A stretch of 63,702 nt of DNA, filler included, from Atractiella rhizophila (taxonomy: Eukaryota): NCBI GenBank assembly GCA_021432655.1. It is 5 parts of 5 records of this genome, joined end to end, with 100 filler letters (N's around TTAATTAATTAA, not from the genome) between each part and the next. Parts side by side here need not be neighbours in the genome. Positions count along the whole stretch, not along the records: positions 32,923 to 49,259 come from MU271906.1; 4 more parts are not named here. The stretch is one strand, 5' to 3'. The notes below the pieces were generated by a model. It did no database searches. It was given only the letters and a program-made list of their open reading frames with translations, and had not been told where the DNA came from. Shown here in pieces: positions 1 to 63,702 of the stretch. A program made the translations under genes and the position numbers. Within the stretch, counting starts at the first letter, position 1. Every line of letters starts with the position of its first letter.

Positions 1-966
1 AACCCATCCGTTTGTTGAAGGGTTGAAAGATGGGAGCTTGAGCCGAGAACGATTCGTACACTTCTTGCGACAAGGTGTCCATGTCTATTCTTGAGTTTGA
101 TGGTCATGGACTAACAGGAGGCAGATTATCTCTTCCTAATTCAGTATGCAAGAGTACATGCTCTTGCAGCCTATAAGGCTACAAACCTGGAAGGCAAGGT
201 GGCGTTGATGTTAGAGGCGGAGAGACTGAAGAAAGCTTGGACTAGACATCGAAGGCGCGATGAAGATCGTCGATACTATAGTGCACGAAAGTCGAAAACA
301 TATCGAAGTTTGACAATTCATTTCTTCTTCCACGCGATCTCACGTTGTTATCTTAGAAATGCAAGGGCTGGGGGTTCGTGTCGCCACAGATCTGTTTCAT
401 GACCATATCAATAGTACTTCGATAGGATCAGTGAAAGCGACTTCCGTTCCACTAGAGAATCAAACATGACAGTGTTCGTCTTCTCTTCTTGCTCTTCGCC
501 TGCCATCAGTTCAAGTAGCGGTACAGTGCTTACACTCGCTACGTTCTCGACGTCGGGAACAGCCAATCACTGCTTGCATTACGAGTCGCGACGTATCCAT
601 GCTTGCTCGGATACGGCGAAATGGGTTTATGGTTGGCAGAAGAGGTGCAGGATGACAATCCTTACCTTCCTTGGATTCGTGATTATGCTGGGGCAGAATT
701 TCAGCTGGTGACCAGTTTCCTGCTTAGCTTATGAGTCTTCATCTCACCATATTTGGTGTGCTGTTGCTAGGCTGTGAAAACGGGAAGAGATCTCCTAGAA
801 CGATCGGTGAGGGAGAGTCCGATTTCAGTGAAGGAGCTCGACAATTTGGTCAACATTTTTGGGAAAGCAACACAGTTGGAGATCGGTTTTTGGCAACAGG
901 CGTTCGTCTTTCTCTTTTTCAGTTCAGGGTCGTTGACGAAAGCGGCATAGCTGGGACATGACCTGA
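1..966 (+). CDS. TenA/Thi-4 (thiaminase II-like) domain protein, 5'-truncated by window edge (could be the C-terminal domain of a Thi20-like protein)
   Basis: Spliced reading gives HPFVEGLKDGSLSRERFVHFLRQDYLFLIQYARVHALAAYKA...YTRYVLDVG...CLLGYGEMG...WIRDYAGAEF...IFGKATQLEIGFWQQAWDMT*, matching TenA motifs (QDYxF, CxxGY, ExxFW); several short introns; stop TGA 964-966. Confidence 0.85.
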
Positions 967-1077
967 TGGTGAATCGCAAATTGGTTGGAGCATGGCGCAA
1001 ACCTTGTTACAAGTCGAAATAAAAAGACTCTCATGAAAGAGTCTGTAGAATGCATTACAAAATATTCCTGAATCTGT

Positions 1078-3996
1078 TCAACCCGCTGTGACATCCTCCT
1101 CTAACCCTTTAATACCTTTATACACACTCTCCCTCGGAATACCCCTCCACCGGCCCTCGCCGTCTTTTTGTGCAAAAAGGGGTCCTAACTTCTCCATCAC
1201 TTCCCTCCTCTTCCTCAACGCCGCCACTAGCGCTTCATCATCCACCTCTCCAAGTCCGGGAATCTTCTCCCCTTCTTCGCGCCGGCTCAATCTCGTTCCC
1301 CTCCGGTCACGATCCTTAGGCGCCCGCTCCCTCTTAAGTTGGCGCATTCGAGCCTTAAAGGCAGCTTCAATGATTGTATCGCACCCATCCAAAAGAGTCT
1401 GGTAATCTTGATACGCCAACCGGTCCTTGACACGAGAGAAAAGGACAGACTTCCGATGCTCGTTGATGTCCGACTGCTTCCGTAAGGCATCTTGGGCGAG
1501 TCGGAGGGCGATGGAAATCTCGTCATCCTCTCGACCTTGACCGCTACCTCCCACGCCGTCCTCCTCATCCAACAACCCCAATACGGCCAGTTCAGCCTTC
1601 AAGCTCTTATCCGCGACTGATCCACCCAGACTGGGAGCGGTCTTTCCAAACCTCACATTCTTCTTCCCACCCGGAGCGAGCGAAACATTGATTTGAGGTA
1701 GACCCGGATTGACGTTTGGCCGCGCTTCTCTCCTAACGCCTTCCAATCCCGCCTTCCAATCCCCAATCACCGCCCCCACAGCCCTCTCGGTCCATTCCTC
1801 CAAACCACGCTCCTCTCCAAACGCCCGTTCGCTCATCCACTCCCTCCTCATCACTCCTTTACGCAATCCTCCTGGCTCAGGTTCGGCATCCGCCAAACCC
1901 CAGACCTTTAGATAATGTTCCCCCTTTGGAGGCATCGCGAAGCTTTCTAATTCAGCGGAACTGGGAGAAGAGGATAAAAGACCGAGATCATCTTGTCCGA
2001 ATGGACGGAGGTAGAGCTCGACGTTGGCAGCAAAAGAGGAAAACGGGACTTGAGTTCCTTGTGAAGGTTTGTGGCCAGAGACCGTAAAGTCGATGTTGAC
2101 TTTAGATTGGGAAGAGGGATAAGGAGTTGGGGCTACCGAACGTGGAGGAGGAGGCAGAAGAGGAGGCGGATTGGCAAATGTTAGGCTTGCCAGCGAAGGG
2201 GGGAATGACAGAGTGGAAAGAGGGTCGAGCTTTTAGATGTCTACGTTAGCGGGTCCAGAGAGTAAAGCGATGGGACGAACCTTGGTCGGTTTCAAGCGAA
2301 GCTTGAGCTTTTTATTCTCTTCCTTTTTCTCTGCACCGTCACGTCCGCCTGCGACAGCTCCAACCTGAGATTGAAAACTCGAAGGTACAGCAGTTCTCTC
2401 CCCCGCAGAATCTTCCACAACCCTGACCTTGACTGGTCTCTCCCCATCCTCTGCCCTCGAGCCTTCCACCCCATCTTCAAATCGTCCTCCCGTCTGTATC
2501 GACATATCTTGTAAGTTTGTTTGAGTAAATGACGATTCCGGAGCTTTGTCGGCCTCAGCAGTCAAGGACGATGGAGTTGGAGGGGCTGCCGCAGCTGCGG
2601 AAGGAGGTAAAGGCGGGAGTTTGAAAGTGTCATCTTCTTCTCGTTTTCGTTTCACGCCAGCGACGTCGCTGAGCCTCCTCTTAACTTCTACTGCTGGCCG
2701 CGATGGCACCTGTTCACTCAACACGTTAGTGCGAAGGAGCAAGCAGGAAGGTTGCATACTTGGTGTGATGACGAGGGGACAATCAGTGGAGGCTTCTTCA
2801 GCTCGCCTGCAATAGGTCACGTTAGCTCTCTATCCAAGTTCACAATGTGATTGCAGCTTAAATTATGTATAGTCAATTCAGAGGAAATAAGTTGTGAAGT
2901 CAGTGAAAAGATCCAGCATTTGTTTAGATCACGACAAAACAGTAGTAATAGCCATTGTCATCATGATGGAGAAAGGTCAGATCGAAAGGAAGTAGTTTCA
3001 ATTGGATAGATATGAAAGAAACGCGTCAACTATCTTTGAGCGGTGCGTAGCTACTGGTCAGATCGTCAATGGCTCATGTGGAGACAATGATCGTAAAACG
3101 ACTAAGAGGTTATGCGTTGAAATGAGAAATGCTCATGTTATTCGTACTTCTTAAGACCGCCTCGTTTAGACTTGCTTTGGCTTAGACCAAGCATTCCAGT
3201 TAAATGTTAACTCCAACTTTGATGAACAGAAGTTAACTAAAACTGCAAGTGAGAGAAGCAGGAAAAAGTCATGAAGGCCAAGTGACGCCATTCTCTGTTG
3301 TTACAACATGCATCACAAATGATACAGCAAAGAGATGCTCCAATTCAATTCTGCGCTTTTTTCTCTCCTCCATGATTCTACTATGGAGCCAATCGCCTTT
3401 CATTCGATCACTCATGAAAGAGAGATACATCCCCACACAATGCAACACAGAAAACACACACCTGCGCCACCGGCACTGGTACTATTAGGTAGGCCTGGCA
3501 CGACCTCTCTCTTCAAAGGGCTCCCAACGCCAATACTCTCTGATCCAAACCCCGCGCCTGCTGTCCCAGCACCTCCCATCGCCCCTCCCCTGCCGCTAGG
3601 ACCCCCTGGCCGTCCGCTTCCTCTGGGCCTTCCCCTTTTGCCTGTCCCACGCTTAGGAGGGACCAGTTTAGGCACCTTCTCCGACTTGGGCTTGAGCGGG
3701 ATCTGGGAGTCATTGAGCGTCGGCGTCGCTGGAGGGTTGGTGATGGGCGGTCGGGGGGTGGTCGTGCCGGAACCCGGGGGCGGGAGGGTGGATGAGGAGT
3801 TTGAGGACGTGGGGGAGGAGGAGGAGGGGGAGAGGGACGAGAGCGAGGCTTTGACGGAGGACTTGAGCGTGATGAGATGGTCGGAGAGGGAGACGAGCTC
3901 GGAATGGGTCGGGATCGGTATCCGGTGTCGGAGGGCGAGGGGCGTGGCGGACGCGGAGGGAAGGGGAGTCGGTGGCGAGAGTTTGGGGCGCGTCAT
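1078..3996 (-). CDS. ADA3: SAGA/ADA histone acetyltransferase complex subunit Ada3 (Ngg1)
   Basis: C-terminal Ada3 domain DDEISIALRLAQDALRKQSDINEHRK...LAYQDYQTLLD and upstream QVPFSSFAANVELYLRPFGQDDL motif. First exon (ATG 3996) is joined via a GT..CTAAC..CAG intron 3461-2807; this 5' join is less certain than the family call. Confidence 0.8.
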
Positions 3997-4192
3997 CCTC
4001 CCGTGTCGTCCAGCGCGAATTCGTCAATCGTCGTTTGTTCGGAAACAGGCTGAGGGCACGCATCATCAGTCATCATCACTTCTCCACTACTGGCTGCGAC
4101 CACGCGCGACCGCCTGCGTCCTGCGTGATTTACTTCCACTGTCAAACGTAACAGTTGAAACAGGCTTCTGAGAAGCGTGGCGGAAAGCTAAA

Positions 4193-7100
4193 ATGTTCTC
4201 GGGCTTGAACCTCAAAAATTTAGGCGAGAGGTTCGTCTGGCCTTCTGCCACTTCATTGTAGAGTCTGACGCTTTGTGCTTCTGCAAATCAAATACAGGCT
4301 CAATGCTGGCCTACAAGACCTCGAATCGACGCTGCAAAGCCATGCAAACCATTCATCGCAACACTCACAACATCCAACTCCGCAACAACACCACCAGCAA
4401 CTCCCACCGAGGTCCTTCGGCACCCCTCCCCCTCCTCCGAGACAACAGACCTCCACTCCGCCGCCCACCTCTCCCACCTCTCCTTCGGCTCAGGGCGGAC
4501 AAACGCCACAGCAGTTGGCGGAGAATGCGCTCGCCAATCTGAGGAGGAACTTGATCAAAGGCAGGAACGCTGGCAATGCAGGGAGGGAGAGCAGCTCCGG
4601 AAGCGCAGCCAGTTCCTTGGATGGTGGTCGACCCGGTAGCCCGAGACATCCTCCTCCTTCACCTCTTCCGCCAGTCCCTTCAACTGTTGCCGCTAACGGA
4701 CATCCTCCACCTCCACCTCAACCTGTCGCAGCACCCCCGCAGGAGGAGAAACATCCGCTTATGGCAGGGTTTGAGAAAGATGATCAATTCTCCATCGGCT
4801 CGTCATTCACGACGACGCCTGCTAGGACTCCTGGACTCGGCGGTCCACCCGGAGTGGGCATTTCGCCTGCCACTACGCCGCCTCTTCCTGTTTCAACCCC
4901 CGTTTTGGACGGCGTGACTACCAACGAGACGAAAGAGGCAGAGGCAGAGGCTGGAGAGAATGCGGAGCAGGATGTCCCTGTTGTTAACCCGTCAAATAAC
5001 GAACAACAGGCTGCGGAAGCGTCCACGTCTCCACCCAGTGATGCGGCACTGAAGGTTCGAAAGTCTGAAGAGTCGGTGGGAGAGGTAGAATCTGGAGAGC
5101 CGAGGAGTAATATCACCGCGACTCCGTCACCGCCACCACACGAGGACCAGCCTACGTCCCTTCTTCCACGTCCTTCTACTCCTCCTTCGACCACTCCCGC
5201 AAGTACTCCCTTTACAGACACGCCTCCAACCACGACTACGCCTCCTCCACCAGATCCAAAACCTCTACAACAGGCTGCGGAAGCGTCGACGTCTCTACCC
5301 AGTGATGCGGCCCTAAAGGTTCGAAAGTCTGAAGAGTCGGTGGGGCCTACGGAGGTGGGAGAGGTAGAATCTGAAGAGCCAAAGAGTAATATCACCACGA
5401 CTCCGTCACCGCCACCACACGAGGACCAGCCTACGTCCCCTCTTCCACGTCCTTCTACTCCTCCTTCGACCACTCCCGCAAGTACTCCCTTTACAGACAC
5501 GCCTCCAACCACGACTACGCCTCCTCCACCGGATACAAAACCTCTTCCTCCGGCATCAACAGAGAGACAGCTTTCCCTCCCTCCCCCTTCTCCACCCTCA
5601 AAATCACCCATCTCTCCCCTCCCCTCCTCCGAACTTTGGCGCAACGCCAGCGATCCTCTCTCCTCCTCAGTCCCTATCCTCCCTTCTCAAACCTCCTCCA
5701 AAACTCCTCCTCCACCCGCCAAACCCATCACTTCACCCAACGCATCCGTCTCCCCTCCACCCGCTGAGCATTCCTCTCCTCCAATCCCAAGCAAATCACC
5801 CCTCGGTAGCGCCGCAGGAGGGTCCCTCGCCGCAGAGATCCACCTCGAAGCCCTCACCCAAATCTTCGCCTCCCTACCCATCCCCCTCAACGACCTCAAA
5901 GACCTCTCTCGAGTCTCCACACACCTTCACGGCCTCTGTTCCTCCGCACAATCCGCCACGTCCACCATCGAGAACCTCGGCCGGGAAATATCTCGAGCGG
6001 AAGAGCGGCTGGAGAGCGTGCGGGACGTGCATCGTGCAGAGGTCGACTCTTTGAGGGAGGAGAAAGAGGGGGCGGTGGCCAGGTTGGCGAGTGTGGAGAA
6101 GGAGGTGGAGAAGATGAAGGGGGAGATTAAAGAGGAAGAAGAGAAGAGGATCAAGAGCGTAAACCTCCTGAAGGCCGTTCGTCAGAAACTCGTCAAGGCG
6201 GATAAAGACGTCGAGGACTTGAACGCCATTTTGAAGAAGAAGGAGGAGGAGCTCATTCTCGTCAAGGCCGAGAAGGAGAATACAGTGTCGAGGCTAAGGG
6301 CTACTTTCGAGAGGGAGTTAGACGAGGCGAGGAAAGGGTTTGAGAGAGAACTCGGACAGAGGAGGGGTCAGATGGAGCTAGAAATTGTTACCCTACGTGC
6401 TGGACACGGGAGGGAGATCAAGGGTGCGCAGGAGCGTGTCAATTTGCTCGAGAAGGAACTTAGAGACGAGAGGGAGCGAAATGAACGCCTGAGCGGGGAG
6501 GTGGACGAGATGAAAGGCGCCGTTGAGGCTGCGCGGCAAGAATTGGAAAAGGAGAGAGAGAGGGCAAACGAACTCGAGTGGGCAGCGAGAGAGGGGAGGG
6601 ATAAAATTGGAGAGTTGGAGGCGCTGCTGGAAGAGAGGAGAGGAGGGGGAGGGGAGGAAGAACGAAAAGAGGAGATGGAACGACTCAGTAAGACACATGC
6701 CCTGGCGATGGATGGCGTGTTGGAGCGCTTAAGGATTGCGGAGAAAGAAAGGAGGGAGAACGAGGAGGAGATGGGAAGGAATCTCAGGGGAAGGATGGAG
6801 GAGGTCGAGAAACTAAGGAGGGAGATCCGCAGAAAAGAGATGGAATATGAAGCGTCTGTCGGCGCCAAGAGGGAGTGGGATAAGGCGATGGAGGAGGAAA
6901 AAAGCAGGAGTGAGAAGTTGGAACAAACTTTGAAAGAGAAGGAGACGGAACTGGAGGAGGCGAGGAGGGAAGCGGAAGAGGGAAGATCTAATGAAGCCGC
7001 GACGAAAGAGGCACTAGGAGAGGTGCTGAGGAAGTTGGAGAAGACGGAAGAGTCTTACGAAGAGATGACAAACGCGTATTCTCAACTCAAATCCACTAAC

Positions 7101-7613
7101 AAGGTAAATTTATTCCACTTCCTGGTTTTGCGACTCTCATATGCATGCGCTGGCTTATAACAGAGTCTACAAGAGAAACTACGGCGTCTACAATCCTCAG
7201 TCTTCCTCTCGGAAGAGAACAGAAATCCAGGCGTGGGATATTTTAGCTCCTTCTCCCGTTCGTCCACCACACTCCCTTCCAATCCATCCTCTCCACTTCC
7301 AACCGCCAAACCAACATCCACAACCGAAATCGGATCACAACCTTCTGTTCCTGCCTCCGAGAGGGCGAGCGAGGACAGTACTCCGGTATCGAACAAAGAG
7401 AAGGAGAGCGACGAAGCCCTCAACTTTGAGTATTTGAGGAATGTTATCATGCAGTTCTTGGATAAGAAGGAAATGAGGGTACGTCCTCCTTTTCCCTGCG
7501 GAACCACTGCTCAGGAACTCTGCTAGCCGCATCTTGTTAACGTCCTGGGGACGGTTTTGCATTTTACACCTCAAGAAGTGAGACGTTTGAAAGCCAAGGT
7601 GGCTACTAGCTAG
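4193..7613 (+). CDS. GRIP-domain trans-Golgi coiled-coil golgin (Imh1-like) with long Pro/Ser/Thr-rich N-terminal half
   Basis: ATG 4193 (MFSGLNLKNLGER|LNAG), long Glu/Arg coiled coil, C-terminal GRIP signature NFEYLRNVIMQFLDKKEMR|PHLVNVLGTVLHFTPQEVRRL; stop TAG 7611-7613. Confidence 0.85.
5004..5546 (+). repeat. In-frame intragenic tandem duplication (264 + 279 bp) in the golgin
   Basis: QQAAEASTS(P/L)PSDAALKVRKSEESVG...TPPTTTTPPPPD(P/T)KPL occurs twice (5004-5267, 5268-5546); the second copy has a 15-bp insertion (PTEVG). Confidence 0.95.
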
Positions 7614-7884
7614 GGAGATGTTCGCTTTTCTAGGCCTCATCGAAGCATGTCGTAGTATTCATGGAAGACAATTTGATTCAATTCGCTCGCTCTTCCCGAG
7701 TCGTAATGGGTTGATTGCAATGGAAACGAGATGGATTGCATGTGCCTTTTACATATGAACTGATGGTCGAACTGAATCACGAAAGGAAGAGACTCCAATA
7801 CCTTACGACAACATAAATACGAATCTTAGACCGTTTGAATGTCCATGCAGGTGTGTTGTGATGTGATGTGATGCCTTCTTGTCA

Positions 7885-10648
7885 TCACTCTGCACCAAGC
7901 CTAGGAGACTTGGTATTCAAAGCTCCAAAGCATTCTCTGCAGACCGCCTTCTCTGCTTTCCCTTTTGGATTATCATACTCTACCACCCTCGCACCACTAT
8001 CTAAAGCTTTTCCACACCCAACTCCTCTTCTACCACCGGCCGAACACTTCAGACAAGACCCATGCCACTATTATCCACCTAACATCAGAAATGGTTTGTC
8101 AAAATGATCGCAAATGACGAACCCTCTGTCCTTTTGGACCATTCACTGTCTCTCTAACTGTGGCGGGTATAAGGCAAGAAGGGCAGGGAGGCAGTCCCCC
8201 TAGCTTCCTGAGAACGGGAGCTCGCTCCTTCTTTCCGTCATCGTGCGCAAACATTCCCAAGGAAGGAGAAGGACTTGTAGGAGTATAAGGATAGGAAGGG
8301 TGTTGATATGGTCTTGGCGTGATCACTGGAGGTGTGTAGGTGGTTGTAGGAGACTTGATTTGCGTAGATGATGTAGAGGTGGTAGAAGAGAAGGAGGAAG
8401 TGTAGGTCCTTGGAACGTATGGCTTCTGGGTCGCCGGTGCAGGTTGAGATGGAACCGGTCGACTAGAGGTGAGAGGCATATGGAGTGGCGAAGCGCACTG
8501 ATGACAGAAGTATTAGGACAGATCGACCCAAGGGAAAAAGTGATACAAACCTCGACGTGAACGGCTCCCCATCCTTCCTCCTCGACGTATCTTCCCCCGC
8601 CTTTTTCCTCAAAGCCAATGCCGCACTTCCCGCACCGGAAACACTCCAAGTGATACATATCTCCTGAATTCCTGAGCGTCAGAAATCGCGTCTCTCCTTC
8701 TTTCACTGAATCAATGGAAAAGAGATTGTTTCCACAGCCTTTGCAGGAAGACTTCATCGGGTCCGGACTGGCCGTCGCTGAAGGAAACATGTTCATTGAT
8801 TTTGAACGGGCGTTATGACTGAAGCGTGGACCCTTAGAAATCGGAGCGTCTGAACTAGAGGACAAGGTCGAGTCGAAGCGTTCCTGTTGTCGGGGAAACA
8901 GAACTTTCGGAGGCGTTGGGACGTCTGAATCTGCAGCAGACGTCGACTTGGACCGTGTGGTGGGAATTGCTGCAGGCTTTTTCGTAATAGCGGGCTCTCC
9001 AAATTTCTTTCTCATCTCGTTCACTACTGACGGAGATAGTGGGCTATTTACTCTTTCCGGTCTCATTTCATCCTTCTCTTCCGCATCCACTACAGGGAAA
9101 GGGACACGTTCTGTATCCACGGTCAAGCCGACTTGAGGGGACGTCCGTCCAAACGATGAGGGGGAGGAAACTGTGGGGGACTGTAACATTGGAGCCAGAG
9201 GAGAGGCACGACTAGTGATGGGATTGCTATTCTCTCGGGTGATATTTCGAGTAGGCAAGGAAGACTCGGAGCTGGTGGATTGCATAGATGCGGCGTGGCC
9301 AGCAGCAAAGTTTGAGGAACGTGATGCGACGGGGGGCGGAAATGTCGAAGTAGTGTGATGTCGTATCGGTTCTTTGCTGGCAACAGGAGAACTGATCGGA
9401 TTTGATCTGTCCCACCGCGACCTCTCGGAAGCGTCAATCCTTGATCGTTCATCGAAGCTCTCCTTTCTGCTTCTGGTTCCAAGCGCAGGCTCCGACCACT
9501 TCTTTCTCCTTTCCGCTTCCCCAACGGTCTCGCTCAACCTTGGAACAGTCGGTCTGCTAGTCCCAGATCCGCCAAGCGACATCCTCAAGTCTCGAGGGAA
9601 GTCGGTGCTCGCTCCTAATCGGCTGCCACCAACTGGGGACGACTTCTGGATGCCAACGGCAGGGGACGACTGAAGGAACGCGCCTTTGTCAAAGCACGCT
9701 TCACAGCAAAGGAGTCCGAAAGGGTCCACAGTCGGATTGTTGAATATATTCTTCCGAGATTCGCAGTAGTGGCAGAAGCAGCAGGACTTGTGCCAGAAGC
9801 GTTTCTTGATCTCACCATTTGGCGCGCGAGTGTTATGCATAACAAATTTCTCATCTCCAAGAATCCCCTTTTGACAGTTATCGCTGCGTGTACCGATCAG
9901 CTGGTGTTACATGAGGAGAGGGCTTCCTACCAGTCGCCTTTACTGAATCTGGCGGCAAAACAATCTTTACAATAGAAGATATTCTCCAATGCTGGATCGT
10001 CCTTCGCTCCAGGATCGGGATATATAGTTGCATCCTGGAACAGCCATGAAGCAATTTCATCAGAAAACCAGGAGCCTCACTCTTTGAAAAATACCACCAC
10101 ATTGCCAACAACGATGCTTCTCCCTTTCCTCCAGAGGATCCAGCACGCTTCCAAACACCCGGGTCAATACTTCTTCCTCCACTTCCTCTTCTTCTTCGAT
10201 GGTAGTCTTACCACGTCCGTGAACCGAAGAATTGCGTGGGAGAGATGATGAATCTATGTTATCTATCGGATGTAGGACGTCGGGTGATGAGCGTGAGCTC
10301 CGACTGCTGCCAACTGAAGAGGGAAAGGATGCCGACTGAATGGACGATCGTGAAGAACCGTTCAACGACACTCTTGAATGTTCGAGTGAAGCACGAGGAG
10401 ACGGCGATGGCGTCCTTGAGAACCGTCGCTTTTGAACGTAACTTTGGAACGAGGCACATTTGAACCGTCTATATAAAGTGATAAGGAACGTACCTTTTCG
10501 CCCATTTATCGACAACTGCGCCACCTTCATCCCTCTGCATTGCCAACATCTTCTGGACTTTGGAAACGGTAGACGATCCACCACATTTGTTGCACTTGTT
10601 ACTTCCGTTTGCCGGGATGAGATCCCCACACCTACTGCAGACTCCCAT
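7885..10648 (-). CDS. Multi-LIM/zinc-finger protein
   Basis: Starts MGVCSRCGDLIP...KCNKCGG; LIM-like units CWQC...YCKDC, CDNC...WHKSCCFCHYC...LCCEAC, CKGC...YHLECFRCGKC...HVEC, CPSC...WHGSCLKC...VCREC, separated by Ser/Pro-rich linkers; canonical introns. Confidence 0.75.
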
Positions 10649-11675
10649 GTTTCTTTATTACCCAAGACACAAATAAATGCGAGCGTTTTGGAGCTGTATT
10701 GACGAAATCGAAGCACGTCTTGGTACCAGCAGAGGGATGAGAAGGTATGTTGTTTAGGGGTTGTGGTTGTGACTGGTTGGAAGTTGAAAGAACCGCAGCG
10801 TGAGTCACCATCGGACGCGTCGCTTAAAATTGCCACCCTGAATCCCAACTTCAATCGATTTCTGAAGAGGGATGTGGCAAACCAATCATCAAGGGCTGGG
10901 ATAGCATAGGCACGGTAATCTTTAAGAGGTTGATGTGGAAAGAACGCAATCAGGAGGAATGTGTCGAGAAAGAGAGCTCAGCGAAATTGGTGGGTCGGTT
11001 CTATGTTCAAATGACTTCCTCGTTTGGATTACTTTATGGGAGCATTATCGGTTCTCAATACTCGGTGTTCATTTGCTTTATTGAGGCCGCTTGTGTATCC
11101 TCAGATGAATCCCGAAATCTGGGGATCTAAGATGCATTTTCGTCCAAATTCACTGCGTTTAACTTCAGTGATGATAATGAATTTGTTAGTTGAAGCTAGT
11201 TGACACCATGCGGCACGTTTGGCTTACATGCTTCCTATTCCGTGGTGTAAAAGTCCTAGGATGAAGCTGGAAAGATGGTGCAAAAGTCATAGGATGGGGC
11301 TGGAAAGGTCCGTCCGAAAAGCCGTATATTTGGGGTATAGAAGGAGGCTTCAGAACGTAACTCCTGCGTTGGAGGAGCCAGACTCTCAGAGATATTGTAT
11401 ACAATTGCCGTTAAAATCTGAGGAGAGATACAAATGTTTTGTTAATCGTCGCGTAGCGTCGATCATGAGGGTGGTGACGATGGGGTGGAGAACGCTGAGA
11501 CTGAGAACCACTGACCCGAGACTGAGAGAACCGCTACATAACATGCTTTGACAACACCGTTAATACCTATGATAAAACCCTAGCACATCCTCAGACAATC
11601 TCTTGAAACATCTTGGGAGAGAAGTAGTGGCGTACCGGAATGCATTGTTTAGGAGGCGTTTTTGACGCATCCTCT

Positions 11676-12939
11676 TCATTTTTCTTCACACCTCTTGCAA
11701 CGAGAGCAGAGGTGCTCCTTCTTGTTTAATTCTTCCTGCATTTGTTCCTTCTCCAACTTTAAATTGTCAATCACCAACTTGAGACCTTCATTTTGTCCAT
11801 GGAGCTCCTGCACTTCTGCACTCGCCAAAACGAGCTCTAGACTTGGTCATCATGTTTGGACGGAGGCTGCTTACGAGCCGTCAGGTTCTCCACCCAGACC
11901 TTTTTCTTCAAACGAGACTTGGTCGCGCTTATTCGATTTTTGTGGCGTCTTTCTTCCGGCGTCTCTGTGAGCTTAAGAGGAAGCTTTTTCGATCGATACA
12001 TGATGGGAGAGGAGTTTGGATGTGGGATCTAGATCAAACAAGTCAATCCGAGAGAGGATAGTATTGGAAGAGACTTGCTAGTTGAGCGTGAAAGCTTTGC
12101 TCTTCAGGAGAACCATCGAATCCAGGGGATTCGTCTCCTTCATTTGAACTCGCGGCGATCTCTTCGGACGACACTCCCGTTGTCCAGCTGAGCTGTCGAT
12201 TACCTTCGCCCCAAGCCCTATCTTGAACATTGCGCACAGATGACGTGTTGAGATCTAGTCCAGGAAGAGGGAGGTGTGGAGTGAAAGCAGTCGGCGAAGC
12301 ATCGATCTGATTTATGATTATGGGATAAGGGTTGTAGAAATGAACGGGAGGCATGTTCTGCAGCTCGACTTCTTTCAGTATGGGAACATTATATCTCTAA
12401 GACACCAACCAAAGAGGACGTCTCTTGAGGGTTGGTTCCCTCGTTCGGCATGTCTTGAGAAACCACGTAAGAAATAGGCGGACGGTCATTAGTCTCTTGG
12501 CGTCTCTCATTCAATGCTTGCTGCTGGGTCGACATTTCGAATAACTGACTGTCGAAGGATTGCTCACAAGGAACGTGAGAATGAAATGGAGAAATGAAGG
12601 AGGGTGACAAAGAGTTTCCGATGGTGCTTGTGGAACGTATGTCCGTGACAAAGTATTCAGGATGCGAAAATTCGTCGCGAGCACTGTGTGAGGAGCCTTT
12701 CTCAAAGCCTTCAGCTTAGTATGAGCGAAAGAGAAGGGAAAAGAGGAAGATTGTTGCGCACCAAGAGAGCCTTCAGGTAGCGCTTTAGCGTATCCGTTTG
12801 AGTTGGGGAACCCAGAATCGAGGGGCTGGTTTTGATCAACCCAAAGTCCAGTTGCAGCCACAACCCCGCTCAAGGTGTAGGCTCGCGGGTCGAGCCCGCT
12901 ATCTGGCAGCCAGGCTCCACCGTTTGAGGGGAGCGACAT
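11676..12939 (-). CDS. bZIP transcription factor (ATF/CREB-like), paralogue 1
   Basis: Spliced: KLTETPEERRHKNRISATKSRLKKKVWVENLTA|QLVLASAEVQELHGQNEGLKLVIDNLKLEKEQMQEELNKKEHLCSRCKRCEEK*; NxxSAxKSR basic region plus heptads. 5' exons less certain. Confidence 0.8.
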
Positions 12940-13806
12940 CCCAGATTTTGTGTATTCCGTCTCGCAAAATTGGGTGAACACGGTGGATTGGGAGGAAAGA
13001 TGTTGCGTAAGATTCTCACAAGTGACTATGGTTGTGAGCAAATGACGACCAACAAAGCGTAGGAGCGTGAAAGGATGGAGGACTGAAACCCCCAAAATTC
13101 AATATCTCAATTTGGGTTCGATATAAATGCATTTGTAACAACACTTCGCGTGCTTCACAGCTTTTCGCACGATCATGACTACGCATTAGCATATATATTG
13201 TACAGGAGATAGTACAACCTCCCACAATTACTCGACCGGTCTCAGATACTCCAACGGGACCCCGTTTCAGCGTTCAACGACTCCTGCATTTGATTTAGAT
13301 TCAGGGTCGCTTTGCTGCTCTTCAGAAGCGTCTTTGGACAGGAATGTTGCATGTTGTATTCCTGGCTTCGTTTCGAGAGGGTGTTTGACCCACGGTCATG
13401 TAATCTGTCACGTGATTCAGAATTCAAGGTGATCTGAAGCTTCTTCTGATCAAGAAGCTGCGTCAAAACCTATGAGATTTATTACAGATCTCCAGGAAAG
13501 CGACGTTTAGAACAGTGTCCAGGGATCGAGGTTTTTCGACAGTTGAGTTGACGACATGGCCCTGGAAAGTTGCTGGGGACTTGGATGTGGATGTAGAAGT
13601 TTTGAAGGACTTGCCTTGAAGTTATTCTCCACGAAGGTTGCTCCCCTAAATGCTCATCGCCAAGCTGCGACAGATCTGACAGATCTCGATGCCGCAAAGT
13701 CGAGTTCAAGGTTGACAGCAGCGCGCTTCTTTTCCGGCCAATCCTTATCTCGAAAACAATCCAATGCCGAGGGCCTGGATGGGCCTGTGTTTCAACACTT
13801 CATCGG

Positions 13807-13841
13807 TTACGTCACAAAATTTCTTGTCATTTGACGTCAAA
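13807..13841. promoter_or_regulatory. Two CRE/ATF-type sites (TTACGTCA 13807-13814; palindrome TTTGACGTCAAA 13830-13841) between the divergent bZIP genes
   Basis: Motifs read directly; TGACGTCA is the canonical ATF/CREB element; function inferred. Confidence 0.5.
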
Positions 13842-14007
13842 CGGACCCGCTGCGAAGCGTCGCTTAAATTTCCTCTTTACCATTCTTCCCCTGCGGCGAT
13901 GGCCCCTCTTTGACCCAGCTTTCGTCAACTGAGCGACGGCTGCCCCCCTCTCTCGACGCTTAACGACCTGATCCAACCTGACCCAACTCGTCGATCCACC
14001 TCTTGTC

Positions 14008-14771
14008 ATGATGTTCGAAAGTCCACAGCTGTTAAACGAAGACGCGTTCGCAGCCAATTTGCACGCGCTGCAACGATCGAGTTTTCAGGCTGGCTTGCCA
14101 CCTTCCGCTTTCCAAGCCTCCACGAGCTCATACGGAAACCCTTTTCTAGGCAAGTCCAATCAATGTCCTTGTTTGCCGGTCTGGTGGGTCAGAAAAAATA
14201 ATGTCGTTTCTTAGGCTTCCTCCCTCCTCTACCCCCCTCGTCAGAGTACGATACGATTGCTCAATCGCCCTCTTATCCAAATCCTGTCGCACATATGGAT
14301 TCGTCTCCATCCCCTGCTCCTTCGCCTGCATCAGACTCTGGGTCGGATTACAGCGAGGTACGCTCGTGGCTCTTCCAGTTTCCTTTTCTCACGGTGTCTG
14401 CGGATAACAGAAGAAGAGCTCAAGCTCACAAAAGAAGAAATCGGGGACTTTACCTCAGAAGTACACCGAAACGCGAGAAGAACGCCTTGCCAAAAATCGA
14501 GTATCCGCTGCTAAGTCACGAAAGAAAAAGAAGGCATGGATTGACAACTTGTCAGGGAGTGCGTAGCTTTCAGTTTTCTTACTTCCCTGTTAACTCATGT
14601 TACTCAGAGGTCGAGCAATTGACGAACGAAAATATCAAACTGAAGACTATCGTGGATAATCTCAGATACGAAAGAGACGTAATGCGTCAAGATCTGTCTG
14701 CAAAGCTTACACAGTGTCAGCATCATACTCACACTTGTCCTGATTGCCAACAGCAACAGCATGAGTACTAG
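14008..14771 (+). CDS. bZIP transcription factor (ATF/CREB-like), paralogue 2
   Basis: Spliced: KYTETREERLAKNRVSAAKSRKKKKAWIDNLSG|KVEQLTNENIKLKTIVDNLRYERDVMRQDLSAKLTQCQHHTHTCPDC; three introns, the first with a GC donor. Confidence 0.85.
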
Positions 14772-15010
14772 TTTCCCGTTTCTGGATATGAATTTGTGTC
14801 CATATTTCGATACTTTTCTATTAGCTATATTTCCGCTGCGTATTTCATGCCTGAGTTCGGCTGCCTGGTTTTCTCTGATGATGAGTCGTTGAAAAATTGT
14901 TCATAGCCTTTGTTCGCAGTTGACGAATCAATGAAGAAGAATTGTATTTCAAGAGTCCTAGCCACCGACCTCACCTCACTGCAACGTTATCGTTAACCTT
15001 TCTCATTTGT

Positions 15011-16384
15011 CTAGGTTATCTCCCAGACAGCTCCTATTGGGATGTGGTCTGATATGCCAACCCCTTTCCTCGGCAGCCCAGGCTCAAGGCTTCCAGCTGG
15101 GGGAATGGTCATGAGGGACGCGACGCGCCGCCTGCCGTCACATTCCACAAAGATGTAGTCCAGAGTGCATCTCCACAACGGCGTGAAGTTTGTAAAAGAA
15201 GGCTCGAACGCTCCTGGCCTCTCATGCGGAAAAGTAAGTTTCGCATTTGAGGTATCGTCAGACTCGGCAGAGTGCGAGGGGAGGGAGGCACTATCCCGAT
15301 AAACCATTCCATTTCCTCCAATACGATTGAAGAAGAAGGGGGAAGAGAGATGGCGGGAAGGCATATTTTGCGGGAGAAAGGCGTTGTTAGACGGGAGGAG
15401 GTGATGGTATGATCCGTAGCTCGACTTCAATCGTAGACCGCCGTACAGTTGGACGATCTCTTCGAGAGTGAGCAGCTTGTCGCTGACCTTGGCGGGACGG
15501 AAGTTGGAGAGGACTCGATCTGTGTCGTCTTCTTCCGCATCCATGGTAGTTTGGGGTGTGGAGGATATGGAGGGATCTAGGGAAACATGGATGATTCGAG
15601 AGCTTTCGAATTCAGACACCTGGGTTTCGGTGAGAGAAGAACAAGATGTGCCTGCGAGGAGGGAATACGCGATCTCTGATGGCTGAACGTTGAAGTCTAT
15701 CGCCAGCTTTATTAGGAATGACAAGCGAAAGATCCACATCACGAACCCCCCGCTAAAACGCAAGGCCACGACTTCCCTCCAAGCTCCGACTCTCGAAATT
15801 CTCTCGCGGCTCTCACGATGATGCCACACTGTCTGGCCCTTTCGTAAACGTAAGACGGGTGCCAGAACAGATGGGTATTTGACACCACTATCCCTCCTTC
15901 TCCATCGGTCCTTTTAAGCGCAACCAACAGAGCGAGATTCCTCGTCGTCCGACTTCCTCCTTTCCTCCCAGGCTCAATCTCGAAATCATCTAGAAGAACG
16001 ACTTTCTCAGACATCTTTGAGAATTCGGAGTCCTTCCAGGCGACGAGTAGACCGTGATGCTTCTTCTCATATCCAGTAGTGAAAGCGTAGGAGTATCCCG
16101 CTGAACGCAAGGTTGCAGAATGGGTAGAAGCCAATCGATCTGAATCTACTTCCTTCGAAACATCAAAAGGATGATAACACCGAGACTAACTACAAACCTG
16201 TAGGCAAGCAACGCTTGGAGAGTGCTGCAAGACCTCTTTCATGATAAAGGGTCCTCGTTGATTCCACCGCAAACAATCAGATCCTGGAAATAGCTCCCTC
16301 TTAATCAGTGCCTGCGCCAAAGCCTGTGATCCACGTTATCAGCGAGGATTGGAGCGAAAGGGACGGAGACTCACATTCCAACTG
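15011..16384 (-). CDS. Ngl2/Angel-like (Ccr4/nocturnin EEP family) RNA exonuclease, 5'-truncated at contig end
   Basis: WN|.LAQALIKRELFPGSDCLRW, CLQEVD, NTHLFWHP..YERARQ, LAGDFN, FTNFTPLWRCTLDYIF and SDHIPI EEP motifs. Confidence 0.85.
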
Positions 16385-16484
16385 NNNNNNNNNNNNNNNN
16401 NNNNNNNNNNNNNNNNNNNNNNNNNNNNTTAATTAATTAANNNNNNNNNNNNNNNNNNNNNNNNNNNNNNNNNNNNNNNNNNNN
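16385..16484. other. Artificial contig-joining spacer
   Basis: 44 N + TTAATTAATTAA (stops in all six frames) + 44 N; genes are cut at such spacers. Confidence 0.97.
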
Positions 16485-16511
16485 CTCTCTGGATTCACTC
16501 AGTAACTCAAG

Positions 16512-17457
16512 ATGGCCAAGTCCTTACGTTCGAAGTCCAAGCGTACTTTCCGAGCGCTCAAACGGACAGGAGATGGGTCAACAAAAGGAGTATATGCCAA
16601 CGCGGAAGCTGCAAGGATTGATAGACTCAACCTAAAACTTATGAATATCAAGGGGAAGAGGAGGGCGGAGGAGGAGGCAGTTAAACTTGAAGAGGAGGGA
16701 GAGAAGGAGGCAGGTATGTGCTTTACACTTTGACGAGCGTGGATGAAGTGTCCTGCCCGCAACCAAAGGCATATTGAGATCCTTTGATTCGGCTCCTATT
16801 GCGACATTGAGGATCGCATGGCTTCTGTCGCCTCCACCGCGGCCTACATTTGCACCATATTACTTTTAAGATGAGAACTTGAGGCTCTTCATCATAATCA
16901 TTACGACTTGTTTATTTTCTTTCTCCATGTCGCTTTCTCAAACCTCCTGTGGATCCATTGGGAGTTGATTGTCAACAAACAGTAGCGAAACCTGTTCACT
17001 TCTTTTACAAGCTCCAGAGTTGTTGCAGAGGTGGAAAGACAAGGTCAGTTTCAAAGCATCTAACGATATGAGATGGCGACTTGCAAACGAAGTGCCAGAC
17101 CTTCCATAAGAAGGAGATCAGGGTGTCTTTTCCTCTTGTCGCTTCAATATAGCTGCTACATTTTGGAATGTAAACCTTTGTGCACATGTCTACTAAGTAC
17201 CTGTTTGAAGTGTGTCCCTGACTATTTGTTTACCAGAGTCGGGGACGATCCCTACGGCAAACGAGTCTTCTCAACCCGATGACGATGTGATGGAAGTGGA
17301 GATTGTGGAGGGGAACCCGAAAAAAGTCTCAACAGGCGGACCGAGAAATTCGAGGAGGGAGCAATGGAAGGCTTCTAAGGGAATGAAGAAGCATGCGAAG
17401 AGCGGGACCGTCTTTGGAGGAGGAAGAGGTGGTGGCAGGCGGAAGAATAGACGATGA
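16512..17457 (+). CDS. YBL028C/DUF2423 (LLP-like) basic nucleolar ribosome-biogenesis protein
   Basis: N-terminus MAKSLRSKSKRTFRALKR...ARIDRL; C-terminus KKVSTGGPRNSRREQWK; one 523-nt intron 16714-17236. Confidence 0.8.
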
Positions 17458-17928
17458 TTTCCCTTCTGTACATTCTAATGGTTTTTCGGGTGATGGGATT
17501 TGGATAAAATAGTTGTGTAATTGGTAGGACAGAGATAGTTGGCGCATTTCGACTGTTTTTTTCTGCTCAGTGCACTTTTGCTCTACCCGTCCCATCACAT
17601 CAAACACCAGATAAAAGAACGCTCAGCGCTTCACAGGCACACACAGGACTATTCACCGCTGGCACACAACAGTGAGATGTCGTCTGTTAGAAGTCTCGCA
17701 TGCAGTCAAGGTAGTAATGATGTGATCTTATTACTCTCTGAGAATAGTTGTGCTTCGTTGAATATGGAGGCTGTCCGTTTATAACATTCCACAACCAAGT
17801 CAGAGCATATTCTTCCTTTCACGGTTCATTTTCCTTTAAAACAGCCTACGATCACTTGGTCTTTCCATCACCCCCTTCAGTCCAGCATAGAAATAGAGAG
17901 AAACAAGACATTCACAATTGTGAACCAG

Positions 17929-18441
17929 TCAATAGGCAGACGGTTTTGCGGCACCGGCGTGCTGAGAGATGAGAGCCTGAAGCCCTTTTGGTTCAGCGCT
18001 CACAAATGATCCGATCTTGTTTCCATCCTTGCTGTGTAGAATTGTCAAAGAAACAAGCCCCCAAAAAAAAGAAAGCGCACAAAGCCAAGAAAGTAGGGAC
18101 AGCCCTGACTCCAACTTCTTCAGCGATTTCCATCTCTGCGTCAATGTCCACCTTGTAGAAGCGGACGTCTGGGTTGTTTTCGTGGTGCTCGGACAGCTTG
18201 TCGAATACAGGAGAGATCATGCGGCATGGACCGCACCAAGTCGCCCCTTCGTGAAAGAGGCGTATGAAGAAGGCGTAAACGTTACAGCAGTCAATAAAAC
18301 AAGCTCTCACAGAAGTCGACGAAGATCACGTTCCCCGAATTGATCTTTCAGAGCAACACAACTTCAGTCGTGTATAAACGAACCGCAAGAACATACGACT
18401 TCGTCAAACTTGCTCTTTCCACTCAGAACCTCGACCGTCAT
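17929..18441 (-). CDS. Thioredoxin (paralogue a)
   Basis: MTVEVLSGKSKFDEV|INSGNVIFVDF|WATWCGPCRMISPVF...FYKVDID...VRAVPTFLA|.KDGNKIG; WCGPC active site; 3 introns. Confidence 0.93.
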
Positions 18442-18518
18442 CTTGTCAAAGAGCTCATCGGATGCAGTTTTCCACAACAACCTTTATAGAGATGGCGAAA
18501 TCTCATGCCATCTGATGC

Positions 18519-18525
18519 TGACTAA
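18519..18525. promoter_or_regulatory. Putative Yap1/AP-1 response element TGACTAA upstream of the thioredoxin a TATA box (18483-18488)
   Basis: Motif read directly; same motif at the equivalent position upstream of thioredoxin b. Confidence 0.45.
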
Positions 18526-19023
18526 AAGTAAGATAACCTCCACATGAACTCCAATCCTACCTGACAAAGCAAGTCCTTACATGTATCCTCAGATCATCCT
18601 CGTCTAAAAAGGTTTATCCTGCCCAACCCCTCCTTTTAATCAACTTCAAGTGGAATCGACTGAATGCGGTTTGAAGCTTGTTCCAGCTGCCTAGCTAGGC
18701 AGAGAACAGAGGGAGAGAAGAAGAGGTAAACCCTCGCTATGCATTGAGAACAGCAAGCCAGTTTGTGACTGCACGATGGCGGTTATGCTGCAATATCAAC
18801 CGTTGTTAGACCTACTAATACGAGGGCAGGAAGGACTTTTTCACCCAGCATCTGAAGTAGATTGTCTCTCCCTGCTGCTTACTTGCTGATATCAGGCACG
18901 TTAGTGCAAAAACATTGTGCGACTGCATGAAATGCACAAATATGAAATCGTCATGAACTGCGGAAGCAAATTTGCGAATCAAATTATCGACATTAACATA
19001 AAATCAAAACGTAGATATACACG

Positions 19024-19568
19024 TTATGCTGTGGGCTTATCGCTGGCACTGTGCTCGGAGATGAGGGCCTGAAGCCTCTTTGGGTCGGCACCCATCAGGC
19101 TTCCAAGTTTGTTGCCGTCTTTGCTGCAACCCCAAAACGCAACAAATCAACATTTGTCCAATATGGATCGCTACCTCATGTCGCTTGAGAGAGGAAAAGA
19201 CGTACAAAGCAATAAAGGTCGGCATGGCCCTTACTCCAACCTCTTCAGAGATATCCATCTCCTCGTCCACATCAACCTTGTAAAATTCAACGTTCTCGTT
19301 ATCCTTGTATTGCTCAGAGAGCTTGTCGAAGACGGGCGAGATCAGACGGCACGGTCCACACCATGTTGCCCCTGCATAACAAGAAAATTGGCAATTAGTA
19401 TTGTTTCTCGGGCAGCGAGCGACACGCTTACAGAAGTCAATGAAAACGACCTTGCCAGAGTTGATCTTTTCACACAAAACAACACGTTAATCTAGCTAGC
19501 GAGGATTAAAGAGAACCACATACAACTTCGGTGAATTTGGCTTTTCCGCTCAGAACTTGGACAGTCAT
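19024..19568 (-). CDS. Thioredoxin (paralogue b)
   Basis: MTVQVLSGKAKFTEV|INSGKVVFIDF|WATWCGPCRLISPVF...FYKVDVD...VRAMPTFIA|.KDGNKLG; same intron positions as paralogue a. Confidence 0.93.
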
Positions 19569-19760
19569 CTTGGGGGAGGTGCTGTGAAAAAATCTGCTTG
19601 TTCCTGGTGCGTATGCTCGTGGGAGAGCTGCTTTGGTAAGAGTGTAGGAGAGGGGGCGTAGGAGAGACAGCTTGGAGTGATGTTTGGCGAATTGATGGGA
19701 GGATTGATGGAAAGTCGCGCTTTTATAGCGCGGTGATGAAATCAGAATTGATCAGGCGGA

Positions 19761-19767
19761 TGACTAA
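19761..19767. promoter_or_regulatory. Putative Yap1/AP-1 response element TGACTAA upstream of the thioredoxin b TATA box (19722-19727)
   Basis: Motif read directly; position conserved with paralogue a. Confidence 0.45.
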
Positions 19768-20728
19768 CTGCGATAAGGTTCGTTAACTGCCAACATGACA
19801 AACCCGTCGCGTCGCCACTGGCACGCGAGGCTCTCCACTGCACCGATGTTCGAGAATGCTTACCATTCGGTGGCTATCGATTATAGACACTCCGAGCCTT
19901 GGGAAGAGTCGCTTCTGGGTATGGGCCATTCGGTGGTAAACGTTTCCAGCGTGAGCGTTCTGCCTGTTTTGTGGCATGTGGTTCTCTTCAGGTATATCTC
20001 ACTCTGGTGGCTTCTAACCTAACCGGAAAAAGTTGAAGTGTATTCATCCGTCAAGTTGGTACATATAAATTTGTATGTAACAATCATGTCGACATGAAGA
20101 AATGAGGAAAGAACACACTCGAGAATCCACTTGAAGAGCCATCACAACAAGTATAACTTGAACTGTTTCATTACCTGTCAATTATGGTGTTGACGATTGA
20201 AGTAGAGCGCGCTCAGGAAGGGAATGCTTCATATCTTCAGACTCTGTTTGAACATCCCTTGTGATATAGAAATTGTCAGCGTGTGTGTTGTGTGCACATA
20301 CCATTATCGACTCTAATAAATAACTATGGATGATAGCGAAAGAGCTCGAGAGGCCCAGAACAATTCACCTGCAGCAAGTCGAAGAAAGGCTCTTGCAGCC
20401 ATCGATCCTGATGTTCCATGGAAATGAATGACAAGTTTCCTGAGTGTACAAAGGAGAATCGGGCAACACCTTAGATGTTCCATTTTTCACATTATCCTCA
20501 TTGCCTCCTGCACAGCTGTAAATTCATTCAAACGGTTTATCACATTCGAACAATACAGAATACAGGAGTACGACACCTTTTCAGCTCAGAGCTTTACTTG
20601 TTACACGAGCACGCTGGCATTCCTTGACCGGTCCAAACTTGACTCTTGACTCGAGATCCTTCGGGCCGCCGTTGCTCCCGAAAAGAATAAAACCAAATGG
20701 ATGCTGAAGTGTTCAAGGCACGGAAGTC

Positions 20729-21523
20729 ATGTTTGCTCAAATCAAGCATCAATCCGCAAGGCTCGTTTTTCGCCCAGTAGATCCTGCCAAGGACGCAAAA
20801 GTTTTCTTCGAGCTCTTTGATGAGGCCGCTACGTTTGCTGGAATAGGTGATCCTGCGTTCGTCCTTTTTCTCCATCCCCGTAATTCTTTGATATTGACAT
20901 TGCGAAATGTTGGATCTGTAGGCCACAGTCCGAAAAGACATGGGAGAAGATATTGGATCAGTCAAGCCACCCCCAACAGTATGATCTAGCCATTTGTTTG
21001 GCAGAAAATGAGGAGACGAAACCTGGAACGGTTATTGGCTGGATGACTTTGACAAAGGTTTCACCGGTCCACCGCAGGGCATCTTTTGCCCTAATGATTG
21101 GGAACGCGTGAGTTTCTTAGTTAGGCCATACAGGTACAGTCTTAACAAAATTGCAGATATCAAGCATGTTGTTTCCCTTTTAGCATGACTGAAAGGAGCA
21201 GCTGACGACTGCGATTTTTGTGATGGTTACAGAGGAAAGGATACGGAAAGGAAGCGCTGACTTGGTTGCTGGAGCAAGCGTTCGTTCGGTGCAACTGCCA
21301 CAAAGTGATCGGTAACGCGTTTTCATGGAACGAAGGCGCACTGGCGCTTTATAAGAGCTTGGGGTTCAAGGTTGAGGGAGTACGACCAGAACATTGGTGG
21401 CACGAGGGTCACTGGGTTGATGATATCGGGCTGTGAGCTTTTGTACATTTTCCTCGCCTATGACTGACTTTGAGCAGGGGACTGTTGGAAAAGGACTGGA
21501 GGGCCCACAATGAGAAGCAATAA
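20729..21523 (+). CDS. GNAT acetyltransferase, RimJ/RimL-like
   Basis: SARLVFRP...IGWMTL...AYQRKGYGKEAL.WLLEQAF...WNEGALALYKSLGFKVEG; motif A is assembled through a 7-nt micro-exon (21157-21163). Confidence 0.85.
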
Positions 21524-22754
21524 GACATACTGTCGTGTTTAAACAAGCGATTATCATAATTAGTGAAACCAGTCCAATGTGAGGTGGAATATGGACGGAA
21601 ATCCATCAGGCACAAAACAGTACTAAGTAACTTGTAAGCTGCCAACCCATTAGAAAGAGAGTTGAGGCCAGTGAGAAATAAAATCAATTAATCAAGCTTC
21701 TAGATCCCAGTAGCGATGCCCTTGAATCACAAACCAATGATGTTTTTAGTTTTAAATCATTCTCATTCCTCTCTCTGTGCTTCACTTCCCGCTCCGTTAT
21801 CCTCTGGTCAGAATGTTGTTGCCGAGTACTAGTAAACTATGAAGGCAAAAGCTATTACACACAATAGGGTTGGGAGCGAATTCCATTGGTATTAACCCAC
21901 TTCTCTTTCTTTTCGTGGATTTAGTTATTCTTTTTCTCTCTGAGCCTAATGCCGAGATGAACTCTGTTCTCATTTATGGCGCAGAGCTTTGGACAATGTA
22001 CCCAATTCTTTACTCGGTCTGTTGTAAATAACGACGCATAAATTGAATCTGATGTTCAAATCTATGCTCAGCGCGCCTCCCACTGAACTAGCGACATGCT
22101 ACTGTCGAATGAGGTTGTGGAGACGGTGAGAAGCAAAGAACACACCAAAAACAATGCTAACATTACGACGGCGCTTGATTTAGCGGGTCCAACTTATGAA
22201 CCCACCACTAGATAGGCGTACGCTGTGCGTCCATTCTTGCGGTTTGTTGCCCATCGAGACACCGAAGGCGTCAACTTGGCAGAACACACCAGAGACATCA
22301 GGATTGCCAACTTCGCCGTTTCAATGCTTTGAGTCCACATGCCCCATGGTCTTGTCTTAATCAACTCTCTACTATACTAATCTGATAAATTGGATCAGAG
22401 TTCGTTTGAACCAAAGGGAAATCCTTCGCATAAATGTCACTCTTGGGCAGTGAGACGCTTGTTGCTGAACCTGACACTTCAGGTTTCATGCTTCTCTCGC
22501 ACCATGCAGCAGTCATCCACCACAACCGCACAACCCTTAACGAACACGAGAAACTGAATCTCGCACCGTCTCTGTTATAAGTGCCACCAATTGATGATGC
22601 CGAGATATACTGATTGCCATAATGCATAACATGGAAATGGGACATGTCGCTCCTCTCTCTCTCCACCGCTCCCCTCTCCCCAAAGCACACCCCTGAGTCC
22701 CAGTCCTCCCGTAAGCTACAACCCCACGGCTATCCGGCATCCACGCACCTCTTC

Positions 22755-23022
22755 TTAGATGTTGAGCTTTGTCCTCCTCCAATGCCTCCTCTTTTGGTTG
22801 TATTGAACTTTTGTTCTGCGTTACCGATCAGACAACAATCAACGCCGCCTACTGATCAGAGATGAAAACGCACTCTCGTTTAAGACGGAACCATTGAGGG
22901 ATCGGGCGGTTCTGCTTTAACTTCTTCCCCAAAATCCTCTTCGTGCGGAATGATTTCTGGGACGGCTACAAGACATCCACACCCATCAATCGCTATCTCT
23001 AAGGGGAGAGAGCACTTACCAT
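22755..23022 (-). CDS. RPL39: 60S ribosomal protein L39 (eL39)
   Basis: ATG-only first exon, then [49 protein letters not shown]; absent from the ORF track because of introns. Confidence 0.95.
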
Positions 23023-23214
23023 CTCGAAAAGATTGACAATGACGGCGAAAGAGGTCTTGTTCAAAAAGACCGAGCCACAACACCGGCCGCTGTTCTTGCC
23101 AAACAGACCAGAAGACCGGACGGAGTTACAACTTTTCTGGTTCTGATTGTAATCTCAGCTCGAAGATCCTCCTGGACATTTTGCAGCTCCATTGGGAAGA
23201 CAAAACGAAGCAAC

Positions 23215-25448
23215 ATGTCGACCCCCGTCCTTGTGATGAACACTGCGCCTGAGCGACAGACAGGTCGCAAGGCTCAAATCTCTAATATTCAGGCAGCAAA
23301 AGTAGTGGTGCGTCTTTCCTTCTTCACTAGTTGATCATCAAGTCGAAGTAACCTTTGCATCATGGAAGGCGGACGTAATACGAACATGTTTGGGCCCTCG
23401 TGCTATGTTGAAAATGATTCTCGATCCCATGGGCGGCATCCAGCTGACGAACGATGGAAACTCGATATTGAGGGAGATCGAGGTTGCCCATCCCGCTGCA
23501 AAGAGTATGATCGAGCTTTCCAGGACGCAGGATGAGGAAGTGGGTGACGGAACTACCAGTGTTATTATTCTCGGTGCGTTTTCTTCTCGCGCAATCGGGT
23601 GGCAGTTAGGAGAGACGCGTTTGGCGTATTCAATGCCTTTCGATTTCAACCTCGCTTTCGGAGGACTGCTTGATATATGCAACTGTGCATTGGCATAAAA
23701 TAGCTTTACAATCACATGCATGATGGACGCCAAAAGGCGATAGGGTTATTGACTTAATATTTATCCAACCGACATAACTGCCAGCTAGGAACAATACAAT
23801 GGAATGACAAAGAGGGAATACTGATCCAACCTGTTACTAGCCGGAGAGATCCTCGCCCAGACCCTCCCTTATATCGAACGGTCCATCCACCCTGTCCTTA
23901 TCATCCGGTCCTTCAAGATTGCTCTCACAGAAGCTTTGTCAATAATTAACCGTGTTTCCGTTCCCATCGACCCCAAAAATGAAGAGCAGATGCTGTCTCT
24001 GATCAAGACTTCGATCGGCACAAAGTTCGTTGGACGATGGAGCGATTTGATGTGCTCATTGGCTTTGAAGAGCGTGAAGACTGTATGGAGTGAAGAAAGT
24101 GGAAGGCGAGAGGTGGATATCAAGCGATATGTGAGGGTGGAAAAAGTGCCGGGTGGAGAAATTGAGGATTCTGTGGTTCTGGACGGAGTGATGATCAACA
24201 AGGGTATCTTTCTTGGTTCTTTCTTTACAAAACATGAACTGACAAATAGCCAGACATCACGCACCCTGCGATGCGACGGCGGATAGAGAACCCTCGAATC
24301 ATTCTTTTAGACTGCACATTAGAGTATAAGAAAGGCGAATCACAAACTGATATCGAAATCGTGGATGTGAATCAGTGGAATCGGGCACTCAGTATTGAGG
24401 AAGAACAGATCGACCAGCTGTGCGCGAAGATTATTGAATTCAAACCTGATATTGTCATCACAGAAAAGGGAGTCTCTGGTACGTTGTCACCTTAACCATC
24501 CATTCGCCTCCATCTGAATGTTGCGGTAGACCGTGCCCAAGCCAACTTCGTTAAGGCCAACATAACAGCTCTCCGCCGTGTGCGAAAGACAGACAACAAC
24601 CGTATCGCGCGTGCAGTGGGAGCTACGATTGTGAATAGGGTTGAGGACCTGCGGGAAGCGGATGTTGGGAAAGATTGCGGGCTTTTCTACATTGATAAAA
24701 TTGGGGATGAGTGCGTTAATCTCTGTCTCATTCCTATCCACTAATTCATGCGACTGCGACAGATATTTCACTTTCATCGTGAAATGCAAAAACCCCAAGG
24801 CCTGCACCATCCTTCTTCGCGGCCCTTCCAAAGACATCCTACAAGAAATCGACCGCAATCTAGCAGACGCCATGGCAGTGGCGCGTAACGTAGTCTTCGA
24901 CCCACGTCTCGTTCCTGGAGGCGGTGCTACTGAGATGGCGATTGCTGTGGGGCTTGCAAAAAAGGCGAGGAGCATTGAAGGAGTGGAGGGGTGGCCAATT
25001 CGAGCAGTTAGTGAGGCAATGGAGGTCATTCCAAGGACGCTCATCCAAAACGCTGGCGGTCACGCTATTCGGGGACTGACTGCTCTCAGGGTACGCTCTC
25101 CTTTCCTCTCCTGATTGAGATTGATTGGATGCTGGACGAAAGGCGAAACAAGCCAGCGGAGAACATTTTGCTGGGATCGATGGAGAGACGGGGAAGATAA
25201 CAGATATGCGAGAATACGGACTGATGGAGTCTGCGGCTGTGAAAGTGCAGACTATCAAGACGGCTATCGAGTCGGCATGCCTGCTTTTACGGGTCGATGA
25301 GTGACGTCGTTTATTCCTTTCTTGAATATTACTGATGAGATTTCGTAACAGTATTGTCAGCGCAAAGCGACAAAAGGACAGAGGCAGCGGAGGAGATATG
25401 GGAAGTGGACCAGGCATGGGAGATGGAGACCAAGATCAAGAACAGTGA
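23215..25448 (+). CDS. CCT3: T-complex protein 1 subunit gamma
   Basis: [96 protein letters not shown]; divergent from RPL39 across ~190 bp. Confidence 0.96.
23600..23783 (+). ncRNA. Candidate structured RNA element in CCT3 intron 2 (class unknown)
   Basis: Intron 23574-23840 is 267 nt; nested perfect helices TGGCAGTTA/TAACTGCCA and TTTGGCGT/ACGCCAAA plus internal hairpins. Confidence 0.35.
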
Positions 25449-26740
25449 AATAAAATGTAACTATTATCAACATCACTCGCTCCGGATGAGGTATGAAAAC
25501 CTCGGGAGTGTGCGATTCGTGGGGATGCCAATTTCGATGTGGCCATTATTATGATGAGGGGAGTTATCAAGCAACCGAGGTACTACTAGACAGGTTTAAG
25601 CCCGTCCAAGTTTGAATGAGCAAACAAGACAGCAGGAAAGAGACTTTGCTACGCTTGTACCGTCGAGCTCAGCACTGCGCCATCTTCGTGATTGATCAGA
25701 AAGGTGTTTTATTCTTGCAACGCGATTGAATACGCAGAGTGGCCTGACCCGACATCCTGACGACCATGCTGGGGCTCATGATCATGGAATGAACTGAAAT
25801 AAAACGCAGACCATGATACTTTCTGCTTGTTCTCCCCTTACGCTACCTATCCACTGTAACATTTGCACTCAAGTCACACCATTTCTGGTTGGTTTTGATG
25901 ATGAAAGAAGGAGCTGTGACATGTGATTGGAAGGCCGATTACAGGCGAGATTGGACCAGGAAAGTGGAGATTAAAGAGAATAGCAACGTCTGAGTCCCTT
26001 CTGTCCTTGAGTATGTCTTTGGGGCTTGACCGCTGTGGTTCGTAAAAAAAAATTGGATTCGCCTTACTTGGTTTTACATGAGATAGGGAGGAGGAATTCT
26101 AGCAAGGGAGGACGGTGCAGCGACATGAGTATGAAAACTCGTATGTTGCGATACCAGCCGGAGTTGCGCACTCTATAGAGGTGCAAGAGATATGAGGAAC
26201 GATATGAAGGAAGCAGCGAGCAGGGAGGAAAGGGAGAATGATGACGCGATGAGAGGACTCTAGGCTGCCGTGTCGTGCCGTTAATCTTCCTCTATCGCGA
26301 CCCGACAAGCCGCGACAAGCGATAGCTCTCCAGTCTCCTTCCGCCTTGCCTATTGTCATAGAAATGTTCTTGGCTGGATGAGACGGCCCTGGATTTGGAC
26401 GGCACAAATGCCTAGCGCGTCAACCACCACGCTCTCGCAGCTCCTGCGGTCTTGCTGATTGATCCCGGCAGAATTATCCGTTCTTGCCATAAAAGCTGTA
26501 CGCCTTCCCTTGTTCCTTTTCCCTAGCCCAGGTCTGGTTCCTCTCGCCTCAAAAAGAATCGCACTTCATTTCTCCTTCCTCCGTTCCAACGTTTACGAAC
26601 GAGTTCCCAGGCTCAGGTTAGCTTGCTTGCTGTTCATTTCGAGTTTATAGCTCTAGGCTGGTACCCCATCGTCGTATTCACCTATTAACGTCTAAATCCA
26701 CCTTCTTTATATTCTTCCTGAAATTCTTCACTTTTCAAAA

Positions 26741-28802
26741 ATGAGGTCATACGCCCTCATCACGCTCTCTGCTCTTTTGGTACAACAAGCGGCCGCACAT
26801 GCAGTCGTCACGCAAGTGCAGGGGGAAAATGGAGTAACGACTACTGGTTAGTTTTTCTTCCAGTCATTTCAGTCGCCTGCTCATCTCCTCAACAGGGTTT
26901 GGAGTCAGTGCGTGATTTCTAGTACACAGCTGTGCATATTTGAAACGAAATTTTCTTCAAGTTGACGGTGTATCCCGTGATGGATTGGACGAACAAGACT
27001 TTCAAATCGATACCTCAGTCTTCAAGGATCTCGTCAGTAATCCTTGTGGTGCGTGCATCTGCACAAGCTGTTGTGCTTTGAATGAACTGGCATGCAGGTG
27101 AAACAATTGGAGGCGGCAGTGTCGACATTGCGACCAACCTGGCCGCTGTTGAAGAGCAAGGAGGTGGACAACTGCCTTCGCTCACGAGCGACCTCGTCAT
27201 CAATATGAACATTCACCAGGTCAACGCTGACGGTGGTGGACCTTTCTTCGCCATGTTCAACGTCGTCAGTCACTACTTAACACCCTGAATTTCCTAATCT
27301 TGTGCATAGGATGGAACTGGTAAGACTTGGGAAGATGCCACAATTACGGTTCAGGCTCCAGGAGCGAGGGGTCTCATCGAGTGCGTCCTGCTATGTACAT
27401 GGCAATCTCAGTGCACAGCTGATTTGACGTCTGTAGTGGAGGCGCTCTTGACAGCCCACTTGCAGTTCAGCTTCCTGAGGGTACAGTGTGCACAGGTGGA
27501 ACCAATGGCGATGGCTAGTTTTCACCCAACGTAGCACCAATTTATTGCTGACATAAAGCGAACCATAGCATGCTTAATTCGTGTTTCTAATGGTGGTACT
27601 GATAGCGTGGCAAATGGCCCTGGTCCATTTGGCTCTTGCTTGGCAGTCCAAGTGAGTGTTCCCTCTTTGCGCAACCTGAGGCAAACCTGATTCTCATGCT
27701 CAAGAACCCTGATGCCAACGCTGCGACTTCCACGTCCACGTCCACGTCCAATTCCACGACGACAGCCACTGACAGTACCACTGGTACTGACAACAACAAC
27801 AATGGTGGCCGCCGTAACCGTCACAATCGCAACGGGAACAAGCATCGTCGCACGAGGTCCAGGAGATCTGTCCCCAACCCCACGAGGAGGAGCCTGATTG
27901 AGAGGAAGCTTCAAAACCGGGAAATTGTCAGGAAGAAGATTCAGGAAGTTGCAAATTCTCTTGCCAAGAGAGCGCTGTCCCTTTCTTCGGTTGATGTCAG
28001 CACTCTCAAGACCGTCATTGGGGCTGCTATCGGTTTGTCTTTTCTCATCCAAATGGATCTTTGCTCAACAAAGACAAAAGACACTCCTATCGATCTCGCT
28101 GCTGGTATTGACTCAACGGATCCTAACGGTGGCAGGGCCAACGTGGACACCACGAAGGCTCTCATCTCAATTCAAGAAGCTGAAAACATCAAGGAGGTCA
28201 GTTTCTTCACTCTCGTTACTATCACACGCTTTAAGACAAATGTATGTAGGCTGTTCGACAGGCTCTCACGGATGCCATTGACACTATCGCGACTGACCCT
28301 GGAGTGAAAGTAGACAACCCTACGACTTCTGACCAGGATATTCAAGCTGCCCAAGATCGCGCCCTGGCGGCCCTTGCTGATGGATCGCTCAAGAGTGTCT
28401 CCGTCGTATGTTCTTTTCTCTAGTCAGACACGAAACAAATTAACTGGGGTGACAATACAGGCGCCATCTGGAATTACTGGAGGTGACATTCGAGGAGAGC
28501 AGGGTCAAAATGCTCTCGGAGTTCAGACCGCAACTGACCTGAAGGCTGCTGCCACTGGAAGCTCCGACTCTGCAGCAGCAACCATAACAGCTGCAGCTTC
28601 TGCGGCTACTGTCACTGCGTACGCTTCATCACTATTGTTTAACTTCCCTCATATTTTTTCCGCCAGTTCTTCTACCGCGGCTACCCAGAGTGCTGCCTCC
28701 GGATCTAGCAATGCAGCAACCGGAAACGATGGTTTTGTTCGACTTGACAACAAAAAGGTGAAGAAGGTGAAGAGGAATCCGATGAAGGTTTCTTGGAAGT
28801 GA
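26741..28802 (+). CDS. Secreted Egh16-like (DUF3129, GAS1/CAS1-type) protein, full-length form
   Basis: Signal peptide MRSYALITLSALLVQQAAA then HAVV..GENG; GFGV..RDG..FQIDTSVF..CG.T.GG; IHQVNADGGGPF; DGTG; CTGG..CLIRV..GPFGSC; Ser/Thr linker, basic segment ending SLAKR and a further C-terminal region. Confidence 0.85.
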
Positions 28803-30588
28803 TCGTCGTGATCGCGTCATGGAATGTAAATATGGATTTGTGACTTAGACACTCGCTTGGTTGGGAAATGTAGTCGATTCCTTTGAGGCAGCATTATCAT
28901 TTTGGACACGTTCAGAATCACTCACAGTGGACAACTCATTTCGACATTTCGAGTTTGAGACCTGAAAATATCGCTTGTGCCTGCGGACAACGAGCCTCTC
29001 ACAAAATGACTCGCCAGTCTGCGTCAGTGCTATTCTCATGAAAGAGGACTATCCTCCTGCATTTGTGTGTAAGGAAAAAGCCTAACAGGCATTTTGTGAA
29101 GAAATTGAGTCCAAAAGTCAAGTTCTGGAGTCTGGCAGATGAAAGTTGATCAGAGGCGCATCCAGCTGACTCGCGATTACTCCTTCATTGGTCTGAATCT
29201 CATTCACATAGATCTTACATTCACATTCCCACAAGAGCAGAACAGACTCAACCCCGCTGACTGGAAGGACAAGACGATGACGGAGATCGAAGCATTGAGT
29301 GGAAGGCCCTAGATCAGCATCAATGGTTGCAGCATCCTCGGACCCTCCTTGAACCTTTCAAGCTTCAAAGGCGTGGCGCCTCCTCGATAGTCCATGCATA
29401 GAATCATAGCTCCTTAATCTTCCTTGTAACTTGCTTCTGTTGACAGTTTCTGAACGTTTGAGGCCTTGGATTACTAGAAGACTGAGCGACAATGGGCAAG
29501 AACATCGATGAATTTCCTTCGACTCGGAACAAGGCAACTTCTCCGGCACAGACAAGAAAAGCAATCACTGCCCTGCTGCCTTTTCGGTTTTAAGAGACCG
29601 AGGATTCGTGATTAGATCCAGATTGCACTGCATTGACGTTACTGTCAGACGTCTATGGAGCTCGAATGCAATCTCTGAACGAAAAAGGCCAGCTGTGTAC
29701 ACAAAAATAATCGTCTTCCTGTCAATGTCAAGGTTTTCGTACCTCTTGTTGAAACGAGAAGAGCGATCTCGGAAGTCTGGAGCCACGCAATTGATCACAA
29801 GTCGACCTAGCCACTACCCCAACACCTTGGTCAAAGCGATTGAAGGGAGCAAAGGTGGTGGATGGGATCGAAGGGAACGACGGCTTCTTCTCCGCCACTT
29901 CGTCGTGCTAGCTCCTCTTTTGCAGCCGGATGCTCCATTATGAGCTCCATTGCCCCCACTTCCCCTCCTCCACGGTCTCGTTGGAAGAAAGCAGTGACGG
30001 TTGTTCGGGTCTGATGACGTTTGAGTTGCCATGTTGACTGTCTTGCCTGTCTTTGGAGGTTGTCGTCCGCCATGAGCCGTGGACCGGGAAACCAGAGCCT
30101 CTTCCTTTGGAATGTGCCACTTGGTGCCTTTGCTGTGATCGGAAGAGGTTCTGATTGGCGAGCAGTGTGAGAAGGGATTACTTCGCAGTGGCTGAGCTCG
30201 TTTGGCGTACGCTGTGTTGAGGTACGTACGTCACGAATTTCCGCGAGCTTCCTTGGTTTTGATGACCAAGTTGAACGTCAACAGTCAACACTCTGCACTC
30301 TGAGAGGTTGTGCTGGAAGAATATTTCTGCTGATAATTCATGAAAGGGAGATACTTGTACTCTTGGAGGGATAGATGGGCAAGCGCCGAGACGAGGTCCA
30401 AGAACCGAATTGGCGGTGGGTTTGTCGCTCGGACGGTGGGCAGCGCCTTCTGCGGTTGCAGGGCGTGGCGAGGTCACGACTTCTTATAAGTGAGGCCCTG
30501 TAAGTTTCCCACCCCCCAGTTCAGTCTCCCAGGCCTAGGCGCCTCACCCATATCCATATAGTATCCATCCATTCGAAGAAGGCAAAGA

Positions 30589-31823
30589 ATGGCAACACAC
30601 AACATGAAGAGGGGCAACAGCATCAAACTTGATCAACCGACTCCTCTTGTGAGGACTTCATCAAACGACAACTATTATGGTCGTAAAGGTATCCCTCTCA
30701 ATCTTTCGCATGGCACAATAGTAACTGACAGAAATGGATCAGAAATATCCCAGCTTATCGAGCGCACGGTCTTCAAATTATTCCCCAAACATCGGGACAC
30801 CGACTCCGCTTCTCCCTTTAGACAGCTCGATCCTAACGCCATTCCCTCCTCTTCGTCGAAGGGAGGAGAGAGTGACGACTTCGCTTGGAGCTCAAAGTGC
30901 AACGAATCAGTGTCCCACTGGCTGGTTCGTCTCACCTCCCGTTTCTGAAGTGTGCAATGACCGAACTAATTTCTTGGACTCGCGACCAGGCGTGGGTTCT
31001 GTATCGGGCGAAACTGCCAGAGTTCATAATTCACCATTCACTCTACCTCCTCCACCGACTGTCCTCCACCTACTCGTTCACGATGTCGACCACCGACGAC
31101 CTCCTCCACCGTCGATTGATCTTCACTTCCCTCATCCTCGCCACCAAATATTCTCTCGACAATTCCTACACTAACGCTTCTTGGTCCGAAGCATCCAAAT
31201 ATCTCTTCTCCGTACGCGAGATCAGCCAGATGGAGCTTGAGGTACTGAGTTGGCTGGGCTGGCGTCTGGGCGAGCCAGATTTGGAGGCGAAGGTGGGACA
31301 GTGGATTGAGAGTTGCAAAAAGGAGGCTGCGGAGGAACCAGAGAGCCCTGTAGAGAAGGCCATCACGAATACAACCAGCCTGTTGAGAGCCGTACAAAGC
31401 GAATATCGACATAGGACGACTCGCACTGTAGCACCTTCTCTCCTCCGTCGACACACGTCCAAACGTGAGCGATTGAGGAATCGCATCCGTCACTCTCTCT
31501 CCATCTCACATGTCGACTCTCCTATTCTTGACGTGTCCTCTTCCTCGTCCGAAAACTCTTCATCTGGAGAAGAAACATCCAGTTCAGATGAGTACACCTC
31601 CCGACAGATGGACTGTTTTCCTTCTCCTTCGCCCTCTCCAAGGAAGAACTCGAAGGAGGTCATGGAGGAAAAAAGGACGAGTCTCACCCTGTCACAGAGT
31701 GCAATGATACCTCCACTTCTTGCTCATCTGTCGACTCAAATAATCCTCTCAACCTCTGGTTACGGAACAGCACATGGGCATGTACCTGGCTTTAACCTGT
31801 TGGTTGACCGGGTGCCTTGTTGA
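30589..31823 (+). CDS. Pho85-type (Pcl/Pho80-like) cyclin
   Basis: Cyclin box SLYLLHRL...RRLIFTSLILATKYSLDNSYTNASWS...REISQMELEVLSWLGWRL followed by a Ser-rich tail; 5' exon structure uncertain. Confidence 0.8.
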
Positions 31824-32402
31824 CCGTCCTCTGGCCGCTATCCCACTTTGTCACTCACAATTCCTAGCCTTTCATTTTTGGGGATCACCTATCTCCCTTC
31901 AGTTACCTACACTTCGTCTTTCCATTCCCTCGCTCTTCCCTTTCCCTTCACCTTCAAGCTCCTTCTCTTGTCTGTGATTTCGATGTTGTCCTTCCCAATT
32001 CCGTCAGCTTGATTCTCTACTTTGGACGTGGGTTCTGGTTTGTGTCTCCTGCATCATCGATTCATCTGAACAGTTTGTCTCATCACCAGCATTGTATAAA
32101 TACCTCATGACCATCGACATTAAGCAGTACAATTATTATCCAGACTGCCGTTACCAACCATTCTCCCTAATTATGCTGAGATGCAACCTGACACCAAAAG
32201 TGAGGATGTCATTCATTCAACGATCATGTGAGGGATACGGTATTGCCTATTTCTACACATCTGGATAATATTGTTACTTTAAGAGAAATCAGGTTGAAAA
32301 CACGATTGAGAACAGGAAACCTCATGGGATGGAGGAGCGCGGAGGAAAGGTTAATGTGAAAAGATCAAAGAGCAAAGAACATGAAAAAGCTAAACGAGAT
32401 AC

Positions 32403-32822
32403 TCATGCTGCTGGGTGACTTGGATACGGTATCGGGGTATAATACACTGGTTGTTGCTGTAGTGGAAGAGTCCTCAAAGCCTGAATCTGTTGTTGGGAAG
32501 ATGGCCCAACTGCTCGTGCAGCTGGTATTTGACCATTGGGATGCCCACTCGGGACGCGCTGAGGTTGAGAAACTGTGATAGGCATGGGACGCGAGGTGGG
32601 GGTGAGTGGATTGGGAGGCGGTTGCATCAAACTGCGTTGTGGAAACGGTTGTTGCATACCGGGGTTGACAGGAACGGTGGGTAAGCCAGAAAGAATCCTA
32701 TCAACGGCTGACAGCGGGCCGTCAATGCGACTGTAGCATCTGAGAAACTCTTCTCTCGCCGTCTTGACCTCAACCATCGCTGGAACGACGCTTTCTCTGA
32801 TGTCGTGTTCGATGGAGCCCAA
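32403..32822 (-). CDS. 3' end of an unidentified gene (helical segment followed by Pro/Gln-rich tail), truncated at contig end
   Basis: Open frame of 139 codons running out of the spacer; coding-like composition; no recognisable motif. Confidence 0.45.
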   Translation of the reverse strand: MGSIEHDIRESVVPAMVEVKTAREEFLRCYSRIDGPLSAVDRILSGLPTVPVNPGMQQPFPQRSLMQPPPNPLTPTSRPMPITVSQPQRVPSGHPNGQIPAARAVGPSSQQQIQALRTLPLQQQPVYYTPIPYPSHPAA

Positions 32823-32922
32823 NNNNNNNNNNNNNNNNNNNNNNNNNNNNNNNNNNNNNNNNNNNNTTAATTAATTAANNNNNNNNNNNNNNNNNNNNNN
32901 NNNNNNNNNNNNNNNNNNNNNN
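32823..32922. other. Artificial contig-joining spacer
   Basis: 44 N + TTAATTAATTAA + 44 N. Confidence 0.97.
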
Positions 32923-33754
32923 ATCGTCAGTTTCACTTCGTCCAATAGAAGTGAGAATGTACCAGTAGCGGCGACGGCATTGTTGGTTGAAGCAACGGGC
33001 ACGCATCCACCGAATCTGCATGTCAAGTCGTCAACCACTCTCCCTCCACTTAAAAGGGGACAAAGCACGTACCCGGAGTTGTTCTTGCACTGGACGATGC
33101 AACCAGTGGCAGGGCAGGACGTCCCTGCTGGCATAGCAGCGACGAGAGACGACGCCTGACCGACGTTGTTGCCCACTAATGACAACACATCCCAGTCAGC
33201 AATTGCAACTACGTCGATTGAAAGAAGGGACGAACCGTTTGTCTTGATCGTCAAGGGAGTGTTGAACGAGTTTCCGGTACCAGTGGTATCCAGAGCGCAG
33301 GTGTAAGGTCCACCTCCATCACCGTTGATCTGTTCGGATGCCACGCATGAGCGCCTTTAATTCGTCCAAAAGGAAAGGAAGGACGAACGATGAAGACCTG
33401 CATGTTCAGGTTACCGTTGGCATCAGGGGTGGCAATGCCATTAGCCGTGGCTATTGCAATTCGTTTAGTAGGCTGAAATGGGAAGGGACTGGAGAAAAGA
33501 CGCTCACAGGCAGCGAGAGCTTGAGCGGTATTTCCAACTCCACAGCTGTTGCCGCTGACACGAATCGCCTGTCCTTGGTTAGGGGTCTGAGACTGAACAC
33601 CAAGGCCAACGTTGGTGACTCCGTTTCCTCCAGCGATCTGTTCCCTTCGTCAGTCCTTCTAAAGAGTTTAAAAAAGAAAGCCTACGTTGGTCAATGCGGC
33701 GTGGGCATTAACGAGGGAGAGAACGGAAAGGAGAGTGAGAGCAGATCGATACAT
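32923..33754 (-). CDS. Secreted compact Egh16/DUF3129-like protein, paralogue A (His1 retained), 3'-truncated at contig end
   Basis: MYRSALTLLSVLSLVNA-HAALTN|IAGGNGVTNVGLGV..SCG..NLNMQVFI|INGDGGGPYTCALDTTGTG..AMPAGTSCPATGCIVQCKN..FGGCVPV. Confidence 0.8.
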
Positions 33755-34882
33755 TTCCGAAGGTCGGTCAAAAAGTTAAACTGTTGAGTTGGGATAGAAA
33801 CCGAGAGACGAAGAAGTTGGACAGGCTTGCTGGTGAAGGATTAGGTGAAGTGAAAGAAAGCGAAAGTGAGGGGCAACGTTCAACGTTTGAAAACCTGAAG
33901 GGACTGGAAACTGTGGGCGAAATGAGCTCTGCTTGACCGCAAAACAAGGAACTCTGGGATTCTTATAGCCCCAGGCGGCCGATCCCAATCGGGTATTTTC
34001 ATCGCACGTCAGGACGCGTTGGGGTGGAGAAGTCACGCTCGGGCACGCGAGACAACAAGGATCGAGGGATTACATGCGTGGAAGATGCAGCGTTGAGATG
34101 GCAACCCAGATTTCGCCGCAAGGATCTACCTACTCCTCCGCTCCTGGAGAAGATTCTCTCTCTGCAGGAAGACAAGAGACGTCAAGGAAGAGAACAAGGA
34201 AGAAACAGAGGTAACTGTGCCAGCCGCAACTGGTGACGGAGCTAAAGAAATGGAAGGAAGAAACTTCTTGATGCGACACATAATATTACGGCCTGTCAAG
34301 ATCATCGAGATCTAGCTTTCTGTCGTGTGCTGAAGCAAGAGGAAGCTGGAGCGGCCATGGAAACGATCACGATGAGCCGGAATCAGATCTGCAGAAGGTT
34401 CTCAAAGCGCCAACAACAAGCACCTGCTCAGATGAAAAATCATTGCGAGAATGTGGGAAAGCCAGCACTACTGCACGGCACACAAGGAGAACAACAGTCC
34501 AATGCGACAATCTATGAGCTCTATTATGTTGATGTGGCATCTAAGTCTGGGCCATAGAACACACGAGCCGTTAAAATCCAAGTGAGAGAAGTTGAGTGAA
34601 TGCTGTTATTGAACCTCTACCCAGAAAACTTTTTCCCCAATATGTGACACGTCTGCCTATCAGCTCTATCATGATCGTACGTGCTGTCAGAACAACATTT
34701 CAATAAATAAAGCAAGCAAGAGTTCTTTCTTTTGACTCTGGAGGCATTCAACCTTGAGTACTCTGAGAGTACCTTCTTCGCTAAGAAACCACACTACAGC
34801 GTGGCGGTGCACGTGGACTTGAACCAGACTACGGCTGCTCCAGCGCCACGTTTTCGGCTTCCACCCTGCCACTCCAACTACC

Positions 34883-36748
34883 ATGTCGACGTCTTCTCAA
34901 TCCCCACCAGTCTCTCCTCCCCTGAATGGCGTTGCGCGCATGTCGCTCGACAGTGGGCGTGCAAGTCCCCGCGCATCGTTGGACGGAACGGGAGCAGGAG
35001 GAAGTGGGAGCAATGGTGATCGGGAGAGGCTGTTGAGAGATGAACTGGCAAAGGTCAAGGAGGAGAGGGATAACTTTGAAAATCAGTATAGAGGGTTACT
35101 GGGGAAGTTAACCAATATGAGGAATACTTTGGGTGATAAATTGAAGCAGGACGCGGTATGTTGTTTTTTGTAATTTGGGTAGAGAGAGATTCGTTGCTGT
35201 CACCTCGATTGCACAGTTGAGACTATATAGTTGGGTGAAATACAGCCTACTTCCCTCTACAACGCGAAACTACACAGGCCTCACGCTGACCTTCGCTCCT
35301 CTAGGATGAACTAGATAGGAGGGCGGCTCAAATCACCTCCTTGACATCCGAAATCGAGACGCTAAACAGCACCGTCTCCTCTCTACAAAGCGAGCTCCTT
35401 CTCACAACCACGGACACCTCCACCCTTTCTTCCGATTTAACCCTCCTACGGTCACGACTGTCCACAGCTGAAGGGATCCAAATAGAGCTACAGGATCGGC
35501 TAGAGAACGAGCGTCGGCTGAAGGAAGAATGGGAGGAAGAGGCTATGCGTGAGAAGGTACGACGAGAGGATGTAGAACGGCGCGCAGTTCTGGCGGAGGA
35601 AGAGAGAGAGAGGGCGAAAGCGGAGGAGAGGAGATTGCGGGAGGAATTGGAGAGAGAAAAGGCGGCGGCGGAGGATCTGGCGAGGGTGTTGGAGGAGTTT
35701 CAGGCTGGTATGTAACCGCCAGACCATCGCGAGCGTGGAGCTGACTCCGATATGCGGTGGATAGGGAAGGAGAGAGAGATGGAGAATCTTGTTGGAGATG
35801 TGAAAAGCCAACTCGACGCTGCTGTCAAAGGATTAGCAGAGTACAAGAAGCGTGCATCCGTTGCTGAGGTATTTTGTCCTTTCCTTGACGTCTGCTTTCT
35901 TGACGGATCGTGGTTGTGAATAGGCACGATTATCCGCCGTACACACAGACTCAGAGAAATCCATGGCACTAGCAAAGGAATTGAAGGAGAAGAACGTGAT
36001 GATTGGGAAACTGAGGCACGATGGTGCGAACGCATTCTTATCATTCTTTTTGTTGGCAGGCTGATGGAAGAAATGATTAGCGGCGATTATGAATGAGCAT
36101 CTCACAGAAGCTATGCGGCGTTTAAAGCGAGACAGCACCGAAAACAATGTAGACCGGTACGTCACTCTCCTCCTCATTCCTCGCCTTGCAGTTTGACGAA
36201 TCCGTCATGCAAAGACGACTAGTCACCAACGTACTCATAACCTTTCTCCGTACCCCTCGGGCGGATACAAAGCGTTACGAAATGCTGCAGCTCCTCTCCT
36301 CTGTCCTTTCATGGACAGACGAAGAGCGAGAACGAGCAGGTTTGCAGAAGGCAGTTGGCGGGGAAGGCACAAGGCCGAATACCAGCACGGGGAGAGTACA
36401 AATGCAGAGGAAGGGGAGTGGAAAGGAGGAAGAAGCGGATAACGAGGCGAGTTTCCCTGTGTTCGCCCTTGGTGTATATGGTCGCTGATAGGGTGGATGG
36501 GATAGTCCTTCTCGAACTTATTCGTTGAATTTCTTCTTCGGGAAGCTGGTCAAGCGGCCCCTTCTTCTGCTTCAAAATCAACTCCCGCGCCGACTCCAAC
36601 TCTGTTCTCACCCACAGCTTCTACGCCAGGTTCACCCAGAAGCTCCATCCTGGCGCTCTCCCCTCCACCTCCAAGTCAGAAATTCAAGCTTCCTGAGATA
36701 CCGCCTTTCAATCCGGATAGGTTGAGGAAGGGACAAAATATTCGTTAA
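34883..36748 (+). CDS. RUD3: GRAB-domain cis-Golgi golgin (Rud3/GMAP-210-like)
   Basis: QYRGLLGKLTNMRNTLGDKLKQDA, IGKLRHDAAIMNEHLTEAMRRLK, VDRRLVTNVLITFL..KRYEMLQLLSSVLSWTDEERERAGL (GRAB) and SFSNLFVEFLLREA (GA1 motif). Confidence 0.88.
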
Positions 36749-38253
36749 CGGTAGTTACGATCTGCACGCAGGGAGGCACGTGCATTTGGAGGATTTGAGG
36801 ATGATTCGTCCATTGTTCGCGTCATTGGTTTCATTGGTTGCACTCCGTATCATGTATTTATGCCTTTCAATCTTCGTAACCTTCATCTCCTCACTTATGA
36901 CCATGTTGGGCGGTATTGGATGAGCATCAACGGTGGAACACTGCCCTTTTGAGCTGGCTCTTTATTTGGTGAACTCTGTCAATTCTTCGTTGGGGAATTG
37001 GAGATTGTGGTCAATGGTGGAGAATGCTTTGAATCCACTGTCGCCCAAACTTGCATCTTCGTAGATTACATTAGGACCTGTTAGCGGCATGCGGCATTCT
37101 GCTTATTCTCATCTCCCTCAGCAAGCTGGCAAAGGACATTAGAAGGGAGCATCCGTAGTTTGATTCAAGTTTCGAATGCACAGCCCTAGTCGTAGTGTGC
37201 TTGCTGAGAGAAGTCGCCTTTCACCGACAACTTCGATTCTTGAATACTCCATTCAACGAAGGTCACAGCTCAAGCGCTCATGACAGAGCTGATATACTGA
37301 TGCGCTTTGCGAGCGAATTCAAGGGAACTCTGAGCACTTCTGAGCATCCCAGAAAACTGATTGTTGGGGAACTCATGTAGACCTGTCATCTTCCAAAAGG
37401 CAGGGTTGCCAACTGATAATCTATTTCTCATTTGAGGCTGCTGCTCGTCGTTTTTACGCTGTGAGAGGCTTCTGAATATCTTTTAGGCCACGTCGTGACG
37501 TTTCCATGGCCTCTGAGTACCACTTCAATTCCCGTTGCTTCAGCGCGCAGCAGCTAACTGCGCATATTGTAGCAGCCAGGTTCATCTTGTCTTAGTATCA
37601 TTGTTACATTCAGGTTTAGTCTGCTTTAGCACTCAGCAGCTACTGATAACTGCGGCATTCAAGTGGTGGTAGTCAGCTGCGTCTTGCGTTAGGTACTGTA
37701 ATTGCGGCATTGTGGTGGCTAGTGTGATCCTGCTGCTGGACGCAGTGGTTGACTGTAACAATCATTGCGGCAGCTGTACGCGCTGGGAGGTGGCATCAAG
37801 ACGCCTTACATTCCTCAGTTTCCTCTGCCTCGTCAGCAGAGTAGTGAGCACTGTATTGCTTGCTCGATGTGTGACTTCTTGCTACTCTGGGACGACAGAG
37901 AATTCTAAACCCACAGACTCTCCCCAGACCAAATCCTTGCGGCGAAGTTGGTGTTGTCAACTCTACGCATGCTGCATTTTTTACGCAGACGTACTTAGTT
38001 CTTTGCGTGACTTACCATCGCGACACAGGAACTCAATTTGGGATGGGCCTGAGGGTATAAAAACGCCAGACTTCCTCTCATTTTATCATCAAACACATCC
38101 AGAGCTCGCCTACTTCTACTCAATCCTAGTTTTGAACGTTGAACGTCCTTCGCTTTTCGCTCACCATCACTTCACCTAACTTTTTCACCAGCAAGTCTGC
38201 TTTAATATTTAGCTTCTCCCACTTCAACAGTCCATTTTTTTCGACAATCGGAA

Positions 38254-41200
38254 ATGGATCGATCAGCTCTCGCTCTCCTCTCGGTGCTCTCGCTCGTTAA
38301 TGCCCAAGCCGCACTGACCAACGTATGATTTCTTCCCATCTTTCGAGAGCCGTCCGGAGCAGAAACTTACGAAGAAATTAGATCGTGGGGGGCAACGGAG
38401 TCACAAACGTTGGCCTTGGTGTCCAGTCCCAGACTCCAAATTCAGGGCAGGGCATTACTGTCAGCGGAGGCGGTTGCGGAGCTGCAAACACTGCTCAAGC
38501 TCTCGCTACCTGTGAGCACCATCCCCCATCCTCCCTCTGTCTCGCCTTTTGCATGACTGATGACACAACAATAGCGACGGCTAATGGCATTGCCACCCCT
38601 GATGACAGTGGAAACCTGAACATGGAGGTGTTCATCGTGCGTCTTTCCCTCCTATTGGAATAAACCAATAGAATTCACGTATTGTATGTGAGCAGATCAA
38701 TAGCCAGGGAGAGGGACCTTATACCTGCGCTTTGGATACCACTGGCGCAGGAAACTCGTTCAACACTCCTTTGACAATCAAGACCAACGGTTAGCTCTTT
38801 CTTACAGCCCTCAAGTCTCAGGTGTTAACTCGAGTATACCGCACATCCAGTAAACAACCAAGTTGGTCAGGCGTGTTCTCTCGTCGCTGCCATGCCATCA
38901 GGAATCACTTGTCCCTCCGCCGGCTGCATTGTCCAATGCAAGAATAGTGCTGGGTAAGCAGAACTTATCCTGTCTGTAGACTGGAATAAAACTGAATATT
39001 GACTACCAGATTCGGTGGGTGTGTACCCGTTGCACCATCCAATACGGCAACCGGCTCCAGTGGTAGGTCTTCCCCCTCTCCTCGATTGTAACTGACGATC
39101 CGTAGGAACGGACGGCAATACGGGATCTGCTGCCACAGGCAACAGTGGAAATGCTGGCAATGCTGGCGACACCGGCAATAATGGAAATACTGGCAACACT
39201 GGGAATACTGGCAACGCTGGAAATGCCGGCAACACTGGAAACCCTGGCAACTCTGGAAGCCCTGGACAGGTCGCGAAGAGAGGTACATATTATCTCACTT
39301 CAGTGTTGCTTATGACAGCGCTGACCTACTTGTGAAGCCACACCACCTGGTAACGGTGCAGACCCGAACGTAAACGTCAAGGACCCCGAACCGTCAGCAA
39401 TTTCCACTCCTCGTTCTTCACACTGACAATCTTTCCATTTGACAGTCAGCGGAATCCTCCTGTCCAACCCCCACCGAGCCCCACTCCCCCAGCCCCAAAG
39501 CCAGGCAAGGCTGGAAAGCCTGCGAAGAGAGGTACATATTATCTCACTTCAGAATTGCTTATGACGGCGCTGACCCACATGTGAAGCCACACCACCTGGT
39601 AACGGTGCAGGCCCGAACGTAAACGTCAAGGACCCCCAGCCGTCAGTAATTCCTCTGTTTGTTCTTCAATCTGACAATCCATTCATTTGACAGTCAGCGG
39701 AATCCTCCTGTCCAGCCCCCACCAAGCCCCACTCCCCCTGCCCCAAAGCCTGGCAAGGCGGGAAAGCCTGAGAAGAGAGGTACATATCATCATCACTTCA
39801 GGTGACTTATTTCACGACACTAATGGCGTGGACTCACACATCGGACCAGTCCACACCACCCCGGTATACAGGTGCAGGACGCCAGAACGTAATAAACGTC
39901 AACAGGACCCCCAGCCGTCAGTAATTCCCTCTGCTTGTTCTTCAAATTTGACAATCCGTTCGTATTTGGCAGTCAACGGAATCCTCCTGTCCAGCCCCCA
40001 CCAAGCCCCACTCCCCCTGCCCCAAAGCCAGGCAAGGCTGGAAAGCCTGCGAAGAGAGGTACATATCATCTCGTTACTTACAACAACGCTGACCTACATG
40101 TTCAGCCACGCCACCCGGTAACGGTGCGGCGGGGAATAATGTCAACAACGGAAACCCTGGTGCGTCCTCCCCCCTCCTGCCTGTAGGAGGCTGAAGCGAT
40201 TTTACAGGTGCTCAAGGACAAGGAAACGCGAACCAGAACGGAAACCAGGACGGAAACCAGAATGGAAACCAGAACGTAAACCAGAATGTAAACGGCAACG
40301 ACCCCCAGCCGTCAGTAATTCCCACCCCTCGTTCCTCACACTGACAATCTGTTCATTTGACAGTCAGCGGAATCCTCCTGTCCAACCCCCACCGAGCCCC
40401 ACTCCCCCAGCCCCAAAGCCTGGCAAGGCTGGAAAGCCTGTGAAGAGAGGTACATATCATGCCACTTCAATGTTATTTACGACAATGCTGACCTACATGT
40501 CCAGCCACACCACCGGGTAACGGTGCGACGGGGGACAATGTCAACAACGGAAACCCTGGTGCGTCCTCCCCCCTCCTGCCTGTAGGAGGCTGAAACGATT
40601 TTATAGGCGCTCAAGGACAAGGAAACGCGAACCAGAACGGAAACCAAAATGGAAACCAGAATGTGAACCAGAATGTAAACGCCAACAACCCGCAGCCGTG
40701 AGTAAATCCCACTCCTCATTCTTCACTCTGACAAATTGTTCATTTGACAGTCAACCGAATCCTCCTGTCCAACCCCCACCAAGCCCCACTCCCCCAGCCC
40801 CAAAGCCTGGCAAGGCTGGAAAGCCTGTGAAGAGAGGTACATATCATCTCATTTCGATGTTACTTACAACAACGCTGACCTACATGTCCAGCCACACCAC
40901 CCGGTAACGGTGCGGCGGGGAACAAAGTAAACACTGGTACGTCATCTCTACCTGCACACTAGTGTCATTTGTACTACGTTGTAGCTGCAGCTGACAACAA
41001 TTCCTCCAGGCGCGACTGCCACCACCCAAAGAAATGGAAACCAAAACCCGAACCCAAATGTAAACACAAACGCCGCCACGAACGGCCGTGAGCCGTCAGT
41101 GATTCCTACTTCATTCCTCGTTACCGTTGTGGTCTGACGATATTTGCACATTCGATAGTCAACAAAACCCTGCTGTCAGGCCTCCCCCCAGCAAGGTCCC

Positions 41201-41285
41201 GCAGCCCCCTGCTGGACAGGCGCATGCGAATGGACCGGTTGGAGGGAGAATGGTGAAGGCCATGAAGAAGAGGAGGATGCACTAA
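38254..41285 (+). CDS. Secreted compact Egh16/DUF3129-like protein, paralogue B, with G-N-X linker and six KR-delimited repeat peptides
   Basis: MDRSALALLSVLSLVNA-QAALTN; same exon structure as paralogues A and C; tail spliced through canonical GT..CTGAC..AG introns in one open frame to TAA 41283-41285. Confidence 0.8.
39283..41158 (+). repeat. Tandemly duplicated exon-intron modules (~250-390 bp)
   Basis: Exon encoding Q(R/P)NPPVQPPPSPTPPAPKPGKAGKP(A/E/V)KR starts at 39446, 39694, 39973, 40364 and 40751; the flanking introns (GTACAT... and GT(C/G)AG...) repeat with it. Confidence 0.93.
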
Positions 41286-42599
41286 GCAGCATTTAAGCAG
41301 CACTAAAGGACGCTTCTAGTTTGAAATTGATAGTTACCAAGCGATGTAATACGAGCCAGCGTGACTAGGAGAGAGTGAAAGGACATTCTAGCGTTTGCTC
41401 ACATAATTTGCATCCTGGCACTGGTCTCTGTCTCAGCGAAGGAAGAACATGCAACTGGCATCAAAATTGTTGGTAAAACTAACTGTAAAACCACTCCTCC
41501 ACATGTGTTGGTGTTTGCACGGTAACGCAGCCACTGTGTTACCGAGTCGCGTTCTACAACCTTACGTGGAAGGTAACTGTGCCACGTGCCAAATTACACG
41601 CTCATCAAGGGTCCGCACACAGTGCTCATTACTCAGTCGTAGTTGTAGATGTATCCCTCCATTCTGAGTATCCGCCAAGGACCGGGATATTATTAGTTTA
41701 CTTAAATTTTACAGCAAACTGCGTTCAGGAAATGTCCATCTGTAGTCTGGTTTAAGTCTGAAGAGCACAGCCTCGATGTAGTGTGCTATCTTAGCGAATT
41801 TGCGTTCTCGCTCAAGCTAAAGCTCGGTTCTTACTTACTATGCTTAGTGAAATCGTCGGGAAGATAATGCGGTCATACGCTCATGATAGAGTTCAAACAC
41901 CGGTGTTTATTTTGGTGATCCAATCTGAGCACATATTTAGTCGACTTGGGTAGATTATGTCGGGGGATGTTGATGTGCCATCTCCTTGGAGGACAGGATT
42001 ACCTACAAATGACTTATTATTGTCTACACTTGCTGCTTGTCGTTTTTACGCCGTGAGAGGTTTCCGAATGTCCAGTTGGGCCACGTCGTGATGTTTCCAT
42101 GGCCCCTAAGTGCAATGTTTCAACTTCGTCTCCCTTCATGACGCAGCATCTAACTGCGGCATCCCTGTGTGTAGTCATCCTCGCCTTGCTTTTTGGTACC
42201 AAGCAGCTGACTGCGATATCATTGTGGTGCTTTAGCGCTTCACTTTACTGGGGCATCTTTGCGATTCTCCAGACAAAATCCTTGCGGCGAAGTTGGGGTT
42301 GTCATCTAGACGTACGGTGTATTTTACGCGCAGGTGATGTTCGGTGTTCGCGTGACTTATCCATTACAACCCAAGAAGCCAATTTGGGATACGTCTGGCT
42401 ATAAAAGCCATAGACTTCCTCGGTTGAGGTCAACAAATCCACCTTGCCTTCTTTCCAGTGCCTCAAGTTTCCAACGTTGAACGTCGCCATTCGCTTTCAC
42501 TCTCAATACTCCACCTGAGTCTTTCCCCAGCCAGCCAGCCTGTTCCACATCTTCGCGTCTCTCCTTCCTATTTCAACAGTCATATATTTTGCCTTTACC

Positions 42600-44013
42600 A
42601 TGGATCGATCTGCCATTGTCCTCCTATCCCTTCTCTCGCTTGTTAATGCCCAGTCCGCACTGATCAACGTATGTCAACTCCTATCTTCCTAAACCCCCTG
42701 CTTCTGAGCTGACGAAAATAGATTGTGGGAGGAAACGGAGTCACCAACGTTGGCCTTGGCGTTCAATCCCAGACCCCAAGCGAAGCACAGGGAATCACCG
42801 TCAGTGACAACAGTTGCGGAGCATCGAACACTAATCAAGCTCTCGCGACCTGTGAGCATCCAAATCTTACCCCGCGTCATATACTGACAAGGATGCAGCA
42901 ACGGCGGAGGGCATTGCCACGCCTGATGCCAGCGGTAACTTGAACATGGAGGTTTTCATCGTCAGTATTTCTCCCTCCATTTGAATTGAAGACACTCACG
43001 CGTTGTACGGAATAGATCAACAGCAATGGAGATGGACCTTACACCTGCGCTTTGGATACAAGCGGCACTGGAGACTCCTTCGACACTCCTTTGACAATCA
43101 AAACTAATGGTTCGTGCCTCCTTTAGCCAATATGGTCTCAACTGCTAACTCGGATATCTGGTGCATCCAGTAAACAATAAAGTTGGCGAAGCGTGCTCCC
43201 TCGTTGCCGCCATGCCATCAGGAATCACCTGTCCTACTACCGGTTGCATCGTGCAATGCAAGAATAGCGCCGGGTACGCCTGCTCTATCATTTATGCGGA
43301 GGGAAGAGAAATTGAAGTGCAACGAGCAGATTCGGCGGATGTGTGCCCGTCCTCCCTTCTAACAACGCTGCCGCCTCCACCGGTAGGATTCCCTCTCTTG
43401 ATCCGTTGGATGAGGGAGAACTGACGTTTGGTAGGGACAACCGGTTCTACGACTAATACTGGAAGTGCTGTTGGAAGCAGTGACGACACTGGAAATGCCG
43501 AAAATACCGGAGACACTGGAAGTGCCGGAGACTCTGGTAACACAGGGGATGCTAGCGACAGTGGAAACGGTGCAAACGGAAACAACGCGGTGAAGAGGGG
43601 TACATATCCACTCACGCCAGTTTATCGCATCAACGCTGACCTACATGGTGTAGCTGCCACGTCACCCAGTAACCCAGTGAAGAAAGCAAACGCAGGTGAA
43701 TCCATCCTATAAATCAATAGATCTTTGCCTGACAACGATGTATCCAGGCGCAGCAACCAAGAAACCGAAGACGAGCGCAAAACCGTCAGCCATCCCCTTT
43801 CCTTATCTGCATTTCCCTGATATTAACGGAATCATTCCGTCGACAGTAAATCAACTGTCAAACCGAAAACGAGCGCCAAGCCGTCAGTCGTCCCTTTTCC
43901 TCATCTCAAATTTCTCTGATCCTAAGCCAAGTTATTCACATGCCAGCACGTGTGGTGATAGCAAGTCGGTAGGAATAGGAATATATTTTGCGTGCTGCCC
44001 AAACTGGTACTGA
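42600..44013 (+). CDS. Secreted compact Egh16/DUF3129-like protein, paralogue C, with short Gly/Ser/Thr linker, AVKR site and KPKTSAKP mini-repeats
   Basis: MDRSAIVLLSLLSLVNA-QSALIN|IVGGNGVTNVGLGV..FI|INSNGDGPYTC..CPTTGCIVQCKNSAG|FGGCVP; 3' end of the model uncertain. Confidence 0.75.
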
Positions 44014-44820
44014 GTGCGTACATGAAAACTTGGAAATATAGTGGCGGGTGTTCTTGAGAAAGTCTTAAGACTCATCTGGCGGTCTTATGTGCACAGCCAC
44101 GAAAAGCTTGGCACATGTAGTTTCTGATAAACTTTGTGCTTTTTTTTCAAAAAGTGGTGACTTTGTCCACTGAAGAGGGGGCCCCTGCTCCCCGGCGGCG
44201 AGTCGAACAGCAGAGTTTATATTATACAGTGGGTCAGTTACACGCACATTTCTGATTTCTGAACGCGGCTTTCTCAAGCAGTTGGATCTTGTGTGTTATG
44301 CTACAATCCGGAACTGCTTTGCATTCCTTATTGGCATCACACATTGTGCGACCCGTTTCGCATAATGATGATGCAAATAAAAAGACTCGTGTATAGTGCC
44401 CGAGGCTAATATACTACATCGGCTACCCGTTATGGTAAACGACCTTTGACGTTCTAGTAGCTTTTGTTCTTTTTTTTTAAGGGGGAGAGCCGGACGGTGA
44501 GAGCGGAGAGGAATATGAGGCTATAGACTGGCAAATCTCGGAAGAGAGAAAATAAAGTCCTAAGCTCCACCTCCCTTGTTTACTGTCCTTGTTTTGTCTT
44601 ATATTAAGGTAGGCAGAACAATGTAGATATGATATATCGTTTATAGTTGCAGGTACGTGGCAAAGTGTTGGTAGTATCATAATTAAGTTTGTCTGTTTCG
44701 CAGGAATTACCAAGGAGGGGTAGGGGAAGTTTCGGGAGGTGCAGGAGGAGGAGTAGACAGGGAATCGGACAGGTCGTCAGCAAAACCCCGAGAACGACCT
44801 CACTCAGAAGCGGCGTCCTC

Positions 44821-45341
44821 AGCTAAATGACAGCTGCCTTGGTAAAACAATCATATCCTCTTTACGTCACTCTGTTCCCTCCTGACTGCCAAACCACCGG
44901 CGAAATCCGAACTGTCATACTCAGCTAAATGACCACTACTCTGCTAAAATAATCATATTCCCCTTTACGTCCTACTCTTTCCCTACCGACTGCCGAACCG
45001 CGAGTAAAATCCAAACCGTCAACTAAATGACAACTGCTTTGCAAAGCAATCATAGTCTCTTTTAAACTTCCCCTGCTGACTGCCAAACCACCAGCGAAAT
45101 CCGAACTGTCATACTCAGCTAAATGACAACTACCCTGTTAAAACAATCATATTCCCCTATACGTCCTCTTCTTTCCCTACCGACTGCCGAACCGCGAGCG
45201 AAAGCCAAACTGTCAACTAAATGACAGGTGCCTTGCTAAAGAAATCCTAGTCTCTTTAAACTCTACTCCTTTTCCCTGCTGACTGCCGAACCACGAGCGA
45301 AAGCCAAACTGTCAACTAAATGACAGGTGCCTTGCTAAAGC
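44821..45341. repeat. ~98-bp tandem satellite, at least 5 units, running into an assembly gap
   Basis: Units begin A(G/A)CTAAATGAC at 44821, 44923, 45021, 45117, 45215 and 45314; shared GACTGCC(A/G)AACC core. Confidence 0.9.
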
Positions 45342-46080
45342 NNNNNNNNNNNNNNNNNNNNNNNNNNNNNNNNNNNNNNNNNNNNNNNNNNNNNNNNNNN
45401 NNNNNNNNNNNNNNNNNNNNNNNNNNNNNNNNNNNNNNNNNNNNNNNNNNNNNNNNNNNNNNNNNNNNNNNNNNNNNNNNNNNNNNNNNNNNNNNNNNNN
45501 NNNNNNNNNNNNNNNNNNNNNNNNNNNNNNNNNNNNNNNNNNNNNNNNNNNNNNNNNNNNNNNNNNNNNNNNNNNNNNNNNNNNNNNNNNNNNNNNNNNN
45601 NNNNNNNNNNNNNNNNNNNNNNNNNNNNNNNNNNNNNNNNNNNNNNNNNNNNNNNNNNNNNNNNNNNNNNNNNNNNNNNNNNNNNNNNNNNNNNNNNNNN
45701 NNNNNNNNNNNNNNNNNNNNNNNNNNNNNNNNNNNNNNNNNNNNNNNNNNNNNNNNNNNNNNNNNNNNNNNNNNNNNNNNNNNNNNNNNNNNNNNNNNNN
45801 NNNNNNNNNNNNNNNNNNNNNNNNNNNNNNNNNNNNNNNNNNNNNNNNNNNNNNNNNNNNNNNNNNNNNNNNNNNNNNNNNNNNNNNNNNNNNNNNNNNN
45901 NNNNNNNNNNNNNNNNNNNNNNNNNNNNNNNNNNNNNNNNNNNNNNNNNNNNNNNNNNNNNNNNNNNNNNNNNNNNNNNNNNNNNNNNNNNNNNNNNNNN
46001 NNNNNNNNNNNNNNNNNNNNNNNNNNNNNNNNNNNNNNNNNNNNNNNNNNNNNNNNNNNNNNNNNNNNNNNNNNNNNNNN
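45342..46080. other. Scaffold gap (N run)
   Basis: 739 N without the spacer motif. Confidence 0.98.
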
Positions 46081-49000
46081 GGCGAAGCCGTGTACGACTT
46101 CCTTCGTCACTCCATTCCTCCCTCCAGCTATACCAACTCAAATAACTCGGACAACTTGAACAATGAGGATGGAGGTGGAGCAAGGGATGGAGTGTGTGAG
46201 GAGATGCGGTGGAGGGACTTACCTTCTATCGTTGCGCTGGTCAAAGATCTCCGAGTCAAAGCGGCTTCCAACGCTCGCACAGTGGGCGGTGAAGCTGAAA
46301 CAGCGGTGCTGGCGAAGGACAAGGAAGGAGCAAAGGGAAAGGGAAAGGGAAAAGGAACGGGGAGAGGAAGGAAGAGGAAGATCGATGCCGTCGATGGAAA
46401 TCCGGAGGAGAGAAAGGAAGTAGGAGGAGGGAAGAAACGTCTTCTTCCCCGACTGGTCGAGTTGTCCTTCCTCCTCTCGAACCATTACATCCGTCTCCAA
46501 TACCGTCTCCGTCCATCCTCTCATCCCTCACCCTCACCCTCAACACCGACACCAAGCTCTCCGTCCACCTCGAACACAACAACACCGAATCCAAGACCAC
46601 AAACAGCTACAGGAACGGGAACGGGAACGGGCACGGGAACCCTCCACCTCCTCCTCTACCTCGTCCCCCACGACCTCCCCCACCTCTCCTCCCTCCTCTC
46701 CTCCGCCCGCCCCTCCCAGTCTTACGCTTACGCTTACGCTTACGGCGTCCACGGAGCCAGAGGCGAGAGCGTGCAGAGGAAGGCGAGGGCTTATTTGAAG
46801 GATTTGTTGTCTGAGACCGTATTGGGCTGGTTTGAGCATGAGGAGGGGGCTAGGAAGGTGTTGGAGAGGGATAGGGTGCGTTTTTTGATTTCTTTTGATT
46901 TTGTTCCGTTCTAGATTCGTCATCCTATCCTCCATCCTTTTTTAAGAGAAAGAGACATCAATCCTCTCTTTGACGATAGACGTTTTACAGCGCAGGAACC
47001 AAATCTTTTCGTTGCTTCTGAATTTTAGAGAGGTACCACTTTCGTTCTCCGTACCGCCGTCTCAATAATCATTTAGTGAAGAAGAATTATTCTATCCCAT
47101 GTTCAGGTCTGTCATAAGGATCCGAGTCACGTTGTGATCCTATTCGTTGATCATATTACAGTATTTCTCTCCAATAAAACCACTTTTAGTTAAGGATCCA
47201 TTCTATTCTGCTCGTGATATACAATGGAGACGACGAACAGAATCATACTTTGTTAATCCTGTTCGGTTAGGGATAAGGATCATATCGTCTCTCTCTTTAG
47301 TGACAGATCCTTTTTCGAGCTGAGGGATCACATATTGTTAGGCTGCATCAGAGACGTCCTAATCTTTCAGTGACAAGGATCATATTACCTTCTCGTGGGA
47401 GTAGATTCCTTTGGAGACGGGTAATTACGCATTTGCTGCTCGTGATTCTCGTATGTGATGGGATGAACTGTCGTCTTGACGTTCTAGATATGGATATCCT
47501 ATTCTTTGAGAGATGAAAATCATCTTGCCTCTCTCTTCAGCCATAGACCATCGTTAGGGACGAGGGTTACGTCGTTTCCCGCTCGTGAATCTCGTTAGAG
47601 ACGACGGTTTGACTGCTTATTGCTTAGAGATTTTCCCCTCTCTTTTGTGAGTGATCCTCTATGGACATTCGGCATTATATCATTCCCTTTTCAGCATTTT
47701 TGTAAAAGATGTGGACCACACGACTTTATGTCCTTTTAGAAATATTTCGTCACTTCTATTTATTCCTTTGGAGAAAAGATCGGACTACCTCCCTTTTTCG
47801 CGCTAACTGCTTTTTCTCTCGATTCTCTATAGGGAGACGACTAGGAGCGATTGCTTCTGACCTAAGAATTTTGTTCCCAAATGTTTATCGTGTCCGATAA
47901 ATATGATATCAAAGAAAAGAATTTATAAGTGTGCTGCATCGCGGCATCTCACGATGGCTTCTACCGAAAGAGAATGCTCTTGCAACTGTATTTAAGGAAT
48001 CGGAGAAATATCTTAATTATTTGATGTGGACGGCTAGGACCCGAAGTCGCTCTTGGAGATCTACAATGGCCTGCCGTCTCCTTCTCCCTCTCTCCCGCAC
48101 CTCTCCCATATATTTCCCCCCTCCCCACCATCTAACGCCATCCATCACCGTGCGCTACATCCCTCCTCCTCCTCCGCATCCTCCTCCGCCGATACAGCCC
48201 TCTCTCAAATGAAACTACGATCGGACCTTCGTACACTCCTTCGTTCAGAGCAGGGAGAGTGGGAGAGGGAACACGGGATACGGAGCGAGTTGTATGGTTA
48301 TCAGAGAGGAAGTGTATTCGCTTTGAGGGTGAGAGAGGCGGGGACGGAGTGGAGGGTCGATCCGAGGTGGAGGTGGGTCGAGATGTTGGAGAATGAGGAA
48401 AGGGATGAGTCGGAGCGGATGGAGGTGGATCCTAAGGACCCTTCTGTGGATTCTAAGTTGAATGGGATGGCGACAAAGAAGAAGGGCTACTGGTTGGATG
48501 AGAACTTGATGTGCCATTTGAATCCTCAATACTTCATGGACAGTCGTGGAGGTATCTTGTATGTTCCATCTGCTTTCTTTCCTTCGCCGACCTCGATACT
48601 AACTCAGTTTCTTTGATGTGGGAAAGGTGCGACGAGATGGGAACCGGAAAGACATTCATATCCCTCGCACTCATCATGTCCACCAAAGGCTCTCTCGCCG
48701 ACATCACGGACGTCCAACGGGAGGCTCCCTTCTTCCCAAAGCCGGTTGTCATGAGCGATCTGTCTGCGTCATGGGGGTTCAAAGAATACGTAGAGGAACG
48801 ATCCAAAGTGGGATTCGAAGACGTGACACACGCCCAAGAGCAGAGGAAGGTGAGGATTCCGAGTCTACGACATTTAGCGGCGCATCGTCTGTTGTGCTCA
48901 GGGAGGGAGACCAACCCTTTGGAAGGCGTGGATAAGGAACGGATGCGCGGGATGGAAGTGTCGAATGTGATCAAGGAGCTGGAGTCGAATCCACCTTATT

Positions 49001-49259
49001 ATTTCCTGCCCTATGTTTCTCGCCTCGGATACACTTACAACGTCAACCCGACCTCCATTTCCTCCACACGCACTCCAACCCCGACACCCAAGGTGCGCGG
49101 TCAACCTGCTACTCCAGAGTACAGGAAGCTGTACGTCTCAAAGACCAACCTGGTCATCGTCCCGTCGAATTTGGTAGTACAGTGGAAGGAAGAGATCGCG
49201 AAGCACATCGTGGAAGGCGAGCTAAAGGTGTTTGTGTGGGCAAAGAAAGCTTTGCCTTC
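46081..49259 (+). CDS. SNF2-family (Rad5/Rad16-like) ATPase, partial
   Basis: DPKSLLEIYNGLPSP, LYGYQRGSV, RGGIL|CDEMGTGKTFISLALI (Walker A), TNLVIVPSNLVVQWKEEIAKH (motif Ia); first visible exon joined by a 1162-nt intron 46876-48037; truncated by gap and spacer. Confidence 0.8.
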
Positions 49260-49359
49260 NNNNNNNNNNNNNNNNNNNNNNNNNNNNNNNNNNNNNNNNN
49301 NNNTTAATTAATTAANNNNNNNNNNNNNNNNNNNNNNNNNNNNNNNNNNNNNNNNNNNN
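49260..49359. other. Artificial contig-joining spacer
   Basis: 44 N + TTAATTAATTAA + 44 N. Confidence 0.97.
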
Positions 49360-53273
<3,914 letters not shown>

Positions 53274-53735
53274 TATGGCTGAGTTACGCGGACACGAGTA
53301 TGATAACCTGGGAGTGACACAGAAGTGAGTGCTATAAAGAAAGAGCAGCTCAACCTCTGTTGCTGGGAGTGGCGTTCCGGAAGGAGATACACTATCCTGT
53401 AGTCTTCCTGTGATCCGCTTTGCATAATGCGGGATGCGCATTTTTTATAGGCGAATTAGATAAGCTCGTGTTTCCTTGCAACAAGGAACGAACGACGACA
53501 AGTCTCCATTCTCTCATTTCCCTTCAAACTCTCCTTCCACTTATAAGCAGCAGCGGGCTTGTTTCCTTCTTTTTCCCCTTTTCTCTTAAAAGCAGCGCTT
53601 TATCGTCTTCCTTTCAGTTCATTTCCACAAACTCTCCTCGACGGATTCTCCTCTTCTCGAAGCGACAGGTCTCGCGATTCATTTAGGCGGTTACGTGCTT
53701 GATAATTGTTAAGGCGTTGTCATTCCAAAGCAAGG

Positions 53736-54526
53736 ATGTCGTACTTCAATGCTCCCATTCTCCCCATCGCTAGGAACTCAAGTGAGCTCTTCTTTACATT
53801 ATGTAGGGCTGCGTGAATGAAATGTTGCATGAAGGCGAGCTTGTGATCGAAGTGGATTCGAGGAACCCTTTCCCTCCACCTCCATACGAGCTCTTGGGAG
53901 CGGTATGTCTTCTTAACCAATCCATCACCACCTGAACTCGGCAGCAGGTGTCGGACCCAGTGTATCAAGAGCGAATGAACAAGATCATAGGCTATCTCAA
54001 ACGCTACAGCTGGTCGCTCTTCGAACGCATCTACCTCACCCTCGCCATCATCATCACCATCGCCGTTCCCTGGCCCGTCATCTTCTTCGTCCAAAAGGCC
54101 TTCACCGACGACATCGACACGACCAACAACGATCGAACCCCAGGCGGAGCGATCATCTTCACAGAAGACCAAGTGAGGAAGTTCTACGAAGCCCGTCTCG
54201 CATCCTTCGGCGTCCTCGTCGGAATCATCCTCGTCACTTGGGGTCCTTACCTCATAACCAAGTTCCTCACCGTCAGGAAATTGAACGTCCTCCTCGCAGG
54301 CTTTACTGCGGCCGACTGTTCGAAGGAGAGACCGGCGGAGGTCCATTTGAGATGGGCTGTCAGGAGTTCGAGCACGTTTAGACAGAGAGCGCAGGTCGTC
54401 ATCACCCTTCCGTTGTCGTTTAGAGGAGTTGGAGTGTCCACTTTCCACCCGAACGCTTATTTGCCTGCCTATGTGGCCCAACCAGGGATGTGGCAGGGAG
54501 TCCCGATCGATGAGAAGAGGAATTAG
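53736..54526 (+). CDS. Uncharacterised two-pass membrane protein
   Basis: Main exon has two hydrophobic helices (IYLTLAIIITIAVPWPVIFFV; FGVLVGIILVTWGPYLI) and coding-like codon usage; 5' exons tentative. Confidence 0.55.
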
Positions 54527-54825
54527 ATCCTGTTCTGTTTCTGTCTGTGCATTGGAGCGGAACGGAAGGCAAATGATGGGGAGAGGAGCCAGAGTCTGCC
54601 GACTTTGATTACCACTGGTTTCGTTGCGAGTTTGTTTTGGAGGAGCTTTGTTTGATATGGGATGTACCAATATGGTATCGTGCACCGTCGTTTCGTTCCC
54701 AAACCTCCAAATCCGCTCAATTGCAAATCCGCTCACCTTCGATAGAGATTTCCAAAAGGTACACAGAGTAAGTCCTACCAGTAACAACGATGCAGGAAGC
54801 GTAAGAAAAAAGGAGAAGAACAGAA

Positions 54826-56428
54826 TCAGAACAGCCTTGACTTGCCCTTCCTCTTCTCAGCCATCAATCCCAACCTCTTCCTCTTATCCGCACTTGACGG
54901 CTCCATCAAATCTGGCTTCGGAGGCAAAGAGGCACCATCAGCCGCCCTCAATTTCCCCCTCGACTTCTTCGGTGTCGCAATGACATCCTCTTCCTCTTCT
55001 TCCGAAGTACCGACTACCTCCTTCCGTTTCCTCTTCCCACGCGTGGGATTGGGGAGAGCGTCTTCCTCGTCCCCTCCTCCTCGCTTCGACATAGATAGTA
55101 AGGCGGAAGAGGAAGCGTGAGATGTTTGAGTATCCGCTACGTTTGTGTTTGGAACTTCTGCATCCATATCTCGCGCCCCAGCTTCTAACTCAGAGTCGTC
55201 AAGCGGTGGAAGACCGTCCATGAGTGATCCTTCCTCCATCTGCGTGTCTTCGATTTTTGGTGATGGTACACTCTCCTCTTGCTCTTCTCCATCATCTCCA
55301 TCATCGATAAAGGGCTCCCTTCTCTACGGTAAGTTTGTGTTCCTCTATGGTCACATAGGAAAGCGACGCACTCTTCTGGCTCGCTGTCATGCTGAACTTG
55401 TAATCTTCGCCATTCCATCGCCAAATCTACAAGTTTGTCCCACCGGCCGCTCTCTGTCATTTCCACTTCGACAACCTACAAACATCAATGGAATCAGCCT
55501 GAACGACAGGGAATCAGACACATACTTGAGACTCCACGTATTTCTTCCTACATTGTGGGCACTCAAAGGCATCAACCATCGGAAACCCTGCCCCGTCCTC
55601 ATCCTCATCATCCACCCTCAAAAACTTCACCTCCAACTCCTGACCCAACTCCTTAACGCGCACCATGCTCCTAGGCAACTGCGGTACACACTCCAAACAC
55701 ACGATATGATCGCATGGCAAGGACCCCGCTTGATGCTGACCCGACAAGTCGAGGCGCTCCATGCAGATAGGACAGTCCTCTTCGTCCCCTATTGTTGGCT
55801 GAGAGAGGAGGTTGGCGATACGTGAAAGCAGATTGCGCATCTGCCAGTAGGTGTCCTGCACTTCGACGGGCGTCGTACCTGATGGAGATGCAGCGCGCTG
55901 CGATGATATGGCGAGATCGCGAGCTTCGCGGGCTAGGGAGGAGGATTTGTACTGTTTTTGTAATATTAATCACAGAGGCGGAGGTTGGGATGCGACTGAC
56001 TTGTTTTAATTTGCGGTTTTGTTTTCTGTTTGTCTAAAGCGTGAATGTTGGTCAGGTCTCAACAACGATAGGAGGGGGGTTGGCACCTTCTCTAGCTCGC
56101 GTATCTTCTTTTCTAGCTCTGAAACCTTCTTACTGTTCGCTCTTCTCTCTTTTTGATTCGGAGCAGCAGCCTGTCAATCCTCGTCACTCTGGAGGTTGTT
56201 GACAGAAGTGTTCGAGGATAACGTACAGTCGTAACTTGTTCAAGTTCCCTTTGCTGGGCCTCTAGAGCGAGTTTGAGAGACTCATTCTCCTCTTCTAAAT
56301 CTGACAGCCTCTGGAGCAAAGCGTTTGCTTGGGCAGAGGCGGATTTGAGTAATTTCTGTCCATTTCGATTAGGATTTCTCACATTTAGACTCTCAAAGTG
56401 ATACGCACTCTGATGTCCTTCTCCCCAT
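54826..56428 (-). CDS. RING-finger (C3HC4-type) protein with N-terminal coiled coil and acidic/basic tail
   Basis: CPICMERL..SLPCDHIVCLEC...FECPQCRK; upstream exons LLQRLSDLEEENESLK; start codon tentative. Confidence 0.75.
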
Positions 56429-56594
56429 CTTCTATCCTTACTTTTGAAGTGCTGGCTCTAGCCATCGTCTTCGATCCCTTTGCTTGAAGATGTTAGTTTC
56501 ACTGTGATCAGCTTCTCCTCTGTGTAGTGATAATTCCGACAAGCTTCCGATTCTTCGTCCCCTTCACACCTTCACATCCAACCACCAAACCAAA

Positions 56595-57410
56595 ATGTTT
56601 TCTCGTGCCCTCCTCCGCCGCACTCCGCTCTCGCTCTCCATAACCACCACGCTCAAGCCCGTCGCTTTCCCAAGTCGGGTCGCTCTCTCCAGGGCTTTTT
56701 CAGCGACCGCAATTAAAAAGTCGGCGGACCACGGCCATGGTCACGACGCTCCTCCTCAACTTCTCGGACCTGGAGGCAGGGCCGGTGAGGTGCCTACCGG
56801 TGCGTGTTCCTTTATACTCCCACTTATGGCCCACTGGGAACGGATGAGAATGAGGTATTGATGATGTCGCTTCGTTGGGACGGTGTGGTGGTGAATGTAG
56901 ATTTCGAGCAGGCGACAGGTTTGGAGCGTTTCGAACTCCTCCACGAGATGGAGGGAGAGGAAGCTTTCGACCTCGCTCCGTTGAAGGTTGACAGGATGGG
57001 AACGATGGAGGACCCAATTAAAGTCTGGAGCTTGGTGCGTCCCTTCCTTGTCGTCTATGTCTCAGAATGGGCTGCAAGCTGAACATTTTGGCTGGTTGGT
57101 ATTGGGTGGATATAGGACACGGAAAGGATTGTAGGCTGCAACGGATTCCCCGTCGACTCTCACGACACCATGTGGATGACCGTCAGGTACAAGAGGAGGC
57201 CGTCTCGGTGCTTCGAATGTGGTTGCGGTGCGAAACATCGTCCCTCCATCCTTCTCCATCTCTTACTAACAGGGTTGTGGTGTAGTCTACTCTCTTGACT
57301 ACCATGGACCCCCTGTCCACGAGGAGGATTTGGCACCTGAAAAGACTTGGGCCAGCGTTCAGAGGGAGTATTTCGTAACATTAATCGCAGAGTCGGGTGG
57401 TGGGATGTGA
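56595..57410 (+). CDS. COX4: Cytochrome c oxidase subunit IV (COX5B family), copy 1 with chimeric C-terminus
   Basis: Mitochondrial presequence, GEVPTDFEQATGLERFELL, RIVGCNGFPVDSHD, RCFECGC; ends REYFVTLIAESGGGM* by reading across the duplication junction. Confidence 0.85.
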
Positions 57411-57845
57411 CTGACTTGTTTTAACTTGCGGTTTTGTTTTCTGTTCGTCTAAAGCGTGAATGTTGTCAAGTCTCAACAAAAAATAGGAGAAGGAGTTGGC
57501 ACCTTCTCTAGCTCGCGTATCTTCTTTTCGAGCTCTGAAACTTTCTTACTGTTCGCTCTTCTCTCTTTTTGATTCGGAGCAGCAGCCTGTCAATCCTGCT
57601 CAGGCCGGGGGTTGTTGACAGAAGGTGTTCGAGGACAACGTACAGTCGTAACTTGTTCAAGTTCGCTTTGTTGAGCTTCTATAGTAAGTTTTAGAGACTC
57701 ATTCTCCTTTTCTAAATCTGACAGCCTCTGGAGTAGCACATTTGCTTGGGCAGAGGCAGATTTGAGTAATTCCTGTCCATTTTGATTAGTCTTCCTTAAT
57801 TTGGATTCTCAAAATGAATACGCACTCTGATGTCCTTCTCCCCAT
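57371..57845 (-). pseudogene. Truncated copy of the 5' exons of the RING gene
   Basis: Homologous to 55956-56428 with many non-synonymous changes; ends inside an intron at the junction and lacks the RING domain. Confidence 0.7.
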
Positions 57846-58001
57846 CTTCTATCCTTACTTTTGAAGTACTGGCTCTACCCATCGTCTTCGATCCCTCTGC
57901 TTGCAGGTGTTAGTTTCACTGTAATCAGCTTCTCCGAGCATTCCGACAAGCTTCCGATTCTTCGTCCCCTTCACCCTTCACATCCAACCACCAAAACCAA
58001 A

Positions 58002-58792
58002 ATGTTTTCTCGTGCCCTCCTCCGCCGCACTCCCCTCTCGCTCTCCATAACCACCACGCTCAAGCCCGTCGCTTTCCCAAGTCGGGTCGCTCTCTCCAGG
58101 GCTTTTTCAGCGACAGCAATTAAAAAGTCGGCGGACCACGGCCATGGTCACGACGCTCCTCCTCAACTTCTCGGACCTGGAGGCAGGGCCGGTGAGGTGC
58201 CTACCGGTGCGTGTTCCTTTATATTCCTACTTATGCCCCATTGGGAACGGATGAGAGAATGAGGTATTGATGATGTCGCTTCGTTGGGACGGTGTGGTGG
58301 TGAATGTAGATTTCGAGCAGGCGACAGGTCTGGAGCGTTTCGAACTCCTCCACGAGATGGAGGGAGAGGAAGCTTTCGACCTCGCTCCGTTGAAGGTTGA
58401 CAGGATGGGAACGATGGAGGACCCCATTAAAGTCTGGAGCTTGGTGCGTCCCTCCCTTCACCTCTATATTTGAGAAGGACCTGGATGTTGAACATTTTGG
58501 CCGTTTGGTATTGGATGGATATAGGACACGGAAAGGATTGTAGGCTGCAACGGATTCCCCGTCGACTCTCACGATACTATGTGGATGACCGTCAGGTACA
58601 AGAGGAGGCCGTCTCGGTGCTTCGAATGTGGTTGCGGTGCGGACCATCGTCCCTCCATCCTTCTCCATCTCTTACTGACAGCATTGTGGTGTAGTCTACT
58701 CTCTTGACTACCATGGACCACCTGTCCACGAGGAGGATTTGGCACCTGAAAAGACTTGGGCCAGCGTTCAGAGGGAGTATCACAAACACTAA
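58002..58792 (+). CDS. COX4: Cytochrome c oxidase subunit IV (COX5B family), copy 2 with native end
   Basis: Same exons as copy 1; ends EKTWASVQREYHKH* (TAA 58790-58792). Confidence 0.92.
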
Positions 58793-59525
58793 ACGGTCGT
58801 CGAAGCATAATACGGACTGCTGGAGTCAAAACGTCCGAAGGATGGAGCTGAGCTGAGTAGTAGAGAGAGAACAAGAGTGTAACCCTCCAGTTTGCTTTGC
58901 AAGTTGATTTTCCCACATATCCTTTCCGAGTCTACGACACACCGCTCCCATCGTCAAGGTCATAATTGCGTTGGTTGGACGCCAAATCTTCTTGAGGGAC
59001 AAAGAAAGCGTACAAATTTTCATTGGAACTATGTGACGGCCAGTACGTAGCTGAGCACAGTACTTCATTACATCTTGACGTTTGACTGATCTCCAACCAT
59101 CCCGTCCATGCACGATGAAAAACTCGTAGACCACTCCACATCAAATCAAATCAAATCAACCAGATCAAGAAGAGGAGTAAGAGGGGAGGAGATAACTACT
59201 TAGTGAAACAGTACATATACTTATTGGTCCAACCTTAGTTTTGCTTCTGCTTAGAAGAAAGGTTACAGAAACTGACAGACTGAACTCGAAAGTTGTGAGT
59301 TGTGCCAACTTGGAGACCTTGTTAAAACAGCAAGCAAGCAAATCATCTCGTACACCGTGACTGCTAGCCAAAATCCCTGCGAAGACGAATAAAGAGAGTA
59401 TGATCGAGCCAAAGTACTTATATATCATGTCAGGCAAATTGAGCCCTCCAGGTGAATATGAACAAGTGCTTGAAACTTGAACTCAAAGCAAGCCGAAGAA
59501 ACCTACACACCAGCATAATCAGTAT

Positions 59526-60949
59526 TTACCGTACGGTATGAGATGGAAGGGGTTGTGAAGAGGATTGGAAGGGACGAGTATGCGAACCTAGTTCCTGCAA
59601 TTGAGCTCCATTCGGAGGCATGACTCCCATGTGCATTTCCGTCATAGGTCCGATGACTTGAGAAGGAGCGATGATCCCGTCCATATCATACAGTTCCAAA
59701 CCCTTCAAGAACTCATCACTAGTGTTCCCAAACACTTGCTGTCCCATGTTTGGATTATAATACGGAGGACTCGAGTGTTGATGTGGAGGATGTTGACCAG
59801 GGATTGAGCCGTAGGCAACACGATCAGGGGACTGAGGGCTCTGAGAATGAGAATGGTGGGAGAGGGTCTGATGTCCGCCCGGCGGGGTGAAAGGGACCGA
59901 ATTGGTGAGATAATGCGGCATGGGAGCGTTATAGATGGCCTCGACGACTTCTCGTAAGCTCCTAGCCTCGTACTTGAGATCCATCATGCTCTCGCCGTTC
60001 GCAAGTCGCAGGGTCTCGATGATGCCCCACCCTCGTTGTGCCCTCCTACGCTCCTCTTCATCCAACAATTTCCCCAACACGTCAACTGCCACCTTCGCAA
60101 TCGTCGAAACGTTTTCAACGCGTTTGAACCAGATAAAAGAATCGAGGGACTCGGAGCGATTCACGTCGAGCGATTCTGGAGTCACGTTTTGATTCGAGGA
60201 CAGACGATGGAGGTTCTCAACCATCAACACGATAGATGCAGAGAGGCATGAAAGCATGTTGTTATAAAGCTGTATACGACGCAGATTAGCCCGTATGTCT
60301 CACAAGGAGGGGATGGACGGACTCGATCTGCGCCTTCAAACGTTTGGCGAAGGGCTCTTTGAGCAGCGAGTATCGTTTTCGCGGCCTAGTTTTGCGTGAA
60401 CATGCTTCCCCATTATATGGTGATGAACGAACTTTGACACAAAGGTCCGTTGAGTAGCTGTACTTCCTATCCCTGTACCCAGCCTCCAAATAATGCCTAT
60501 GAGCACGCATTAAGCGATTTTCGAGGGCCATCACGATGAGGCAGCGCTGCCATGCTATATATGGTTTTTCCATGTCCAATTTACGAATGTGAGGATCGTC
60601 CGACCTCTCAAGCCTATCCGATATTACGAACCATTAGAGACTCTGTCTTTACTGCAATTGAACGATGACTGACTTAAAGTATTCTGGCAAACCAATCTTG
60701 AGCTCATCGATGACTTTGTCGAACTTTCGAACGGTCTCGTAATTATGCTTTCCTCCAGCTCCACCACCGACTTTACGCCAATTGTTATCTTGCTCCGTGA
60801 TTCTATTTAAGATGATCTGATATGAGGTCTGCGTGGGTGCCTCGATGGAACGATTGATGGGTGGATGCGCGGTGAGGTCATTGTCATCGCAATTTTGGAG
60901 GATGAATGTGGGGGAAGCTGTTTCCAACATTCAGCAACGCGACAGGTGG
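59526..60949 (-). CDS. Fungal-specific transcription factor (middle-homology region of Zn2Cys6 type), 5'-truncated
   Basis: NCDDNDL..PTQTSY..YETVRKFD..LPEYF..WQR..RLMRAHRHYL..Y.YS..CV pattern typical of fungal_TF_MHR, followed by a low-complexity tail; the Zn cluster is not in the window. Confidence 0.7.
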
Positions 60950-61049
60950 NNNNNNNNNNNNNNNNNNNNNNNNNNNNNNNNNNNNNNNNNNNNTTAATTA
61001 ATTAANNNNNNNNNNNNNNNNNNNNNNNNNNNNNNNNNNNNNNNNNNNN
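60950..61049. other. Artificial contig-joining spacer
   Basis: 44 N + TTAATTAATTAA + 44 N. Confidence 0.97.
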
Positions 61050-61081
61050 CAACTGGGAGTTGAAATTTGGTGGATGCGTAG

Positions 61082-61164
61082 GGTGCGCATATAAGGGCGG
61101 TGTGTGTGCCATGTGCGGGAAGCAGGTGCTGGATACAACGATGTATAAGCAGACTTCGAAGTAG
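61082..61164 (+). CDS. CRIPT: Last exon of CRIPT (cysteine-rich PDZ-binding protein homologue)
   Basis: After an AG acceptor: CAYKGGVCAMCGKQVLDTTMYKQTSK*, matching the conserved CRIPT C-terminus CAYxxGxCAMCGKxxLDTxxYKQ. Confidence 0.85.
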
Positions 61165-61940
61165 CTGATCCCTACTTCGAAGAAGGCAAATCCTGTTGCA
61201 TTTGTTGTATTATTGCTTGTTCTCCGTAACTATCCTCGATTTACTTGTATCATGCGTGACATTATTACCTCATATCAGGCTTGCTGGCAGACTAGTTCAT
61301 GCGTTTTATTTCAACGCCATTTGTTCATTGATGGAAGTGTCTACTCGTTCTCCAGGCTTCATGACTCTGAGGAAATATCCAAAATTCTCGCAGACTGGAA
61401 GAAAGCCCAGGCAAGCAGAGTTTGTGCAAGACTGCAAGACATACGTATCATCCTCACAATTCAGGTTCACGTCATTGAGCGTTTTCTTGAACCCTATTTT
61501 GGGCTTAGTTACCCTCCTGTATGCAACAACATCGTGACTGTTTTATTTCTCAAGTCTTAAGTTACGTGCTGGCTGTCGTCATTTCACCCACAAAGCCGCT
61601 GCACATTCACAAGGCGAGAGCACAGACCGAGAGAGCAAGTTAATGAAGGGCCCAGTGGAGAGGAGCAAACTATCGTGGGACGGGGTAAGCAAGCTCTCTG
61701 GTATTTCTCCAAGGTATTATTACTGCTCTCGAAGGAGAGTGAGAATAGGTGAACATTCCACAAAGAGTAGGAACACCTCGGCAGGTATACTAATAATAAT
61801 TCAGAGCAAGAGAGGCAGGCAGGCGGGGGTTGAATGGGGAGAAATACGAAGATGGGTGGACAAAGTGAATGAGAGCAGATAGCCAGAATGATTATTTCGC
61901 TTTCATTTCTAATGAGGTGGTGCACTGTCCGTGAAGAGGT

Positions 61941-63536
61941 TTAAGCCTCGACGAGGAAGAAAGAGACGGTATCGGTAACGTCTCCGTAGACGTTGACGAA
62001 AGTCTCAAGGTCTCCAGTCACGTCGAGATCGCCAAAGGACAGGTTGTGGAAGATCGTAGCAGGGACCTCGGCTGCAGAAACCATCCGTGAATCCTCTATC
62101 GTTGGAGAAGAAGAGACTTACATCCGTCATCGTTGGTCCAGGTGACAGTGAGCTCACCAGTGGTGCAATCGATGTTCCAGATGGCAGACTCAGCGGGCTG
62201 TCCAGTCGGGTTATCAGTGACAGTCGCTGGAGCGGGAGCGTTCGCGGTAGCAGTGAGGAGTCCATATCTGTTCCCCCTTCAATAAACAACCAAATCTCCC
62301 ATTGGATCGACGAGGCGTACCCGGAGCTTCCAGGTCCCCAGTTCGAGCCAGAGAAACCAGAGGTGGAGCCGATGAAGGGCCAGTCGAATCCTTCCACGGC
62401 CAGGTTGAAGCCGGTCTTCTCTCCCGAAGGACGGGTGAAGGTGGCAGCTGCGTTGGCGTTGGAGGTGATGGTGAAAGTGGCGTAATCGGCTGTGNNNNNN
62501 NNNNNNNNNNNNNNNNNNNNNNNNNNNNNNNNNNNNNNNNNNNNNNNNNNNNNNNNNNNNNNNNNNNNNNNNNNNNNNNNNNNNNNNNNNNNNNNNNNNN
62601 NNNNNNNNNNNNNNNNNNNNNNNNNNNNNNNNNNNNNNNNNNNNNNNNNNNNNNNNNNNNNNNNNNNNNNNNNNNNNNNNNNNNNNNNNNNNNNNNNNNN
62701 NNNNNNNNNNNNNNNNNNNNNNNNNNNNNNNNNNNNNNNNNNNNNNNNNNNNNNNNNNNNNNNNNNNNNNNNNNNNNNNNNNNNNNNNNNNNNNNNNNNN
62801 NNNNNNNNNNNNNNNNNNNNNNNNNNNNNNNNNNNNNNNNNNNNNTCCACGGCCAGGTTGAAGCCGGTCTTCTCTCCCGAAGGACGGGTGAAGGTGGCAG
62901 CTGCGTTGGCGTTGGAGGTGATGGTGAAAGTGGCGTAATCGGCTGTGGAGATTGCGTTCAGTTGTGGAAGAAAGGAATGGTGGAAGTGAGGAGAGACGCA
63001 CTGAAGTCTTGGGAGACGTATCCCAGAGTTCCACTGTCGCTCACGACGACAATGTTACCGGTTTTCCTAATATCCCTTCCAAGTGAGCTTCAAACAACCT
63101 CCGTAAAGGATTTACTGACGGGCAAGTAGGAGTTCCGGAGGGTCCAGGGGTCCTCGCGGCTGCACGCACGTTGCGCGGTCAATCGCAGTTCAAAGCGGTG
63201 AAAGGAAATCGCACCCAATTCCTTATGGAAGTTCTTGAGCCTCCTAGGAGCATGCCTCTTGCTGCCACCGTGGCTGGGAGCGAAACCCCTCTCGAGGAGC
63301 TGAGCGTTCGTGAGGGGAGTGGTCTTGGCAAAGGTGGTCTTGGAGACGGTGCCGTCGTGGATGGCCTTGTTGAGTGCGAAGAGGTTGAACTCCCTGTCGA
63401 GGACGGGATGGGAGACTGGCTTTCCTCGAACGAGGTTGCTGTAGGTCGCAAAGTCGGACACTTTGCTGGTGGTGGTCGTGGCAGCAGACGCGACGGAGGC
63501 GAGGAGAGCGACGGAGACGGAAACGAAGGATTTCAT
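61941..63536 (-). CDS. Uncharacterised secreted protein interrupted by an assembly gap
   Basis: Signal peptide MKSFVSVSVALLASVASA, TNAQLLERG motif, C-terminal ESAIWNIDCTTGELTVTWTNDDG...DLETFVNVYG; spliced exons; stop at 61941-61943. Confidence 0.65.
62393..62947. other. N gap (62495-62845) flanked by an identical 102-bp sequence on both sides (unmerged contig overlap)
   Basis: 62393-62494 equals 62846-62947. Confidence 0.9.
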
Positions 63537-63702
63537 CTTGGCTTTCTTTTTCTATGGCAAAGGGCAAAGGGTGTTGCTGACTAGCTGTAAGTTCTATTTG
63601 ATAGAGAACGATTGTGGGGTGAAAAGAAAGACTGGTTTCGCTTCGGAAAGGCTCGAAAGGCGAACTGATTTTCTTCGACAGCGAAGGGATGAGAGGAGAG
63701 GA

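Follow-up and report, generated by a model that had tools for sequence, protein, structure and literature searches.

An Egh16-like domain joined to a KR-punctuated, proline-rich repeat tail in one mini-exon gene of Atractiella rhizophila, a candidate for Kex2 processing

Atractiella rhizophila is a fungus of the Pucciniomycotina which the literature describes as a root associate. In the window analysed here, i.e. the whole stretch of 63,702 nucleotides (filler included) joined from five parts of five records of assembly GCA_021432655.1, the part from MU271906.1 (positions 32,923 to 49,259) carries a locus for which a preliminary description had proposed an Egh16-like domain fused to an array of peptides delimited by KR sites. 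We were interested whether this locus is indeed a single expressed gene, what its N-terminal domain can be expected to do, and whether its tail is cut by Kex2 as in the repeat proteins Rep1 and Hum3.

Joining of 22 exons between 38254 and 41285 (+) led to a single open frame of 617 amino acids, with all 21 introns of the GT..AG type and 43-73 nt long. Both the start codon (38254) and the stop codon (41283-41285) are exactly those described before, and the earlier remark that the gene is invisible in an ORF track was borne out as well, since the exons measure 45-177 nt and each stop-to-stop frame contains at most one or two of them. The annotated protein of A. rhizophila, KAH8914678.1 (361 aa; P0001), matches the first 273 and the last 87 residues of the 617-aa product letter for letter. 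Exons 9-10 and 12-19, and thereby all exons of repeat unit 4, are missing from it, and its sole repeat-unit b exon is that of unit 2 (39694-39779). The features from the upstream region to the first KR site are the following:

38056..38062 (+), TATAAAA motif read from the sequence, which may be a core promoter element and lies some 190 nt before the start codon
38254..38304 (+), predicted signal peptide, residues 1-17, the predicted cleavage site following VNA (sequence inspection and alignment)
38254-38322, 38382-38511, 38575-38636, 38696-38789, 38851-38953 and 39010-39062 (+), exons 1-6, with introns 1-6 seen in RNA contigs
38305..39062 (+), Egh16-like domain with LPMO fold, from the end of exon 1 to exon 6
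39106..39282 (+), exon 7, Gly/Asn-rich collagen-like spacer leading to the first KR site (Pfam, TRF, RNA contigs)

Downstream of the spacer, the tail is made of five or six proline-rich units, one of them half-degenerate, which close with KR, and of a terminal variant:

39283..39531 (+), unit 1, 47 aa, exon a 39338-39392 and exon b 39446-39531, ends KPAKR (gene model, unit alignment, loose contig ends)
39532..39779 (+), unit 2, 47 aa, exon a 39587-39641 and exon b 39694-39779, ends KPEKR (gene model, unit alignment)
39780..40058 (+), unit 3, frameshifted degenerate candidate exon a 39850-39916 and intact exon b 39973-40058, ends KPAKR (gene model, unit alignment)
40059..40449 (+), unit 4, 81 aa, exons 40106-40159, 40208-40310 (Asn/Gln-rich insert) and 40364-40449, ends KPVKR
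40450..40836 (+), unit 5, 77 aa, exons 40505-40558, 40607-40697 and 40751-40836, ends KPVKR
40837..41285 (+), terminal variant, 85 aa with KKRR (codons 41265-41276) in its basic C-terminus, exons 40892-40936, 41010-41094 and 41159-41285

Expression of this exon chain was followed in spliced short contigs from four public RNA runs, and small shares of sampled words (0.06-0.19) were found across the 20 RNA runs listed. Most introns were confirmed by spliced contigs, including introns in exons absent from the annotation. Contig joints were seen at introns 1-6, 14, 17, 18, 20 and 21, with intron-free contigs in all four runs, and the loose ends of contigs fit three junction types, namely from exon 7 to an a-exon, from an a-exon to a b-exon and from a KR donor to an a-exon. 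Contigs are already present at 38100, where the examined stretch has its left edge, and continue to 41381, so that the 3' UTR measures at least 96 nt. In exon 7 they reach 39280, and a loose end specific to its 3' end joins the next exon at about 39338. A loose end ahead of 39694 bears the matching 3' end of exon a for unit 2. In unit 4, the joint 40159>40208 was found in run X6 and the end of the insert exon is linked to exon b by a loose end in run X1; in unit 5, the joint 40558>40607 was found in run X6 and 40697>40751 in 4/4 runs. The joints of the terminal variant, 40936>41010 and 41094>41159, each occur in three of the four runs. RNA depth was scant or zero in the bins 39765-39986 around the candidate exon 39850-39916 in the four runs, and the number of units per mRNA lies beyond the reach of short contigs. 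The exon chain past 39283 is therefore transcribed and spliced in frame, as had been proposed; the gene is real and under-annotated, and its public model is collapsed.

The N-terminus shows the layout of a signal peptide with a basic start, a hydrophobic core and V and A at positions -3 and -1, as judged by inspection, and in an alignment of 48 sequences its end coincides with the signal-peptide/His boundary of the family. PF11327 (formerly DUF3129) matched P0001, which is identical over the first 273 residues, with 53.9 bits (cutoff 25; E 4.3e-14), and exons 4 and 5 alone match positions 99-130 and 141-177 of the profile in collinear order, which confirms the Egh16-like identity assigned earlier to the domain; exons 2 and 3 read through their in-frame intron gave no Pfam match. 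Further features in common with this family, to which TrsA of Arthrobotrys flagrans belongs, are the position of the domain directly after the (here predicted) signal peptide, the conserved cysteines C55, C98, C139 and C144, whose columns hold Cys in 39-46 of the 48 sequences, the G-x-G-P-Y-x-C motif, and a low-complexity, often basic C-terminal extension. For TrsA, an LPMO-like beta-sandwich fold and a copper-dependent oxidase activity requiring the N-terminal His have been reported (PMC12377627).

AlphaFold modelled residues 61-160 with a pLDDT of 87-96, and the best structural match of the model was the AA15 LPMO 5msz_A (Z 9.9, rmsd 3.0 over 130 residues). LPMO or LPMO-like proteins account for 12 of the 13 top structural rows, with a single chain at Z >= 8. 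Sequence identity to the structurally matched LPMOs is 8-15%, and Foldseek against the PDB returned nothing at E <= 0.001, 5msz being the best at 5.6e-3. Egh16-like proteins and LPMOs have been described as distantly related at the profile level (PMC6950343). With LPMOs and LPMO-like copper proteins (AA15, AA10, AA11, AA13, X325) the domain thus has in common the fold and a predicted mature N-terminus at the position of the LPMO His1, as residue 18 of the model superposes on residue 1 of the LPMO chains. However, residue 18 is Gln and the histidine brace is absent. The family column holds His in 39, Gln in five and Asp in one of 45 occupied cells. Residue 91 is also Gln, in a column with Asp in 44 of the 48 sequences (N-x-D-G-x-G-P-Y motif); the product hence differs from TrsA in the N-terminal His and from the family in the near-invariant Asp. 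The two losses go together, as four of the five sequences with Gln at residue 18 also have no Asp, in contrast to 0/39 of those bearing His. Since His1 is a conserved feature and not a Pfam criterion, the 617-aa product stays Egh16-like as a divergent member; it is not classed as an LPMO, having the fold but Gln in place of the N-terminal His of the brace. With both His and Asp of the putative copper site replaced by Gln, the domain is probably a non-catalytic binding or carrier module.

Between domain and tail, exon 7 encodes 15 unbroken G-X-Y triplets (39138-39272, residues 182-226) as the longest run, and TRF detected 9/18/27-nt arrays at 39138-39258. The Collagen profile PF01391 matched exon 7 alone with 36 bits (E 5.9e-9) and P0001 with 29.9 bits (cutoff 27.2). 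In this putative triple-helix repeat, the X and Y positions are mainly Asn, Thr and Ala and the pLDDT is 42-52. Metarhizium MCL1 is a fungal collagen-like surface protein, secreted, with an N-terminal domain that contains Cys and precedes a G-X-Y run; unlike in proteins of this type, the triplets here are Asn-rich and almost free of Pro, and a hydrophobic C-terminus of the GPI type is lacking. GPI anchoring was also rejected by inspection, the C-terminus being basic and not hydrophobic. The spacer ends VAKR, with the KR codons at 39276-39281.

For the tail, the peptide chain of the preliminary description, i.e. VAKR followed by repeats ending KPAKR, KPEKR, KPAKR, KPVKR and KPVKR and by a terminal variant, was recovered with a refinement: exon a of unit 3, a candidate exon, is frameshifted yet open and contributes a Cys and an extra NKR site. 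Dropping both exons of unit 3 would also preserve the frame. At the DNA level, Tandem Repeats Finder gave a period of 249 with 3.1 copies and 86% matches (39273-40072) and a period of 387 with 2.7 copies and 87% matches (39893-40933). The tail contains 24% Pro, 7% Lys and 5% Arg, and with a pLDDT of about 50 throughout it is predicted to be disordered. Seven KR dipeptides were observed in it against 1.37 expected from composition (at least seven in 1 of 20000 shuffles), although their number is not independent evidence, as the KR sites are duplicated copies of one ancestral KR. Since KR is followed by Ala-Thr-Pro-Pro rather than by X-Ala/X-Pro dipeptide repeats, a Ste13 signature was rejected on inspection.

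Comparison of the b-exon copies R1-R5 led to pS 0.151 and pN 0.020 (ratio 0.13), with six of the eight variable sites synonymous (binomial P = 0.006), and the divergence of exon b of unit 3 is synonymous-only, as in the other copies. Identity among the b exons is 94.7%, compared to 80% and 72% in the two classes of intron. Such purifying selection, together with exons more alike than introns, indicates that each copy is kept as coding sequence. Each unit consists of two or three mini-exons with phase-1 introns at both bounds, so that unequal crossing-over or exon skipping alters the repeat number and leaves the frame intact. A search of representative sequences gave 233 matches at E <= 1e-3, of which only P0005, from a second copy of the gene whose locus is on the contig with KAH8926072.1, matched the tail and the others the Egh16 domain or the collagen-like run. 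A metagenome scan with P0001 returned four loci, all to the G-N-X spacer (query residues 172-224) and none to the gene, and an ESM Atlas search with the tail gave no usable feature match, its structural rows being disordered models with TM <= 0.45.

Two paralogues lie in the same part of the window:

42600..43886 (+), sister paralogue, P0002-like (tblastn, sequence reading, boundary motifs)
32937..33754 (-), second paralogue, P0004-like, with His kept after the signal peptide (tblastn, exon 1 translation)

The sister paralogue shares the exon plan of the 617-aa gene, Gln follows its signal peptide and its spacer is G-X-Y-like. VKR is found at the same phase-1 intron, followed by Lys/Pro mini-exons with no intervening KR, i.e. 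the first KR is the only one kept; the paralogue is broken off ahead of a repeat and gap region. The 3' part of the second paralogue enters the N stretch 32823-32922. A KR at the boundary of spacer and tail is also present in the paralogues P0002 and P0003 and in the second copy P0005, despite diverged flanks.

A Kex2-processed repeat protein (KEP) is defined by a signal peptide, at least three repeats and KR between the repeats, as formulated in PMC6339444. The 617-aa product has a signal peptide predicted by inspection and alignment, five units with near-identical b exons plus the terminal variant, and KR at the end of every unit, where RR or KK would have counted as well, and formally it is a KEP by this published definition, with the cleavage itself predicted. 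For Rep1 of Ustilago maydis, Kex2 processing is documented and the units, similar in size to those found here, measure 34-55 aa (PMC4617103), and Hum3 is described with repeats and a hydrophobin domain in one precursor (PMC4617103, PMC6339444). The product has in common with both a (here predicted) signal peptide and tandem imperfect repeats of tens of residues with KR between, and with Hum3 also the combination of folded domain and repeats in one precursor. In contrast to Rep1 and Hum3, its repeats are Pro-rich and cationic instead of amphipathic, and its folded domain belongs to a different family and lies at the N-terminus; the likeness is one of layout, with no sequence kinship expected, and processing is proven for Rep1 and predicted here.

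Our proposal, to which we give about an even chance, is that the product of this one expressed gene is a secreted, modular Kex2 substrate of the Rep1/Hum3 type. In the late secretory pathway, Kex2 would cut after each exposed KR of the disordered tail. This would free the Egh16-like domain together with the spacer as an acidic module (about 210 aa, pI ~4), as well as six or seven proline-rich peptides of cationic character (pI 9.5-12), from which Kex1-type trimming would then strip the C-terminal basic residues, and the freed peptides may act at the fungal or plant cell-wall surface. Several observations count against cleavage: the P4 residue is Pro in every unit, the KR at the unit ends are embedded in a generally Lys-rich stretch and descend from a single duplicated site, the repeated mini-exons of the sister paralogue have no KR between them, and both public models contain one unit plus the terminal variant only. 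Yeast Kex2 prefers aliphatic or basic residues at P4. Of the preliminary reading, the Egh16-like domain, the spliced chain and the formal KEP layout stand, and the release of peptides is still a prediction.

The preliminary description knew of no such architecture from the literature, but it is not wholly unlisted. The supplement of a KEP survey (Additional file 3, Umemura 2020; PMC7329392) includes Arthrobotrys flagrans RVD86777.1 under the Pfam label 'Egh16-like', which is the only prior KEP listing of an Egh16-like protein that we found. This protein comes from an ascomycete, is likened to the 617-aa product by its table label alone, and is not TrsA (RVD87167.1). The term 'Egh16' occurs once in the three supplementary files of that survey and is absent from its main text. 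KR-delimited repeats were found in 0/56 other Egh16-like members examined. Our literature search found no paper pairing 'Egh16' with 'Kex2', and 'Atractiella' is absent from the main text and two supplementary files of Le Marquer 2019 as well as from the main text and three supplementary files of Umemura 2020 (PMC7329392).

A serious rival to Kex2 processing, which we regard as less likely but quite possible, is a tail that stays uncut, or is cut at the first KR only, and serves as an extended polycationic proline-rich tether or adhesin by which the Egh16-like module is held to anionic polymers in the wall of fungus or root, with the collagen-like spacer in between and the repeat number tuning reach or avidity. 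A basic C-terminus is indeed common in the family, as 26 of 42 repeat-free Egh16-like tails of at least 30 aa have at least five K/R in the last 20 residues, and the sister paralogue has a Lys/Pro-rich tail with no KR between units. The composition and predicted disorder of the tail agree with a wall-binding function as well, and the loss of His and Asp suits binding rather than catalysis. The strong over-representation of KR in the tail and the conservation of the first KR among paralogues exactly at the module boundary speak against an uncut tail. Moreover, Kex2 usually accepts exposed KR sites well when they lie in disordered parts of secretory proteins. A precursor of the ustiloxin type, i.e. 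a RiPP whose cores are excised by Kex2 and then modified, shares with the product only the signal peptide and the KR-separated repeats, and we give this explanation next to no weight. The units of the product, of 47-81 aa, are Pro/Asn/Gln-rich, and DUF3328/UstYa was not found in 116 of the 120 stop-to-stop ORFs of at least 110 aa in the window (the four left out overlap the gene), a search in which short exons would be missed; the neighbours with Pfam matches are housekeeping genes (Ada3, thioredoxin, TCP-1, cyclin, GRAB, HA2 helicase, RING).

It is also conceivable, if unlikely, that the annotated 361-aa form is the main product and the additional units are skipped or belong to minor isoforms, the array mainly feeding alternative splicing or reflecting a recent expansion. 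The short form, with one unit and the terminal variant, is found in two public models independently, P0001 and P0005. As all KR donors and a-exon acceptors are in phase 1, every skip would be in frame, and the joints 39531>40892 and 39392>39697 are compatible with skipping. However, the joints that skip 447, 1360 or 1653 nt fall between near-identical units and are ambiguous, with sides of just 20-25 nt, repeats get collapsed in short-read transcript assemblies, and the P0005 model is faulty, its exons 4 and 5 being partly read in wrong frames. Exons specific to units 4 and 5 occur in RNA contigs with correct splicing, with the exon joint ahead of the last unit 5 exon in every run, and the b-exon copies are under purifying selection, all of which argues against the short form as the main product. 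A far-reaching and quite improbable extension of Kex2 processing would be a splice-tunable peptide factory, in which exon skipping sets the peptide number per transcript and the 361-aa form is one isoform, the domain with its dead copper site acts as secretion carrier or wall dock, and the peptides act in the root apoplast as wall mimics or antimicrobials that shape endophyte colonisation; in composition, the peptides resemble plant proline-rich wall proteins.

The secreted repeat protein described here was hidden twice, as mini-exons of this size defeat ORF scans and the collapse of repeats defeats gene catalogues. The public 361-aa model has too few repeats for KEP filters, so that annotation-based KEP surveys would miss the gene. 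With its phase-symmetric cassette of exons, the gene cleanly illustrates repeat expansion mediated by introns. Finally, a family that is being recast as LPMO-like copper enzymes is linked to a lineage-specific branch that lost the metal ligands and gained a collagen-like spacer and a KR-punctuated cationic repeat tail. The 617-aa product is thereby a candidate for an enzyme fold that came to serve, in a fungus of plant roots, as carrier or anchor of secreted peptides.

Between 37800 and 41700 no long ORF is present, and the stop-to-stop frames hold one or two exons at most, in line with the preliminary description, which had called the gene invisible in the ORF track. Joining of exons through GT..AG introns of 43-73 nt led to a single open frame of 1854 nt (617 aa) on the plus strand, running over 22 exons from the ATG at 38254 to the TAA at 41283-41285. 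This model reproduced the coordinates, the peptide chain and the KR sites that had been described, and its product is composed as follows.

Signal-type N-terminus: 17 residues, first part of the 617-aa product
Cys-containing domain: about 150 residues, exons 1-6
Exon 7: Gly/Asn-rich, with VAKR at its end
Five repeat units: last (b) exon of 86 nt (28 codons), nearly alike each time and ending KP(A/E/V)KR
Units 1 and 2: two exons, 47 aa each
Unit 3: degenerate first (a) exon, frameshifted relative to its siblings yet open
Units 4 and 5: an additional Asn/Gln-rich exon, 81 and 77 aa
Terminal variant: basic C-terminus, after the five units

Tandem Repeats Finder detected the DNA array independently, with periods of 249 and 387 and 86-87% matches. 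Every unit has a phase-1 intron at both borders, and the internal a/b intron is in phase 2. Unequal exchange between like introns therefore keeps the frame, as does a skip from the donor after a unit-end KR (KR donor) to the acceptor of a later a-exon, so that the array could have expanded by such exchange and a short isoform like the annotated one is possible.

A search with the frame of exons 2 and 3 matched four A. rhizophila proteins. Among them, P0001 (KAH8914678.1, 361 aa) begins with 273 and finishes with 87 residues that are identical to our model, and thus represents this gene; the public model joins exon 8 to exon 11 and exon 11 to exon 20, omitting eight and a half repeat exons. The same short form is annotated for P0005 (KAH8926072.1), a second copy or allele on a different contig. 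Compared with the ORF list of the window, approximately residues 23-52 of the P0005 model are wrong-frame translations of window exons 4 and 5, reflecting either an indel in that copy or mis-modelling. The short public form may be due to repeat collapse in short-read transcript assemblies or to genuine exon skipping.

Contigs of four public runs, one recorded as RNA and three presumed to be RNA, were compared with 38100-41400, and their lack of introns indicates spliced RNA as the source. Contig joints agreed exactly with introns 1-5 and approximately with intron 6, with introns 14 and 17 in run X6, with intron 18 in all four runs, and with introns 20 and 21 in three of them. A loose contig end specific to the 3' end of exon 7 continues into the first a-exon, and further loose ends reflect the a-exon/b-exon and KR-donor/a-exon junctions. 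As junctions beyond exon 7 occur in RNA contigs, the transcript neither ends nor leaves the frame at 39283, so that the outcome named beforehand as speaking against the proposal did not occur. The exons of units 4 and 5, omitted by the annotation, are expressed and spliced as predicted. Joints skipping 447-1653 nt are ambiguous, both sides lying in near-identical units, so that the units per mRNA molecule cannot be counted from the short contigs. The gene is real, expressed and under-annotated.

The five b-exon copies differ at eight columns, six of them third-position synonymous and two non-synonymous (binomial P = 0.006 for at least six of eight), with a mean pS of 0.151, a mean pN of 0.020 and a ratio of 0.13. 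On average, pairs of b exons are 94.7% identical, vs 80.3% and 72.1% for the two intron classes. This pattern is that of peptide-level purifying selection and not that of pseudo-exons in decay.

The Egh16-like domain proposed in the preliminary description was confirmed by a score of 53.9 bits for P0001 against PF11327 (cutoff 25) and by collinear matches of single window exons to this profile. AlphaFold2, run on a 48-sequence family alignment drawn from 56 local matches (omitting eight, namely fragments truncated at the N-terminus and a protein of 672 aa), gave a beta-sandwich at residues 18-162, with pLDDT 87-96 over 61-160 and near 50 for the remainder of the protein. Exhaustive structural comparison led to the AA15 LPMO 5msz_A as top match (Z 9.9, rmsd 3.0, 130 residues); 12 of the best 13 matches are LPMO or LPMO-like, their residue 1 aligning with model residue 18. 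Foldseek alone gave weak matches (best E 5.6e-3). The 15 uninterrupted G-X-Y triplets of exon 7 exceed the Pfam Collagen threshold, scoring 36 bits in the isolated exon and 29.9 vs 27.2 in P0001. These triplets are Asn-rich, and the spacer is collagen-like by sequence.

The gene is one of three Egh16-like genes in tandem in the window.

33754-32937, minus strand: upstream paralogue, P0004-like
38254-41285, plus strand: gene under study
42600-43886, plus strand: sister paralogue, P0002-like

The 3' part of the upstream paralogue adjoins the N stretches at 32823-32922, and its public model is marked partial. The sister shares the exon plan, the spacer and a basic tail of Lys/Pro mini-exons; its public model P0002 finishes by reading into an intron, and the gene is apparently broken off past about 43890 (region 43900-45341). 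A tandem array of 99/194-nt units at 44877-45339 leads into a gap of 739 N. The intervals 16385-16484, 32823-32922, 49260-49359 and 60950-61049 each consist of two runs of exactly 44 N with 12 bases between, which look more like masking than ordinary scaffold gaps; two longer N runs are located at 45342-46080 and 62495-62845.

Egh16-like proteins are described as distantly related to LPMOs, with a His conserved directly behind the signal peptide and an Asp that is likewise conserved (PMC6950343), and the Egh16-like TrsA has a copper-dependent oxidase activity that is lowered by mutation of this His (PMC12377627). Unlike TrsA, which needs the His for its activity, the gene under study encodes Gln at this position (residue 18), and also at that of the Asp (residue 91). 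In the family alignment, residue 18 is His in 39 of 45 filled cells and residue 91 is Asp in 44 of 48 sequences; the Asp is absent in four of five sequences with Gln at 18 vs none of 39 with His. Such joint loss would fit two residues working as one site. Both residues are lost in P0001, P0002, P0017 and P0083. As the upstream paralogue retains the His and the tail-bearing sister has Gln, we infer that the metal site was probably given up in the tail-bearing branch.

The 388-aa tail (24% Pro, 15.5% Asn, 7% Lys, 5% Arg), for which disorder is predicted, carries seven KR against 1.37 expected, a count reached in one of 20000 shuffles. Kex2-processed repeat proteins (KEPs) are defined by a signal peptide followed by three or more repeats that KR, RR or KK separate (PMC6339444; PMC7329392); the 617-aa protein has such repeats and KR sites, and its signal-type N-terminus is a putative signal peptide. 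Its units lie within the size range of those of Ustilago Rep1, and Hum3 unites repeats and a folded domain in one precursor (PMC4617103). In-silico cleavage split the protein into an acidic module (about 210 aa, pI 4.1) and a set of cationic peptides (pI 9.5-12).

All KR sites have been copied from a single ancestral site, and the repeat begins within the last codons of exon 7; P4 is Pro in all units, and KR is embedded in a Lys-rich stretch. The main rival to Kex2 release is an uncleaved polycationic tether, which is favoured by the basic C-termini without repeats frequent in the Egh16-like family (26 of 42 tails) and by the sister paralogue, where Lys/Pro mini-exons are repeated with KR at the boundary only and none in between. 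In view of these five caveats, the putative release of peptides by Kex2 appears about as probable as its absence.

The window has 120 stop-to-stop ORFs with a length of 110 aa or more; 116 of them were scanned against Pfam, omitting four that overlap the gene. Matches were to housekeeping families only (Ada3, two thioredoxin-like ORFs, TCP-1, cyclin, GRAB, HA2 helicase and RING), with no sign of a RiPP-type cluster among these ORFs, a scan that genes with short exons would escape. The neighbouring ORFs 17996-18325 and 19040-19486 (both minus strand) match the same positions 27-77 of the Thioredoxin profile, which points to either two genes in tandem or one PDI-like gene with two domains. An uninterrupted 963-aa ORF at 4269-7157 (plus strand), without a Pfam match at E <= 1e-4, precedes a short ORF that matches the GRIP domain (7161-7523) and may encode a long coiled-coil golgin.

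The architecture had been put forward as not known from the literature. This held in that our literature search found no paper with both 'Egh16' and 'Kex2', and the main text and the supplementary files searched of both KEP surveys do not contain Atractiella; it did not hold entirely, as just one Egh16-like protein, RVD86777.1 of Arthrobotrys flagrans, is already present in the supplementary KEP table of Umemura, undiscussed in the main text (PMC7329392). KEPs with extra domains, e.g. Hum3, are likewise known. Among 1.84 billion representatives the tail had no relative besides the second copy, and KR-delimited repeats were found in none of the 56 Egh16-like proteins examined. The interest of this protein lies in the combination, within one chain, of a putatively dead LPMO fold with a collagen-like spacer and an array of KR repeats, in its phase-symmetric mini-exon cassette, and in the peptides that its tail may release.
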